Positions 1 through 57,002 of a stretch of 57,002 nt of DNA are shown piece after piece. The position numbers and the translations under genes are program-made. Position 1 is the first letter of the stretch; each line of letters starts with the position of its first letter. The notes beneath the pieces are model-generated. The model saw only the letters and a program-made list of their open reading frames with translations. It was not told the origin of the DNA and searched no databases. The DNA is from a virus (taxonomy: Duplodnaviria; Caudoviricetes), in the IMG/VR virus record IMGVR_UViG_3300020045_013711, positions 1 through 57,002 of that record; one strand, 5' to 3'.

Positions 1-361
1 TTAACTTTAAAAACATTGTGTTGATACATTTTTTATGTGTTAAGACTAATAAAATTTGCTTTATTGAAGGGTGTAATCGAGAATCAAATACTATTGAGCA
101 TCGTGCCGGAATAGTGTCGTGGTAATGCTTTGCTTTTCTATGGAACAATTCGCCAATTATAATTAATTCGCTGACTGTTGTAGAATAGATTAATTTGAAG
201 TCTTCTAAATCAATAGCTTCTACTTCTAATCCTTCTGGAACTTCTTGACGTTTATCACTTGGCGTTGCGCTAATAATTGAGTCAACAAAAAATGGATTTT
301 TACCATCCTTGTAGTTTAAATATCTGCCTTCTTTATTTTTAACAAAAAATATCTGTTTCAT
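1..361 (-). CDS. hypothetical protein, 3'-partial (MKQIFFVKIKEGRYLNY...)
   Basis: ATG at 361 overlaps the stop of 358..549; frame stays open to base 1 (manual translation, not in ORF track). Confidence 0.55.
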   Translation of the reverse strand, partial: MKQIFFVKNKEGRYLNYKDGKNPFFVDSIISATPSDKRQEVPEGLEVEAIDLEDFKLIYSTTVSELIIIGELFHRKAKHYHDTIPARCSIVFDSRLHPSIKQILLVLTHKKCINTMFLKL

Positions 362-549
362 TTTAAGTAAATTAATTTATGGTTAATAGATTCTCTAATT
401 TTTATTTTACCTTCTTTGTATAATTCAGATAAAACTTTTTTGGTTTCTAAAAATGTTGTTTTGTTTAATTCTGAAAGTTCAACAATTGTGATTCCTCCAT
501 TTGTCTTAGCGAATTTATCGCTTATTTGTTGTAAGATTTTATCTTTCAT
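358..549 (-). CDS. small winged-helix-like DNA-binding protein
   Basis: 63 aa ORF; GITIVELSE...TKKVLSELYKEGKIKIR resembles a wHTH. Confidence 0.5.
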   Translation of the reverse strand: MKDKILQQISDKFAKTNGGITIVELSELNKTTFLETKKVLSELYKEGKIKIRESINHKLIYLK

Positions 550-551
550 TA

Positions 552-905
552 CTAATCTTTTTTAAGTTCTAATATAAATCTCCATAACTCCTTGCTTTGT
601 TCGGATAGTAGGTTGCTTTTTAAGTTCCAATTATCAATAATGTAAGTTACTGATTTACTTTTACTATTTTTAAAATACACTTTTACTTCCATTACATACT
701 CCAACACGTGGTTAAGTTGTATTGGTTTTAAATCAATATCATCAAAATGTATTTCTCTATAACTTATTGTGTCTAAATAGTTAAAAGTATTATTAACATA
801 AGTTACAATATCACTTGTGTTATAAAAACTTATTCTTTCGCCTACTTTATAACTTGTAAGTTCAGGAATTGCTTTTCTTATTTTATTTTCTAATTCGTTT
901 AGCAT
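552..905 (-). CDS. hypothetical phage protein
   Basis: 117 aa ORF, tightly packed with neighbours. Confidence 0.6.
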   Translation of the reverse strand: MLNELENKIRKAIPELTSYKVGERISFYNTSDIVTYVNNTFNYLDTISYREIHFDDIDLKPIQLNHVLEYVMEVKVYFKNSKSKSVTYIIDNWNLKSNLLSEQSKELWRFILELKKD

Positions 906-912
906 AGGTTAG

Positions 913-1133
913 TTATTTAATTAAATCTGCTCTCCAACTTTGCGCTAACTTTTTATTTATTTCTTCTTTTGAAGTATATAAATCACAAGTGTTAGTAATT
1001 ACTTTTTCATAATCTCTTTTTACACCATTATTAGCGTGTACTATTTTTTTCCCATTTTCTTCTGAAACATTAAAAACATAAGTTTCTATACCCCATCCTA
1101 TTCCTAAATAGTATAATTTATCTCCTTTTTCAT
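913..1133 (-). pseudogene. frameshifted small ORF (MK/KGDKLYYLGIGWGIETYVFN.../TCDLYTSKEEINKKLAQSWRADLIK)
   Basis: gene-sized gap with protein-like segments in different frames; could be sequencing error. Confidence 0.35.
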
Positions 1134-1885
1134 GGTTTAAAAATTACAATCATACTGTCTTTTGTTCCGCTTTGAGTTTTTCCTTTAGAATTTAATGGTA
1201 AATAAAAATTACCATTAGCATCTATTTTACCAAACTTTATTCTACCTTTTACAAATTCAATCTCACTTGCATTTGGTTTGATCCATTCGTGAAATAATTT
1301 TGTGCTTGTTGATACAGGTATAAGAAAAACAGAAACTCTGCAAGCTACAATTTCATACTTTTTAGGCATTAATTCTGATTTCAGATACAATGGATGTTTT
1401 GGCGTTCCATCGTTCGACAAATCAATATAATGTAGGTTTTCAATTCCTTTTAACGGCTTGTAGTTTTCTCCAAATTTTTTACCCAATTTATTTACAATAG
1501 GAGCATTTCCCCAAGCACAAACTATCATCTCAGATTCTTTCGCCATAAAATCAATATGCCATTTATTTAACAAACCCATTGGTTCTTTAGTATTCAATAA
1601 TTCTTTTGGATTTGTAGAACGATAGGCGAATAAGTTTCCAACACATAAAGAACCAAAACCCCAATTCTTTGCAAATCCAATACATCGTCTAATTGTAGCA
1701 TCATCTATATTTGCATCAGCAGTTGATGGGTTTAGCATTAAGAACATAACTCTTGGTTTTGTTTCATCCCATTTTCTTTCAAGAGAATAACGGTATTTTT
1801 CACAATCCGAAAGAACAGCACTACGGCTAACAGCCATTTGGAGCGATTGGGAATTTGTGTTTTCTGAATTATTATTTTGTGTCAT
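1130..1885 (-). CDS. DUF1643-family protein fused to the C-terminal fragment of a phage adenine MTase
   Basis: YRYSLERKWD, MLNPSTAD, VGNLFAYRST, CAWGN and PKHPLY motifs; tail LIPVSTSTKLFHE...KDSMIVIF closely resembles ORF 10655..11086; likely start MTQ at 1885. Confidence 0.7.
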   Translation of the reverse strand: MTQNNNSENTNSQSLQMAVSRSAVLSDCEKYRYSLERKWDETKPRVMFLMLNPSTADANIDDATIRRCIGFAKNWGFGSLCVGNLFAYRSTNPKELLNTKEPMGLLNKWHIDFMAKESEMIVCAWGNAPIVNKLGKKFGENYKPLKGIENLHYIDLSNDGTPKHPLYLKSELMPKKYEIVACRVSVFLIPVSTSTKLFHEWIKPNASEIEFVKGRIKFGKIDANGNFYLPLNSKGKTQSGTKDSMIVIFKP

Positions 1886-1955
1886 AATGATGGTTTTTAT
1901 AGTTAATGATTTCGATTTTTTAGCCCCAACCACACCAAGTGGCAAAACGTTATAG
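1825..1955 (+). repeat. attC-like site A
   Basis: GGCTAAC; arms gccatttggagcgattggg / cccaaccacaccaagtggc; GTTATAG at 1949. Confidence 0.85.
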
Positions 1956-1961
1956 GCAAGC

Positions 1962-1995
1962 AAAAAGCCAATCATTACGGATAAAGATTGGCTTT
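1962..1995 (-). terminator. intrinsic terminator inside cassette
   Basis: aaagccaatc / gattggcttt stem with minus-strand U-tract, downstream of 2018..2203. Confidence 0.6.
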
Positions 1996-2017
1996 GAAAT
2001 TTTGGAAATTAGATGTT

Positions 2018-2203
2018 TTATTCTTTTTGTTTCTTCCAAACAAAAATCATTGATTTTGCCCAGCTTGGCAACTCTTTATTTGGTTGTGTCATTGATTTAA
2101 CAGAATCGACTGTTAAACCTACGATTTTAGCAATATCAGCATTGTTTAAATTAAACTCTTTTTTGAGTTCTTTAAAATCTAAATGTGTTGGAATTTTATC
2201 CAT
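2018..2203 (-). CDS. small HTH protein (cassette cargo)
   Basis: LNNADIAKIVGLTVDSVKSM helix-turn-helix pattern. Confidence 0.65.
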   Translation of the reverse strand: MDKIPTHLDFKELKKEFNLNNADIAKIVGLTVDSVKSMTQPNKELPSWAKSMIFVWKKQKE

Positions 2204-2204
2204 C

Positions 2205-2771
2205 TTATTTAATTCTTACTATTATTAAATCGAAGTCATTTTCTGTTTTTGTTAAAAATTCTTTATTTTTGGTTTTCTTTAAAACAACTAAAACGCTTCT
2301 CAAATAAACTATTTCATTTTTAGCTTTAAGATTTAAATTCAAAACCTTTCCTATTTCTAAATCTTCAATTAATTTTTCTTCTTTACCATATTTTTTTGAA
2401 GATTGACGACCTTCTAATTTTTTTTCGTCTATTTTTTTTACTCTTGCTAAACGAACTAATTCTCTTTTTAACTTTAGTCTATCTGTCTTGATTTCTAATG
2501 AAATATCTTTGATTGATTTTAATCCTAAATTTTGATTAATAAAATCAAAATTATCTATAACATTTTTAGATATTGGTCTAAAATCCAATCTAATATCTAA
2601 ATAAAGGAGAATTTTAATTAATCTATCTGATTTTATATTTAACTCTCCGTTTTCTATTTTTGATAAATTAGAGTGATCTTCCTCTAATAAATCCGCTAAT
2701 TCTCTTAGAGATAACATATAATTTTCTCTTGCTTTTTTTATTACTTTTCCAAAAAAGTTTAAATTTTCCAT
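2205..2771 (-). CDS. XRE/Cro-C1 family HTH regulator (cassette cargo)
   Basis: FGKVIKKARENYMLSLRELADLLEEDHSNLSKIENG. Confidence 0.8.
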   Translation of the reverse strand: MENLNFFGKVIKKARENYMLSLRELADLLEEDHSNLSKIENGELNIKSDRLIKILLYLDIRLDFRPISKNVIDNFDFINQNLGLKSIKDISLEIKTDRLKLKRELVRLARVKKIDEKKLEGRQSSKKYGKEEKLIEDLEIGKVLNLNLKAKNEIVYLRSVLVVLKKTKNKEFLTKTENDFDLIIVRIK

Positions 2772-2773
2772 TT

Positions 2774-3169
2774 TTATTTTACTATTTCGTTAATCTCATC
2801 TTCTAAAATCATTTCCTCAAAACAAAGTTTTTTTATCTGACTTGTTTTAACGTCAACTTGTCCAAATAAAATAACCAACCAAGTATGTCCGCAATCAATT
2901 CTAACACCGTCATTTTGATAAAAAACTGATTCTTTAGAAATACCTTCGTCTTCTAGTAATTCGAAAATTTCAGATAATCCTAAATCAAAATCACAAATAG
3001 TCATATAAGGCGTTAAATCAAAAAGACTAACACTTAAATCAAAAGTGTATAATTCATCACCAGTATTAACATAAGATTCCGCAGTTTCATCGCAAGGAGA
3101 ATAAAAACTACCACAGTTCATATATTCTAATCCTTTTTGCGCGCCTCTGTAAAATTTTTCAGTTCTCAT
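2774..3169 (-). CDS. hypothetical acidic protein (cassette cargo)
   Basis: 131 aa ORF, first gene of a 3-gene cassette. Confidence 0.65.
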   Translation of the reverse strand: MRTEKFYRGAQKGLEYMNCGSFYSPCDETAESYVNTGDELYTFDLSVSLFDLTPYMTICDFDLGLSEIFELLEDEGISKESVFYQNDGVRIDCGHTWLVILFGQVDVKTSQIKKLCFEEMILEDEINEIVK

Positions 3170-3202
3170 AATTTCTATTATGTTTAGATTTCTATACCGT
3201 AA

Positions 3203-3255
3203 AAGTAAACTATATTTTACTTACTACCAAATAATAAGTAAACTATTTTTTACTT
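3203..3255. promoter_or_regulatory. tandem palindromic operators AAGTAAA-N6-TTTACTT
   Basis: two copies, 3203-3222 and 3236-3255, upstream of the 3-gene HTH cassette operon. Confidence 0.65.
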
Positions 3256-3348
3256 ATTTTTATTTCCCTTTATTTTACAAGGTTTTTAGAGTAAAAATAA
3301 TTTTATCTAATTTCCAAAATTTCAAAGAACGTGGTGCAAATTGCCTGC

Positions 3349-3438
3349 CCATAACCTATGCTACTGGCAATTTGCAGAACTCCCTACTATTATTCACGTT
3401 ATGTGGTGGCAAACTGCCAGTAGCATCTGCCGTTATCG
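3349..3438 (+). repeat. attC-like site B (short class)
   Basis: TGCCCATAAC pairs with opener GTTATAGGCA (1949, one mismatch); arms atgctactggcaatttgc / gcaaactgccagtagcat; GTT at 3432. Confidence 0.9.
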
Positions 3439-3798
3439 TTCAGCTTGGTTGGAGTCGTTAACAAAATCGGTATAAAAAGAATCTATATTTCTTTTAATTT
3501 TGTTCATTAATCCTCTTAATATTCGCCCTTTACTAAACTTATCGTGTTCTCTCATTTTTGTATTTGGAAAGTGTACTGTAAAATGAAAATGTGAACCTTT
3601 TTCATCATCCCATCCTGAAAGAGAAGAACCTATATTGTTTTTATCTTTATGACCATAAGTTAAAAAAGCCTCTTCTATCTCTTCTAATGCTTTTACATCA
3701 ACTCCTAATCCTTCCCAAGTGTCATAAGGATATATTGATGTTGCGTGGTTTTCTTTAAAAAACTCAACTGCTTCGGGTTTTAATCTGTAGTTTTTCAT
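3433..3798 (-). CDS. hypothetical protein (cassette cargo)
   Basis: likely start MKNYRLK at 3798; TAA stop lies in the GTTA box. Confidence 0.7.
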   Translation of the reverse strand: MKNYRLKPEAVEFFKENHATSIYPYDTWEGLGVDVKALEEIEEAFLTYGHKDKNNIGSSLSGWDDEKGSHFHFTVHFPNTKMREHDKFSKGRILRGLMNKIKRNIDSFYTDFVNDSNQAER

Positions 3799-3825
3799 TT
3801 TGTTTGTGGTTAAAAAAAGCCGAAA

Positions 3826-3963
3826 CGATAACAATTTCTTTGCGATGATTTTCGGCTTGGTTTATAAATTTTTTTATTGTTTTGTGTCTGTTTTGCTTGG
3901 GTCTTAATCCGAAGCTTGGTTTTGTGCAACTCCGAAAAACCTCGCAAAGAATCAACGTTATAA
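3826..3963 (+). repeat. attC-like site C
   Basis: AACGATAAC pairs with GTTATCGTT (3432); arms ttctttgcgatgattttcgg / ccgaaaaacctcgcaaagaa; GTT at 3957. Confidence 0.9.
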
Positions 3964-3976
3964 GCAATTGTAACAA

Positions 3977-4204
3977 CTACTCGGTTAAATGAAGTGAACA
4001 TAATCTAAAATGATGTATTTTATCAAATCGAATTTTATTTTCATCTTTTAATAAATGATTGTAATAATCTTTGTTGTAAAATTTACAGGTTTCTTTTTTC
4101 GAGCAAATTTCAACTCCTTTTTTAAAATTATAATACTGTCCAGAACAACTGCTTATAACATCGTGTATAATAGATTGCTTGTTTGGGTCTGTGTTTTCAG
4201 GCAT
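3977..4204 (-). CDS. Cys-containing hypothetical protein (cassette cargo)
   Basis: 75 aa; start codon inside attC D loop. Confidence 0.6.
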   Translation of the reverse strand: MPENTDPNKQSIIHDVISSCSGQYYNFKKGVEICSKKETCKFYNKDYYNHLLKDENKIRFDKIHHFRLCSLHLTE

Positions 4205-4286
4205 CTGTTTTTAATTTAATGATTGGTAATTTTTGGAGGTATCAGGTTTAATCGGCGCAACCTCTTATACACGCCGTCCGTTACTA
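4153..4286 (+). repeat. attC-like site D
   Basis: TGCTTATAAC pairs with GTTATAAGCA (3957); arms cgtgtataatagattgc / gcaacctcttatacacg; GTT at 4280. Confidence 0.9.
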
Positions 4287-4697
4287 GCTATGTTGCTTAC
4301 TAAGTTCGTTTAGTGCTGAAATCATATTTTCAAAAGCCTTGTCGAACTCCTTTTCAGATATTTCTTTTTGCAAAGAATGAACATATCCGTAATCTATTTT
4401 TTGTGTAGAAACGTTTCCATCTTTATCAGTTTGAAACGAATATCCTTTATAATGACACGCAACACCATTCCCGCCTGTATCATATAAATCCTCAGGCTTT
4501 ATTTCAGTTATTTTCGTGTATAACCACCAATAATCAGATGGTTTCTCAGGACAACTGTAGTTATTTCTGTTTTTAAAACATTTCCCTTCTAATTTTTTAA
4601 ATTCAGGATAATGCTTTTCGATTAATTCTTGATTTTCTTTTTCGGAAATTAGCTTCAATTGTTTTTTAAGCTCTTCTTTTGATAATAAATTTTCCAT
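4284..4697 (-). CDS. hypothetical protein (cassette cargo)
   Basis: likely start MENLLSK at 4697. Confidence 0.7.
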   Translation of the reverse strand: MENLLSKEELKKQLKLISEKENQELIEKHYPEFKKLEGKCFKNRNNYSCPEKPSDYWWLYTKITEIKPEDLYDTGGNGVACHYKGYSFQTDKDGNVSTQKIDYGYVHSLQKEISEKEFDKAFENMISALNELSKQHS

Positions 4698-4721
4698 ATT
4701 GTTTGGTGTTAAAAACACAGC

Positions 4722-4855
4722 TAGTAACACATAATTGTAGCAATAGCTGTATGGTTTTTGCATTTAATGTTTTGCGTTTTCTTGTTTTTATCAGTTTTTA
4801 ACCGAATGATAATTTTGTGTCAGCACGCTACTGCTACAATTATCCAACGTTACCT
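4722..4855 (+). repeat. attC-like site E
   Basis: AGCTAGTAAC pairs with GTTACTAGCT (4280); arms ataattgtagcaatagc / gctactgctacaattat; GTT at 4849. Confidence 0.9.
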
Positions 4856-4876
4856 GCAAGTGCTATATTCGTGCTT

Positions 4877-5584
4877 TTAAGAACTTTTTGCACCTGTGTA
4901 AGTAAATAATTTTTCAATTGCTTTTTTACTTCCTGTATCTTGTGTTAATGAGCTTACAATTTCTTTACTCCAGATACATTTAAAGTCATTTGGCGCATTA
5001 TATTCACTAACAAACACAATGTGACCTTCGTTTGATTTATCTCTGCACCATTGCCAGAAATCAGCGTGATTAAACCCGTCTTTATAAGATGTTGTTCCTT
5101 CGTATGGTGGGTCGCAATAAATCAGGCTATTATCAGGAATTTGTAATTTATCGTAACTTTCATTTACAAATCTAATTCCTTTTAAACTTTCGCTTTGGTT
5201 CAATGCGTTTTTGTAGGCTTCATTTACATAATCACGTTTATTTAATCCGTCGCGACACCAGCCTCCAAGCCATTTACCGCTATAAGAAAATGCAAATCCT
5301 GCATAACCTTTGTATTTATAATCATCACTTTTTCGTAATGATTTATAATCCTCTTCAGTAAACTCACGATTATTTTTTGGTAAGTCACAAATACAATCTC
5401 TTATCGCAATTAAGGCATCAATTAGATAATTATTAATATCTGCTCCAATTCTTTTACCTTGTACTTTATCAATTAAATTTGCGCCTCCTACAAATGGTTC
5501 GACCCAAGTTCTTTGCTCTCTTTCTTTTAACATTATCGGCAGTATTTCTTTTGCTATTCGATTTTTTGAACCCATATATTTCAT
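4877..5584 (-). CDS. DNA adenine methyltransferase, Dam/D12-like (cassette cargo)
   Basis: KYMGSK, EPFVGGAN (motif I), IYCDPPY (motif IV). Confidence 0.9.
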   Translation of the reverse strand: MKYMGSKNRIAKEILPIMLKEREQRTWVEPFVGGANLIDKVQGKRIGADINNYLIDALIAIRDCICDLPKNNREFTEEDYKSLRKSDDYKYKGYAGFAFSYSGKWLGGWCRDGLNKRDYVNEAYKNALNQSESLKGIRFVNESYDKLQIPDNSLIYCDPPYEGTTSYKDGFNHADFWQWCRDKSNEGHIVFVSEYNAPNDFKCIWSKEIVSSLTQDTGSKKAIEKLFTYTGAKSS

Positions 5585-5616
5585 AAGATATTTTGTTTTA
5601 AACAAGCCACACCAGC

Positions 5617-5748
5617 AGGTAACAAGTGCTTGAAGAAATGGCTTTATTTGTTTTTAATTTAAAGATTAGTTTTTGTCTGTGATGTCTGTTTTTAATTAGA
5701 TGATTTGGCGTACTTGCACGCCACTTCGTCAAGCACCATACGTTATGG
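5617..5748 (+). repeat. attC-like site F
   Basis: GCAGGTAAC pairs with GTTACCTGC (4849); arms gtgcttgaagaaatggc / gccacttcgtcaagcac; GTT at 5742. Confidence 0.9.
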
Positions 5749-5749
5749 G

Positions 5750-6172
5750 CTATGCAGTTGGAACGGCATAGCTTTGTTTTATATATTTCATCAATAAATT
5801 TTGATTGCTAGAAATCCTTGGATTATAATCAAATCTGATAAAATCAACCAAATTCACTTCTTCGGAAATAGAAATAAAATCTTCTAATGAAATTGTTTTT
5901 ACAAAATCGGCTTTATCCATTCTTAAAGAATAAGTACCGTCTTCTTTGTATTTTTTTATTCTACATTCAATATCAATTACAGTTTGAATTTTATTATTGA
6001 AATGTCCGCTTTGAAGTTCCCAAAAACAGCAGTCGATATCAATCCCAAATTTATCTTCAAAAACTGCAAATGAATCAACACTTAATTTTTGATTTTCAGG
6101 TAATTCAATAGCTAAAAATTGTTCTAATTTTTCTTTTGAAACTTTCTTTACTTTGATGTCTTGTATTTTCAT
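5750..6172 (-). CDS. hypothetical protein (cassette cargo)
   Basis: 140 aa ORF filling the cassette. Confidence 0.7.
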   Translation of the reverse strand: MKIQDIKVKKVSKEKLEQFLAIELPENQKLSVDSFAVFEDKFGIDIDCCFWELQSGHFNNKIQTVIDIECRIKKYKEDGTYSLRMDKADFVKTISLEDFISISEEVNLVDFIRFDYNPRISSNQNLLMKYIKQSYAVPTA

Positions 6173-6205
6173 TTTTGATAATTTTAGTTACCGAAAAAGC
6201 ACAGC

Positions 6206-6340
6206 CCATAACAAGTGATATGAGCGATTTTCGGCATCGTGATTATTGATTTATTGTTTTGTACTTGGTTTGTTCTGTGACAGCGGAAGGATTACGGCTT
6301 ACTACTCCGAAAATCCGCACATATCACTGAACCGTTATCA
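6206..6340 (+). repeat. attC-like site G
   Basis: AGCCCATAAC pairs with GTTATGGGCT (5742); arms agtgatatgagcgattttcgg / ccgaaaatccgcacatatcact (one bulged C); GTT at 6334. Confidence 0.9.
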
Positions 6341-6341
6341 C

Positions 6342-6554
6342 TCATTTTATAGAACGTTTGCTGATAACGAGTTCAGATTTCCGAATGATGCAAATTTCAT
6401 TCTCAAAAGGCGTTTCAAAATTCCATCTATCAAGCGTATATTTTGAGATTCCGATTTCGTGAGTATTGCATAATATTGTTAAATCCCCGTAATAAAAATG
6501 CTTTTCGTTTTCGAGTGCATTTTTAAATTCAATGTGAAATAGTTTTTTATTCAT
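6342..6554 (-). CDS. hypothetical protein (cassette cargo)
   Basis: 70 aa ORF. Confidence 0.6.
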   Translation of the reverse strand: MNKKLFHIEFKNALENEKHFYYGDLTILCNTHEIGISKYTLDRWNFETPFENEICIIRKSELVISKRSIK

Positions 6555-6670
6555 TTTTTTTTATTTTAATAAAAGAAAGGTTTTCGCCTATATTTACTTT
6601 TATATGTTTTTCAATAAAAGGTTTACAATTCTGAACTTCAACTAATTTGTTGCTTTTCCTTTCTTTAAAT

Positions 6671-6883
6671 TTAAACTTTTATTTTGCTAAGTTCTTTTTT
6701 TACTCTGTCACGATATATTTTAAAAAACTCTATGTTGTTATCTATAAAATCTTTAGACTCTGTTCTTTTATCTGATTCCCAATAATCAACTGCGTTTTCA
6801 GTATAAGGAAGTATATTTCTTAATCTATACTCCCCTAATTCTTCATAAATACTTGGTATTTCAGGCTGTTTAAATTTTGACAT
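6671..6883 (-). CDS. hypothetical protein (cassette cargo)
   Basis: 70 aa ORF, coupled to upstream stop. Confidence 0.6.
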   Translation of the reverse strand: MSKFKQPEIPSIYEELGEYRLRNILPYTENAVDYWESDKRTESKDFIDNNIEFFKIYRDRVKKELSKIKV

Positions 6884-7155
6884 TATTTTTTGAAGTTTTT
6901 AAATTCTTCTTCTGTCATTTTTTCAAGTCTTGATTTCAATTCATTTTGATTTTCAATTCCTGATCCAAATCCTTCTATAAATAAACATTTGAACGCTTCT
7001 AATTTTTTGCTTTTGCTTAATTTAGAATATCTCACAAATCCTAAAGAATAGGTTTTTTCAATTTTAGCATTTTCTTCTTTAGTTCCGAAAATCTCAGTCA
7101 ATCCATTTACAATTGCTTCTGCTCCGTTTCTGTCTGTGTAGTAAGTAGTTTTCAT
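6883..7155 (-). CDS. hypothetical protein (cassette cargo)
   Basis: likely start MKTTYYT at 7155. Confidence 0.65.
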   Translation of the reverse strand: MKTTYYTDRNGAEAIVNGLTEIFGTKEENAKIEKTYSLGFVRYSKLSKSKKLEAFKCLFIEGFGSGIENQNELKSRLEKMTEEEFKNFKK

Positions 7156-7177
7156 AATTTCTATTTGTTTGATTTTG

Positions 7178-7209
7178 TTATACAAATATAGTGATTAATA
7201 TTTGTATAA
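7178..7209 (-). promoter_or_regulatory. cassette-internal Bacteroidota -7 promoter (TATATTTG) inside a 12-bp inverted repeat
   Basis: ttatacaaatat-N8-atatttgtataa; caaatata at 7183-7190 is TAnnTTTG on the minus strand. Confidence 0.6.
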
Positions 7210-7265
7210 ACCTAATTAAATTACAAAAATAAATGTTAAAATTTGTAAATGAATAAAAAAACGAG

Positions 7266-7362
7266 TGATAACACGTGCTATGAGCAATATTGCCTATAAC
7301 GTTTAGTGCTACACGACAACTTTTTTCTAAGGCAATACTGCACATAGCACTATCCGTTATCA
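7266..7362 (+). repeat. attC-like site H (short class)
   Basis: GAGTGATAAC pairs with GTTATCACTC (6334); arms gtgctatgagcaatattgcct / aggcaatactgcacatagcac; GTT at 7356. Confidence 0.9.
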
Positions 7363-7368
7363 GGAATA

Positions 7369-7572
7369 CTACGATTGTGGTTTTAAAGATGATTTTAATA
7401 CCATATCATATTCTTCCGGCATTTGAACTAATGGTGTTTGTTTTGAGAACATCGCAAGTATATTTTGTAACAACTCGTTTTGTTCTTTTGAAATACCTAA
7501 TTGTATTATTCTATCTCCTTTTTTCATAATAAGAGCAATATTTCCTTCTTTTTGTTCTTCAAATGTTGCCAT
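7369..7572 (-). CDS. hypothetical protein (cassette cargo)
   Basis: 67 aa ORF filling the cassette. Confidence 0.65.
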   Translation of the reverse strand: MATFEEQKEGNIALIMKKGDRIIQLGISKEQNELLQNILAMFSKQTPLVQMPEEYDMVLKSSLKPQS

Positions 7573-7602
7573 AACATATTTAGTTTTAAATTTCCGTACT
7601 CC

Positions 7603-7738
7603 TGATAACAGTTGCTATAAGAGATTTTCGGTATTGTTTATTAATCGTTTTATTTGTGTGTATTTGCGGTGATTTGGCAAAGCGGAAAGATGGTTTTATA
7701 TTCATCCGAAAATCCTCACATAGCACCAACCGTTAGTA
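7603..7738 (+). repeat. attC-like site I
   Basis: TCCTGATAAC pairs with GTTATCAGGA (7356); arms tgctataagagattttcgg / ccgaaaatcctcacatagca; GTT at 7732. Confidence 0.9.
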
Positions 7739-7744
7739 GCCATT

Positions 7745-8179
7745 TTAATAGCCATCTGCTCTAAATTCAAATTTTTCAAGTTCATTGTATTTATCCCAAA
7801 CCGCTTCAAGTTCTATTTGGAAAACTTCTACAATTTCAATTCTTCTTCTTTCAAAGATTGGTTTGAGTTGTAAAAATGCTTTTGGATAAAGTTGTTCAAA
7901 GTCTCCATACCACATTGCTCCACAAGTCAAATCTTTATTATCAACCATATCAATATATTTTTCATCAAACCATTCATAACCATAGGATTCTTTACTTAAT
8001 TTAGGTTTTGATTTAAAAAAGACGATACAATTATAATGACCTCCGTATATTCCTGCCCAAACTTTTCTAATAGATAATTTTGGAGGTTGAAATTCTGCTT
8101 TCACCACAAAACGGCTACTAACAGCCATTTGGCAAGATTGGGTATCAGGCTTGTCTGAATTATTGTCTTGTGTTTTCAT
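7745..8179 (-). CDS. hypothetical protein (cassette cargo)
   Basis: 144 aa; start inside attC J loop. Confidence 0.7.
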   Translation of the reverse strand: MKTQDNNSDKPDTQSCQMAVSSRFVVKAEFQPPKLSIRKVWAGIYGGHYNCIVFFKSKPKLSKESYGYEWFDEKYIDMVDNKDLTCGAMWYGDFEQLYPKAFLQLKPIFERRRIEIVEVFQIELEAVWDKYNELEKFEFRADGY

Positions 8180-8248
8180 TGTTTAGTTTTTAAGTTAATG
8201 TTTAGGATTTATTTACCCCAAACTACCACAAGTTGCAGGACGTTATGC
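8116..8248 (+). repeat. attC-like site J
   Basis: GGCTACTAAC pairs with GTTAGTAGCC (7732); sequence related to site A; GTT at 8242. Confidence 0.85.
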
Positions 8249-8270
8249 AGGATTGCTACATTTTCGTTTC

Positions 8271-8558
8271 TTAACAAAAATTAGCAATATTGCTAGTAAT
8301 TATATAATGTGATTTACAAGGAAAATTATAATTGCCTACAGAACCAATTAAAGATATTTTTTTACCATCAGAACTCTTCACAATTTCCCAGTTTCTTCCA
8401 CCGCCCAAGGGCGTTATTGTTTTTAATCCACAACCGCATAAGCAATTATGAGTTGCTGTTTTATATTTTTCGGATATGTATAATTTATTTTCCTCAATTA
8501 CTTCTGGAATGACATCGACAAATACAGGTTCAATTGTTACTTTTTTAATCGTTTTCAT
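8271..8558 (-). CDS. Cys/His-rich protein, DUF6527-like (cassette cargo)
   Basis: LYIS..Y.TATHNCLCGCG...SVGNYNFPCKSHY. Confidence 0.7.
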   Translation of the reverse strand: MKTIKKVTIEPVFVDVIPEVIEENKLYISEKYKTATHNCLCGCGLKTITPLGGGRNWEIVKSSDGKKISLIGSVGNYNFPCKSHYIITSNIANFC

Positions 8559-8590
8559 AATAAAATTTAGTTTTAATCATCCACAACCCC

Positions 8591-8724
8591 GCATAACAGT
8601 AGTCTTGAGCTAGTGGCAGTTGGTTTTGTATCCGAAAAGACTCGGATAGTATTAATTATTGTTTTATTTTTGTTGGCACTTATCTTGAATCGAGCCACCA
8701 GCACAAGGCTACAAAACGTTATCA
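8591..8724 (+). repeat. attC-like site K
   Basis: CCCGCATAAC pairs with GTTATGCAGG (8242, one mismatch); arms gtagtcttgagctagtggc / gccaccagcacaaggctac; GTT at 8718. Confidence 0.9.
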
Positions 8725-9084
8725 CTCAGCTTGTGAGCAACTTTGTGTTGAAAGAATTTTAATGGCATTTATTAGTCCATATTCTAAAGCATCTTCATAT
8801 TTTGAAAACAATTCTCCATAACCGTAATTACAATATTTTTCATCATCAACATTATTGATGGAAGTGGTAACACACACATCATATATTACTGGATGATTAT
8901 TTTGACTACTAAATTGATGTGATATTAATACATCTGTATTTTTTTGTTCTCGCAACCATTTTTGTAAAACAGATTGTGTTGGTTTTACTTCATAACATAT
9001 ACATTCAGTAAATCCTCCACAATTACAAGTTTTTAAATCAAAACCTATATTTTTTGCTAATTGAAATGTTTTATCAGAAATCAT
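8722..9084 (-). CDS. hypothetical phage protein (cassette cargo)
   Basis: 120 aa; PTQSVLQKWLRE...YEDALEYGL. Confidence 0.7.
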   Translation of the reverse strand: MISDKTFQLAKNIGFDLKTCNCGGFTECICYEVKPTQSVLQKWLREQKNTDVLISHQFSSQNNHPVIYDVCVTTSINNVDDEKYCNYGYGELFSKYEDALEYGLINAIKILSTQSCSQAE

Positions 9085-9108
9085 AATTTTGCGTTTAAAA
9101 AGCCGAAG

Positions 9109-9241
9109 TGATAACAGCTAGTATATTTCAGCTTGGCATCAGGCTTGATTAATAATTGATTTTGTGTCAGATTTATGGTTTCCCAACCGAAAGATTTGGC
9201 TTACTTGTCCCAGCCGAAATTATACTAGCGAACCGTTAACC
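9109..9241 (+). repeat. attC-like site L
   Basis: AGTGATAAC pairs with GTTATCACT (8718); arms gctagtatatttcagct / agccgaaattatactagc (one bulged T); GTT at 9235. Confidence 0.9.
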
Positions 9242-9607
9242 GTAATTCTCGTAACTATAGTCAATAAAAAGCTCTTCTTCTAAATCAATTTTAAATTGAA
9301 AACCATATCCCCAATGATTATCTCCGTTTTCATTAGCATTATTTCCACTTTCTGAAAATTCTACCCATAAATGACCTTCTGATAACCAGTTTGATAAAGT
9401 TAAATCATCAATTGTATCGCTTGTATCTGTTTGAAGTTCTTTAAAATCATAATTTAACGCTGTATATAATTCCTTTGCAAAATTATATTCTTCATCATTT
9501 TCTTTTAGATATTCTTCATAACTTTCTTGTGTCGGAAATTCTTTTAAATGATTAAGTTTTACTTTATTAAATATCTCTCTGTAATCTATAAAATCAACTA
9601 ATTGCAT
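9236..9607 (-). CDS. hypothetical acidic protein (cassette cargo)
   Basis: 123 aa; TAA stop lies in the GTTA box. Confidence 0.7.
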   Translation of the reverse strand: MQLVDFIDYREIFNKVKLNHLKEFPTQESYEEYLKENDEEYNFAKELYTALNYDFKELQTDTSDTIDDLTLSNWLSEGHLWVEFSESGNNANENGDNHWGYGFQFKIDLEEELFIDYSYENYG

Positions 9608-9617
9608 AATGAACTAC

Positions 9618-9751
9618 GGTTAACAGCTACTACAAAACATTTGGGTAACTGTGATTAATTAAAAAATAGTTTGTACCTGTTTTAATTCGTGAGTACTCGA
9701 ATATTTTAGCTTCCTTAATCCCAAACGATTTGTAGTAGCAAAACGTTACCA
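9618..9751 (+). repeat. attC-like site M
   Basis: TACGGTTAAC pairs with GTTAACCGTA (9235); arms gctactacaaaacatttggg / cccaaacgatttgtagtagc; GTT at 9745. Confidence 0.9.
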
Positions 9752-9757
9752 GTAATG

Positions 9758-9985
9758 CTACCCTCGCATACGGTTAACTCGAATTTGTAAATTTTCACGC
9801 TCTTCAAATAATTCACAAAGCCGTTTATTAAAATCATTATGACTACTTCCTTCTTTGGCTGTAACGTTTAATTCTTGCAATCCATTTAGTTTAATAGTTT
9901 CTCCTTTTTGAAGTCTATAAAGCATATCAATTGAACCGTTTATGATGTCAATTTTATTTTTCATATTTATTAAAAGTCTATTCAT
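9758..9985 (-). CDS. hypothetical protein (cassette cargo)
   Basis: 75 aa ORF filling the cassette. Confidence 0.65.
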   Translation of the reverse strand: MNRLLINMKNKIDIINGSIDMLYRLQKGETIKLNGLQELNVTAKEGSSHNDFNKRLCELFEERENLQIRVNRMRG

Positions 9986-10020
9986 TTTGATAAATTTAGC
10001 ATCCGAAAAAAAAGCACTAC

Positions 10021-10156
10021 TGGTAACAAGTGATATGAGCGATTTTCGGCATTGTGATTATTGATTTATTTTTTTGTACTTGGTAATATTATTTTGTGGC
10101 TGAAATATTGGCGATTCCTACTCCGAAAATCCGCACATATCACTGAACCGTTACCT
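10021..10156 (+). repeat. attC-like site N
   Basis: TACTGGTAAC pairs with GTTACCAGTA (9745); arms identical to site G; GTT at 10150. Confidence 0.9.
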
Positions 10157-10162
10157 GCTATG

Positions 10163-10576
10163 CTACCAATGAACTTCAAAGGGCATTTGTTCTATAATCT
10201 GTTTTCCAATTGGAATTGATAGGATTATATTTTTAAAGTCTTTAAAATCAATTTTTTCTTTTGTCCAAAAAACAGATTTTGTTCCACTTCTATTGTCTTT
10301 ACAACTCCCAGAAATTCCACAAATATAATATCCATCAATTTCTAAATAAGTTATTAATCCTTTGCCTGTATATGGTGGTACAATATCTTCTGGACTAAAC
10401 GGCAAATCTCTAAACCAAACTTTACTTTTCAAAAGCCTTTCTTTTTGCAAAATCCAAAAATAATGCCCTGCACTCGTTAAGTCTGTTCCAAAGTAATCAA
10501 GCACAGCAGGTAACAGCGGTTTTGTGCTATTGCCTAATTCGTCTTGAACCTTATTATTGTTTTGTTCTTCAATCAT
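10163..10576 (-). CDS. hypothetical protein (cassette cargo)
   Basis: likely start MIEEQNN at 10576, inside attC O loop. Confidence 0.7.
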   Translation of the reverse strand: MIEEQNNNKVQDELGNSTKPLLPAVLDYFGTDLTSAGHYFWILQKERLLKSKVWFRDLPFSPEDIVPPYTGKGLITYLEIDGYYICGISGSCKDNRSGTKSVFWTKEKIDFKDFKNIILSIPIGKQIIEQMPFEVHW

Positions 10577-10641
10577 TTGTCTTAAATTTAAAGTTTTAGG
10601 TGTGTTTTTAGGCAACATCACAAAGCCACGAACCGTTAGGG
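10508..10641 (+). repeat. attC-like site O
   Basis: AGCAGGTAAC pairs with GTTACCTGCT (10150); arms gcggttttgtgctattgccta / taggcaacatcacaaagccac; GTT at 10635. Confidence 0.9.
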
Positions 10642-10654
10642 CAAATAGCTCTAT

Positions 10655-11086
10655 TTAGTTTTTCAGAACAACTATCATACTATCGTGCATCCCGCTTTGT
10701 TTTGGTGTATAGATGTTTCCGTTTTCGTCAAAAGTTCCAAATCTTAATCTACCTTTTACGAATCGAATATCTTTTGCGTTTGGCAAGATCTTTTCGTGAA
10801 ATAATTTTGTTGAAGTACTTACCGGAATAAGCAAAACACATACATTCCCTTTTTTGCTTTCTTCAATTGCTCTATCAACAAAAGCTTCTTTTAATTTTCG
10901 GGAATAAGGAGGATTAATAAAATTAGATTTCCCCCATTTTATCAACAATCCATCTTTATCACTTGTAATTTTTTCTTTGTTCAGCGGGCAAGGGTCAAAA
11001 TCAAAATTAAATTCAGCATTCAATTCATCATAAAATTCTTTTGGAGTAGCCCAATTGTCTGAGTGATCTAAATTTCTATTTTTCAT
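10655..11086 (-). CDS. phage DNA N6-adenine methyltransferase (cassette cargo)
   Basis: DNWATP, FDFDPCP, FINPPYS motifs of the short phage Dam family. Confidence 0.85.
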   Translation of the reverse strand: MKNRNLDHSDNWATPKEFYDELNAEFNFDFDPCPLNKEKITSDKDGLLIKWGKSNFINPPYSRKLKEAFVDRAIEESKKGNVCVLLIPVSTSTKLFHEKILPNAKDIRFVKGRLRFGTFDENGNIYTPKQSGMHDSMIVVLKN

Positions 11087-11289
11087 AATTTATTAAATAT
11101 TCGTCTAACAAAATATCCTCTTACAATGCTTGTAATAAAAAACACAGCGGTAATAATTAGATTTTGAGAAAATGTTACAGGAATATTTAATAATGGATAA
11201 ATAATAGCCTGTATTAATATTGAAGTCAGTAACCCGATTATCGTTTGAGATACGCTTTCTATTATTGAATGTTTTTTGGTTTGTTTCAT
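11083..11289 (-). CDS. small membrane protein (cassette cargo)
   Basis: MKQTKKHSIIES, two hydrophobic helices, RGYFVRRIFN. Confidence 0.7.
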   Translation of the reverse strand: MKQTKKHSIIESVSQTIIGLLTSILIQAIIYPLLNIPVTFSQNLIITAVFFITSIVRGYFVRRIFNKL

Positions 11290-11320
11290 AACAACTTTTT
11301 CGTTAAAAATTCACTACTTG

Positions 11321-11411
11321 CCCTAACATATGCTACAAGCTATATGCACGGCTTTAGTTTTTCAGTTCATATTTATTGCTGGCATACAGCTTGTAGCATC
11401 CGCCGTTATCG
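11321..11411 (+). repeat. attC-like site P (short class, last in array)
   Basis: TTGCCCTAAC pairs with GTTAGGGCAA (10635); arms atgctacaagctatatgc / gcatacagcttgtagcat; GTT at 11405. Confidence 0.9.
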
Positions 11412-11510
11412 CCAATACTACAATCTTTTTCTATTAATAATCAATACTCCAATCAATAGAATTACAGATATTAATACCCCTAAGTCATTTATTACATTTT
11501 GTATCATAAT

Positions 11511-11720
11511 CTAGTTACTTTTAATAATCACCTGATCCATTTTAAAAACCCCTGTTCTCCTTATTTTATCGCCATTGAATTCTACTATAAAAATAGAATC
11601 ATTCACTATTTTAAAGTCGTTTGTGTAGAAATTACCGTTTGGAGTAATTATCTTGTAGTTTGTAGCGTAGTGAACTTTGCAACCTACGCATAAAATGAGT
11701 ATTAGTATTAATTTTTTCAT
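11511..11720 (-). CDS. putative lipoprotein
   Basis: MKKLILILILCVGC lipobox-like signal; start 11720. Confidence 0.6.
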   Translation of the reverse strand: MKKLILILILCVGCKVHYATNYKIITPNGNFYTNDFKIVNDSIFIVEFNGDKIRRTGVFKMDQVIIKSN

Positions 11721-11753
11721 TTTGTTGATTTTAATTATTGTTATTTCAATACT

Positions 11754-11825
11754 CAAATGTATAAAATATACATTTACAAAAAACATTTATTTTTGTTTTA
11801 TGGTTAATTTATATTGATTATAAAT
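11754..11825 (-). promoter_or_regulatory. promoter (TACATTTG) facing the cassette array, with TGTAT-N5-ATACA operator and 19-bp palindrome
   Basis: caaatgtataaaatatacattt at 11754-11775; atttatattgattataaat at 11807-11825. Confidence 0.65.
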
Positions 11826-11828
11826 AGC

Positions 11829-11856
11829 AAAAACCCCGAAACAATTCGAGGTTTTT
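11829..11856 (-). terminator. intrinsic terminator after portal
   Basis: aaaaaccccgaa / ttcgaggttttt. Confidence 0.65.
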
Positions 11857-11874
11857 ATAATAAGCTAAATATTT

Positions 11875-13308
11875 TTATACTGTTGGTATTGGTGATTCTT
11901 CAACAGGATTCTCTTTTTCTATTTTTTCAATTTCAGAATCAATATCAGAAACTAATCCTAATAGTTTAACTCTTGTTTCCATTGACATAGATTTTGATGA
12001 AGAACCATTCAATGCAATTGTACTGTTTTGTTCTAAATCAACCGGCAGAATAGAATTGAATTTAATATCAATTACTAAGTCATTTGTTTGAGTTTTAGAT
12101 TTAACATTCACAACTCCGGTTATTCCAGATATTAAAATATTAATTATTCGCTCTACAATAGTTCTGTTTTGACCTTCATTCATTTTTGCCTTAATGATCG
12201 GGTCTAAAAACATTAATTTTAATGCTACTCCAGATATAGCCCCGATGCTTTTCATTTTTTCAAAAGAAATATCAGGCGTTTGTGTCATTGAAAATATAAG
12301 TTCTCTAATAGTTTCCATTTCCAATTTAACAGCTTCAGGTGCGTTATCATTGGTTAAAAACTTAGCATCACCATTATAAGGTTTATTAACATCTTCGTCT
12401 TTAAATTTAATTGGAAAATTGATTGTTTTTCCATCATCATTCATTTCTGGCAATATATTTAAATCGCCATAAGTTAATAAAATTGGATGGCCTGAATAAT
12501 CATTTGAAACTCCTAATTTAGATAAAGCAACTTCATAACGGTCAATCAATAATTCAACATCAAACCATTCTGGATATTGTTGCTGCATGTAAACAATTGG
12601 AATTCTATCAAATCCATGCGGTTCTGTATTATTTAATTTAAGAGTTCCTGATTCATCGCTAATTTTATAAACATTAATTTCATCAAATACCCAAGTATTA
12701 TTAATATCCTTATCTTCTGAATTTTTAGTCACAAATTGCCATGTAAAAGCTTTCATGTCATTTGTAGCATCAAAATAAGGAAACATCAAACCCTCTTTTA
12801 AAGTCAAGACATTTGACCTAATATCTTTAGCTTTACTTGCTCCTGGTTGTTGAGTTACTTTTGTGCCTGTTGATGCTTTACGTATAAAAAAATGAATAGC
12901 ACATTCAGTTTCAGTTTTCTGAATTGTTTTTGCTTTTTGAAGTTTATCATCCATTCTATTTGATTTCCATAAACGGATAAGTTCTTGGAATAAATCATTA
13001 TCCTCGCTTGGAGTTAAAGTTACCGGCTCCCCAACTTCAAAAGCGGCCGATGTTGTAACAATCTTTTTTGCATAATTAACAGGTGAACGAATCGATTTAA
13101 CTACTCTTTGTTTATCTCCGGTTCCAATAGTTTTATCTTTCTGAACATTTCCTACTTGAGTTGGCCTAATCGTTCTATCAAGTTCATTATATTCTTTAAC
13201 ATAAGTTTCAATAACTGAATGATCTTTACCCTGACTTGTAAGTTTTGAAATTACTTTATCCAATTCTGGACTATTTACGATTTCTTTTATCGTTGATTCT
13301 TCTTCCAT
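11875..13308 (-). CDS. phage portal protein, SPP1 gp6-like
   Basis: 477 aa after TerL; PHGFDRIPIV, LIDRYE, TPDISFE, SGVALKLMF. Confidence 0.9.
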   Translation of the reverse strand: MEEESTIKEIVNSPELDKVISKLTSQGKDHSVIETYVKEYNELDRTIRPTQVGNVQKDKTIGTGDKQRVVKSIRSPVNYAKKIVTTSAAFEVGEPVTLTPSEDNDLFQELIRLWKSNRMDDKLQKAKTIQKTETECAIHFFIRKASTGTKVTQQPGASKAKDIRSNVLTLKEGLMFPYFDATNDMKAFTWQFVTKNSEDKDINNTWVFDEINVYKISDESGTLKLNNTEPHGFDRIPIVYMQQQYPEWFDVELLIDRYEVALSKLGVSNDYSGHPILLTYGDLNILPEMNDDGKTINFPIKFKDEDVNKPYNGDAKFLTNDNAPEAVKLEMETIRELIFSMTQTPDISFEKMKSIGAISGVALKLMFLDPIIKAKMNEGQNRTIVERIINILISGITGVVNVKSKTQTNDLVIDIKFNSILPVDLEQNSTIALNGSSSKSMSMETRVKLLGLVSDIDSEIEKIEKENPVEESPIPTV

Positions 13309-13325
13309 CTTAAAAATATTTTATA

Positions 13326-14801
13326 TTAATAATTTAATCCTAATTGTCTTGGTGTTTTGGTCATTTTGTCTTCAACCGGAACAGATTTATATGCCATATG
13401 TCTATAACGAGCAGAATCCCACATATGATTAAATTTATCAACAGGTTGATTAATGAAAATTCCATTTATTTCACGTAATTTATAGTTTTGCTGTTCAGTT
13501 TTAGCAAATTTAATTAAACTATTGTTCACAATATGAATTTTCTTTTCTTTCATTGCTAACAAATGAAACATTACAGATTTGGTTTTGTTTACTTTAGATA
13601 TTTTCCATCCCTTTTTTCTAAGGTCTTTTACCATTTCAACGGCTCCATTATTTTCAGATGTATATTTATCTGAGCTATCGGCTGTAATCGGTAATTCTTT
13701 ATCAATTTTAATAGCTTCTAAAAATTCATGTACGGCTTCCGAACTTTCAATTGGATGATAAGAAAGTAATTCAATCCATATATTTTTTTCATCTTCAGCG
13801 CATTTTGTAAGTGTACATGGATCAGTTGTAAATCCAAAATCCAAACCATAAGAAAATGCAATATCTGGAAATTCATCAATATAATTTACATTTTTAAATA
13901 TTTGGCCTTTCATTGCTCCACGTAATCCAAGTCCGTAAACTTTCCACATGTATTCATCAGAAGTTCCGTTTACAATATTTGTTGGATGTGGTGCGGGTTG
14001 GTTTTTATCACTTATTACTTCAACTTTTCCGGTTGCTTTATTGTAGCAGTGAATTTCATCATTTTTTACAATATAACTACCAGGCTTCCATGGTTCATAT
14101 CCTAATATTTTATTTCGTTCACCAATAGAAATAAATGGATTGTCTTTGTATGTTGTTTTTAAAGATACAACATCTGGTCTACTGCATACTTTATCAAAAA
14201 ACCAATGATCTGTAAATGATGGATTGTAATCAGCCCACCAGAATTTACGACAACGCATTTCAACTTGATCGAATAATGAATTTGAAATAAACATTACTTC
14301 ATTGAAAAATGCATAATCACAACCTCCACCATGCTTTCCATCTCCCAGAAAAGAAATTGTATTTTTCCCAATCTTAAAACTTTTTACCTCTTTAGCATTA
14401 TGAAAAGGATTTGGTAAATCGAAATCATCTAAACGCCTTTTAAAATCATCATAAAGAGTTGTTTTAAATTCGTTGTATGTTTCACGATAAATATTAATAG
14501 AGCTTCTTGTTTCTTTGAACAAACAAAGCCAAATTATTATATCAACTCCTGACCATGTTTTTCCAGAACGTGAAGAACCTGGCAATTCAGCACCACGATA
14601 ACCGGATATTAACTCACCTTTTTCATTATAAGATTGTTCGTTTATTGATTTTTGAAGTATCTTGTAATTAGGATTTTTTTCAGCATTGGGATCATTTAAT
14701 GAATTTCTAAAGCTATATGTTTTTTCTTCATCTAACAATTTTGCAACTAAACGTAATTCATCATCGCTTAGTTTTGTTAAATCATATTGGCTTAAATCCA
14801 T
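13326..14801 (-). CDS. terL: terminase large subunit (PBSX-like)
   Basis: Walker A GSSRSGKT; FFNEV; DYNPS; GLDFGFTTDP; DKFNHMWDSARY. Confidence 0.9.
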   Translation of the reverse strand: MDLSQYDLTKLSDDELRLVAKLLDEEKTYSFRNSLNDPNAEKNPNYKILQKSINEQSYNEKGELISGYRGAELPGSSRSGKTWSGVDIIIWLCLFKETRSSINIYRETYNEFKTTLYDDFKRRLDDFDLPNPFHNAKEVKSFKIGKNTISFLGDGKHGGGCDYAFFNEVMFISNSLFDQVEMRCRKFWWADYNPSFTDHWFFDKVCSRPDVVSLKTTYKDNPFISIGERNKILGYEPWKPGSYIVKNDEIHCYNKATGKVEVISDKNQPAPHPTNIVNGTSDEYMWKVYGLGLRGAMKGQIFKNVNYIDEFPDIAFSYGLDFGFTTDPCTLTKCAEDEKNIWIELLSYHPIESSEAVHEFLEAIKIDKELPITADSSDKYTSENNGAVEMVKDLRKKGWKISKVNKTKSVMFHLLAMKEKKIHIVNNSLIKFAKTEQQNYKLREINGIFINQPVDKFNHMWDSARYRHMAYKSVPVEDKMTKTPRQLGLNY

Positions 14802-14804
14802 TAT

Positions 14805-15401
14805 TTATTTTTTAGTCTTTTCAAGTATTTTATTCAATAATTCAGATCTTTCAATAGAAGAAAGTTCACCAGCTTTCTGAAAATTATCTTTTTCATAGAA
14901 TCCAATGTGTTTATTAATTTTTTCAATAGTCCATTCAACACCATGAAGTTTTAATTCAATCCCATAACGAGTTTGTTTTATTGATTCAATACACATTAAT
15001 TGTTCTTCTGTAAGTTCACTAAATGCTTTAAAGAAAACAACAGGTCGCTCTTCCATTATCGGTTCGTCATTATCATCTTTTTGACCAGAATCAACCATTT
15101 CATATTCTAAACGAACGTATTCATCAATTCGGGCCTTTCTTAAAATATTTAAATGTCTTAAAATCTCTTCTGAAGTAACTCCAAATTTTTCTTTTGCAAT
15201 TTTTTCGGCTTCTTTTTGGAGTTCTTGAACCCTTACCAACACGTTACCATTATTAAATACTTGCTGCGCTTTTATATTTATGACATTAGACTTCATTTTA
15301 TCGCACTTGTAAACCTCTCTGTAAGCAGTTGATTTTTCGCCTGTACGCATGTAAGCCTGAGCAAAAGCTTCTTGTTTATATGTTAGTTTTTTTTCTGCCA
15401 T
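14805..15401 (-). CDS. terS: terminase small subunit
   Basis: KLTYKQEAFAQAYM...AYREVY HTH; upstream of TerL. Confidence 0.85.
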   Translation of the reverse strand: MAEKKLTYKQEAFAQAYMRTGEKSTAYREVYKCDKMKSNVINIKAQQVFNNGNVLVRVQELQKEAEKIAKEKFGVTSEEILRHLNILRKARIDEYVRLEYEMVDSGQKDDNDEPIMEERPVVFFKAFSELTEEQLMCIESIKQTRYGIELKLHGVEWTIEKINKHIGFYEKDNFQKAGELSSIERSELLNKILEKTKK

Positions 15402-15554
15402 TTGCTTTTTATTTTTAATGCAAAAAACCTGATGGTTATTTATCATCAAGTTTTTTATTTATTATTTTACGATATACTTTGTTAACAGATTCTTTATTGC
15501 AGCCTCTTTGTCTATAGAACTCCATAACAATGGTAATTCTTTCAATTAGCGATT

Positions 15555-15785
15555 TCATTTTAAAATAGATTTAATTGCACCTGATTCAATTGCATCATCG
15601 ATAAATTTTACAACTGCTTTTCTTTTAGCTGCTGATAATTGTGATTTACCTTGTCTTATTAATCCGTATTCATGAATAGCTTGCCACATTTGATTTTTAG
15701 CATTGTTTTCTGCTAATATTCTTTCGGCTCTTTTTTGAAGTTTTCTTTTTATGAATGCATTTAATTGCTTTAATGGGTTTTTCAT
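15555..15785 (-). CDS. hypothetical protein
   Basis: 76 aa ORF. Confidence 0.6.
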   Translation of the reverse strand: MKNPLKQLNAFIKRKLQKRAERILAENNAKNQMWQAIHEYGLIRQGKSQLSAAKRKAVVKFIDDAIESGAIKSILK

Positions 15786-15787
15786 AA

Positions 15788-16027
15788 TTAAAAACTTATT
15801 TTAGTGTATTCAAATCTCATTTGATCTTCAAAAGTTTCCACTCTAAAACCTCTATCAAGAAGTAGTGTTCTGTTTACATCAGAAATTGTTCCAGAAACTT
15901 GAAAAAATCTATTACCATTACTAGCGGCATTGTTTAATGCAGTTAAATAATAATCCAAGTCTTTATCATTGGTTTTTGCTATTTCTCTTAGCTCAAATGC
16001 AGTTTGAATTCGTTTTTCTTTTTCCAT
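15788..16027 (-). CDS. hypothetical protein
   Basis: 79 aa ORF. Confidence 0.6.
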   Translation of the reverse strand: MEKEKRIQTAFELREIAKTNDKDLDYYLTALNNAASNGNRFFQVSGTISDVNRTLLLDRGFRVETFEDQMRFEYTKISF

Positions 16028-16042
16028 GGTATTAGTTTTTAG

Positions 16043-16222
16043 TTAAAATATAATATTTACTTGATCGGTGTTCATATCCAATCTTCGGTCCTTTAATTCC
16101 TGTGAGAAATCCAAAAACGCAAAACCAATAAGCTCAGCATCATTTGTTTCAACTCCTTCAACATAGATTTTGCCATCTACAACTTTTAAAGTTGGTTCTT
16201 TTACTTCGATTTCTATTGGCAT
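16043..16222 (-). CDS. hypothetical protein (MPIEIEVKEPTLKVVDGKIYVEG...)
   Basis: 59 aa, manual translation, below ORF-track cutoff. Confidence 0.55.
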   Translation of the reverse strand: MPIEIEVKEPTLKVVDGKIYVEGVETNDAELIGFAFLDFSQELKDRRLDMNTDQVNIIF

Positions 16223-16674
16223 GGTTATCTTTTTTTTGGATTAATTGTTTTGTCTCCACCGCGTGAACAATGTTGACTAAACCCTTATATTTACTGACTT
16301 TTTATTTTAACTTTTTAAAAAATATACACTTAATTTCAGTTAGTATCACATGTGTTTTTTATAATGATAATTTAGGGACTTCAAAACCTTATTATCATAA
16401 CGCTAAACGATCACATTTTATACTAGCCTACTATTTACCTGGCTAAACGCAAATGATCTCACAATCCTAGTACTGAGTAATGATTTAAAGACCTACTTAA
16501 CGAGCCTGAGAGTTACCCATTTCCGATTTATCAGAATCAATTAACTAAAATCAGTTTGTATATTTATTTATAGTGTAAATGTACTAAAATTTAAAACAAA
16601 CGTGTAAAAAAAGATTAAAAAGGATATGTTTTAAATGCTTTTTGATTGTTTTTGTGTAAAAACTGACTTAAAAT

Positions 16675-16705
16675 AAAAAAACCGATACTTCGAAATATCG
16701 GTTTT
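16675..16705 (-). terminator. intrinsic terminator
   Basis: aaaaccgata / tatcggtttt with minus-strand U-tract. Confidence 0.65.
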
Positions 16706-16786
16706 AAAACCTTAACTGGCAGCGGGTCCCCAAAACCATTAATATTGATAAACCTACATATCATATTAATTTGCTACCAGATAAGG

Positions 16787-18424
16787 TTATTTGTTATATA
16801 ATTTACTGTACAAATCTACAAAATGCTGCACAACTACACTATTTCCTGCTTGCTTGTATTTTTGTGAATCTGAAACTTCGCTCCTGAAACCTTCATTGAA
16901 ATCCATTAATCTAAAGCATTCAAGGGGAGTCAATTTTCTGATTCTTTGTTGATAATTATGAACAGGTGTTTGTCCTCCTCCCATTCCCATAGCACTTGTT
17001 AAACATGGACTTATTCCATTTGTTTGAAATGGCTGATTATCTTGTAAACCGCCTCTAATCCATAATTCTTTTTTAACTAATACTCCTTGATTACATTTAG
17101 TGTCTAAGGTTTGAGCTACTCCTACTCCTCCTCTTCTCGTCTCGGAGTTAGGATTTGAAAAATTTATAGAATCCTCTTCTGTTGCAATATCGTAGCCTTT
17201 TTTTGTGTTTGCATAAATTACTACAACATTATCTTTCTGAACCGTTGTCAATGCGTTTGAAGTTCCGTTTTCATTTATCTCAAGCATTTGTTCTGTTTCC
17301 AATCCAGAAACCCTGCTTTTTGGATTAATTGGATTTCTCCCTCTGATGGCACCAATTTTATAATCAATTGAAACTTCAACAAACGGCTGCCTATTCCCTC
17401 CCTGCATAGTATTTAAAGTTGGAGAAATTCCTTTGTCTGAATAAATCCTATCGTTTGAATGAATTGGATCATTTAATTGGATAATTTCATCTATATAATA
17501 GTTATCAGTTATAGCCATTTTATAGTATCTTGAAGTTACGCAATCAGCAATATTATCATCTGTTTTAGGATTAAATCTTTGACCAAAATCTCCAGGTTTA
17601 TTCATAAAACCTTTCAGCATTTTATCACTCAAAAAATACTTTTCATCAACAACAGGCTCTAAAACATCTTTCAATCTTTTTTCTAAATGAATTGGCTTTG
17701 GAAAGTTGAAATCATTTTCAGAATCATCACGAATGCCAATGATAAAAATACGTTCACGATTTTGCGGAACACCATGCTCTTTTGCATTTAAAACTTTGTA
17801 GTAAACATGATAAGGAACAGACTCTTCATTTGGGAATATAACCGGATTACCATTTACTGATTTTCCTCCAAGCAAATCAATCCAACGCTGAAAAGTTTTT
17901 CCATTATCATCTGAAAGCAATCCTTTCACATTTTCAAACATAAAATATCTTGGTTTATTTTTGGCAATGAACTCATGTGAATTGTAGAATAAAACACCTC
18001 TCCTATCTTCCTCTCCTTTTCGCTTTCCTGCCAAACTAAAAGATTGACAAGGGCAAGTATGAACTGAAATATCTAAACTTTCTTCTGGAATAACTCTTGA
18101 ATAAACATTCCAAGGATAATAAAAACTAAACAATCTTGCTGCACTTTCTTCATGCTCTTTCACAAACTCCCATTCTTCTTCTGTTGGAGGTTTTAATTTT
18201 TGGTTAACAAATCCACGATAGTAAATATCATCAATCTTTTTTATAATTGGAGTTTGCAATAATTCCATATCTTTTTCAGTTCCGAAATTAAGCAAATATG
18301 TATTTCTAGCATATCGATCCATATCGCAGGCAAAAGAAGTTTCATAATCAACTCCCAAACGTATCAAAGCCTGATCGAATGCACCGACTCCTGAAAAATC
18401 TGAACCAATTTTTATCTTTTCCAT
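16787..18424 (-). CDS. DNA (cytosine-5)-methyltransferase with long variable region
   Basis: FSGVGAF (I), PCQSFS (IV), FENVKG (VI), QNRERIF (VIII), RKLTPLECFRL (IX), KQAGNS (X). Confidence 0.93.
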   Translation of the reverse strand: MEKIKIGSDFSGVGAFDQALIRLGVDYETSFACDMDRYARNTYLLNFGTEKDMELLQTPIIKKIDDIYYRGFVNQKLKPPTEEEWEFVKEHEESAARLFSFYYPWNVYSRVIPEESLDISVHTCPCQSFSLAGKRKGEEDRRGVLFYNSHEFIAKNKPRYFMFENVKGLLSDDNGKTFQRWIDLLGGKSVNGNPVIFPNEESVPYHVYYKVLNAKEHGVPQNRERIFIIGIRDDSENDFNFPKPIHLEKRLKDVLEPVVDEKYFLSDKMLKGFMNKPGDFGQRFNPKTDDNIADCVTSRYYKMAITDNYYIDEIIQLNDPIHSNDRIYSDKGISPTLNTMQGGNRQPFVEVSIDYKIGAIRGRNPINPKSRVSGLETEQMLEINENGTSNALTTVQKDNVVVIYANTKKGYDIATEEDSINFSNPNSETRRGGVGVAQTLDTKCNQGVLVKKELWIRGGLQDNQPFQTNGISPCLTSAMGMGGGQTPVHNYQQRIRKLTPLECFRLMDFNEGFRSEVSDSQKYKQAGNSVVVQHFVDLYSKLYNK

Positions 18425-18660
18425 TATTTTACAATATAATGTTTTTCCTGTAATTCACAATTCAAAAAATTTGATGTTTTTTTAATGCAATCTTCAACTG
18501 AGTTTCCTGCAATCCTACAATCAATCATAAATTCAATTCCAGATTGAAAAACAGCAATATATTTACGGTTTTTAACGATTGTTTCGATAACTATAGTTGT
18601 AAACTTAACTTCTGTTTTTAACAGGAAAGTTTTAATTTGATTTGGCTCTTTGTCTTGCAT
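18424..18660 (-). CDS. hypothetical protein
   Basis: 78 aa ORF. Confidence 0.5.
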   Translation of the reverse strand: MQDKEPNQIKTFLLKTEVKFTTIVIETIVKNRKYIAVFQSGIEFMIDCRIAGNSVEDCIKKTSNFLNCELQEKHYIVK

Positions 18661-18814
18661 TTGCTTTTTGTCTTTTTATTAGTTGATTTTTCCAAAAACT
18701 CAAAAGATTTTCTGAAACATGAAGTCTATTTTTGAATTTTTCTTTTTTTGCATATTCCGAAACTTTGCTTTCGTAAAAATCAATTCTTTCGGTTATTTCG
18801 GGTGTGGTAAACAT
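18632..18814 (-). CDS. hypothetical protein
   Basis: 60 aa ORF. Confidence 0.5.
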   Translation of the reverse strand: MFTTPEITERIDFYESKVSEYAKKEKFKNRLHVSENLLSFWKNQLIKRQKANARQRAKSN

Positions 18815-18977
18815 TATTGAACTGGTTTTAAATAGTTGTCTAAAAGAGTATTTATTGTAGTTTTCTTATATCCAAACTTTTTAATTATTTCAGAAACAGA
18901 ATTGTTTTGTTCGGTTTTCCAAAAATTAATTATTTTTATTTGGTCTTATTTTGGTATTGATTGTTTTTGGGTGCTCA

Positions 18978-19652
18978 TTATTTAAGTTTTAAGGCAACAA
19001 TCAAAATATCTTTCATTGCTCCATATTCAGGATTTAAAAAACCTGTCAGCATATCTCCAAAATGGTAAGCACTAAATCCCGAAAGCAAAACACAAACTAC
19101 AAAATGAAATTGACCAAACCATTTGTTATTATGATTTTGAATATGTATTAAAATTTCTTCTTTTCCGACTGGACCATCTATCATTTGTTGTGATCCATCT
19201 TTGTATTTATTATAATCTGGATTATCTATTTTGCCTATTATATCTTTAGTTCCTTTTACAAAATTATCTTCTTTTAAATTATTAGTTAGGTATCTTCTAT
19301 AAAAAATAAACCAATTAAATAAAGATGCTAATGTCAGCATTAAGAAACATATTGACCAGACTTTTTGTTGCTTAACTAAAATATCCCAAACTGATTCTGC
19401 ACCAATTTTTAAACCTTTGGCAATTTCATTGATTCCTTGTGCTATTTTAGGAGCTAATTGTTTTGCATCCTTATAAACTGTTGAAATAACTTCTTTTCCA
19501 TCGGAATAAACTGTTTTTGTTGCTGATGCAGTGTTGTTTTTAATTCCATCACTTTGCTCTTTGATTATTTTATTAATTTCAGCTTGACTTGTTTTTTGAG
19601 AGAATGTTAATGTAATTATCAACAACATTGAAATAGTAAGTAATTTTTTCAT
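18978..19652 (-). CDS. membrane protein with signal peptide
   Basis: MKKLLTISMLLIITLTFS signal plus two TM helices; own promoter at 19686. Confidence 0.7.
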   Translation of the reverse strand: MKKLLTISMLLIITLTFSQKTSQAEINKIIKEQSDGIKNNTASATKTVYSDGKEVISTVYKDAKQLAPKIAQGINEIAKGLKIGAESVWDILVKQQKVWSICFLMLTLASLFNWFIFYRRYLTNNLKEDNFVKGTKDIIGKIDNPDYNKYKDGSQQMIDGPVGKEEILIHIQNHNNKWFGQFHFVVCVLLSGFSAYHFGDMLTGFLNPEYGAMKDILIVALKLK

Positions 19653-19685
19653 GATTTTTAATTTTAATTGTTTTATTAAGTTTTT

Positions 19686-19704
19686 CAAATGTATAAAATA
19701 TACG
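19686..19704 (-). promoter_or_regulatory. promoter TACATTTG with TGTAT-N5-ATAC operator
   Basis: caaatgtataaaatatacg. Confidence 0.6.
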
Positions 19705-19862
19705 TTAATCTTTTTCGTCTAATTCAAAATTATCAGTAATTTGTTTTGATTCTAAATAAAGGATTTCGATAAAATGATAGGTGATAACTTTAATATTATG
19801 CTTAACCTTAATTTATTTCTTTTCTTCTTTGGTCTTATTCCTCCAAAACTTTAATTGCTCGG

Positions 19863-20489
19863 TCACAGTTGATTTAATTTATTTTTATAATAAATTCTAA
19901 GCTTTTCCAATTCTTCACGATCCCAATGGTAATCGTTTTTCTTTGAATCACCTGCCAATTCATTTAGTTCAGATAAAAATTCTTTTCCATACCGCTGTAA
20001 AAGTCCAACACGATAACCGCTTTCATTTCCATCATTGAACATATTGCAGCCTTTGCATTGGCCATGGATATTATTTTCATTGAATTTTAAATTTGAAAAT
20101 AACTGAGCTTTGAAGAAATGTCCAGCTTGAAAATTTGTGTTATAAGGCACACCGCATGAAACACAAGGTTTAAATTCATCCCTTTTACGAATATATTCGT
20201 GGCAAACTGTTCTAACATTTACCAATAAATAATTAAGCTTATCACGATCTTTTTTAAACTTTTCGGCTTTCTGAATTTCAGATTTGTTTTTTTCAACCTC
20301 TAAACGTGGCTTTGATGCTTTCAACATAGCTTTTTGCATAATCAATTTACCCGGTTCCGTATTCAAAATAAAATCAGGATAACAATTCATGCAAAGTCCA
20401 TATTTTCTATTAACAGTTAGCTTTCCGCAACCTGGAAAACTAACTGCTTTATTGATCCCTTTACATTTATGCTGTTTTGGTTGTATCAT
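19863..20489 (-). CDS. ninG: NinG/Rap-family recombination nuclease
   Basis: YIRKRDEFKPCVSCG, AGHF, NENNIHGQCKGCN. Confidence 0.85.
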   Translation of the reverse strand: MIQPKQHKCKGINKAVSFPGCGKLTVNRKYGLCMNCYPDFILNTEPGKLIMQKAMLKASKPRLEVEKNKSEIQKAEKFKKDRDKLNYLLVNVRTVCHEYIRKRDEFKPCVSCGVPYNTNFQAGHFFKAQLFSNLKFNENNIHGQCKGCNMFNDGNESGYRVGLLQRYGKEFLSELNELAGDSKKNDYHWDREELEKLRIYYKNKLNQL

Positions 20490-20685
20490 AAATTTTTAAT
20501 TATAAATTATATTTTAATTCCGCACATTTCTAAACATGAATCGCATTTTCATGTATTTGTTTTCCTAATTCATTAATCATAATTTCTAGCAGATTGTATG
20601 GCAATAGATATAATAACAATAAATAATATCATTAAAAAATACGGATTCATTACTACTTTTTTCATTTTTATGTTTGTTTTAAAAT

Positions 20686-21504
20686 TTATAATTCATTTTT
20701 AAATATTTCAAATTTACCTGTAAACCCATAAAGATAATTACTAACTAAAATACTTTTGCATCGGTTCTTAACGTACTCAAAAGGTTTGCCAGAATCAATC
20801 TTTTTTTGCAAATCAGCTAAAAGCGTTTTAATTAAAATACCATCTTTGGATTTAATCAATTCTTTTTCTTCGGTAATATGTTTGGCTAATTCCTGCTTAT
20901 AAAGTTTTTTCTTTTCCTGATCTGTTGGATTTATTTTGCCTTTGGCTAGTAAATCATCATATAAAAAATGTGCTGAATCTGAAAATCCTTTTTCTTGTAT
21001 TTCTTCAAAAACTGTTTTTAAGTAAGCTTCTCTGATTTTGTCTTTTTCGGTTTGAGTAACTTCTGCCGATTCAAGCAATAAATTTTTACGCTTATTTAAA
21101 AATGGCTCTATAGCTTGATTCCTAAATTCAATGTAAGCTGTTAATATTTCTCCAACTGCAACACAATCAATCAAACGGAAAACTTTTGTTGTCAATTTTC
21201 TTGAAACATACATTTGAAAAGCTTCTTTAACCTCTGGAGATGTTAACGTGTTGAATTGACTTGATATTAAATTATTAATCAAAACCATTTGCCTATCAAT
21301 ATCATCCTGGTCAACTTCATCAGAAACTTTTATATTCAATATTTCCAACATGAAATTTAAACAATCTTCTTTTTCTTCAAGAGTTGCGGTTTTCCATTTC
21401 TCGTTGTTTTCTTTCAGCATCAGCACGTAAGGTTTCTGTTGCTCTAGCAACGCTAAATCTTGCTGGTTTTTTTGTACTGTTGGCAAATTGTTGTTGTTTT
21501 CCAT
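20686..21504 (-). CDS. hypothetical replication-module protein
   Basis: 272 aa, overlaps the initiator gene; position typical of a helicase loader. Confidence 0.6.
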   Translation of the reverse strand: MENNNNLPTVQKNQQDLALLEQQKPYVLMLKENNEKWKTATLEEKEDCLNFMLEILNIKVSDEVDQDDIDRQMVLINNLISSQFNTLTSPEVKEAFQMYVSRKLTTKVFRLIDCVAVGEILTAYIEFRNQAIEPFLNKRKNLLLESAEVTQTEKDKIREAYLKTVFEEIQEKGFSDSAHFLYDDLLAKGKINPTDQEKKKLYKQELAKHITEEKELIKSKDGILIKTLLADLQKKIDSGKPFEYVKNRCKSILVSNYLYGFTGKFEIFKNEL

Positions 21505-22339
21505 TTTCTTTTTGTTTTTTGTCGTTATCGAAATTACCTTCTAAAATTTTTATAAAATTTGTTTGGTTTAATATCCAATCAAAATCTGCTTTCCATCCCC
21601 TATCATTTTGACCTTGTAAAAAATTTGATTCTTTTGATTTTTCAATAACTTTTTGAAAATCTTGTTTACTGAATTTTTTTATTAAAGCCGAAATTCCTTT
21701 TTTTCTTTTATCGGATAATATTTGAACTTTAGCCATTGAACCACAATTATCATTAAAAAACAATTTTAATTTATCATAATCAATTTTCAATTGTGGGGAA
21801 GTTGGATTTTTTAAATCCGACACACTCTCTATAGTTTCTTTTTCTAGTCTAGTCTCTTCTTTATCTAAGTCTAGTCTAGTCTCTTCTTTATCTGCGATGT
21901 TTTGCGATTGGGTTGCGATTGGGGTGTTATCGGGTTGCGATGGTAGTGCGATAACTTTAGATAGTTCAATTGCTTTTTCTAAGGATATTTTTTTAGACAA
22001 AAATTGTTCGTAAATATCTTTGTGCCAACGTTTTAAATTACCAACTATTCCGCTTGTACTCTTGTCTTTTTTATCTTCTTTGATTTCGAAAATTTGTTCA
22101 TCTAAAAATGAAATATAAATTTTTGTAATATCAATTGTTATTATTTTTTTTGATTTTAGAATGTCAAAATGATTTTCTTCAATTTCAATAATAGCATCTT
22201 CAATTGTCATTTCACAATCTTTACTCCAATACAAAGAACATAATCGTATAAAACGAGCCTGAGTAACTTCATCGCATCGTTGGATTTTACCCATCATCCA
22301 ACGACTAGGATTAAATTTAAACCATTTTATATCATCCAT
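21377..22339 (-). CDS. phage replication initiator / replisome organiser
   Basis: N-terminal WFKF...LCSLYW, internal DNA repeats, C-terminal FLQGQNDRGWKADFDWIL. Confidence 0.75.
   Translation of the reverse strand: MDDIKWFKFNPSRWMMGKIQRCDEVTQARFIRLCSLYWSKDCEMTIEDAIIEIEENHFDILKSKKIITIDITKIYISFLDEQIFEIKEDKKDKSTSGIVGNLKRWHKDIYEQFLSKKISLEKAIELSKVIALPSQPDNTPIATQSQNIADKEETRLDLDKEETRLEKETIESVSDLKNPTSPQLKIDYDKLKLFFNDNCGSMAKVQILSDKRKKGISALIKKFSKQDFQKVIEKSKESNFLQGQNDRGWKADFDWILNQTNFIKILEGNFDNDKKQKENGKQQQFANSTKKPARFSVARATETLRADAERKQREMENRNS
21843..21953. repeat. putative replication origin iterons
   Basis: two exact 24-mers tctagtctagtctcttctttatct (21843, 21870) followed by five TGCGAT units, inside the initiator gene. 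Confidence 0.6.
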
Positions 22340-22574
22340 TATCCACCTCGCTTTCTGTTATAAATTCACCACATTTTTGTAATGCTAAATGATATGGATT
22401 CAAGTATAAAAAATAACCTGATTCTTCATCAAAAAATATGGTTTTAGGTTTTGTGAATCTTATAAAGCATTTAACTTGTTTTTGAGTTACAAGTAATTGA
22501 AATGCAATATAATCTAGTCTAGGTAATGTTTTAACTCTTTCGAGTACTTCAGTTGAAATGGTTTTTTTATCCAT
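22332..22574 (-). CDS. hypothetical protein
   Basis: 80 aa ORF. Confidence 0.6.
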   Translation of the reverse strand: MDKKTISTEVLERVKTLPRLDYIAFQLLVTQKQVKCFIRFTKPKTIFFDEESGYFLYLNPYHLALQKCGEFITESEVDNG

Positions 22575-22595
22575 AATTTAACTATTAAATACAAA

Positions 22596-22704
22596 AAATT
22601 CCATAAAGTTGGCAGTGAACTAGGAAGTGCCTTCTAAATGGAATTTATGTTATATTTTACGTTATGTAGTAATGCTTCCTAGTTCATTACAGTTTTCAAA
22701 TTTA
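22596..22704 (-). promoter_or_regulatory. promoter (TAAATTTG) with structured 5' leader
   Basis: interleaved helices, see findings. Confidence 0.5.
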
Positions 22705-22967
22705 CACATTTATTTCAATGTACAAAGTTTTTTTAGTAATTTTTTAAATTATAAAAAATAAAACCACGCCAATAATAACTGCTAATATAAACAATGCTAT
22801 AAAAAGAACTGTTCTATAAATCATTTCTGTTCTTTCGTCATCTAAGTTCATGGCTTCACAAATATTAAAAAATACAAAGCTTCTAAGATAGCCACAACAC
22901 ACATCGATACTACAAATTTTATTAATAAATCTTCGTCTTTTTGTTCCATGATGGTTTATTTTTAAAA

Positions 22968-23000
22968 TTAAGGCTGATAAAATTTAGATATCAGCCTTAA
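22968..23000. terminator. hairpin / terminator
   Basis: ttaaggctgata / tatcagccttaa. Confidence 0.55.
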
Positions 23001-23010
23001 AATATGATTG

Positions 23011-23754
23011 TTATTGTTCAATAATTGCAATATCTGGACAAATTTCAGCGATTTTTTGCAATTGTTCGTCAATTACTTTATCTCGAATATCTTCCATTGT
23101 TTGATTTGCAGCAGGTGAAAGTAACACAAAAACAATATCACGTCCATTAACTTGAGCAAAAGTTTCTACTTCTATTTCTTCTGCTGTAGTTCCTTTGAAA
23201 ATTGGAATAGTAAGTTTAAAAGAAGGTGGCAAATTACTATTAACAACTTGACTAAAGTTATCTGTTGCACTTCCATTTTCTTTTACTGAACGCTCAATAT
23301 TGCTGTTTATTTTAGCTTTGAAGTTCATTAATTCTGAAACCAATTTCATGTTTTCTGTTTTATCTGGAAAGAATGAACGGTTCATCTTGAAAAACATTCC
23401 TAAATCTTCAGGTGTCCAAACTTTATTCGTGTTGATTCCAAATTCTTTAAATTTTGGATGCTGTTCTAAAACTCCTTTAATGATTCCTGTTTGATATTCG
23501 TCATTTTCATTGTAAACAAGTTTGATACTTATCTTTTCACGATTAACAAGGATATGGCAGCGCTTTTGATTTATTTGATCGGCTTGATCGTTTCGTTTAC
23601 TTAAGAATTCAGAAACTGAACCAATAACACCTTCAATATTTAATTTTAAAGGAGCTTTTATATCAAGTTCGTTAACTTTTTCAACTTCTCTAATAACAAT
23701 TTCTGCTTTTTCAACTCCTGGATGAAAATTCAATTCTAACTTTTCGTTTTTCAT
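23011..23754 (-). CDS. conserved Bacteroidota phage hypothetical protein
   Basis: 247 aa; LPPSFKLTIPIFKG. Confidence 0.7.
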   Translation of the reverse strand: MKNEKLELNFHPGVEKAEIVIREVEKVNELDIKAPLKLNIEGVIGSVSEFLSKRNDQADQINQKRCHILVNREKISIKLVYNENDEYQTGIIKGVLEQHPKFKEFGINTNKVWTPEDLGMFFKMNRSFFPDKTENMKLVSELMNFKAKINSNIERSVKENGSATDNFSQVVNSNLPPSFKLTIPIFKGTTAEEIEVETFAQVNGRDIVFVLLSPAANQTMEDIRDKVIDEQLQKIAEICPDIAIIEQ

Positions 23755-23823
23755 AATTCTAATTTTAAATTATTTTTAAATTAACCGCCTAAATTATTTT
23801 AAGCGGTTTTATTGTTTGATTAA

Positions 23824-24279
23824 TTATTCGTTTTCGGTTCCTGTTTTTCGGATTGTTTGAAAAACATTTGTCTGTAATTCATCGGCATAAGCTGGTCTAC
23901 TTTCAATTAGTTCTCCGTTTTCGTTGTAAAATCCAACTTCTCTATTGTCGAAGTCAATAAATTTAAAACATCTTTCCGTTACGTGTTCAGATTTGTTTTT
24001 CAATCCTTTTAGGATTTCTTTCTTTTCTTCAATTAAAGGCTTTAATGTATCTCCAAAATCCTTAACCGCTTGTTTTTTTTCTACTTCAATATCGTTAATT
24101 GAAATTGATAAATCAGAAAGCCCTTCTTTCATCTTTAAAAGCTGGTCCGGAGTGAATCGCTTCATATATCCTTTATTTTCTACTGAATCGCAATTGTCAG
24201 ATAAAAAATTGATTCTTTCTTGTGGACTTAAAATGTCCTTTCCTAATTCTCTTTGCATAATATTTGTGTTTTGTGCCAT
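23824..24279 (-). CDS. conserved Bacteroidota phage hypothetical protein
   Basis: 151 aa; VGFYNENGELIESRPA. Confidence 0.7.
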   Translation of the reverse strand: MAQNTNIMQRELGKDILSPQERINFLSDNCDSVENKGYMKRFTPDQLLKMKEGLSDLSISINDIEVEKKQAVKDFGDTLKPLIEEKKEILKGLKNKSEHVTERCFKFIDFDNREVGFYNENGELIESRPAYADELQTNVFQTIRKTGTENE

Positions 24280-24288
24280 TTTTGGCGG

Positions 24289-24651
24289 TTAAAAAATACT
24301 TATTTGATTTTTATTTTTTGTGGCATTTGATTGTTGTTTCAATGACATTTCAAGACTTATCCATAATTGTTGAGGCCTTTGATGGCATTTAGGATTTTTT
24401 GATAATTCAAATCCATTTTTAAATATTAATTTCTCTTTTGACAATTTTCTGAATACAGCACCAAAAACACGCATTTCAAATGGTTCATCATTACCCAAAG
24501 CAAAATAATCTTTTTTTAAATCTTCACTTGAAAATGATTTAAATTTAGTCCGAACCCATCCCGAAGCAAATATCATTAAATCGTTATAATAATTAATATT
24601 ATTATCCCTTACTTCATCAATGGCGTTTTGTGTTATTTCCTGATTTGTCAT
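24289..24651 (-). CDS. hypothetical protein
   Basis: 120 aa ORF. Confidence 0.65.
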   Translation of the reverse strand: MTNQEITQNAIDEVRDNNINYYNDLMIFASGWVRTKFKSFSSEDLKKDYFALGNDEPFEMRVFGAVFRKLSKEKLIFKNGFELSKNPKCHQRPQQLWISLEMSLKQQSNATKNKNQISIF

Positions 24652-24662
24652 AACTAGTGTTT

Positions 24663-24887
24663 TTAATCTATAAATCCTTTTAATTTTAAAGTTCCTGGAT
24701 CACATAGTAATTTACCTTTTTCTAAATAAACTGGTTGTTTCCCATTAATAAGTGGATCAGAATGATAAGTTCTTCCGATTAATCCGTTTTTTGTTTCAAC
24801 TAAATATCCTTTGTTTCTGCTGTTTAAACCTGCAAAAGTATTTAGTTGTTCAAACTCAAATTCTAATTCTTCATCTGATAAATCCAT
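24663..24887 (-). CDS. hypothetical protein
   Basis: 74 aa ORF. Confidence 0.6.
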   Translation of the reverse strand: MDLSDEELEFEFEQLNTFAGLNSRNKGYLVETKNGLIGRTYHSDPLINGKQPVYLEKGKLLCDPGTLKLKGFID

Positions 24888-24890
24888 AAT

Positions 24891-25304
24891 CTAAAAGTAT
24901 TGCAAAATTTCGTTTTCTATTTCTTCATCTGATACTCCAAGCCATTCAATAATAACTGATTTTATGGATTCATAAAGTTCGCTAAATTCTATCTCATCCA
25001 TATTGGCAAAAGAAATACTTTTAGCGTGCTTAAAAACTTCACCTGTTAACACATTTGCACTTTCAGTATAATATCCTGCTGTAATGGTTAAATCACGTCT
25101 TAAATCGTTTAAATTTAAATATGCTTCTTGATTTTCAAAACACAATTTGAATAGTGCAAACATTTTTTTGTGAAATTTTAGATTCCGTTGCTTTTTATAT
25201 TCAATTTCAAATTCTTCTCCAATAGGTATTTTAGAATACATTTCATAATCTGAATCATACATTGGAAGTAATCCTTTATGTGTTTTTTTTACCAAAAGTT
25301 TCAT
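24891..25304 (-). CDS. DUF1367-like protein
   Basis: RNLKFHKKMFAL, LTITAGYY, KSISFANMDEIEFSELY. Confidence 0.75.
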   Translation of the reverse strand: MKLLVKKTHKGLLPMYDSDYEMYSKIPIGEEFEIEYKKQRNLKFHKKMFALFKLCFENQEAYLNLNDLRRDLTITAGYYTESANVLTGEVFKHAKSISFANMDEIEFSELYESIKSVIIEWLGVSDEEIENEILQYF

Positions 25305-25669
25305 AATGAAACTTTAAGTTCTTTTTTAAAAATTGCTGAGTATATATTTTGCCATTCGTGAACAAATTCTAAATGAGTTCCAGTCTGGATATGAATAAAT
25401 CTAACACCAGTAAAGTAAATCGATGAATTATCTTCAAAATTACCCAAAGAATATGTTTTTTCAACTCTTCTAAGTTGTTTATAACCTGCTTTTTTTAACC
25501 ATTCAACTGATAATGGTATTGGATTAATCCATTCTATTGGACATCCAATAAATTCATATTTTTGAAGTGAATGTATAGAATTTTTAGTGATTGAAGATAC
25601 AATCAATATATCTACATTTTTATCAAATACAAAGTTACCAATTCTTAAATCACTACTCTTTAATTCCAT
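25301..25669 (-). CDS. hypothetical phage protein
   Basis: DLRIGNFV, PIPLSVEWLKKAGY, FVHEWQNIY. Confidence 0.65.
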   Translation of the reverse strand: MELKSSDLRIGNFVFDKNVDILIVSSITKNSIHSLQKYEFIGCPIEWINPIPLSVEWLKKAGYKQLRRVEKTYSLGNFEDNSSIYFTGVRFIHIQTGTHLEFVHEWQNIYSAIFKKELKVSL

Positions 25670-25807
25670 TTTCTTTAAATGTGTGGTTAAAAGCAATATC
25701 CTTTGGGTCAATAACCGAATTACAATAAATAGGCAATTCTTTTGATGGAATCAACCGTAACATTAAATTTCGGTTGTGTTGTTGGAATTTTTGGTTAGTT
25801 GTTTTCA

Positions 25808-26107
25808 TTAAATTGTAATTTTTGTTAATTTTCTTTTTTTAAATTCTAAACCTAATTTACCTAACACCAATTTATTATTTGGAAGATATAAAATTCCTTG
25901 TCCTGAATCAGTGTTTAAAACAAATAATTTATCCGCTTCTTCAGTTGATATCGGCATATTTGCATCAGAATTATGATAACCTTCAATATAATTTTCATAA
26001 ATTCCTGCAACATGTTTCGATTGACAATACCCTTGATTATTTTCTCGCCATAGCGTTATAAATTTATCTTCTTTTGATGTGTGTTTTAATGAAATAATAT
26101 AATACAT
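25808..26107 (-). CDS. hypothetical protein
   Basis: MYYIISLKHT...ITLWR. Confidence 0.65.
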   Translation of the reverse strand: MYYIISLKHTSKEDKFITLWRENNQGYCQSKHVAGIYENYIEGYHNSDANMPISTEEADKLFVLNTDSGQGILYLPNNKLVLGKLGLEFKKRKLTKITI

Positions 26108-26126
26108 AATTTTTATTTTTAAATTG

Positions 26127-26861
26127 TTAAAATGCATCCTTATTGAACTCTATTTCTAATCCTTTTGAAGCGCAAACAGTTTTTTTACCTGTTAGTTCTT
26201 GAACTTCTTTTTGAAATCGTTTTTCATCTGAATTTGACTCCGAAAGATGAATAAGCACGATGTTTTGAACCTTTCTTAAATCATTTGCTAAAAGCATTTC
26301 TTTGCAGTCACGTAATGAGAAATGAGATTTAAATATTCTGTTTTTCAAAAACTCTTTTCCGTTATCGTGGCTGTATTTTCGTTTGATAATATCGTGACAA
26401 AAATTTGCTTCAATAATGATATTGTTTAATCCTGGAAAAACATAATCGCAGAAGTTTGTATCTGTGATAAATGCGAACTTTCCTGTTTCTGGATGGTCTA
26501 TTAAAAACCCAACACATGGAACGTCATGACGAAGCGGAAATGATAAAACTTTAAAATTACCAACTTGAAATGATTTATATGGTTCAATAACGCATTCAGG
26601 AAGTGCCACAACTCCATATTTATTAAAAACATCTATTTGAGCATAACATTTAATTCCTAGTGAATTTACTTGTGAAAAGCTCTTAGTATGATCTTGGTGA
26701 ATATGTGTAGACAAACACCCAACAACTTTACCAATATTAAAATCAATCGCTTTTTTTATCTCTTGAATTGAAACCCCACATTCAATTAGCAGGGTTTCAG
26801 TTTCATTTTCCAGAACGTAGCAATTTCCAACTGATCCGGAACTGATTACTTTTAGTTTCAT
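26127..26861 (-). CDS. MBL-fold metallo-hydrolase (putative exonuclease partner of RecT)
   Basis: SGSVGNCY, THIHQDH, HDV, TDT, EAN, LIHLS. Confidence 0.85.
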   Translation of the reverse strand: MKLKVISSGSVGNCYVLENETETLLIECGVSIQEIKKAIDFNIGKVVGCLSTHIHQDHTKSFSQVNSLGIKCYAQIDVFNKYGVVALPECVIEPYKSFQVGNFKVLSFPLRHDVPCVGFLIDHPETGKFAFITDTNFCDYVFPGLNNIIIEANFCHDIIKRKYSHDNGKEFLKNRIFKSHFSLRDCKEMLLANDLRKVQNIVLIHLSESNSDEKRFQKEVQELTGKKTVCASKGLEIEFNKDAF

Positions 26862-27166
26862 ATTTTAAACCAAGGAATTGAACCCATTTTATGATCATAT
26901 TGACAATAAAACTCTTTTTCATTATGGCAGTACTGAAACTCTAAATCATCAACACCCATTAATGATTTCATTTCTTTTAAAGCATTTAGAACAATGTTTA
27001 CTTGTTTACTGTGGTTGTAAGTAAATAACCAATAACATAAAAAATCGTGTTCACCGCTTGGAGTATCTTTGAAATTATAAGTTATGTCATTATTTTTTAA
27101 TTTACTTTGTTTTAAAAATATACCTACTCTGTCCTCATATTTTGGACTAAATTTTATTGCAATCAT
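26858..27166 (-). CDS. hypothetical protein
   Basis: 102 aa ORF. Confidence 0.6.
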   Translation of the reverse strand: MIAIKFSPKYEDRVGIFLKQSKLKNNDITYNFKDTPSGEHDFLCYWLFTYNHSKQVNIVLNALKEMKSLMGVDDLEFQYCHNEKEFYCQYDHKMGSIPWFKI

Positions 27167-27190
27167 AATATTTGTTTAAATGGTTATTAA

Positions 27191-28084
27191 TTAAAAAAGT
27201 GGTTCTACTTCTTTTTCTGTTGTTGGAACTTTTGGTTCTTTGTTTTCAACTGCAGGTTCTTCAAATTTTGTTTCTTCAATACCTGAAAAATCCAAAGATT
27301 TTTTATTAGCATTGGCAGCAATGTTTTGATTAACATTTTCTTCAACTGAATCAGTTCTTTCAGTTTCCTCCAAAGGATCATATAAAATAGAATCATCTGA
27401 ACTACTAATAAGTAATTTACATGCACGATTGATAACTGTCTTAATTGCCATTTGGTCAGGAAAGTTTTTATGAGCTGGAGATGCTCCTTTTGATCCTCCT
27501 TGGTTCCAAGAAGATTGAATTTGAGTAATATTCATTACTTCCATATCGAAATCACCATTATTCAATTCAAAAACAGCATAAGCTCCTTTTATTTTGCCAC
27601 TTCCAACACTGTCAAGAGTCTGAACATGAGAAATTAATTTTCTTCTGCCTGTTTTTTGGTCTACTTCAAATTCAAAAGTATCTCCATCAAAAATTGCATT
27701 CCCTTTTATGCTTTTAAGATTTCCGTATCTTTTTGCAATGGCAATATTTCCAGCATAAGAAATTGAACATTCCAATTTATCACCATAAGGAATGAAATAA
27801 CATTGCTTTTTGATTGGTGAAACTCCATAAACCACCATTTTCAATAAAGCTTCTGCAATTGATGATTTGTCGCATTTGGCAAGTAAATTGTTTTTTGGAT
27901 CGCTTAGAATTATATAAGCCGATTTTAAAGCGTTTTGAGGATTATAATCTTTTGGAAGTGTTAACTCTCCACTTTCTCTAAAAGAATCGATTTTGTTTAA
28001 CACCTGTACTGAAATATCAGTCTTTACTTTTGCTACTGCCTGTTCGTCTTTTGATGGACCTAAATTTGTGTTTGTTGTACTCAT
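27191..28084 (-). CDS. recT: RecT-family single-strand annealing protein
   Basis: GVSPIKKQCYFIPYG, SYAG, FPDQMAIKTVINRACK. Confidence 0.85.
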   Translation of the reverse strand: MSTTNTNLGPSKDEQAVAKVKTDISVQVLNKIDSFRESGELTLPKDYNPQNALKSAYIILSDPKNNLLAKCDKSSIAEALLKMVVYGVSPIKKQCYFIPYGDKLECSISYAGNIAIAKRYGNLKSIKGNAIFDGDTFEFEVDQKTGRRKLISHVQTLDSVGSGKIKGAYAVFELNNGDFDMEVMNITQIQSSWNQGGSKGASPAHKNFPDQMAIKTVINRACKLLISSSDDSILYDPLEETERTDSVEENVNQNIAANANKKSLDFSGIEETKFEEPAVENKEPKVPTTEKEVEPLF

Positions 28085-28094
28085 TTTATTTTGA

Positions 28095-28334
28095 TTATAA
28101 ATTGTTAAATAATTCTTCTTTTAATGCTTCTGGATTCAAGAACGCATCTTTACTTTCAATGAATGTTCCGTATCCAACCACGTACAAAACTTTATATTCT
28201 GTTTCTTTGATTGTGTGCTCAGTATATCCAATTTTTACTTCGCCTTGAATTGTTGCAATTCCCTTTACTTCATTAGAAGTCGGTTTGTTGTTTTCCATGT
28301 AGTGAATAGTATCACCGATTTTAAATGCGCTCAT
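28095..28334 (-). CDS. hypothetical protein
   Basis: 79 aa ORF. Confidence 0.6.
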   Translation of the reverse strand: MSAFKIGDTIHYMENNKPTSNEVKGIATIQGEVKIGYTEHTIKETEYKVLYVVGYGTFIESKDAFLNPEALKEELFNNL

Positions 28335-28368
28335 TGTTTTTAATTTTTAGTTATTTTTTAATTATAAA

Positions 28369-28430
28369 CAAATGTATAAAATATACACTTATGTTTGACA
28401 AATCAATCTTAATTTATATTGATTCTTAAT
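28369..28430 (-). promoter_or_regulatory. promoter TACATTTG with TGTAT-N5-ATACA operator and 19-bp box
   Basis: caaatgtataaaatataca at 28369; atttatattgattcttaat at 28412. Confidence 0.6.
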
Positions 28431-28442
28431 AGTGTATTGAAT

Positions 28443-28471
28443 AAAAAAAACCGCCTGTTATAGCGGTTTTT
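28443..28471 (-). terminator. intrinsic terminator
   Basis: aaaaaccgc / gcggttttt. Confidence 0.65.
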
Positions 28472-28474
28472 AAA

Positions 28475-29023
28475 TTATATATTAGCCCAAGATATGTTAT
28501 TTACTATGCTGTGAATAGTACTTTTAGACATACTATATTTTTCTTGCAATTCTTTGCGAGTGCATTTATTTGTATTGTAAAGATTTCTTATTTCTGAAAT
28601 TTCTGAATCTAAAAGTTTTCTATTGCCATTACTTGGTTTGGTTTTTAAAACATTGTAAGAGTGTAATTGGTTTTCAGAATTAGTAGACCATTCTAAATTC
28701 CAATCATTATTATTTGTTTTGTCACCATCAATATGATTTACTTGGGGTTTGTTTTCTGGATTTGGAATAAAAGCTATTGCAACTAACTGGTGTATCGTTA
28801 ATGTTTTTTTATACCCATTATTTTGAAGAACTACATTACAATATCCATGATTATTAATCCCTGGTGAGAGTATTTTTTGTTTTATTTTAGTAAAACATTC
28901 TCCATGTTGATTTTTACTTTTAATAATTCTGTCCAAAGATTTTACTCTTCCAAAATTACTAATTTCATAAAATCCTTCAAATCCTTTAACCAATTCCCAT
29001 TTTTCTATTTTTTCTATTTCCAT
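28475..29023 (-). CDS. NUMOD4-HNH homing endonuclease
   Basis: GFEGFYEISNFGRVKS; HQLVAIAFIPNPENKPQVNHIDGDKTNN..NLEW...EN. Confidence 0.9.
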   Translation of the reverse strand: MEIEKIEKWELVKGFEGFYEISNFGRVKSLDRIIKSKNQHGECFTKIKQKILSPGINNHGYCNVVLQNNGYKKTLTIHQLVAIAFIPNPENKPQVNHIDGDKTNNNDWNLEWSTNSENQLHSYNVLKTKPSNGNRKLLDSEISEIRNLYNTNKCTRKELQEKYSMSKSTIHSIVNNISWANI

Positions 29024-29031
29024 AATAAATA

Positions 29032-29117
29032 AACAACCCTCCAATGAGTACCGCCAAGTAAACTCAAAAGAGGGTGTTAATTAAACTTTTAATCTTGGCG
29101 GATTTATCGCAAAGATA
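29032..29117 (-). promoter_or_regulatory. promoter (TATCTTTG) with structured 5' leader
   Basis: interleaved helices, see findings. Confidence 0.5.
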
Positions 29118-29125
29118 ATTAAAAA

Positions 29126-31129
29126 TTATTCTATTCTCAATACTTCGTCTTGTGGACTTACGTATAGATTTATTATTTGTGAATTTATTTCTATAATTTC
29201 AGAAGTACTTTCCCTGTTATCTAAAAAAATTGGCCCTGAAACTTGATAATGATTACAAAGTACGCTTATAATATCCAAGCCGGAATTAGTTTTTCCTGCG
29301 GTGTTACAGTCCGAAAATAAAACACCATCAACTAAAGCTTCACAAATTTCTTCATTACCACCATTTATCAAATCTTTAAAAAGTCGGAATCGAACATATT
29401 TAAATCTTTGGTTTATTTGTTCCTCAATTGATTCAATTTTAAGTTTATTAAATTTCTCGATCACAAATAAAGTTTTTTCAACTCCTGCGATCTCAGAAGC
29501 AAGGTTTTTTTGCTCAATTTTCAATTCCTCAACCCTTTTATCAACCAATTCATTTTGAGCCTTATTTCGAAGCTTATTTTTTATTTCGTCAATTTCTAAA
29601 CCTAAAGTTCTTTTTTGCTCATTAAGTTCTGAATTATCAATTGAAGGATTTTCTTTAATTGTCGCATTGATTTTTTCTAATTCAATCAATAACGCCTGAT
29701 ATGCTTTATTTTCCAATAAAGCATCATCCAAATCAAAAGCAATAACATTTACATTTTCCAATGCTGATTTTTCAGTTTCAACATTTTGTTGTAAAACAAT
29801 TATTTCAGATTTTAAGTTGGTAACTAATGTTTGTCCTTTTTCAATACGTTCAGTAATTGTTTTTAATTCTGCTTCTGAATTTTCTTTTTCATTTTTTAAT
29901 CTGATTCCAGATTGCTGAATTTCTTCAATTATTTTCGATTGTGAAAGATTGAAGTTTTGTTTTAATTCAGTTTTTTTGGCTTCAATATCAGAAGTTTCAA
30001 AATCACGTTTACAAGTAGGACAAGCACATTGTGAATCATCAAAAATAAATTCTTTTTCTGATGCTGTTTTTAATTCAGCACGTTTGGCCGAAAGTTTTTC
30101 ATCAGTAGATTTAATATCAGTTTCTAAATTTATTTTTTTAGTTTCAAGTGATTTTAAACCATTTTCAGCAATAGTCAAATCATTTTGTTTTAATTCCAAA
30201 GATGATTTAGCCGACTTTAATTTTGAATCATCTGGTTTATTTGAATTAGAATTTTCATCAACCAAATTTTGTTTAATGATGTCAAGTTGGTTTTTAACAC
30301 CATTAGCGGCAAGTTTTTTTGCATTTTCAACTTTCAATAATTCATCAAAAGCAGTTGATTTGTCTTGAATGTCTTTTTCAATATTTGCAAGTGCCAATTC
30401 TTTTTCTTCTTTTTCTGATTCAAGTTTGGCCCAGTCAAAAACTTCTGATTTACCTTTTAACGATTCATCGATTCGAGTTGGAATAAGTTTTAAGTTTTCC
30501 TTTGATTTAACGATAGTATTTGAAACTTGTTTTCGGTAATCTTCCAATTCTTTACCTTGAACCAAATGAGAAATTAATTCTAAATATTCTGGTGAAGTTC
30601 CGGCCAATTCTTCATTTGATGGAGCTGGACAAATTTCAGTCAATACACCTCTTTGTTTTTGCCATGGCAATGAAGTAAAAAACAATGGATTTGTAATCAT
30701 CTTAAAAACTGATTCATCCAAAATAGAATCAACTTTTTTTGCAAAGTCACCGGCTAACATTGGCACTAAATTAAATTCAAAATTTGTTTCGTGTCCTTTG
30801 AATTCTGCAAATTCAGATCCTTTTGATTTTACCCACTTTTCTTTGTAAATTCTTTTCAATGTTATTTCTTCACCATCCACATCTAAAATAATAGTTCCGA
30901 TGTGTTCTTGCTGGTTAAATGAAGTATCTTTTGTGTTTTTAATACTGAAATCCTTTTTTTCATCAGCATTTTTACCAAAAAGAACCCAAAGGAAAGTATT
31001 TACTATTCTGGTTTTTCCAACTCCATTACGGCCAAAAATATTAGTTACATCTTTGTTGAAATTGATTGTAAGGTTTTGGCATCCCATTAAATTTTCAAGA
31101 ATTGCCGTTTTGATTGTTACTTTTTTCAT
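29126..31129 (-). CDS. Rad50/SbcC-like coiled-coil ATPase
   Basis: Walker A GRNGVGKT, CPTC zinc hook, IFLDNRES. Confidence 0.85.
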   Translation of the reverse strand: MKKVTIKTAILENLMGCQNLTINFNKDVTNIFGRNGVGKTRIVNTFLWVLFGKNADEKKDFSIKNTKDTSFNQQEHIGTIILDVDGEEITLKRIYKEKWVKSKGSEFAEFKGHETNFEFNLVPMLAGDFAKKVDSILDESVFKMITNPLFFTSLPWQKQRGVLTEICPAPSNEELAGTSPEYLELISHLVQGKELEDYRKQVSNTIVKSKENLKLIPTRIDESLKGKSEVFDWAKLESEKEEKELALANIEKDIQDKSTAFDELLKVENAKKLAANGVKNQLDIIKQNLVDENSNSNKPDDSKLKSAKSSLELKQNDLTIAENGLKSLETKKINLETDIKSTDEKLSAKRAELKTASEKEFIFDDSQCACPTCKRDFETSDIEAKKTELKQNFNLSQSKIIEEIQQSGIRLKNEKENSEAELKTITERIEKGQTLVTNLKSEIIVLQQNVETEKSALENVNVIAFDLDDALLENKAYQALLIELEKINATIKENPSIDNSELNEQKRTLGLEIDEIKNKLRNKAQNELVDKRVEELKIEQKNLASEIAGVEKTLFVIEKFNKLKIESIEEQINQRFKYVRFRLFKDLINGGNEEICEALVDGVLFSDCNTAGKTNSGLDIISVLCNHYQVSGPIFLDNRESTSEIIEINSQIINLYVSPQDEVLRIE

Positions 31130-31145
31130 TTTGTTGTTTTAAAGA

Positions 31146-31400
31146 TTAATTATTAATAAGTTTTAAGTCTGATTCATATGCCTTGTCAATAGCTTTACTA
31201 TCTCTATCGAAATTTTGCTTTTCAACAATCATATGATTACGTAATTTAATTTGTAAAGCACGATTTATATCTAAAGTATGTCTGATATCCTTTCTCAATA
31301 ATAAATATTTTAAAATAGATTCAGCTTCTTGCTCTGGTGTAACATACTCATTGAAAAAATGGTTAAAATATTTTAAACCATATAATAATAATTTTTTCAT
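31146..31400 (-). CDS. hypothetical protein
   Basis: 84 aa ORF. Confidence 0.55.
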   Translation of the reverse strand: MKKLLLYGLKYFNHFFNEYVTPEQEAESILKYLLLRKDIRHTLDINRALQIKLRNHMIVEKQNFDRDSKAIDKAYESDLKLINN

Positions 31401-31402
31401 GA

Positions 31403-31630
31403 TTATCTTTTTTCTCTGGTGATAAACATTTCATCAAGGCTTTTAAGCTTCAAAAAACGTTTTATTACAACAATCACATTGTAACGAGTTAGTTTGTCAG
31501 ATTTAGCAATTGCAAGAGTTCTAACGCTATTATTCTGGACAAATTCAACTTCTGCAATCTCTTGTCTTAGATCGTAATTTTTTCGAACTTCATCGAAAAT
31601 TTCATCTTTCATTATTTTAATTTTTGGCAT
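31403..31630 (-). CDS. small putative DNA-binding (Cro-like) protein
   Basis: 75 aa; LRQEIAEVEFVQNNSVRTL weak HTH pattern. Confidence 0.45.
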   Translation of the reverse strand: MPKIKIMKDEIFDEVRKNYDLRQEIAEVEFVQNNSVRTLAIAKSDKLTRYNVIVVIKRFLKLKSLDEMFITREKR

Positions 31631-31649
31631 AATTTATTTAGTTTTTGTA

Positions 31650-31883
31650 TTAATAATTTTTTAAAAAGTCACCTGTTTCTAATTCTACAGTTTCACCTTT
31701 ATCAACTCGACAAAGATTAACTTCACTTGCTCCATATTCTGAAAAATCTTTATCTCCTAGAATATCCGTTACTCCTAAATTCATAACACATGATTTGTAG
31801 TTGAATTGAATAAAATAAAACGGATCATTTGCATAATCAAAAACATCATTTCCAGATTCTATTTTTTTTATAATTGTACTCAT
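31650..31883 (-). CDS. hypothetical protein
   Basis: 77 aa ORF. Confidence 0.55.
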   Translation of the reverse strand: MSTIIKKIESGNDVFDYANDPFYFIQFNYKSCVMNLGVTDILGDKDFSEYGASEVNLCRVDKGETVELETGDFLKNY

Positions 31884-32047
31884 GATTATTAGGTTTTAAT
31901 TTGTGAAATATTGTTTTAAAATTTCGTTTTTCTGTGTTTGTTCATCATAGGATAAAAACCCAAATGTCCTAAGTGATTGCTCAATTTCTGCAAGCTTTAT
32001 CAATTTTGCTTTTAATGATTCTATTTCTTTGTCTTTATCGCTCATGA

Positions 32048-32338
32048 TTAGTCCATATTAAGAGTTAATCCATCATAATAACTTGCGGCACCATCATTAT
32101 TTAAAACGTTTCTAGGAACCAATATAAACCCAACACTATTAAAAGTTTCATACATTTTTTTTGCTTCAATTTTCTTTTTAGCATATTGAGCTTTAGATGG
32201 AATTTTATTGTAAATAGCAACATAAAATTCTCTTTTGAAATCAGTCCATGCTTTAACTAATGCTTGACTAAAAGTGATATTGTATTTTCTAAACAAGTTC
32301 CATGCTTTTGAAAATATTTTAGATTTATTTGATTTCAT
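32048..32338 (-). CDS. hypothetical phage protein
   Basis: NKSKIFSKAWNLF...FSQALVKAW; start 32338. Confidence 0.65.
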   Translation of the reverse strand: MKSNKSKIFSKAWNLFRKYNITFSQALVKAWTDFKREFYVAIYNKIPSKAQYAKKKIEAKKMYETFNSVGFILVPRNVLNNDGAASYYDGLTLNMD

Positions 32339-32373
32339 TTTGTTATGATTTAAGTTATTACTGTTTTGTTTAG

Positions 32374-32444
32374 CAAATGTATAAAAAATACATATACGAA
32401 TGTATAAAAAATACATTTAAGCTTAATTTATAATCATTCAAAAT
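32374..32444 (-). promoter_or_regulatory. early-operon promoter with two TGTAT-N5-ATACA operators and 19-bp box
   Basis: caaatgtataaaaaatacat (32374), aatgtataaaaaatacattt (32399), atttataatcattcaaaat (32426). Confidence 0.65.
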
Positions 32445-32451
32445 AAGGCAC

Positions 32452-32483
32452 AAAAAAAACCACTCAAACTAATGAGCGGTTTT
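32452..32483 (-). terminator. intrinsic terminator
   Basis: aaaaccactca / tgagcggtttt. Confidence 0.65.
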
Positions 32484-32512
32484 CCCTAAACCAAATTATG
32501 TTTACCATGAAA

Positions 32513-33007
32513 TTATCTTTTAATATTGAAAATTGATTTATTATAACCTAGCCATACGGTTTGGTTCGTATCATAAGAACCGCTTATTATATCGCCTTTT
32601 CTATTCTGGAACATCAAATTTGCTTTAAAATTAAGTTTTGGCACAATTATACTGCTTCCAACTTCTGCACCCGCTAATAGCCTAAAAACAGTTTCTTTGG
32701 TTTTTACTTCAACTTCACGTTTTTTAATGGTGTATGATGGAGTTATTTCTTGTACTTCACCCCGAACAGTTCCGTTAATATTAAGCAATAAATTATCATC
32801 TTCAAATTTTGATGAAAACGAATTTAATTGAATTGATTTTAAGTACAGATTCAATCTTTCAATACTATCTTTGGCCTTTACATATTGCTCTACTAATTCA
32901 GTATTTAAAGGGTTTTCTACAATTATTTCTTTATCTTTCCATTTAATAATTGGCTTTTTTTGGTCTTTTTCTGGCCATTTAACCGGAATATGTTTTGGTT
33001 TTTGCAA
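32513..33007 (-). CDS. lysis-region (spanin-like) protein, apparently 5'-truncated
   Basis: C-terminal beta-rich domain; no ATG or TM anchor before an in-frame stop at about 33023. Confidence 0.45.
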   Translation of the reverse strand: MQKPKHIPVKWPEKDQKKPIIKWKDKEIIVENPLNTELVEQYVKAKDSIERLNLYLKSIQLNSFSSKFEDDNLLLNINGTVRGEVQEITPSYTIKKREVEVKTKETVFRLLAGAEVGSSIIVPKLNFKANLMFQNRKGDIISGSYDTNQTVWLGYNKSIFNIKR

Positions 33008-33183
33008 AATATCCGATTGAACTTAAAGAATCAATCGCATTAAAGATGATCGATGAAAAAATTGATTCAGCTGTAGAAAAATGTGAAAAAAAGGATCAGG
33101 ATTATATTGATGATGCAGTTCTTGCGTATCAAATGTTGAATGATTTCTTTATGGAAAAGAATATTGACCCATCAGTTTATTAA
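32995..33183 (+). CDS. C-terminal fragment of a plus-strand gene
   Basis: ends at the bidirectional terminator; no convincing start. Confidence 0.35.
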   Translation: MVFAKYPIELKESIALKMIDEKIDSAVEKCEKKDQDYIDDAVLAYQMLNDFFMEKNIDPSVY

Positions 33184-33187
33184 AAAT

Positions 33188-33219
33188 AAAAAGCCGATAT
33201 ATAATTTATCGGCTTTTTT
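33188..33219. terminator. bidirectional terminator
   Basis: aaaaagccgata / tatcggcttttt between convergent ORFs. Confidence 0.7.
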
Positions 33220-33246
33220 GTATATAATTTTTAAGTAAAATTGTGT

Positions 33247-33711
33247 TTATGCTGCTATTTCAAAATGCATCCAATCATAATTTTTTTCACGACCCAAAGA
33301 AATAAAACCATGTTTATAAAAAATATCAATCATTGGTTTATATTCAGGTTTTGCAAATCGTGCTGTTTTTGATGTTTCTTTTAATTGATTTCTTTCTGGA
33401 TCTAAATCAATTGCTATTCCCCAACTATGACGGCTATAATCAGAACCTCCACGCATTTTACGGAAATTAAAACACCCACCATACAAATCAATTCCTAATT
33501 CAACTATTTTTTCATAACCATAATGAGCTAAAATTTCCTTAAATACTAATTCAAGTTTATCATGAACTAATTTATGACATGTAATCTTAGTAACTTTTAT
33601 TTTTTTATCCCATGATAAACGCAAAGGGAATGGCATTTGTAAAGTTGCTAAATAATTAGGTGTTTCGCTTGGAACACCATATTTCTTAATTGCTTGTGCT
33701 GTTGTTATCAT
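33247..33711 (-). CDS. endolysin, peptidase M15 family
   Basis: GGCFNFRKMRG, SRHSWGIAIDLDP, DWMHFE. Confidence 0.9.
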   Translation of the reverse strand: MITTAQAIKKYGVPSETPNYLATLQMPFPLRLSWDKKIKVTKITCHKLVHDKLELVFKEILAHYGYEKIVELGIDLYGGCFNFRKMRGGSDYSRHSWGIAIDLDPERNQLKETSKTARFAKPEYKPMIDIFYKHGFISLGREKNYDWMHFEIAA

Positions 33712-33841
33712 CTTTTTTTTCTTCTTCATTAAATAATTTACGTAGTTTTTTCTCCCCTCTTTTGATGGATTTTAGAACTGTCTTTATAGTTTCTTCCAAA
33801 CAGTGTTTTTCTTCTGTATGTAAAACATTTTCGCACATCAT

Positions 33842-34090
33842 TTATCTTTTTTTCAATTCTATCATATTTGATACAAATTGGTTATAAGAATTATTCATTT
33901 TCACTAAAGTTTCATTCGATGCTTTCATATACTCCTTAAATTCAGAATTCAATATTTTATACTCTCGGAACAAAAACACAACTACAGCACTAAGGGCTAC
34001 TATCCCCACTATTAAAACTCCTGTTGTTGTAGCATCTGTATTGCTTAATAATTTTTGTGTTTCTGAAATTGGAATTTGTAGACTAATCAT
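33842..34090 (-). CDS. single-TM protein, holin-like
   Basis: one TM helix plus coiled coil, upstream of endolysin. Confidence 0.55.
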   Translation of the reverse strand: MISLQIPISETQKLLSNTDATTTGVLIVGIVALSAVVVFLFREYKILNSEFKEYMKASNETLVKMNNSYNQFVSNMIELKKR

Positions 34091-34437
34091 CTTGACATTT
34101 TCTTATTTAGTTCGTAAATAATTGTTGTCGATAAAATTACGGAAAATATTACAATTTCATACCATATTTTATAATATTCAGGAAAATAAACGCCTGCTAT
34201 ATTTATTAAATTAGCGAAAAACATACCTATTGGAAGTGTTTTTGTTAGCATACAATATTTTCCATAATGAAAAACATAAAAAAATAATACATCTGTAACT
34301 AAAGAAAAACCTGCTATATTACCCCATAAAGTATAATTAAAATTATACCCAAACCAAGGTACTGCAATAGACAAAAAACTTACTCCCATAAGTAAAATAG
34401 GAAGTAAGTAAATTGTTTCTCTTAGAAAAAATCTCAT
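34087..34437 (-). CDS. multi-TM membrane protein
   Basis: four hydrophobic segments. Confidence 0.6.
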   Translation of the reverse strand: MRFFLRETIYLLPILLMGVSFLSIAVPWFGYNFNYTLWGNIAGFSLVTDVLFFYVFHYGKYCMLTKTLPIGMFFANLINIAGVYFPEYYKIWYEIVIFSVILSTTIIYELNKKMSR

Positions 34438-34688
34438 GGCTTTGGTGGTTTAGGATTCTGGATTCCTCCTCCTCCTATTTCGTCAGAATATAATTTTGTA
34501 TCAGGTTTAGTAAAAAAGTTTTTAAGCAAGTATGTAACGCTTGCAGAAATAGCTATTTTATACATTGAGTGAATGTCAAATCCTGGAATCATTTCCTGTA
34601 ACAAATACAAAGCAGGTGTGCCTATTGCCATAATCCACCCTCTTAAAAAATCTCTCCAATTAAGGCTAAAAAAATTTGATTGTTTCAT
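34434..34688 (-). CDS. putative holin
   Basis: FFSLNWRDFLRG...YLLKNFFT, two TM segments. Confidence 0.6.
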   Translation of the reverse strand: MKQSNFFSLNWRDFLRGWIMAIGTPALYLLQEMIPGFDIHSMYKIAISASVTYLLKNFFTKPDTKLYSDEIGGGGIQNPKPPKP

Positions 34689-34881
34689 ATTTATTTATGT
34701 TTATAGTTTAAGTTGGTAAATCAATTGTGCCGAATAATTCTAATGTAAATGTTTTCATTTTAATTTTTGTTTTAAATTATTAAATGATTCTTTTCTTATC
34801 CAAATGCATAGGATAGCAGATAGTAATATGTATTATAGTAGGTAGATCAAATTAGTATTTCTTTATATTTGTTTTAAATTA

Positions 34882-37596
34882 TCAATTAGTTTTATACGTA
34901 AAGCTTATTGAAGCGTTGCCTGTAGTGGTATTTATAGACGTGAATACTACTTGCATTTTTGTTGTATCCATATCTCTTACCCTCATTAGCGTTATGTCAG
35001 ACCCACTAAAAGACATCCCCTCTCCGCAATTAGTTCCAGCTATTGGCGCGCTGGTTCTTGTTACTGGTAACGATATTGTATATTCAGAGTTGGCGGACGT
35101 GGCAGTAGGTCTGACTTGAAAACTAACATAAACAGTTACAATATTTCCAATTTTTGTGTAATACGCATTTTCAAGAGTCCCTATAGTAGTTATATTTGTA
35201 ACGCCTGTTAGTGTAGGTGTATATGTCCCGCTGGAAACGGCGTTAGTAACAAAAGCAGTATTAGCTATAGTTAAATCATTGTCCCCTGCTGGTGCTGTTG
35301 GCGCTGTTGGGTTTCCTGTTAATGCTGGTGAATCTAAAGGCGCACTTTCCAACCATGCTGACCATGTAGTGCCGCTGTTACTAGAAGATCTTACCGCAAC
35401 TCGGCTATTTCCGCTACCGTATGCAACTTGTGTTATAAATGTACTACCGAATCCTCTTAATACAGAAAAAACTCTAGAGGTAAATGTTGGTTTTACTCCT
35501 GTTGAGCTTGTAGATATTTGATAAATACCTTCCGAGGTCAATACGTCTATACTTTCTCCTCCTCCTCCGTAAGTAGGTTTTATTGGCAAATATCCTGTAT
35601 TAGCTGTATATGCAGATAAAGCAGGAAAAATATATGCAGGAGCATCTGCAGATGTAAATGAATCAGCAAAAGTAATAGCTTGTGGTGCCCCAGGTGTCTC
35701 AACTGACGCTAAACCGCCATAATGATTCCCGACATTAATCATATACGCTTCGGTAGTTAAGCTAATTCTAAAGGAGTGCGTACTTCCGTAAGATGTACAA
35801 CCTCTATTGTACATATAGCTTATTGACCCTGCCGTAGGTTGTATATTAAAATCAAAATTAGGTGCCTCTATTAATGGTACAGCACTGTTAAAACATTCAA
35901 CACCTACATTATATGTAATTCCTCCACCCTGATCTGCTACATTAGGACCATAATTGTTGTAATATTTACAATTCAATCTAAGAATGTATGAAGTTCTATG
36001 ACTACTACTTCCGTTAACAGATTCAGATATTCCCCTAAGACCATTATTAAATGCTTGGCAATTTATTTCAACGATATCCATATTATTATCGTTATCAGAT
36101 ACGTAATTAAACCCATCTCTTGAATTACCGTAAGCAATGCAATTCTCAAATATAGTAAGTTTATTGTATCTATTTCGAGAACCTTCTCCTCCATTAGCTA
36201 TATACGTAGATGATTGAGCGTATAGAAATTTACAATTATCGCTTAAAGCAACTAATGTTGAATTACTACCTTCTACTGAATCAGAACCATGAGATCCACT
36301 TGAAAAACCACCACCTATAAATGTAATATCTTTAATATAGTGATACCCTGCATTTCCACTATAATCTGCATTAGGTGTACTGGCAGGGATTAATACGTTA
36401 CTATCTGGCACTCTACCATCTTCTAAGTTAACAGTAATTACGTTAGCGTTTTTATAGAAAGTGCCTAATTCTGCAATACATTCAGCCTGAGTAAAAACTT
36501 CTTTTAATTTCAATGGGAAACCATAAGAATCAGAGTATTTTAAATCTACAGCCAAGGTATTACTTATAACAGTTGCTGAATAAGCCGTACCTGAAACCAG
36601 TGAGAAAGTTGGAAATGCTGCAGGTGCATTTGTTACTATAGAAACTCCATCAGATGCACCTATTACAAAAAAATCATCTATATTAGTATAAGATGGGTTT
36701 AAAGACCCCCAACTACTTAAATGAACTCCTTTTGAAAGGTATATCAATCTTGCTCCAATACCATAAGCGTAAGAGATTGTTTTAAACGCTGTTGCTGGTG
36801 TTTTACCATCGTTAGTGTTGTTGCCGCTTGCGAAATTTACGTAATAAGGTAACATTTTACTGATTTTATCAGATACTAATGATGATACTTTAAAATCAGT
36901 ATAATATCTGCTGTTTTTTTCGTAAATAGTAAAAGGTCTGAAAGTGAATATATCAGGATATTCTACTTTAACCCGTGTGTTATAAACGTTTTCTAAAGCT
37001 GTATCTAATGAATTAAAAGCATCTGTAGCCGTTGCTCCATCTACATCACTATTATTAAGAACATCATCTGTTGTAATATCTAAAACAACAGGAGGTACAT
37101 ATCCAATAGTTGAATCAGTAACATTAATTACTGTAACCAAAACAGTATTTAATGGAGTATTTGGAGTTGGTGAAATCCCCTCTGTTTCTGGCCCAACAAT
37201 ACGATAAATTAAATTTGATTCATCACCAACTAAAATGTCATTTCTTGTATATCCTGTTTCAGCATAATCAACTGTTTCAGTAAAGTCAGAAGCTAATTCG
37301 TGGTTTATATTATTAATTATCCAGTCGGCTCCAGCATCAACGGTTACATCATTACCTAATACCGATATAGTTGCTTCAATAAGTTGATTTTGCCTATAAG
37401 ATAATGCTGCATCAAGTATTTGCTGAACCGTAATAAATTCAGATTCATTTTCTGGATTTGAAACATGAATTTTAGATGCTGGATTTAAAATATTTTGCCA
37501 ATCTAATTCAAATATCTTTCTGGCCGATGTGGTTATTTGGTTTAACCTATTTGTTAAGTTTGCTACTGCTTGTGTAATATCTGTTTGCCAACTCAT
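34882..37596 (-). CDS. tail fibre/spike with probable beta-helix (depolymerase-like) domain
   Basis: 904 aa; GNNTNDGKTPATAFKTI, ENCIAYGNSRDGF repeats; SPALTGNPTAPT...IANTAFV fibre motif. Confidence 0.75.
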   Translation of the reverse strand: MSWQTDITQAVANLTNRLNQITTSARKIFELDWQNILNPASKIHVSNPENESEFITVQQILDAALSYRQNQLIEATISVLGNDVTVDAGADWIINNINHELASDFTETVDYAETGYTRNDILVGDESNLIYRIVGPETEGISPTPNTPLNTVLVTVINVTDSTIGYVPPVVLDITTDDVLNNSDVDGATATDAFNSLDTALENVYNTRVKVEYPDIFTFRPFTIYEKNSRYYTDFKVSSLVSDKISKMLPYYVNFASGNNTNDGKTPATAFKTISYAYGIGARLIYLSKGVHLSSWGSLNPSYTNIDDFFVIGASDGVSIVTNAPAAFPTFSLVSGTAYSATVISNTLAVDLKYSDSYGFPLKLKEVFTQAECIAELGTFYKNANVITVNLEDGRVPDSNVLIPASTPNADYSGNAGYHYIKDITFIGGGFSSGSHGSDSVEGSNSTLVALSDNCKFLYAQSSTYIANGGEGSRNRYNKLTIFENCIAYGNSRDGFNYVSDNDNNMDIVEINCQAFNNGLRGISESVNGSSSHRTSYILRLNCKYYNNYGPNVADQGGGITYNVGVECFNSAVPLIEAPNFDFNIQPTAGSISYMYNRGCTSYGSTHSFRISLTTEAYMINVGNHYGGLASVETPGAPQAITFADSFTSADAPAYIFPALSAYTANTGYLPIKPTYGGGGESIDVLTSEGIYQISTSSTGVKPTFTSRVFSVLRGFGSTFITQVAYGSGNSRVAVRSSSNSGTTWSAWLESAPLDSPALTGNPTAPTAPAGDNDLTIANTAFVTNAVSSGTYTPTLTGVTNITTIGTLENAYYTKIGNIVTVYVSFQVRPTATSANSEYTISLPVTRTSAPIAGTNCGEGMSFSGSDITLMRVRDMDTTKMQVVFTSINTTTGNASISFTYKTN

Positions 37597-37616
37597 TGTC
37601 TTATGTTTTAGTTTTA

Positions 37617-37651
37617 CAAATGTAATGAAATAAATTAGAATGATTCTAAAT
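37617..37651 (-). promoter_or_regulatory. promoter TACATTTG with TTAGAAT-G-ATTCTAA palindrome
   Basis: caaatgta at 37617; aattagaatgattctaaat at 37633. Confidence 0.6.
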
Positions 37652-37765
37652 TAGGAAATTCAAGTTTTCGAATCAATTTTTACTTTAATTTTGTGTTTAT
37701 GGTTGGATTAATTTTAATCGGTCTTGGTTTTTATGTATTTGGTTATGTGAGATCACAAATATACA

Positions 37766-40351
37766 TTAATATTCAACAAATCCTTCTTCTGTTTCAATCA
37801 AATTAGGAATTTCAACTCCTTCATCAGAATATTCAAAAGTATCATTTGATGATATATTGTAAACGTTTCCTGTTTTAACCATTGCAGCACTCAGAACATA
37901 AAGATTTGTTTCTCCAAGTGGTTCAGTATTAAAACTTGCATTTTTTACATAGGAAACACCGTTAATAATAACAATTTCGTGAGTAAGGGCAATATTTATC
38001 TTTCGCCAAATTTCTTTCGTATTTGGCTCTAAAACGAATTCATCAACTTCATACAAATCAGCACTCAATAATTTTGATGTAGTATCTGTTTTATAAGTTT
38101 CACTTTCTTCATCATATTGGCCTGTAATTTTATTGAATGGAACCCTAATTAAATGTTCTATTCCTGTTGAATAATTTATATCAGTATTACTTGTATTTTT
38201 ATAACGTATTTCAAGTAAATCTTCAACATTATTAGAAACATTTATTTCCTCACTCAAATATTCAACATCAGGAAACAAATCGTTTTCAGCATTTATCCTA
38301 ACTCTAAAAAGATTATCTTCATAATCAACCATATTAACAATGAATTCATAAACTTCAAAATTATCACGATTATAAATAGATCCAACAATAATAGATGCAT
38401 CAATACCTGTATAAACATTTGATATTACAAGAACATCAGCTGTTTTGGCTTCATCATAAATGATTTGTTCGATTTCAAACCAAGCACTATCTATTAATAA
38501 ATAATTTCCAATTCGACCCCATTCTGGAACTCCGCCATTTAAAACATAACTTCCATTTATAACATTTGTATCGAAATCATAAGTATTCCCAGCACTAAAA
38601 TAAATCCCTGTTTTTGAATTTCCTAAATCATATTTTATTGCTTGTCGTTTGTCTTTAATTCCTATGTTGTTGCTTTTTTTATAAATAGGAATTTCTGGAT
38701 ATCCATCTGAACCTTCCTCTACAACAGGCTCATTTAAAGTAGGCACGTAATCAGTTAAATCACCTTTTTGGAATTGAACTTTATCAATAAACAATCCATC
38801 AACATTATTTCCTGTAAAATTAGAACTACCACTATTGCTGTGAGTAGATAATTTTATCTCTATGTTTTCAATTGTACTTAAATTAACTTTCATAGATATT
38901 CTGTAATATCCATCATCTTCAGCGGTGTAAGCTGAACTTATAAAAGTAAAACCTCCAAATCCATAATCTCCAAAAAAACTAAGAGTAGAAAAATCAAAAC
39001 CTGTCAATACTTGTGCGCTTTCTTCTGGATTTTGAATAGTAAAAGAAATTTTATTTAATTCATCAGGTTTTGCATACATAGATAACGTATAATCTCCAGA
39101 TTGATCACCTTTATCTATTGATTGTATTATATTATGATATCCAGAAACTGATGTAGGAATGACTTTTTTTGCGCTAAAATTAAGTAAATTTTTAATCCAA
39201 ATAGAGTTGCTAAAATCTTCGCTGTATAATAAATCATTTGATTTATCTGGTATTGGTGTTGGAATATATCCATCAACAATAACCTTTACTGTGTTTTTAC
39301 TATAATTTGATTTAAATTGAGTTGTAATAACATCTTCTGTTTTAAAGTCCTGAATTTCTTGGTAAGGCAATGGAACATCACTTTCACAACTCAAAGTATT
39401 TTCATCTGTTTTAAAAACCGTAATATCATCCCAATCAACACGCTCGGCAAATCTTAAAGAATTAGCTTTTGAAATATAAAAATATGGTTCCGTAATATTA
39501 AATTGGTCAATAGCGAAAGATTTTGAAGTTGAGCATCCAAAATTATCACGAATATAAACCGTATAATCACCGATTTCTAAACCCGAAAAAACATTTTCAG
39601 ATTGCCAATCAATATTATCTAAAGAATATTCTAATTCAAGTCCTGATAATCCAATAGGTACAATTATAGCAGTTCCACCATTAGGACTATTTGTAGATGT
39701 GATAGTAAAATTTTCAGCAGTTAAAACACTTGGAGTTGTAACTGATTTATTATCTCGTTTACCGTTTGAATCTTCAACAATTATATTTATTGTTTGACCA
39801 CGTAACCAATCAAATGAAAAAGGATTATCAGTATTTGGATTTACAACAATTGGACTTAAAATTTTTGTTGCTAAAATAGTAGTTTCAATATTTACTTTTA
39901 CATTCTGGCATTGATTTGTAGTTGCATTTGAAAAATCTGTATTTAAAATCTTAATCTCAGGAATAGCTGTTTCATTGGTGATAGTAACAACAGCTGCATA
40001 AACATCATTATGCATTAAAGAAAAATTAGCTCCAGAATAATTAGATTCTATAATGACTGTTCCTGTTCCTGTATGTATCGGACCATTAATAGAGGTAATC
40101 GTAAATAAATTAGTGGAGTTATAATCTAAATTAAAGGCATTTTTATAATTTTCAGAAGCGTAACCTATATACCTATCTGGATTAGTTTCATCAGCTAATT
40201 GAAACATAGGTAGTACAGCTTGACTAGGAGCTAGTCTTTGCTCTTTGAACATTTCAATGATATTGATATTCTTTGAAATTTCTTTTATATAAATATAATG
40301 CCCAGAAGCCGGTGCTTGATTAAATACAATTGTTACTTTTGAATATGCCAT
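37766..40351 (-). CDS. tail structural protein with internal carbohydrate-binding-like module
   Basis: 861 aa; LLYSEDFSNSIW...YTLSMYAKP...DGYYRIS...TDYVPT insert. Confidence 0.7.
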   Translation of the reverse strand: MAYSKVTIVFNQAPASGHYIYIKEISKNINIIEMFKEQRLAPSQAVLPMFQLADETNPDRYIGYASENYKNAFNLDYNSTNLFTITSINGPIHTGTGTVIIESNYSGANFSLMHNDVYAAVVTITNETAIPEIKILNTDFSNATTNQCQNVKVNIETTILATKILSPIVVNPNTDNPFSFDWLRGQTINIIVEDSNGKRDNKSVTTPSVLTAENFTITSTNSPNGGTAIIVPIGLSGLELEYSLDNIDWQSENVFSGLEIGDYTVYIRDNFGCSTSKSFAIDQFNITEPYFYISKANSLRFAERVDWDDITVFKTDENTLSCESDVPLPYQEIQDFKTEDVITTQFKSNYSKNTVKVIVDGYIPTPIPDKSNDLLYSEDFSNSIWIKNLLNFSAKKVIPTSVSGYHNIIQSIDKGDQSGDYTLSMYAKPDELNKISFTIQNPEESAQVLTGFDFSTLSFFGDYGFGGFTFISSAYTAEDDGYYRISMKVNLSTIENIEIKLSTHSNSGSSNFTGNNVDGLFIDKVQFQKGDLTDYVPTLNEPVVEEGSDGYPEIPIYKKSNNIGIKDKRQAIKYDLGNSKTGIYFSAGNTYDFDTNVINGSYVLNGGVPEWGRIGNYLLIDSAWFEIEQIIYDEAKTADVLVISNVYTGIDASIIVGSIYNRDNFEVYEFIVNMVDYEDNLFRVRINAENDLFPDVEYLSEEINVSNNVEDLLEIRYKNTSNTDINYSTGIEHLIRVPFNKITGQYDEESETYKTDTTSKLLSADLYEVDEFVLEPNTKEIWRKINIALTHEIVIINGVSYVKNASFNTEPLGETNLYVLSAAMVKTGNVYNISSNDTFEYSDEGVEIPNLIETEEGFVEY

Positions 40352-40355
40352 ATCT

Positions 40356-42587
40356 TTAATTATTAAATTTTATCACTTTAAATTTTCCCTCAGCCATCGG
40401 CTTAATACTTAATATAAAACCTCTTTCTATTTCGCCGTCCTCATTAATGAATTCTACTAATCCATACATGTTTTTTATTTTTTTACCTTGTATTTCAGTA
40501 CTTCCATTAATTTGCTGCATAACTCCGTAATCACAAATGTGGTCAAACTCTATTTCTTCACAAACAAATCTAGATCTTTCTAATTCTGAATTTTGAATTA
40601 TTCCATCTTCTGCATATTCTGGATTACCTATTAACTGTGTTTTCATTTTTGAATTAGCAACTGAACTTGCATAACTTACAAAATCACTAAGATATTTCGT
40701 GAATCCAGATCCAAAATACCAACCATGGCGTAATAATATATTGAAAGGTGAAAATCTTAAATTAAAAGCAGTATTAGGACTAAAAATGCCTGTTGGAGCT
40801 TTTACAAAATCATCTTGCCATTTACGCTGTAAAAATACATTATTCAAACCTCTTTTTAAATCTTGAAACCAAATATCATTATCATACGGAGTATCTTCAG
40901 TATTATTTAATGAAACTGGTTTTCTTCTAGCAAATTCAAATCCATATGCATCAGCACGAATTTTAGAAACTTTAGTAAATACATTTTTCAATCTACTGAT
41001 GACAGTTGTAAATTTTGATTTTGTATTAGGTTCGTCAAGTCCCATTGCTTCCTGATAATCACCGCCTTTTTCATATCCAAATTCCAATGATGAATAATAA
41101 TAATCTGCCGCTTCTGATCGTTTTACTTTTTTTATCTGATTTGGCAGCCTTATCAAAACATTTCTATTGTAAAAATGAGACAACTCTTCAATTACAACAA
41201 CATCTTTATTGCCCTCTTTTTCAATACCAAATCCGATATTAATTGCGCTGTGCGTTGATTCAAAAACCTCTTTAAATGATGTGGTTAATGGTTTAAAAAG
41301 ATTTTCAATTTTTGGGTTTTCGCTAGGTATAGGTAATTTATCAAAACCACGTATCCAAAAACCATGACTAAAACCAATTAAAGACCATTTTCCATCAACA
41401 TCATAACCTAAATCAGTACGGCCAAATAAACTGCTTCTAAGTGAATTTTTTTGATTTGTACATATTGTGATTAATCTATCAAACATTTCATAAATCAATA
41501 CTGATTTAGAAATACTTTTATCAAAAAACGAATCTTCTTCTATTGTAAAATTATCACAAACAATATCTTTTACAGCGATTGTTAATCTTGATGAATGAAG
41601 TGCATCACCATCATAATTTTGGTCAAAACATAAACTTAAAGAATCACCTTTTTCAACTGTAACAACTTTATCATAAGTAATTGAAAATCTTTTATTGTCT
41701 AAGTCTGAATAATTATTTTTGGTGAATAAAAAATCATTTGATTTTAAAGTGTATTCAGTACTATTTTCATAATGGGCCATTCTTAACCAAAACTGAAAAT
41801 TATCAACATCATCCATTACAGTAATATCAACAGTAAAATCAATCCTGAATTTAATATGTAATACTCTTATTGAATCAGAATTAGCAAAAAATAAATTACT
41901 TACTTCACCATTTGCATTTCTATCCCAATTATTATCTCCTGTATTTCCTCCAGGTAAAACAGATTGCGCATTTTCATGTGATTTACTAATTAAATTTAAA
42001 GGTACGCCAACAGTAGAACCTCTTGTATTACCAGCACCTGTATTATCGTTTAACTCTACACTATTTTCATCAGGCTGTACTTTATAATCACTTTTTAGAA
42101 AAATTTCACGTCCATCAACGCCAACTTCTATTGGTATTAAATCATCAATAGGATAACGGTCAATTGTCGTTATCCTATCTATTTCTACTTGCTCTGAATC
42201 TCTTGATTTTAAAAGCTGTTCCAACCCCCCTGAATTGAATTTTACAGAAACTTTTCCATCTTCATTTTCATAAGTTGATAAATCCAAAAATCCAAAATAT
42301 GTTTGTGTCCAAATATCTGAAACAGGGTCACGTTCTTCACGAATCAATTTTATTTCTGCTTCGATTCCATATAAAGCACGAATTAATTTAATGTGTTCGG
42401 CACCATCCAAAACAAATTTAAGACTATTTGAAAACTGTTGAAATACGCCATGTGATGTTTTACTTCTTTCAAGTTCAATATTATCAGTTCGCCATCCCTC
42501 CGGCTCAATAATAGTTTTATCTGAGAAATTTATGTTTCTCAGAATATATCTAATTCTATCGCTATATCCTTGGTTAACTCTTCCCAT
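40356..42587 (-). CDS. tail tip / baseplate-hub structural protein
   Basis: 743 aa directly after the tape measure gene. Confidence 0.65.
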   Translation of the reverse strand: MGRVNQGYSDRIRYILRNINFSDKTIIEPEGWRTDNIELERSKTSHGVFQQFSNSLKFVLDGAEHIKLIRALYGIEAEIKLIREERDPVSDIWTQTYFGFLDLSTYENEDGKVSVKFNSGGLEQLLKSRDSEQVEIDRITTIDRYPIDDLIPIEVGVDGREIFLKSDYKVQPDENSVELNDNTGAGNTRGSTVGVPLNLISKSHENAQSVLPGGNTGDNNWDRNANGEVSNLFFANSDSIRVLHIKFRIDFTVDITVMDDVDNFQFWLRMAHYENSTEYTLKSNDFLFTKNNYSDLDNKRFSITYDKVVTVEKGDSLSLCFDQNYDGDALHSSRLTIAVKDIVCDNFTIEEDSFFDKSISKSVLIYEMFDRLITICTNQKNSLRSSLFGRTDLGYDVDGKWSLIGFSHGFWIRGFDKLPIPSENPKIENLFKPLTTSFKEVFESTHSAINIGFGIEKEGNKDVVVIEELSHFYNRNVLIRLPNQIKKVKRSEAADYYYSSLEFGYEKGGDYQEAMGLDEPNTKSKFTTVISRLKNVFTKVSKIRADAYGFEFARRKPVSLNNTEDTPYDNDIWFQDLKRGLNNVFLQRKWQDDFVKAPTGIFSPNTAFNLRFSPFNILLRHGWYFGSGFTKYLSDFVSYASSVANSKMKTQLIGNPEYAEDGIIQNSELERSRFVCEEIEFDHICDYGVMQQINGSTEIQGKKIKNMYGLVEFINEDGEIERGFILSIKPMAEGKFKVIKFNN

Positions 42588-45500
42588 TAAAATTGATTTT
42601 TAAGTTTCCATAATGCGTGTGACAAATCTACATTATTTTGTTCTGATTTTGATGGTTTGTTTTGCTTTGTAACTTTTATAAGTTGGTCAATTTTACGAAC
42701 AAATTCAGGGTCTTTTTTATCTTTTATAAATACTAATTTTTGGAATTCATTTATTTTTTTTGCTTCTAATTCTACATCTTTACCAACTCTTTTTCGTTGT
42801 TTTGATGTATAATCATCAACAGATTTATAAACGCTATCGCCTTGCATCAATTGAACTAAAGTATCTTTATTTGGCGTGATTTCAATTTCTCCTGATTTTC
42901 TTTCGATAACCTCAGATACACCACCATCACCAACAACAGCCATCTCTTTTTTACCTCCTTTTCTACCCATTTTATATTTAGGTATTGGAGTAGCAATAAC
43001 TGCCGCTAATTGAATACCTGCAATGGCGGCAGTAAGAGCGGCGAAAGCAAATGAAGCTGGAGGTGCAACTGTAAGAGCAGCGGTAACTGCAACACCTAAA
43101 TTTAATGCGGCTTGAGCAATTGCAAGAGCTTTATTAAATTTAGCTTGTTTTTCTTGTTCTTTACGTTTTTTCTTTTGTAATTCTTCTTCTTTTTTTGCAC
43201 GTTCTATTTCTAAAAGAGCTTTCTGAGCCTCATCTTCTCCTGCAAGCTCCATCTGCTTATCATAAAACTCATTATTTTTTTCAATCTCTACATCTATATT
43301 TTGAATTTTTCTTTCAAATAATGCATTTGCCAAATCTCCTAATGCCATTGATAAATCAGATGCGATATCTCTAATATCTTCAGCTAGTCTTAATTCTTTA
43401 TCTACTATTTTTTCATTTCTCTTGTCGTATTCATCAAGTTCTTTTTCAGAAATATCAGATTTTGCTTTACTTAATTTTTCAACAATCTCTAGTCTTTTTT
43501 CAGCAGTTAATCGTTCTTTGTCTGGTAATAAATCAGAAGCGTTTAATTCATCTTGCAGAGTATCGGCTTGAGCTCTTAAAGAAGCTAATGCAGCTTTCTT
43601 TTTAATCTGAAAAATTCGTTCTTCATGCGCCGCTGTTAATTTTTCACGCTCTTCTTGATTAGTTTGTTCTAAATCGCCTAATTCCTTGAATCTTGTATTT
43701 TCCAATTCAAGTTCTTTATTCATGTTTTCATTAATTCGAGAAACACGTTTATCTAAAGATTTTTGATATGATGCTTCATCAAATTCACGAATTTTATCAA
43801 TATCCTTTTGAGATTTTTTATTTACATCTTCTATTTTGGCAGCTGCTTCACGTTCAATAAACAATCTTTGATTTGCATTCATTTCTTCACCTTTAACAAC
43901 AAATTTATCAGCATCTAATTTGTGTTTTTTAGTAAGTTCAGCTAATGCAATTTCATTTTTATTTATATTTTCAACCGCCTTAATACGAACATCATCTTTC
44001 AATTTTTCATCAGATGCAATTTCATCATTGATTTTAATTAAACGTTCTAAACGTTGGCGTTCCAATTCATAAAGAGCATCGTTTAATGCTTTGGCGCGTT
44101 TCAAAGCATCTTTAGTTTCTTTTTCAGTTGGTCCTGTATCGCCTGTTGTGGTTGCTGTGGGGTCTGTTTTCTTTTTTAAAGAAAGTTTTTTTGCTTCTGC
44201 CTGCTTAATTACCTCTTCTTGGAGTGCAATAGCTTTAAGTAATTTCTCTTTTTGAAGCTTTAAATCTTTTCCGCTTGGACCGGTTATGTTTATAGCGAAT
44301 GGATTAAAATCTTTTAAAGCTTTTTGGTTTTTTAAAAATTCTTCATATAAAACTTTTCTTTGATTAAATGCGGCTTTTCTAATTGCTTCAATTTGTCCTT
44401 CTACATCTTTTGAACCAAACGACATAGCAAAATTAAATTGTTGTTCAAATGTTTTTGCTCCCTCGGCAGTTCCTGCTTGTTTAGCTTTTGTAAATAATTC
44501 ATCCCATGAAGTATTTAATCGAATCAATCCTTTTAACGCACTTTCAGCACCATCAACCCAAAATTTAAAAAATTCTGAAATAGCACCAGAACCCTTTCCA
44601 ATAGAAAGTACCAAACTATCATAAGTGCTTTTTAAAAGTTCTGTTTTTCCAGTTAAAGTATTCATTCTAACCGCCGCTTGTTCTTCGGCTGTTCCAACCT
44701 CTCCCATTTGACCAATTAATTCTTTTAATCTATCATTATGAGAAAGTACATTAATTGCCGCAGTTGCGTTTTCAAGTCCAAAAATCTTAACTATAGATGC
44801 ATTATCTTTTAATAATGGTTTTAATTGAGCAAGTTTATCAGCAACAGGAATAGTTTTATCTTTCAACATTTCCATTGAAATACCTAATCTTTCTAATTCA
44901 GCACGTGCATTTTTTGGCAATGCATCAGGTGCGGAAATTTTTAAAAGTATATTCCTTAAAGCGGTTCCAGCATCAGCACCTTTTAATCCATTTTCAGCAA
45001 GCAATTCAACTAATGCAGCACTTTCTTTTATATTAATATTTGAACTACGTGCAACAGCTCCAAATCTCAATAATGCTTCTGTTAGTTGTGGAATTTCAGC
45101 AGAACCAAATTTAGCACCATTAGCCAACGCATCAATAAAGGATTGCGCTTCTTCTGCTCCTGCTCCAAATTGATTTAATGCATCTGTCAAAGCAGTTGCC
45201 GCTTCGGGCAATTCCATTCCTGCTGCTTGTGATAAAGTAATTGCTGCTTCTGTTACCTGATTCAATGCTTTTACATTTGAAAGTAATTCTGGTTTTGCGC
45301 TTGCAATTAATTTATAAGCTTCCACAACTGCTTTTGCACCGCCTCCAACTCTTTGACCTAAATCAATAGCTGAATTTTTAAGAAAATCTAAATCTTTACC
45401 GGTAGCTCCTGTAATAGAACTTAAATCTGCTAATGATTGTTCAAATTCTTTTATTGTTTTATAAGCACCTGCCAATACTGCTGCAAAAGCTTGAATACCT

Positions 45501-46186
45501 CCAACAAATCCAAGTGCTCCAATTAAATTTTTGATTCCATTTGTAAAAGCATTTAACTTTGGATAATTACCAACTGATTTATGAAAATCACCAACGGCCT
45601 GATCAGCATGACGAACTCTTTTATCTAAAGCATCAAATGTTTTTGTCGCTTCTTTAATTGCGGCAATATCTTTTGTTTCAGCAGCTAATAAATCAAGAAG
45701 AACCTTTTTAGCATCAGTTCTTGACTTATTCAATTTTGTATAAGCGCCAACCAAACCTAATCTTTCACGAGCTTCTTCTTTTAAAACACGATTGTTTATT
45801 TCATTTTGAACTCTTTCTTCAACTGTAAGTTTTGTATTTGATTTTTTTACAGATGCTTGTTTTGATTCTAAATCAAGTTTCTTTTTTTGGGTTTCAATAG
45901 TTGATTTTTCAATTTTATCCAAAGAAAGAACGGCCGATTCTTTAAGTTTTATTGCATCAATTGATTTTTTAGTTTCTAATTGTTGTTGTTGTATTAAACT
46001 TACATAATCAGATTGTGATTTTATACCTTTGAATTCATTTGCTAATTTATTCATCACTTTTAATGAATCAGCAAAATCTTTATTGGCTGCAATAGCCACT
46101 TTCATATTATCCGCATATTGGGTACCAATAGTCAATGCTTTATCTTCAATAATATCTTTTTGGGTAATAACTCCATCGTTTGCCAT
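42587..46186 (-). CDS. tail tape measure protein
   Basis: 1199 aa, Ala-rich; FEQSLADLSSITGATG, GLKGADAGTALRN. Confidence 0.9.
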   Translation of the reverse strand: MANDGVITQKDIIEDKALTIGTQYADNMKVAIAANKDFADSLKVMNKLANEFKGIKSQSDYVSLIQQQQLETKKSIDAIKLKESAVLSLDKIEKSTIETQKKKLDLESKQASVKKSNTKLTVEERVQNEINNRVLKEEARERLGLVGAYTKLNKSRTDAKKVLLDLLAAETKDIAAIKEATKTFDALDKRVRHADQAVGDFHKSVGNYPKLNAFTNGIKNLIGALGFVGGIQAFAAVLAGAYKTIKEFEQSLADLSSITGATGKDLDFLKNSAIDLGQRVGGGAKAVVEAYKLIASAKPELLSNVKALNQVTEAAITLSQAAGMELPEAATALTDALNQFGAGAEEAQSFIDALANGAKFGSAEIPQLTEALLRFGAVARSSNINIKESAALVELLAENGLKGADAGTALRNILLKISAPDALPKNARAELERLGISMEMLKDKTIPVADKLAQLKPLLKDNASIVKIFGLENATAAINVLSHNDRLKELIGQMGEVGTAEEQAAVRMNTLTGKTELLKSTYDSLVLSIGKGSGAISEFFKFWVDGAESALKGLIRLNTSWDELFTKAKQAGTAEGAKTFEQQFNFAMSFGSKDVEGQIEAIRKAAFNQRKVLYEEFLKNQKALKDFNPFAINITGPSGKDLKLQKEKLLKAIALQEEVIKQAEAKKLSLKKKTDPTATTTGDTGPTEKETKDALKRAKALNDALYELERQRLERLIKINDEIASDEKLKDDVRIKAVENINKNEIALAELTKKHKLDADKFVVKGEEMNANQRLFIEREAAAKIEDVNKKSQKDIDKIREFDEASYQKSLDKRVSRINENMNKELELENTRFKELGDLEQTNQEEREKLTAAHEERIFQIKKKAALASLRAQADTLQDELNASDLLPDKERLTAEKRLEIVEKLSKAKSDISEKELDEYDKRNEKIVDKELRLAEDIRDIASDLSMALGDLANALFERKIQNIDVEIEKNNEFYDKQMELAGEDEAQKALLEIERAKKEEELQKKKRKEQEKQAKFNKALAIAQAALNLGVAVTAALTVAPPASFAFAALTAAIAGIQLAAVIATPIPKYKMGRKGGKKEMAVVGDGGVSEVIERKSGEIEITPNKDTLVQLMQGDSVYKSVDDYTSKQRKRVGKDVELEAKKINEFQKLVFIKDKKDPEFVRKIDQLIKVTKQNKPSKSEQNNVDLSHALWKLKNQF

Positions 46187-46290
46187 TTCGGTTTATGTTT
46201 TAGGGTTGTTAAAAGTTTTTAAAACCTCAATAAGTTTGTTATTAGCTTCTATACAATTTTTTACTAATATTTTATATTCTTCCATGTCAA

Positions 46291-46899
46291 CTATTTTTTA
46301 GGATTATTTTGTTCTGAAATAGACTTAATTTTTAAATTAACCTGTCTTTTTATCGCTTTGAATTTGGTATAAGTAACTGTATTGTAATCAAAATCATATC
46401 CAAGTATCATTGTATAACCAGCCATAACATCATCAATAGTCAGTTTTTCGTGTTGTACTGAATGTGATTCTTCATTTTCTTCATCTTTTGGTAATTGCGA
46501 CCTTAAAGAATTAATCTTTATTTTAAGCCCTTTTGCGAAGCGTTTTATCATTGAAAGGTCATAGTAGTAGTTTTCGGTGTTATCTGTTCTTAATTTATAA
46601 CGTTTACCACGTAATATTTCAATCAATTCATCATCCATTGCGAACTCCAAACAATCACAAGATCCTAAAACAAATTTATATTCAGTTTCCAACGATTCTA
46701 CATCAATTGTAATTATGAATTCTTTTTTTGATTCTGGAGTACTTTCATATTCTAAATGTTCTTTGAAAAGTTTTTCCCAAATCGGAACCAATATTTCTGG
46801 ATTTGTTTCAGTATCTGACAATAAAGAAAAATCACCTGTTGAAGCGATTTTAAGGAAAGTTTTATAGGGTAATAAATCGAGATAGTTGTATAAAAACAT
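46291..46899 (-). CDS. putative tail assembly protein
   Basis: position upstream of TMP. Confidence 0.55.
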   Translation of the reverse strand: MFLYNYLDLLPYKTFLKIASTGDFSLLSDTETNPEILVPIWEKLFKEHLEYESTPESKKEFIITIDVESLETEYKFVLGSCDCLEFAMDDELIEILRGKRYKLRTDNTENYYYDLSMIKRFAKGLKIKINSLRSQLPKDEENEESHSVQHEKLTIDDVMAGYTMILGYDFDYNTVTYTKFKAIKRQVNLKIKSISEQNNPKK

Positions 46900-47348
46900 T
46901 ATATATCTAATTGGTTACGTATATTTTCTATAAAAAAAGGTAATAGCTTTTCAGTTATTACCTTTTTTAAATTTTCATCAGATAACCCGAATAATTGATC
47001 AGAAAGCCAATCTTCACTACTTAAGATTAAATTGTTTTTTGGGTCTTTTGAACTGAATCTTATAACACCTGAAACAATCTGCATATAAAAACATTTAAAC
47101 CAATCTCCGGTATCAACTCCCGAAAACGGCTCTCCTGCTTTTTTATTACCTCCAGATAGTATTTCAGTAGCTTTTGAATAAAATCCAATTGCGTTTCCAA
47201 AAATATCTTTGCTATCGTTTTGAATTTGATCTTTATTTAAATCTAAAAATTCTTCTTCAATACTCCTTATAAATTTAAACAAATCATCACTCAGCTTAGT
47301 AGGAGTCAGTTTCTTCGCTTTCTTTAATTGAGTGTTGAAATTGGCCAT
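46899..47348 (-). CDS. putative tail completion/neck protein
   Basis: 149 aa; DTGDWF motif; position. Confidence 0.55.
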   Translation of the reverse strand: MANFNTQLKKAKKLTPTKLSDDLFKFIRSIEEEFLDLNKDQIQNDSKDIFGNAIGFYSKATEILSGGNKKAGEPFSGVDTGDWFKCFYMQIVSGVIRFSSKDPKNNLILSSEDWLSDQLFGLSDENLKKVITEKLLPFFIENIRNQLDI

Positions 47349-47511
47349 TGTTTGATGTTGCTATTTTGTAAGCTTTTTTAAATTCTTCTTGCCTTTTTTC
47401 TGGTGGTATGGCTAGGAAAACCCAATTATCGGCAAAGGCTTCCTTGAATTCCCCAAACGACATATTAAAGTCGTTTGGGAATTCTATTTTACCGCCATAA
47501 ATCTTACTCAT
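47296..47511 (-). CDS. hypothetical protein
   Basis: 71 aa, coupled to the tail tube gene. Confidence 0.55.
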   Translation of the reverse strand: MSKIYGGKIEFPNDFNMSFGEFKEAFADNWVFLAIPPEKRQEEFKKAYKIATSNNGQFQHSIKESEETDSY

Positions 47512-48386
47512 TATGTAACAACAATTACTAATGGTTCTGGACTTTCATATGACATATCGCCAACGGTTACAACTCCAACTAATTCAACTGTAAATCCACT
47601 AGCAAATGCAGTTCCTGTAAGTGTATAAACACCATTAGCATCTGGAGCTGTGAATGTCACAATTTGATTTACACCTGAAGCATTTTTAACTACAAAGTCA
47701 GCAAGAACTAAAGTTTCAATTAATTCATCAGTTCCAGCACACCCAACACCAACAGTTAATCTAATAACCGTTGCAGAAGCTGAAACTTGAGTTAAAGTAG
47801 CATCAAAAATACCATATAAATCTGCCGCTCTCCATGTAGGACGGCCAACAAAACCATCATCTTCAAATTCATCAGAATCTAAATAATTGATAGTTACTAA
47901 TGTGCTTGGTGGTCTGTCAGCAGTAGCATCTAAACGTTTTCCAACGGTTAAAGTTACTGATTGACCTGTAACACCTCCATCATCAGTATTTACACCTTTG
48001 ATAGCTCCATCTTCTGTGAATTCAAACAATTTCAATTCAGTATTTCCAAAAGATTTTAATGCAGAATGACTGCATAATCCAAGAATACTTGTGAAAGTTG
48101 TAATTTTTTTACCTTCAGCAGTCAAATATTGACGGCTTCTACCTTCAAAATATGTAGGCTCGGTATTTGCTGTTGTAACTTCTTCTGCATCATAAAGCGG
48201 AAAAAGTTGTTTTGCTGCAACGGCTTCATTCCATTTATCTAAATCCAAAGCATCATCTTTGGAATCAAATTTAAAACCTGGAACAGCAACGGCAGTACGA
48301 ATCATTAGACCCTCAATACATTGGTCTTTTGCTCCTGTATTTTTTTTGTCTTGATTTTTACCTTTGCATTGTACATAAATACTCAT
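47511..48386 (-). CDS. major tail (tube) protein
   Basis: 291 aa, Thr/Val-rich with Ig-like C-terminus; position. Confidence 0.65.
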   Translation of the reverse strand: MSIYVQCKGKNQDKKNTGAKDQCIEGLMIRTAVAVPGFKFDSKDDALDLDKWNEAVAAKQLFPLYDAEEVTTANTEPTYFEGRSRQYLTAEGKKITTFTSILGLCSHSALKSFGNTELKLFEFTEDGAIKGVNTDDGGVTGQSVTLTVGKRLDATADRPPSTLVTINYLDSDEFEDDGFVGRPTWRAADLYGIFDATLTQVSASATVIRLTVGVGCAGTDELIETLVLADFVVKNASGVNQIVTFTAPDANGVYTLTGTAFASGFTVELVGVVTVGDMSYESPEPLVIVVT

Positions 48387-48405
48387 ATGTTCTATTTTTA
48401 TTTAA

Positions 48406-48960
48406 TTAACAATTATTTAATTTGTATTTCATAGTTCCGGTTATAGCGAAAATATGAAATGGATGCATATCATCGGTGGTTATTTTTTCAATATTAAAAC
48501 CTTTAAAAATATTAGGTAATCCTTTTTGAATTCCATCGATAGTAAACATCTTGTTTTTTTTCAATTGACTAATGGCATCAATTTGAGCTTCTGAATCGGC
48601 ACGATGATTAATTGTTTGATAACATTTTTTTAAGTTAACCATAAACACAAACTTACCTTCTGCAAAATAAAATTGTCCTAAATCATCAATAGTATGGTCT
48701 TTGTCAGATTCAATAAAACAAATGGTTGCATTTACTTCATCATTCAAATACAAATCTCTATACTCTCCATCACCAATATAAGCTTCCGGATAAAAACCTG
48801 TAACAATTGGATTCTTTCTAATTCTGCCAAAAACATCTAATGTTGAATCTGGATTAATTCCCTCGGTTTTCCATTTTGTTTTTAAATTATCAAACAAAAC
48901 ACCTTGTGAGTATTGAATTTCTGTATCAATTCCAACTGGTTTATCGATTGTATAATTCAT
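48406..48960 (-). CDS. putative tail terminator/neck protein
   Basis: position between adaptor and tail tube. Confidence 0.55.
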   Translation of the reverse strand: MNYTIDKPVGIDTEIQYSQGVLFDNLKTKWKTEGINPDSTLDVFGRIRKNPIVTGFYPEAYIGDGEYRDLYLNDEVNATICFIESDKDHTIDDLGQFYFAEGKFVFMVNLKKCYQTINHRADSEAQIDAISQLKKNKMFTIDGIQKGLPNIFKGFNIEKITTDDMHPFHIFAITGTMKYKLNNC

Positions 48961-48961
48961 A

Positions 48962-49543
48962 TTACCACGCTTTATTTCCGTTAATTGGAATCAAGAAAGG
49001 AAATAGAACTTCTTTAGCTTTTTTAATAGCGTAGTAACGTTCTCTTTTTATTCCAGAAGCAACCAAAATACCTGCATCAGTTTTCACGCCTTCCAATTCC
49101 ATTTTTAAATTATTGACTGCTAGTTTTGCGTTTCTTTCAACAAGATTTTTCCTTACTGATGAAACAAACAATTCTAAACATTTAACTGCAATTGTGTAAC
49201 CAATTGCATTATCAAAAATATATGGATTTGAAATTATGATATCTGAATAATCAGTTGTTGAAATTGACCTTGAATCCTGATCTATTATTTCAGTCAAAAC
49301 CTCAATTACCGCTTGTTTTTTTATCCCTTGCAAATATTTATTGAAATCTAATTCGGCCATGTTAATTTGACTAACGGCCGAATATAGATTTTCAACTGTC
49401 GCTAGTTGATGGAATGAATTCACGTACCTGCCTGAGTTTGATAATATCACCTCCCCAGATATCGTTATTGCAAAATCAGAATTAATTGGTTCTGCGAATC
49501 CAATTCTATCTACTAGCGACTGTATGCTTTCAGGACTATACAT
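48962..49543 (-). CDS. putative head-tail adaptor
   Basis: position directly after MCP. Confidence 0.55.
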   Translation of the reverse strand: MYSPESIQSLVDRIGFAEPINSDFAITISGEVILSNSGRYVNSFHQLATVENLYSAVSQINMAELDFNKYLQGIKKQAVIEVLTEIIDQDSRSISTTDYSDIIISNPYIFDNAIGYTIAVKCLELFVSSVRKNLVERNAKLAVNNLKMELEGVKTDAGILVASGIKRERYYAIKKAKEVLFPFLIPINGNKAW

Positions 49544-49544
49544 A

Positions 49545-50828
49545 TTATGCTCCTAATACTAATTGACCTTCAAATATCAAAATTTGCTCATCATTAAGCT
49601 TGTTAACTGCTTTTGTGATAGCTGCATCAGTAGATGATGTAGTCAATGTTTGACCTGGTGAAGCTGCATTCAATCCTGTAATTGCGCTTGCTTTAGTATA
49701 GTCAATTCCTTTGTATGTCCAATTTGCATTACCCTCAATTTGTGTACTTGTATCAGCATCTGAAACATCCATCAAATAGATTGAAGTTACATTGTCAAGT
49801 ACTGGTAAAGCTAAAGCCTGAGAAGAAGTAAATTCACGAACAGGATCATTTGTTCCATATTTAGATAATAAAATTAAATCATCTACTTTTTGGTAATCTA
49901 CTTGTTTAACCGGAAATGCTTCTTCAGCTAACGAACCATAAGTCAAAGTACCAACGTTTAAATCAGTCAAGAAACAAACAACATTAGCAGCCCATGGAGT
50001 TGTAACAGCACGTTTACCGTTTTGCTCAACTAACATTTGTCTGTCAATAATTGTAATTTCAACTCCGTAATTAGGTTTTAAAAATTCATTTGCTTTAGCT
50101 ACGTTTGGAACTGTTGGAATTTGAGTACCTACAAAACCAAGTGAAAAAGCGAATTCCTGCTTAACTTGTGTATTAGCTTTGAATAAATTCCAAGTGTTTA
50201 AATCCATAAACAAATATGAAATTTTATCACCATTTACTTTTGCTTTTGCAATAACATGATTGATATCATCAATAGGTGTTGCGTTTGCATCTGTCCAAGG
50301 TAAGCCAACTCCAAATTTATTAGCATCAGGATGACCAAAATCAATCCTAACACCTACTCCTGTTGAATCATCTCCAGTAATTACCGTGAATCCTGTTGAT
50401 AATGCTTCCAAAAACATAAATTCTAATGTTTCGTAAACACCATTAACGCATTTTTTCATATCTGAAAATAAACTTCTAAGAACTTCAGATTCTTTACCGC
50501 CAATAGCGAGCAAAGTTCTTAATTCACTCATAGTTGTTTCGTTAAGATACATTTTCATTCCTAATTTAGGAATATCACCGTTTGCTACTTGTATAGAATC
50601 TCTTCTTTTTAAAGGCAGACTTGAATCCAATGCAACAATATCAGCTCTAACAATTGCGCCATTATTAGAAACAGATCCCCATTTCAACGTAGTCGAAAAG
50701 GTTTTTCTAAGCATGGTTTTATGTAAATATGTCAATGGTGTTTTAGTTCCATTAACAGTTTCTACAATTTTAAGGGCAAAGGACTTAAAGTACTTATCAA
50801 CCCACTGAGGAAATAATGATTTTTCCAT
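49545..50828 (-). CDS. major capsid protein (lambda gpE-like)
   Basis: 427 aa; GDIPKLGMK, EALSTG, IDFG, NDPVREFT, ALPV. Confidence 0.85.
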   Translation of the reverse strand: MEKSLFPQWVDKYFKSFALKIVETVNGTKTPLTYLHKTMLRKTFSTTLKWGSVSNNGAIVRADIVALDSSLPLKRRDSIQVANGDIPKLGMKMYLNETTMSELRTLLAIGGKESEVLRSLFSDMKKCVNGVYETLEFMFLEALSTGFTVITGDDSTGVGVRIDFGHPDANKFGVGLPWTDANATPIDDINHVIAKAKVNGDKISYLFMDLNTWNLFKANTQVKQEFAFSLGFVGTQIPTVPNVAKANEFLKPNYGVEITIIDRQMLVEQNGKRAVTTPWAANVVCFLTDLNVGTLTYGSLAEEAFPVKQVDYQKVDDLILLSKYGTNDPVREFTSSQALALPVLDNVTSIYLMDVSDADTSTQIEGNANWTYKGIDYTKASAITGLNAASPGQTLTTSSTDAAITKAVNKLNDEQILIFEGQLVLGA

Positions 50829-50857
50829 TTCTTTTTAGTGTTTTTTAACGACTTTAA

Positions 50858-51253
50858 TTAGTCTTTTGTGAATAAAATATGAGTAAGAGCGGTTATAGCT
50901 CCAGCAGGAACAGCTGGCAAACCGTACTCTATAATTGCTTGTTTGTTTACATCACCCGATAATAAAACAGACGCAAAAGGTCTTTTTAATAAGATTGTTG
51001 CAATCAAAATACCTTTATAAGTATGACTAGCTGGCAATGCTTCATAAGCACCCGCTGAAATTTTTAAAGGTTTTAATATTCCTGTGGCTGTTTCTTCAAT
51101 GATTACTCGTCCTGCTTTTAGGACTTCATCTGTAACGCCTGTAACATCTAAAGTTTTACCTCCAGGGATATCAATCAAAAGTTTTTTAATGATGATTGAA
51201 TCAAAGGTAGTGTCAACTTGTGTAGCATCGTTGCTTAAATTTGCTGTTGGCAT
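50858..51253 (-). CDS. head decoration protein
   Basis: IPGGKTLD, VLKAGRVI; between scaffold and MCP. Confidence 0.7.
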   Translation of the reverse strand: MPTANLSNDATQVDTTFDSIIIKKLLIDIPGGKTLDVTGVTDEVLKAGRVIIEETATGILKPLKISAGAYEALPASHTYKGILIATILLKRPFASVLLSGDVNKQAIIEYGLPAVPAGAITALTHILFTKD

Positions 51254-51278
51254 CTTTTTTTGTTTTTAATAATTAATA

Positions 51279-51938
51279 TTACATTTGATTTACGATGTCC
51301 TCAACCATTTTTTCATCTACTTTTAATGCTGAACTTCCTGCAGCAGGAGTTGGCCCAGAATAACCAATTGAATCCGCAAATGATTGTGCCATTGTTGTAT
51401 ATTCAGTTTCTAATGCTGTGATTTGATCTTCAATAGAAGTTTCAGATTCTACATTAATTCTGTTTATCCAATTTGGCCTAACATCTTCTTTTAAGGCTTT
51501 AAGTATTTCAGATTTTTCAAATGCCTGTGTTGCAGCCGATCGTTTTGTTTCGATAACTTTCCCTGTTTTTAATGCTTCTAATTCAGCAGCAATTGTTTCA
51601 TTCTGCTTAATTAAAGCCTTTGCCCATGCTGGAGCATCGTCTGGTGCTGGAGCTGGTGGAGTTGGCGGGTTTTGTGGTGCGGGTGCTGGTGGGTCAGTTG
51701 GTTTTGGTTTTTGATTAGCCTCCAATGTTCTCATTCGGTCATCTGTTCTAGCGATTTCCTCAAAAGGATTAAAGTCATTTGCAATTTCTAAAACTGCATC
51801 AATTTCCTCTTCTGTAGCCCCATCAATAGGCTTTGGCGCAAGTTTAGCCGATAATTCGTCTAACCTTTTTTGCGATAAGTTCGCCTTAGGATATTTAACC
51901 TTAAGTCGTGCCTTAATCTGTTCTGCTGTTACTGCCAT
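51279..51938 (-). CDS. capsid scaffolding protein
   Basis: Pro-rich linker, PAWAKAL, coiled coil. Confidence 0.7.
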   Translation of the reverse strand: MAVTAEQIKARLKVKYPKANLSQKRLDELSAKLAPKPIDGATEEEIDAVLEIANDFNPFEEIARTDDRMRTLEANQKPKPTDPPAPAPQNPPTPPAPAPDDAPAWAKALIKQNETIAAELEALKTGKVIETKRSAATQAFEKSEILKALKEDVRPNWINRINVESETSIEDQITALETEYTTMAQSFADSIGYSGPTPAAGSSALKVDEKMVEDIVNQM

Positions 51939-51973
51939 AAAAATTTAAGTTTAAATTGTTGATTTATTAGATA

Positions 51974-52013
51974 CAAATATAGTTATTTTTTGTTATTTAG
52001 AATGAATCTAATT
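51974..52013 (-). promoter_or_regulatory. head-operon promoter TATATTTG with 19-bp box
   Basis: caaatata at 51974; atttagaatgaatctaatt at 51995. Confidence 0.6.
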
Positions 52014-52032
52014 TATTTTAGCAACAAAACAT

Positions 52033-52061
52033 AAAAAAACCACTCAAATATGAGTGGTTTT
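52033..52061 (-). terminator. intrinsic terminator
   Basis: aaaaccactca / tgagtggtttt. Confidence 0.7.
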
Positions 52062-52120
52062 ACATGGAAACATTTTTTAATTACTGTTTCCTTCTCTAAA
52101 GTCTGCTTTCGCTATAGTTG

Positions 52121-52191
52121 CGCAAAAGAAAGGATTCGAACCTCTAACTATGGTTTTGGAGACCATTGTTTTACCATTAAACTACTTATGC
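52121..52191 (-). tRNA. tRNA-Trp (CCA anticodon)
   Basis: GCATAAG/CTTTTGC acceptor (one U-U), D arm GTTT/AAAC, anticodon arm ATGGT-CTCCAAA-ACCAT, T arm AGAGG-TTCGAAT-CCTTT; promoter TATATTTG at 52198-52205. Confidence 0.9.
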
Positions 52192-52333
52192 GTTTTGCAA
52201 ATATATAAATTTTTTTATTCTTTTTTAGGCTCTACTTTGGTTTTATACTCTTTATTCTTTGCACTACTATTTCGTATTTCCTTTGCTAATTTACCACAAT
52301 CCTTTGCGTAATTTGGCGTGTAATTTCCTTTGC

Positions 52334-52663
52334 TCATATAAGTTTTAATTTAGTTGCTAATTTAATGAATAAATTTAAAAAAGATTTATGAAATTTAATT
52401 CTAATATCATTTACTTCGATATGAAGTTTAATCTGAGCATATTCCAATGTGTTTAAATACTCTTTTCCATACAAACTAGCTTTAAGCGATTCAGCATCCA
52501 TTAAAGACAAATTTAAATCAATTAACTCTTGAATATTTATTAAAGCTTCTTTTTGTATTTGTTGGCACAATGTTATTTTTTTAACCGAATGAACTATTTT
52601 CATTTTTGGATTTCTGCATCCGTTGTGAATTTGAATAGACTTGAAATTTTTCGTTTTATCCAT
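52334..52663 (-). CDS. hypothetical protein
   Basis: 109 aa ORF. Confidence 0.5.
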   Translation of the reverse strand: MDKTKNFKSIQIHNGCRNPKMKIVHSVKKITLCQQIQKEALINIQELIDLNLSLMDAESLKASLYGKEYLNTLEYAQIKLHIEVNDIRIKFHKSFLNLFIKLATKLKLI

Positions 52664-52889
52664 GACTTTGGTTTTTTAAAGGTTCTGATAACTCCGTTTT
52701 CATTAATCCATTTGGATTTATTAGGCACCAATACAACTTGTATTTGATATAAAATATTGTCAATTTCAACTTATCCAATTGCTTTACTTGCCGGAACAAC
52801 ATCTTTTGTTTTGTTTTTTTGAATGTATTGACCAATATGATTTACAATTTGCTGGATTGAATAATCCTTTGCTTTTGTTTCTGTTTCCA

Positions 52890-53105
52890 TTATACAACAC
52901 GTTTTTTAAGTTCTTCTAGTATAAATTTAAGATTTGGCATTTTAACGCTGTTAGTAATAGAAATTACTTCATTTACTCTTAATCCATAGACAGAATTAAG
53001 GTTAGTTACTTGAATGAAATTAGCATCGTTTTGTGTTGCTTTTGCTGAAAGTACGTGAATCTTGAAATCACGTGAATTTGGTGTTACTACTGCTATTGTT
53101 TTCAT
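52890..53105 (-). CDS. hypothetical protein
   Basis: 71 aa ORF. Confidence 0.6.
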   Translation of the reverse strand: MKTIAVVTPNSRDFKIHVLSAKATQNDANFIQVTNLNSVYGLRVNEVISITNSVKMPNLKFILEELKKRVV

Positions 53106-53127
53106 GATATTTATATTGTTTTAATTA

Positions 53128-53928
53128 TTATACTGGTAAATTTAGTTTAGATAAAGAAGCTGTTGAAACATGACAATAAATTTCAGTAGTTTTTACATTG
53201 GCATGACCTAGGTGCTGTTGAATGTATCTAAGATCAGTTCCAGCTTCTAATAAAGCCGTTGCGTTTGAATGTCTAAGAATATGCATATGATATTCTTTTC
53301 CAATATATTTCTTTACTAATTGGTTACAGCTAGTTTCGCTATATTGATTTGAAAACTGTCCATTAAATAAATATTCTTTTGGTTGGTATTCAGTAAAATA
53401 AATCCTAAGAAGTTCCAAAACTTTTTGACTTAACGGAACAATTCTGTCTTTATTGCCTTTTGAATTTCTAATAAAAATTATCATGCGTTTGCTGTCAATA
53501 TCAGCTATCAAAAGATTAATTACCTCAGATACTCTCATTCCTGTTGAATAAGTCATTGTGAGCAACGCTTTATGTTTGGTATTGGTTATTTTATCCAATT
53601 GCGATAATAGAAACTCCTTCTCAATTATTTTAGGTAACTTTTTTTCCGACCTAGGATATTTTATATATTTAAACTTCATAGGTTGCTTTACAACCATTTC
53701 ATAAAATAATTTCAAAGCCGAAATACTATGAGCCATTGAGTTCCTTGTCTTGAATTGTAATAACCAATTTTTTATAGCTGTTTCATTTATTTTTGAAGGC
53801 TCAGTAAATTGTTCTTGGTTTCGTAAAAATAAATCTACTTGTGCTGAATAGTTTTTAATAGTATTCTCAGCATAATTTTTTAGAGTTAACTCTTTCCGAT
53901 ACAATTCAAGGTACTTAGGAATATTCAT
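53128..53928 (-). CDS. tyrosine recombinase, candidate cassette integrase (no IntI-specific insertion)
   Basis: N-terminal NYAENTIKNY SAM-like domain; YSTGMRVSE, KGNKDR, HILRHS, LGH, TTEIY catalytic residues intact. Confidence 0.92.
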   Translation of the reverse strand: MNIPKYLELYRKELTLKNYAENTIKNYSAQVDLFLRNQEQFTEPSKINETAIKNWLLQFKTRNSMAHSISALKLFYEMVVKQPMKFKYIKYPRSEKKLPKIIEKEFLLSQLDKITNTKHKALLTMTYSTGMRVSEVINLLIADIDSKRMIIFIRNSKGNKDRIVPLSQKVLELLRIYFTEYQPKEYLFNGQFSNQYSETSCNQLVKKYIGKEYHMHILRHSNATALLEAGTDLRYIQQHLGHANVKTTEIYCHVSTASLSKLNLPV

Positions 53929-53929
53929 G

Positions 53930-53990
53930 GTATTAAGTATTAAGTTTATTGATGTTCACACATTTTTAGCACATATAGTAGTTATAGGCA
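53930..53990 (+). other. attI-like primary recombination site (G/TT at 53981)
   Basis: GTTATAGGCA opens cassette 1 but has no attC palindrome upstream; 53 bp from the integrase ATG; gtattaa-gtattaa direct repeat at 53930. Confidence 0.75.
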
Positions 53991-53999
53991 ATACTACGA

Positions 54000-54704
54000 T
54001 TACCATAACGTGAGTTGATTTTTATAATCGACAAATCTTTTTTCTTGATTTTCAAAATATGTAGGATCAAGTTCTGAAGCAGTAAAATCTAATTTTGCTT
54101 TATCAGCCGATATTCTACTACTTCCTGATCCTAAATGTGTATCAAGTATTTTATCGCCTTCTTTTGCAAAGTTTTTAAATATCCAGTCATATAGCTTTAC
54201 AGGTTTTTGCGTTGGGTGTATTCTTTTTTCTTTGTCTTTCATATCGTGTTGTATCATTCCGTGCCAGGCAATTTTAACCGATTTAATGCTGTTTAATAAA
54301 GAACAGTAAGCAAGTTCGCCATCGCTATAAGTTGGCATTGTGACACATTTGTCCCAATAAATTCTGCCTCCAGATAAAAAGTCAAATGGGTAATAATTTA
54401 AACCCCAAATTATTTGTTGTTTAGATACTCTAAATAATTCATCAAAATATTCTTTGGTCGGTACATCGGCATCCCATTTTTGCTCTCCGTATTTTTTTGA
54501 TTTGGAAGCGCTTTTTTTACTTTGTTTTTTATCTGTACTATTTTTAACGTCAGCATTAATTCCGTAAGGCGGGTCAACTACTGCTAAATCAAAATAGTTA
54601 TCGGGGTATTGCTTCATTAATGCCACACAATCCATTAAATAAACCGTACTGCCTATAACAGTGGTTTGAAGCAAGTGGGCATCGGTCTTTAATTCATTAT
54701 TCAT
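54000..54704 (-). CDS. DNA N6/N4 amino-methyltransferase, beta class (first cassette)
   Basis: DLAVVDPPYG, IHPTQKPVKLY, ILDTHLGSGS. Confidence 0.9.
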   Translation of the reverse strand: MNNELKTDAHLLQTTVIGSTVYLMDCVALMKQYPDNYFDLAVVDPPYGINADVKNSTDKKQSKKSASKSKKYGEQKWDADVPTKEYFDELFRVSKQQIIWGLNYYPFDFLSGGRIYWDKCVTMPTYSDGELAYCSLLNSIKSVKIAWHGMIQHDMKDKEKRIHPTQKPVKLYDWIFKNFAKEGDKILDTHLGSGSSRISADKAKLDFTASELDPTYFENQEKRFVDYKNQLTLW

Positions 54705-54784
54705 TTTGTACTTGGATTAATAGTTTATAATTTAATGTTTGGGGCTTATTTCCCCCACCTGCGTCAAGCCACGAAACGTTATAA
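54653..54784 (+). repeat. attC-like site 1
   Basis: TGCCTATAAC pairs with GTTATAGGCA (53981); arms gtggtttgaagcaagtggg / cccacctgcgtcaagccac; GTT at 54778. Confidence 0.9.
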
Positions 54785-54788
54785 CTCA

Positions 54789-55070
54789 TTATACCACCTG
54801 ACGACTATTCTCTTCATCGACAACTTTTATAATCGGAGTTTCATAAACGTGTAATCCAGTAATCGTATTTCCATCATCTAAGAATGTGATGTTTGTAACG
54901 ACCTGAGTTTTATTTTTGCTTTTCTGAACAACTCCAATCCATTTATGATTTTCGCCATCAAAACTTCCATTATCCATTTCAAAGTTTGCAGTTTTCAAAG
55001 CGTTGGATAAAATTTGTCTTAAATTAGTTTCTTGTAATTGTCCTTCTGAGTTTTTAAAATATAGTTCCAT
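54789..55070 (-). CDS. hypothetical protein (cassette cargo)
   Basis: 93 aa ORF filling the cassette. Confidence 0.7.
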   Translation of the reverse strand: MELYFKNSEGQLQETNLRQILSNALKTANFEMDNGSFDGENHKWIGVVQKSKNKTQVVTNITFLDDGNTITGLHVYETPIIKVVDEENSRQVV

Positions 55071-55082
55071 AAAAATAACGAG

Positions 55083-55214
55083 TTATAACAATGCATTGTA
55101 GCTATTATTGCATTGTTTTTTGATTTATAATTCAGTTTGTATTTGTTATAATTTGTGTTTAATCGAAGCATTGTTTTGTCCTTTCAATAACAGCGACAAT
55201 GCTCAACGTTAGCC
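55083..55214 (+). repeat. attC-like site 2
   Basis: GAGTTATAAC pairs with GTTATAACTC (54778); arms gcattgtagctattattg / caataacagcgacaatgc; GTT at 55208. Confidence 0.9.
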
Positions 55215-55219
55215 GTCAG

Positions 55220-55462
55220 TTAAACAAATGGAGTAATCTGATTTCTTTTAAACCACCAACTTTTAGTGTGAAATTGTTCTTCAGGCATATCTCTATATTT
55301 ATAAACTACAACTTCTATAATAGTTCCTTTTTTAAACAATAATTTTGGTTTTTGATTCCAAGATTTAGGTATGTCTTGATAAATATCTTTGTTTACAATA
55401 TATTTCCCTAAACATCCATATTTTTCACGTTCAGACCATGCGATTTCTTTTGAACTTTCCAT
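55220..55462 (-). CDS. hypothetical protein (cassette cargo)
   Basis: 80 aa ORF. Confidence 0.65.
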   Translation of the reverse strand: MESSKEIAWSEREKYGCLGKYIVNKDIYQDIPKSWNQKPKLLFKKGTIIEVVVYKYRDMPEEQFHTKSWWFKRNQITPFV

Positions 55463-55466
55463 GTTC

Positions 55467-55988
55467 TTATTTTAAATTATTTGGAACACTCTCTAAATCT
55501 TTACATTTAAAAAAATTAAGAGTTTTTTCATCATTTTCAAAAAAAACACCTACATTTTTCGCATTTGATAAATCAATATTTTCAATTTTACGAGTCCAAA
55601 AACCCATTCTTGAATCAATTCCTAAATGAAAAGAATATGGATAACTGCTATAAGTATATGCATGTTCTTTTTTAGAATAAGGATTTATTTCTCCTGTTGG
55701 ATAAACAGTTACTTTATCATCAGGAATAGATACAGCAACGATTGTAGCTTTGTAAGATTTTTTACCTATTACAAAATCAACTTCAAAGCCAATAAGATTG
55801 TTTAATTTTTCAAATTTCAACCTATCTTCATTACTTAGTTTTAATGCGTTTTTATAAGCTGTTTTGTTTGGTGCAGAAAAACTGCCCTCCCATTTATATT
55901 CATCAGTATAACCATAATCATATTCCGTAACCGAACGGCTAACAACCGCTTGCTTTTCAGCTTTTTTATTTGTGATTTCTGTTTTCAT
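55467..55988 (-). CDS. hypothetical protein (cassette cargo)
   Basis: 173 aa; start inside attC 3 loop. Confidence 0.7.
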   Translation of the reverse strand: MKTEITNKKAEKQAVVSRSVTEYDYGYTDEYKWEGSFSAPNKTAYKNALKLSNEDRLKFEKLNNLIGFEVDFVIGKKSYKATIVAVSIPDDKVTVYPTGEINPYSKKEHAYTYSSYPYSFHLGIDSRMGFWTRKIENIDLSNAKNVGVFFENDEKTLNFFKCKDLESVPNNLK

Positions 55989-56071
55989 GGTCTGTATTTT
56001 TTAGTATTTGTTATTAGGTAAATATGGTTTTGTGTTTTTTCAAGCCGAAAAACAAGCGACAAACGTTATGA
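55937..56071 (+). repeat. attC-like site 3
   Basis: ACGGCTAAC pairs with GTTAGCCGT (55208); arms cgcttgcttttcagctt / aagccgaaaaacaagcg; GTT at 56065. Confidence 0.9.
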
Positions 56072-56088
56072 GTAAGCTATTTAGCAAC

Positions 56089-56331
56089 TTAATACATATC
56101 TAAATTTGCCGAAATATCATCTCTAATATCGCTTATTATCTTTTTTAAATTTTCTTCTCCTTCGGTGTCTTTTTCAAATTCAAAGGAGTAAAAATTAGTT
56201 GTCAAATCATATTGTAAAATAGGCTTTTTTAATTGAGCTAATTTTGCCAATTCATTCATAAAAGGCTCAGCTCTTTTTAAGAAATCTTCTTTTGCTCTTC
56301 TTAATTGTTCGGATGTTGCAGTTGTATTCAT
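56089..56331 (-). CDS. hypothetical protein (cassette cargo)
   Basis: 80 aa ORF filling the cassette. Confidence 0.65.
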   Translation of the reverse strand: MNTTATSEQLRRAKEDFLKRAEPFMNELAKLAQLKKPILQYDLTTNFYSFEFEKDTEGEENLKKIISDIRDDISANLDMY

Positions 56332-56355
56332 AATTATTGTGGATATCTAGCCTAC

Positions 56356-56487
56356 TCATAACAACAGCTACATTTCAGCGTTTTATTGGTGATTAATTTG
56401 ATTATATTTTTGTGCTTCAATCATTCGGCAAATCCGAGGAATTGTCTGTGTTTGACCACGCCGAAATTGTAGCTGCGGCCGTTAGGG
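56356..56487 (+). repeat. attC-like site 4
   Basis: TACTCATAAC pairs with GTTATGAGTA (56065); arms cagctacatttcagcg / cgccgaaattgtagctg (one bulged T); GTT at 56481. Confidence 0.9.
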
Positions 56488-56500
56488 ATAACCGCCTATG

Positions 56501-56764
56501 TTAGCCCTTAAATTCAGGTAAAATTCCTAAATAGAAAAATTTACCATTAATACTATTTACAGTCATATATGTGAACACTTTTTTGCCTTTATGATTTTCA
56601 AAAGAATCACAAGCGTCACCGCCCTGCTGGGCATATTCACTTGAATAATGAGTTGGCACACATTCTAAAATATTAAGATATAATGCTTCATCTATTTCAC
56701 AAGGTTCGTTTAGATATTTATCCATATCTAAATTTGATTTTTTCCAATTTTTTAATGTTTTCAT
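56501..56764 (-). CDS. hypothetical protein (cassette cargo)
   Basis: 87 aa ORF filling the cassette. Confidence 0.7.
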   Translation of the reverse strand: MKTLKNWKKSNLDMDKYLNEPCEIDEALYLNILECVPTHYSSEYAQQGGDACDSFENHKGKKVFTYMTVNSINGKFFYLGILPEFKG

Positions 56765-56797
56765 AATTTAAAATTTGATTAATAATTCGTGGTATAT

Positions 56798-56889
56798 CCC
56801 TAACAGCGTATATAAGAGATACGCTAGACGTTCAGTTTTTCAGTTTATATTTTGGGGCGGCGTACCTCCCATATACGCAACCGTTATAG
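56798..56889 (+). repeat. attC-like site 5 (short class)
   Basis: TATCCCTAAC pairs with GTTAGGGATA (56481); arms gcgtatataagagatacgct / ggcgtacctcccatatacgc; GTT at 56883. Confidence 0.9.
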
Positions 56890-57002
56890 CACATTGCTAC
56901 ATTTACGTTTTTATAAGTTAATTTTTCAACTCTATTTCTGGTTTTTTATTACCTAAGTAATTACATTTAAGATATTTTAATTCTAACGCTTTACCTTTTC
57001 TT

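What the first reader, a model, noticed from the sequence alone, without database searches (positions are those of the whole stretch)
53128..53928. Candidate cassette integrase lacks the IntI signature insertion
Seen: KGNKDRIVPL is followed after about 17 residues by EYLFNG, then HILRHS; total length is 266 aa. Established: IntI integrases (about 320-340 aa) have an extra segment here (I2 helix, ALERKYP in IntI1) that contacts the extrahelical bases of folded attC. Inference: a separate tyrosine-recombinase lineage handles hairpin sites by another mechanism, and IntI-specific HMMs would miss it.
Basis: partly seen in the sequence, partly recalled or inferred. Interest (0 to 1): 0.8.

Follow-up and report, generated by a model that had tools for sequence, protein, structure and literature searches.

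The report
Short integrase beside phage gene cassettes
This phage carries a small Xer-like recombinase, lacking the segment thought essential for integron integrases, placed exactly at the insertion point of a row of hairpin-bounded gene cassettes, so it is probably the enzyme of a virus-borne, integron-like gene-capture system that standard integron searches miss.

Summary
ORF 53128-53928 (-) is a 266-aa tyrosine recombinase with all catalytic residues, and it lacks the IntI-specific insertion: 24 residues where IntIs have 55, and no ALERKYP/I2 segment. It scores below every IntI and Xer cut-off.

It sits 56 nt downstream of a conserved attI-like box (TAAC|TAYTATATGT). That box ends an array of 21 co-oriented TAAC...GTTA hairpins running across the record ends (54656-57002 and 1-11408).

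- **Homologues:** in 64 of 65 viral loci with at least 1 kb of upstream flank, such hairpins lie upstream of the gene. The model gave 232 of 232 hits upstream and 0 downstream, across at least 33 unrelated genomic backgrounds.
- **Cassette ends:** they match as expected for circles inserted at the GTTA box, including at the attI-like box.
- **Bacterial genomes:** in 80 genomes these hairpins go with this recombinase family (odds ratio 15), not with canonical IntI (odds ratio 1).
- **Lysogeny:** several elements carry a separate large lysogeny integrase.
- **Phylogeny:** the protein lies outside IntI and outside host XerC/D. Deeper relations are unresolved.

That this protein catalyses the recombination is inferred, not shown. 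I found no paper describing the system. This scan has noted the same system on other phage genomes.

The parts
53128..53928 (-). int: 266-aa simple (two-domain) tyrosine recombinase. Catalytic R132, K160, H216, R219, H242 and Y251 are present. It has no IntI insertion and no arm-binding domain.
   Evidence: residues invariant in 52 sequences; AlphaFold2 pLDDT 92.7.
53971..53984 (+). attI-like box. The + strand reads ACATATAGTA-GTTA; in the sense of int it reads TAAC|TACTATATGT. The TAAC starts 56 nt upstream of the int ATG. It marks the border between the conserved int module and the variable cassettes.
   Evidence: The motif is found in 58 of 77 loci at up to 3 substitutions, with a modal distance of 55-56 nt. 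Homology between related phages starts here. The 10 nt after its GTTA pair 9 of 10 with the 10 nt before the TAAC of the first hairpin.
53985..54781 (-). First (attI-proximal) cassette: an N6/N4 DNA methyltransferase gene (54000-54704) plus its hairpin site (54656-54781), which overlaps the gene's start.
54656..54781 (+). hairpin site 1 (TAAC...GTTA)
   Evidence: (66.9 bits).
55086..55211 (+). hairpin site 2
   Evidence: (76.9 bits).
55940..56068 (+). hairpin site 3
   Evidence: (40.4 bits).
56359..56484 (+). hairpin site 4
56801..56886 (+). hairpin site 5 (short class)
1828..1952 (+). hairpin site 6. Its 5' flank does not match the 3' flank of site 5 (1 of 10), so a site or a boundary may be missing between 56886 and 1828.
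3352..3435 (+). hairpin site 7 (short class)
3829..3960 (+). hairpin site 8
4156..4283 (+). hairpin site 9
4725..4852 (+). hairpin site 10
5620..5745 (+). hairpin site 11
6209..6337 (+). hairpin site 12
7269..7359 (+). hairpin site 13 (short class)
7606..7735 (+). hairpin site 14
8119..8245 (+). hairpin site 15
   Evidence: (39.4 bits).
8594..8721 (+). hairpin site 16
   Evidence: (38.4 bits).
9112..9238 (+). hairpin site 17
9621..9748 (+). hairpin site 18
10024..10153 (+). hairpin site 19
10511..10638 (+). hairpin site 20
   Evidence: (65 bits).
11324..11408 (+). hairpin site 21 (short class), the distal end of the array

Best explanation
The 266-aa protein is the dedicated site-specific recombinase of a phage-borne, integron-like gene-capture platform.

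**Layout.** Read in the sense of int, the order is: cassette array, then the attI-like box TAAC|TACTATATGT, then 56 nt, then int. Each cassette is one small gene, sometimes a few, plus one imperfect hairpin. On the window's + strand a hairpin reads TAAC, 1-3 nt, stem with a conserved mismatch and a bulge, loop, stem, 5 nt, GTTA.

**Proposed mechanism (inferred).** When the DNA is single-stranded, or extruded as a cruciform, the hairpin folds. TAAC and GTTA then form a short duplex 'R box', and the stem forms an 'L box' across an asymmetric internal loop. This mimics a two-arm core site that a dimer of a simple Xer-type recombinase can bind. Int cuts in the AAC/GTT triplet and exchanges strands with the double-stranded attI-like box next to its own gene. 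In this way it inserts or excises cassette circles.

**Shown:**
- the anatomy of the sites and the array
- covariation in the stems
- the matching ends of each cassette
- the conserved border at the attI-like box
- the co-occurrence of recombinase and arrays
- the absence of the I2 segment

**Inferred:**
- that Int is the catalyst
- which strand folds
- how second-strand exchange is avoided or resolved without the I2 helix. The asymmetric 1-3 x 5 nt spacer and the conserved stem mismatch may give the polarity that extrahelical bases plus I2 give in IntI.
For: **Protein.**
- It has an intact catalytic set and a canonical two-domain fold.
- It is the only tyrosine recombinase in the 57-kb record, and there is no serine recombinase.

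**Sites in the window.**
- A covariance model finds 21 sites, all on the + strand and all in one array abutting int. The next best score in the window is 20.8 bits, against at least 38.4 for the sites.
- 12 of 13 predicted stem pairs show compensatory changes.

**Cassette ends.**
- The 10 nt before the TAAC of site i pair with the 10 nt after the GTTA of the preceding site: mean 7.95 of 10, and at least 6 in 19 of 20 pairs.
- Controls score about 3: 3.1 for the site's own flank and 3.0 (sd 1.5) for unrelated pairs.
- The first cassette pairs 9 of 10 across the attI-like box.

**Homologues in viral contigs.**
- I examined 80 viral loci with 45-94% identity.
- 232 of 232 model hits lie upstream of int, 231 of them on the opposite strand. 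There are 0 hits in the 653,237 nt downstream, against 489,645 nt upstream.
- An independent energy-based scanner gives 289 upstream and 20 downstream, or 5.9 against 0.31 per 10 kb.
- 64 of 65 loci with at least 1 kb of upstream flank have at least one site.
- The downstream gene content of 70 loci falls into 33 unrelated clusters.
- Homology between related phages starts 55-65 nt upstream of the ATG. L010 and L038 share both flanks but hold 4 and 9 sites.

**Cultured phages.** Freya_1 and Freya_10 are 100% identical on one flank and 99.7% on the other. They differ by about 4.9 kb (12 genes), inserted exactly at ...CAAC|ACCCC, 48 nt upstream of their small recombinase gene.

**80 bacterial genomes of the phylum.**
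- At least 3 model hits occur in 10 of 27 genomes with the family and in 2 of 53 without it (odds ratio 15, p = 2e-4).
- For canonical IntI the figures are 4 of 26 against 8 of 54 (odds ratio 1.0).
- By my reading of the coordinates, hits lie within about 25 kb of the small recombinase in 11 of the 13 genomes that have both.
- By my reading, hits lie near the canonical intI in 0 of 8 genomes.

**Not the lysogeny enzyme.**
- The F. urumqiense prophage has int in the middle of the phage gene block. A 403-aa arm-binding integrase sits at the end of the block.
- Ingeline_1 has a 398-aa integrase plus the small one.
- 8 of 34 viral records have a second recombinase of 388-437 aa that scores over the Pfam cut-off.
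Against: - No enzymology exists, so the link is guilt by association.
- In 10 of 12 near-complete viral records, and in the window itself, the small recombinase is the only tyrosine recombinase. In those phages it could also, or instead, serve integration or dimer resolution.
- Polaribacter phage P12002L has sites of the same design but no such recombinase; the best tblastn E-value is 0.033. One of its sites was recombined by IntI1 in E. coli (PMC9892861, section 3.4). So arrays can persist without this enzyme, and a canonical IntI can use such sites.
- 11 of 53 bacterial genomes without the family still had at least one model hit. Only 40 candidates per genome were scored in that search.
- The field holds that the I2 helix is what made single-strand recombination possible (PMC7790495, abstract and section 21). 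An enzyme without it has no demonstrated way to recognise folded sites or to avoid a second strand exchange.
- The strand complementary to the model strand folds more stably in 264 of 305 sites under DNA parameters. So the recombining strand is undecided, and a role for the hairpins in RNA is not excluded.
Confidence: 0.7

Rival explanations
1. Int is simply the phage's lysogeny integrase, a simple integrase like that of mycobacteriophage Brujita. The conserved box upstream of it would then be the attP core. The hairpin array would be an accessory 'moron' region that happens to lie beside it.
For: - It is the only recombinase in the window and in 10 of 12 near-complete related records.
- Simple integrases without arm-binding domains do integrate phages (PMC8138268, passages read). 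Brujita Int (5vfz) is among the fold matches.
Against: - In the F. urumqiense prophage, int, its box and a hairpin stay together in the middle of the phage gene block. A separate 403-aa arm-type integrase sits at the block's end.
- Ingeline_1 and 8 of 34 records also carry a large integrase.
- The first cassette's ends pair across the box, and Freya isolates differ by whole cassettes at the box. The box is therefore used for cassette insertion.
Confidence: 0.07
2. Int is a Cre/Xer-like resolvase of genome multimers that acts at the box next to its gene. The cassettes would be moved by another enzyme, either the host's canonical IntI or host XerC/D hijacked by folded sites as in CTXphi.
For: - The best family and structure matches are Xer recombinases.
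- IntI1 recombined a P12002L site of the same design (PMC9892861).
- Canonical IntI is common in the phylum, in 90 of 301 genomes.
- P12002L keeps sites without this enzyme.
- Folded-hairpin use of XerCD is established for CTXphi (PMC7790495, section 21).
Against: - Only the int-proximal half of the box is conserved. The distal half is cassette-specific. That fits an attI x attC product, not a symmetric resolution site.
- Sites of this type go with the small recombinase and not with canonical IntI in 80 genomes.
- They were not found in 5 of 5 genomes that hold canonical IntI.
- None of the 5 genomes holding homologues of this recombinase had an IntI match over the cut-off.
Confidence: 0.15
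3. The hairpins are not recombination sites at all. They would be intergenic RNA structures (terminators, processing or stability elements) or miniature inverted-repeat elements, and their nearness to int would be conserved synteny.
For: - The gene-sense strand folds more stably; the conserved A.C mismatch becomes a G.U/G.T wobble on it.
- Miniature inverted-repeat elements shared by Flavobacterium genomes and viruses have been reported (PMC11602168, passages only).
Against: - The sites are strictly co-oriented, about one per gene, and confined to one array that ends at int.
- Stems covary rather than being recent copies.
- Each unit has its own private end complementarity offset by one unit.
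- Downstream contexts are unrelated in 33 clusters.
- Indels are cassette-precise.
Confidence: 0.04

Closest known systems
Integron integrases (IntI1, IntI3, VchIntIA/IntI4, PDB 2a3v) and the integron platform (intI, attI, attC cassettes)
   Same: - The recombinase gene is read away from an adjacent attI-like box that carries the GTT/AAC crossover triplet.
- There is an array of single-gene cassettes separated by imperfect hairpins whose structure, not sequence, is conserved.
- The cassette ends imply circular intermediates.
- IntI4 is a good fold match, with TM-score 0.77.
- The cargo includes orphan DNA methyltransferases.
   Different: - The protein has no I2/ALERKYP insertion: 24 residues against 55.
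- It scores below the IntI cut-offs and lies outside the IntI clade.
- It is about 24% identical to IntI1.
- Cassette genes point towards int rather than away from it, and each hairpin lies in front of its gene.
- The spacer between the R box and the stem is asymmetric, 1-3 x 5 nt.
Xer recombinases (archaeal XerA, PDB 4a8e and 5hxy; XerC/XerD), including CTXphi-type use of folded single strands
   Same: - It has the simple two-domain architecture and a similar length, and aligns collinearly. These are the best sequence and fold matches.
- Like Xer proteins it lacks an I2 helix. CTXphi shows that a Xer enzyme can act on a folded hairpin that mimics a duplex site (PMC7790495, section 21).
   Different: - It scores below the XerA, XerC and XerD cut-offs.
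- It lies outside the host XerC/D clade, which has support 100/100.
- It is encoded by phages and accessory regions next to cassette arrays, not as a housekeeping dif/FtsK partner.
- It is even shorter than host Xer in the KDR-to-LF segment, 24 residues against 30-32.
Clusters of attC sites lacking an integrase (CALINs) reported in phages, including Polaribacter phage P12002L (Qi et al. 2023, PMC9892861)
   Same: P12002L's methyltransferase region has short TAAC...GTTA hairpins of the same design. The paper shows that one P12002L attC is recombined by IntI1.
   Different: - That paper treats them as integrase-less and does not mention a Xer-like recombinase (0 occurrences of 'Xer' and of 'Flavobacteri').
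- P12002L indeed has no homologue.
- Here the array comes with its own recombinase and an attI-like box.
Simple phage integrases without an arm-binding domain (Brujita type, PDB 5vfz)
   Same: It is a short two-domain recombinase encoded by a phage.
   Different: Brujita-type enzymes integrate the phage. Here, related elements keep a separate large integrase, and the adjacent site is used for cassette insertion.

Membership tests
Integron integrase (IntI; NCBIfam TIGR02249, NF011946) | Scores above the curated family cut-off. | tested here: not met
   TIGR02249 scores 147.4 bits against 265, split into two stretches. NF011946 scores 86.4 against 435.
Integron integrase (IntI; NCBIfam TIGR02249, NF011946) | The IntI-specific additional segment (I2 helix, ALERKYP) between the catalytic-lysine hairpin and the LF strand. 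| tested here: not met
   24 residues against 55 in 5 of 5 IntIs. ALERKYP is found in IntI1 inside the gap. The spacing is 100 in 12 of 12 IntIs against 53 here. The model has no extra helix between H168-181 and H198-208.
Integron integrase (IntI; NCBIfam TIGR02249, NF011946) | Falls inside the IntI clade. | tested here: not met
   The IntI clade has support 100/100 and excludes it. The window's protein lies in a phage clade with support 100/99.
Integron integrase (IntI; NCBIfam TIGR02249, NF011946) | Catalytic R-K-H-R-H-Y set. | tested here: met
   R132, K160, H216, R219, H242 and Y251 are invariant in 52 aligned family members. They align with the XerA and XerD catalytic motifs.
Integron (the system) | The integrase gene lies next to a primary insertion site (attI), followed by an array of cassettes bounded by folded imperfect palindromes with AAC/GTT cores. 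| tested here: met
   The match is by analogy of layout; the sites are of a distinct type. The model finds none in 5 genomes that hold canonical IntI.
Integron (the system) | Cassette genes are read away from attI from a common promoter, with attC at the 3' end of each gene. | tested here: not met
   All cassette ORFs are on the same strand as int and point towards it. Given the crossover at the + strand GTTA, each hairpin lies 5' of its gene.
Integron (the system) | Recombination of the folded bottom strand of attC by the integrase. | not testable with these tools
   Only indirect evidence is available: stem covariation and strand asymmetry.
Xer chromosome-dimer resolvases (XerC, XerD, XerA) | Scores above the equivalog cut-offs and groups with host Xer. 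| tested here: not met
   XerA_Arch scores 184.8 against 220, XerD 163.4 against 329.6, and XerC 162.9 against 335.15. The host XerC/D clade (100/100) excludes it.
Xer chromosome-dimer resolvases (XerC, XerD, XerA) | Acts at a dif site with FtsK control. | not testable with these tools
The gene is phage-borne.
Arm-binding phage/ICE integrases | An N-terminal arm-DNA-binding domain, and a position at the prophage border. | tested here: not met
   Pfam finds only the SAM-like and catalytic domains. In the F. urumqiense prophage the homologue is internal, and a 403-aa protein with Arm-DNA-bind_5 sits at the border.

The most novel reading that the evidence does not exclude
Cassette capture through folded hairpins does not need the I2 helix. 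A widespread class of integron-like platforms, not found described in the searches, exists in Bacteroidota and their phages. The family is present in 27 of 80 sampled genomes, with chromosomal arrays of at least 24 sites. These platforms are run by a minimal Xer-like recombinase, with cassettes in the opposite polarity to classical integrons. It may represent either an independent invention or the phage-borne, pre-I2 state from which integrons arose.
Probability: 0.5. Interest if true: 0.9.

Novelty: new variant of a known kind. Interest (0 to 1): 0.8.

Why it matters
- **It challenges the current view of integron integrases.** That view holds that acquiring the I2 helix turned a Xer-like enzyme into a recombinase of folded single strands (PMC7790495, abstract). 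The same paper notes speculation about a viral origin of integrons (section 21). A phage-borne recombinase without I2, wedded to hairpin-bounded cassettes, makes both ideas directly testable.
- **Standard detection misses these systems.** Integron searches require the IntI-specific segment, so these arrays are invisible or are filed as integrase-less attC clusters, as for P12002L (PMC9892861).
- **The family is common.** It occurs in 27 of 80 sampled genomes of the phylum and in at least 33 unrelated phage backgrounds.
- **It suggests how phages swap defences.** The cargo includes three DNA methyltransferases, which points to a way for phages to exchange anti-restriction genes.

Tried and rejected
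- **Rfam.** Only the tRNA matched; there is no family for the hairpins.
- **Megablast of 34000-57002 against phages.** Only a 108-nt methyltransferase stretch matched, so there is no close sequenced relative.
- **Model R1 on Leef_1, Ingeline_1 and Freya_10.** Hits were weak (30.2, 24.4 and 23.7 bits). These 33-35% identical relatives have sites too diverged for the model, so I used the Freya indel comparison instead.
- **Sequencing runs.** 20 runs from 9 studies (19 labelled wastewater metagenome, 1 freshwater) hold only 7-15% of the array's sampled words, and none holds half.
- **Laid contigs.** Contigs of 4 runs gave many joints next to hairpins. Their shorter sides are 18-32 letters at 90% likeness, which the tool warns against, so I do not use them as evidence.
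- **Orientation label.** It returned '0' for reversed sites because my two arm windows were unequal. I rely on the model's strand instead.
- **First G.T versus A.C count.** It may be inflated by conserved mismatch positions such as the A and C beside the TAAC and GTTA boxes. I redid it on isolated internal mismatches only.
- **Sister relation of this family to IntI.** It appeared in the LG+G4 quick tree (support 89) but not in the mixture-model trees. I rejected it as unresolved.
- **Unavailable material.** IntegronFinder's intI_Cterm model and attC model were not available. Supplementary tables of the papers were closed; the tables of PMC9892861 listing all 17 CALINs could bear on prior art.
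- **Searches for prior description.** Searches found none.
Full report
**What the record is.** The window is a whole IMG/VR virus record of 57,002 bases. It is rated 100% complete and has about 30% G+C. Nearly all ORFs of 100 aa or more lie on the - strand (54 of 56). The nearest cultured relatives of the protein in question are small 'integrases' of Polaribacter and Cellulophaga phages, at 33-35% identity. The closest bacterial copies are in Flavobacterium, at 69-72%. It is therefore a phage of Flavobacteriia.

**The observation.**
- ORF 53128-53928 (-) encodes 266 aa. KGNKDRIVPL starts at residue 157, EYLFNG at 185 and HILRHS at 216, so 18 residues lie between the first two motifs.
- Pfam finds an N-terminal SAM-like domain and the Phage_integrase catalytic domain (8.3e-36), and no arm-binding domain.
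- NCBIfam ranks XerA_Arch first (184.8 bits, cut-off 220), then XerD (163.4) and XerC (162.9). The integron integrase model TIGR02249 scores 147.4 against a cut-off of 265, in two stretches. The IntI equivalog NF011946 scores 86.4 against 435.
- Among solved structures the best matches by sequence are archaeal XerA (4a8e, 5hxy) and XerD. IntI4 (2a3v) aligns in two pieces, leaving 34 query residues against 82 in IntI4.
- I took IntI1 and IntI3 from plasmid records and canonical IntIs from genomes of the host phylum. In the alignment all five IntIs have a 31-residue insertion between the KDR motif and the LF strand, which holds ALERKYP in IntI1. They also have 16 extra residues before HxLRH. This protein and its relatives lack both, and are shorter there than host Xer proteins: 24 residues against 55 and 30-32. 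The motif spacing tells the same story.
- The catalytic residues R132, K160, H216, R219, H242 and Y251 are invariant in 52 family members.
- An AlphaFold2 model (pLDDT 92.7) is a canonical two-domain recombinase with no extra helix in that region. Foldseek ranks XerA first by E-value and matches IntI4 with TM-score 0.77-0.78 over 317 columns.

**What lies around it.**
- Intergenic imperfect hairpins of the form TAAC, stem, loop, stem, 5 nt, GTTA are visible between the small genes of 1,800-11,400.
- An alignment of 14 of them gives 13 consensus pairs, 12 with compensatory changes.
- A covariance model built from it finds 21 sites in the window with filters off. All are on the + strand and all lie in 54651-57002 plus 1-11413. 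The next score, 20.8 bits, is the reverse strand of a true site. The array therefore runs across the record ends, which implies a circular or permuted genome, and it ends 723 nt from int. Only a methyltransferase gene lies between.
- 56 nt upstream of the int ATG lies TAAC|TACTATATGT.
  - At up to 3 substitutions this box recurs in 58 of 77 homologous loci, at a modal 55-56 nt.
  - Most of the remaining loci show more diverged versions by eye.
  - The sequence upstream of the TAAC is unrelated between loci.
- The 10 nt before each TAAC pair with the 10 nt after the GTTA of the preceding site (mean 7.95 of 10). They do not pair with the site's own flank (3.1) or with other sites (3.0, sd 1.5). 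The first cassette pairs 9 of 10 across the box next to int. This is the signature of units inserted as circles by a crossover in the GTTA/TAAC box, with the box beside int as the insertion point.
- The cargo includes three DNA methyltransferase families, a DUF1643 protein and an HTH protein.

**Is the link to the recombinase more than synteny?**
- 80 viral loci encode homologues at 45-94% identity. The model gives 232 hits there, all upstream of int and 231 of them on the opposite strand. None lies in the 653 kb downstream.
- A scanner that uses only the two boxes and stem energy finds 289 upstream and 20 downstream. The downstream rate equals its false-positive rate in the rest of the window.
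- 64 of 65 loci with at least 1 kb of upstream flank have a site. The exception holds only a partial gene.
- The downstream gene sets of 70 loci fall into 33 clusters that share no protein at E = 1e-10, and the window shares none with any of them.
- Between related phages, homology begins 55-65 nt upstream of the ATG. L010 and L038 share both flanks but carry 4 and 9 sites.
- The cultured isolates Freya_1 and Freya_10 are 100% identical on one side and 99.7% on the other. They differ by about 4.9 kb (12 genes) inserted at ...CAAC|ACCCC, 48 nt upstream of their small recombinase gene.

**Bacterial genomes.**
- Homologues at 40-46% identity occur in many Bacteroidota. In several the gene is flipped and the array lies downstream. 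L096 has 10 sites and L100 has 4.
- I searched 80 genomes sampled from the phylum.
  - 27 hold a family member at E = 1e-55 or better.
  - 26 hold a canonical IntI match at E = 1e-40 or better, all but one over the family cut-off.
  - 24 hold at least one model hit, although only 40 candidates per genome were scored.
- At least 3 hits occur in 10 of 27 genomes with the family and in 2 of 53 without it (odds ratio 15, p = 2e-4). For canonical IntI the figures are 4 of 26 against 8 of 54 (odds ratio 1.0).
- By my reading of the coordinates, hits lie within about 25 kb of the small recombinase in 11 of the 13 genomes that have both. One genome has at least 24 sites starting 770 nt from the gene. 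Hits lie near the canonical intI in 0 of 8 genomes.
- Five genomes with canonical IntI gave no hit at all.

**Is it the lysogeny integrase?**
- In the window it is the only tyrosine recombinase, and there is no serine recombinase. The same holds in 10 of 12 near-complete relatives. A second role cannot be excluded there.
- In the F. urumqiense prophage the homologue, its box and a hairpin lie in the middle of a co-linear phage block. A 403-aa protein with an arm-binding domain sits at the block's end.
- Ingeline_1 has a 398-aa integrase beside its lysogeny regulator, plus the small one before the structural genes. Leef_1 also has an extra, 157-aa ORF annotated as integrase in addition to the small one.
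- 8 of 34 viral records have a second recombinase of 388-437 aa.

**Phylogeny.**
- In the careful mixture-model tree of 57 sequences, IntI (100/100), host XerC/D (100/100) and the phage clade holding the window's protein (100/99) are separate. The bootstrap had not fully settled.
- The branches joining them have supports of 21-65.
- Two quicker trees disagree on the backbone. The protein is neither an IntI nor a host Xer, and its deeper origin is open.

**Against, and open.**
- There is no enzymology.
- P12002L has sites of the same design but no such recombinase. IntI1 recombines one P12002L site (PMC9892861, section 3.4). So a canonical IntI could act on such sites in trans.
- On the model strand the stems carry a conserved isolated A.C mismatch. 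Counts are 333 A.C/C.A against 76 G.T/T.G. The complementary, gene-sense strand folds more stably in 264 of 305 sites. So the recombining strand is undecided, and an RNA role is not excluded.

**Literature.**
- Qi et al. 2023 (abstract, section 3.4 and passages read) report integrons and integrase-less attC clusters in phages, with no Xer-like enzyme.
- Escudero et al. 2020 (abstract and section 21 read) state that the I2 helix underlies single-strand recombination, and mention a possible viral origin of integrons.
- Smyshlyaev et al. 2021 (passages read) classify simple recombinases.
- The paper on miniature inverted-repeat elements, PMC11602168 (passages read), reports such elements shared by Flavobacterium genomes and viruses.
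- IntegronFinder 2.0 (passages read) reports few integrons in complete Bacteroidetes genomes.
- Six searches found no description of this system. Supplements could not be seen.
- Earlier notes of this scan describe the same kind of system on this and other phage genomes. I reached the array and the association before reading them, and I re-tested the points I use.

Noticed in passing
window 52120-52191 (-): A tRNA-Trp (CCA) gene lies about 940 nt downstream of int, before the head genes. It scores 69.8 bits in Rfam. None of the 12 related loci I scanned has a tRNA gene.
   Followed up: partly
window, all 21 hairpins; 309 sites in all loci: The stems carry a conserved isolated A.C mismatch on the + (model) strand, with 333 A.C/C.A against 76 G.T/T.G. 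The gene-sense strand folds more stably in 264 of 305 sites under DNA parameters. Either the mismatch is a recognition mark, or the other strand or the RNA is what folds.
   Followed up: partly
window 56886-57002 and 1-1828: The array crosses the record ends, so the genome is circular or permuted although it is classed 'linear'. The flank match fails only across this gap (1 of 10), which holds several ORFs. A site or boundary may be missing here.
   Followed up: no
window 1992-2014 / 3305-3327: A perfect 23-nt inverted repeat brackets the multi-gene unit that includes the HTH_3 protein (2205-2771).
   Followed up: no
window 11749-11781, 19681-19713, 28364-28396, 32392-32424: A repeated motif around CAAATGTATAAAATATAC lies upstream of gene blocks outside the array (family D5). 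It may be a promoter or an operator.
   Followed up: no
Polaribacter phages Freya_1 to Freya_10 (L179, L203-L205): In isolates from one host strain, the small recombinase gene starts between position 71 and position 4168 of otherwise near-identical genomes. Freya_10 has 12 extra small genes exactly at the box upstream of the gene.
   Followed up: yes
G017 contig 12, 207062-228147: This bacterial chromosome has at least 24 hairpin sites in about 20 kb, starting 770 nt from a family recombinase. It is a large chromosomal array without a canonical IntI hit in that genome.
   Followed up: partly
L091, L092, L094, L101, L102, L104, L107, L113 and others: In many metagenome-assembled genomes the contig ends 150-1000 nt after the recombinase gene, as if assemblies break in repeated cassette arrays.
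   Followed up: no
L090, L094, L100, L102, L107, L109, L113: A subgroup of chromosomal homologues (324-334 aa) has a conserved N-terminal extension of about 60 aa that the phage proteins lack.
   Followed up: no
L114-L160 (Acidobacteriota genomes): Recombinases 37-41% identical occur in many copies per genome. One assembly alone supplies 7 of the 79 loci returned. No hairpin arrays accompany them. They group with IntI at support 82/94 and may be insertion-sequence-like elements.
   Followed up: no
L083 7893-9382: A masked run of N in the F. urumqiense prophage is flanked by a direct repeat of about 70 nt. I left it alone.
   Followed up: no
window 1-12000 in public runs: 20 runs, 19 labelled wastewater metagenome and 1 freshwater, from 9 studies each hold 7-15% of the array's sampled words, and none holds half. 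This fits single cassettes or sites circulating in other contexts. The laid contigs were too short to prove it.
   Followed up: partly
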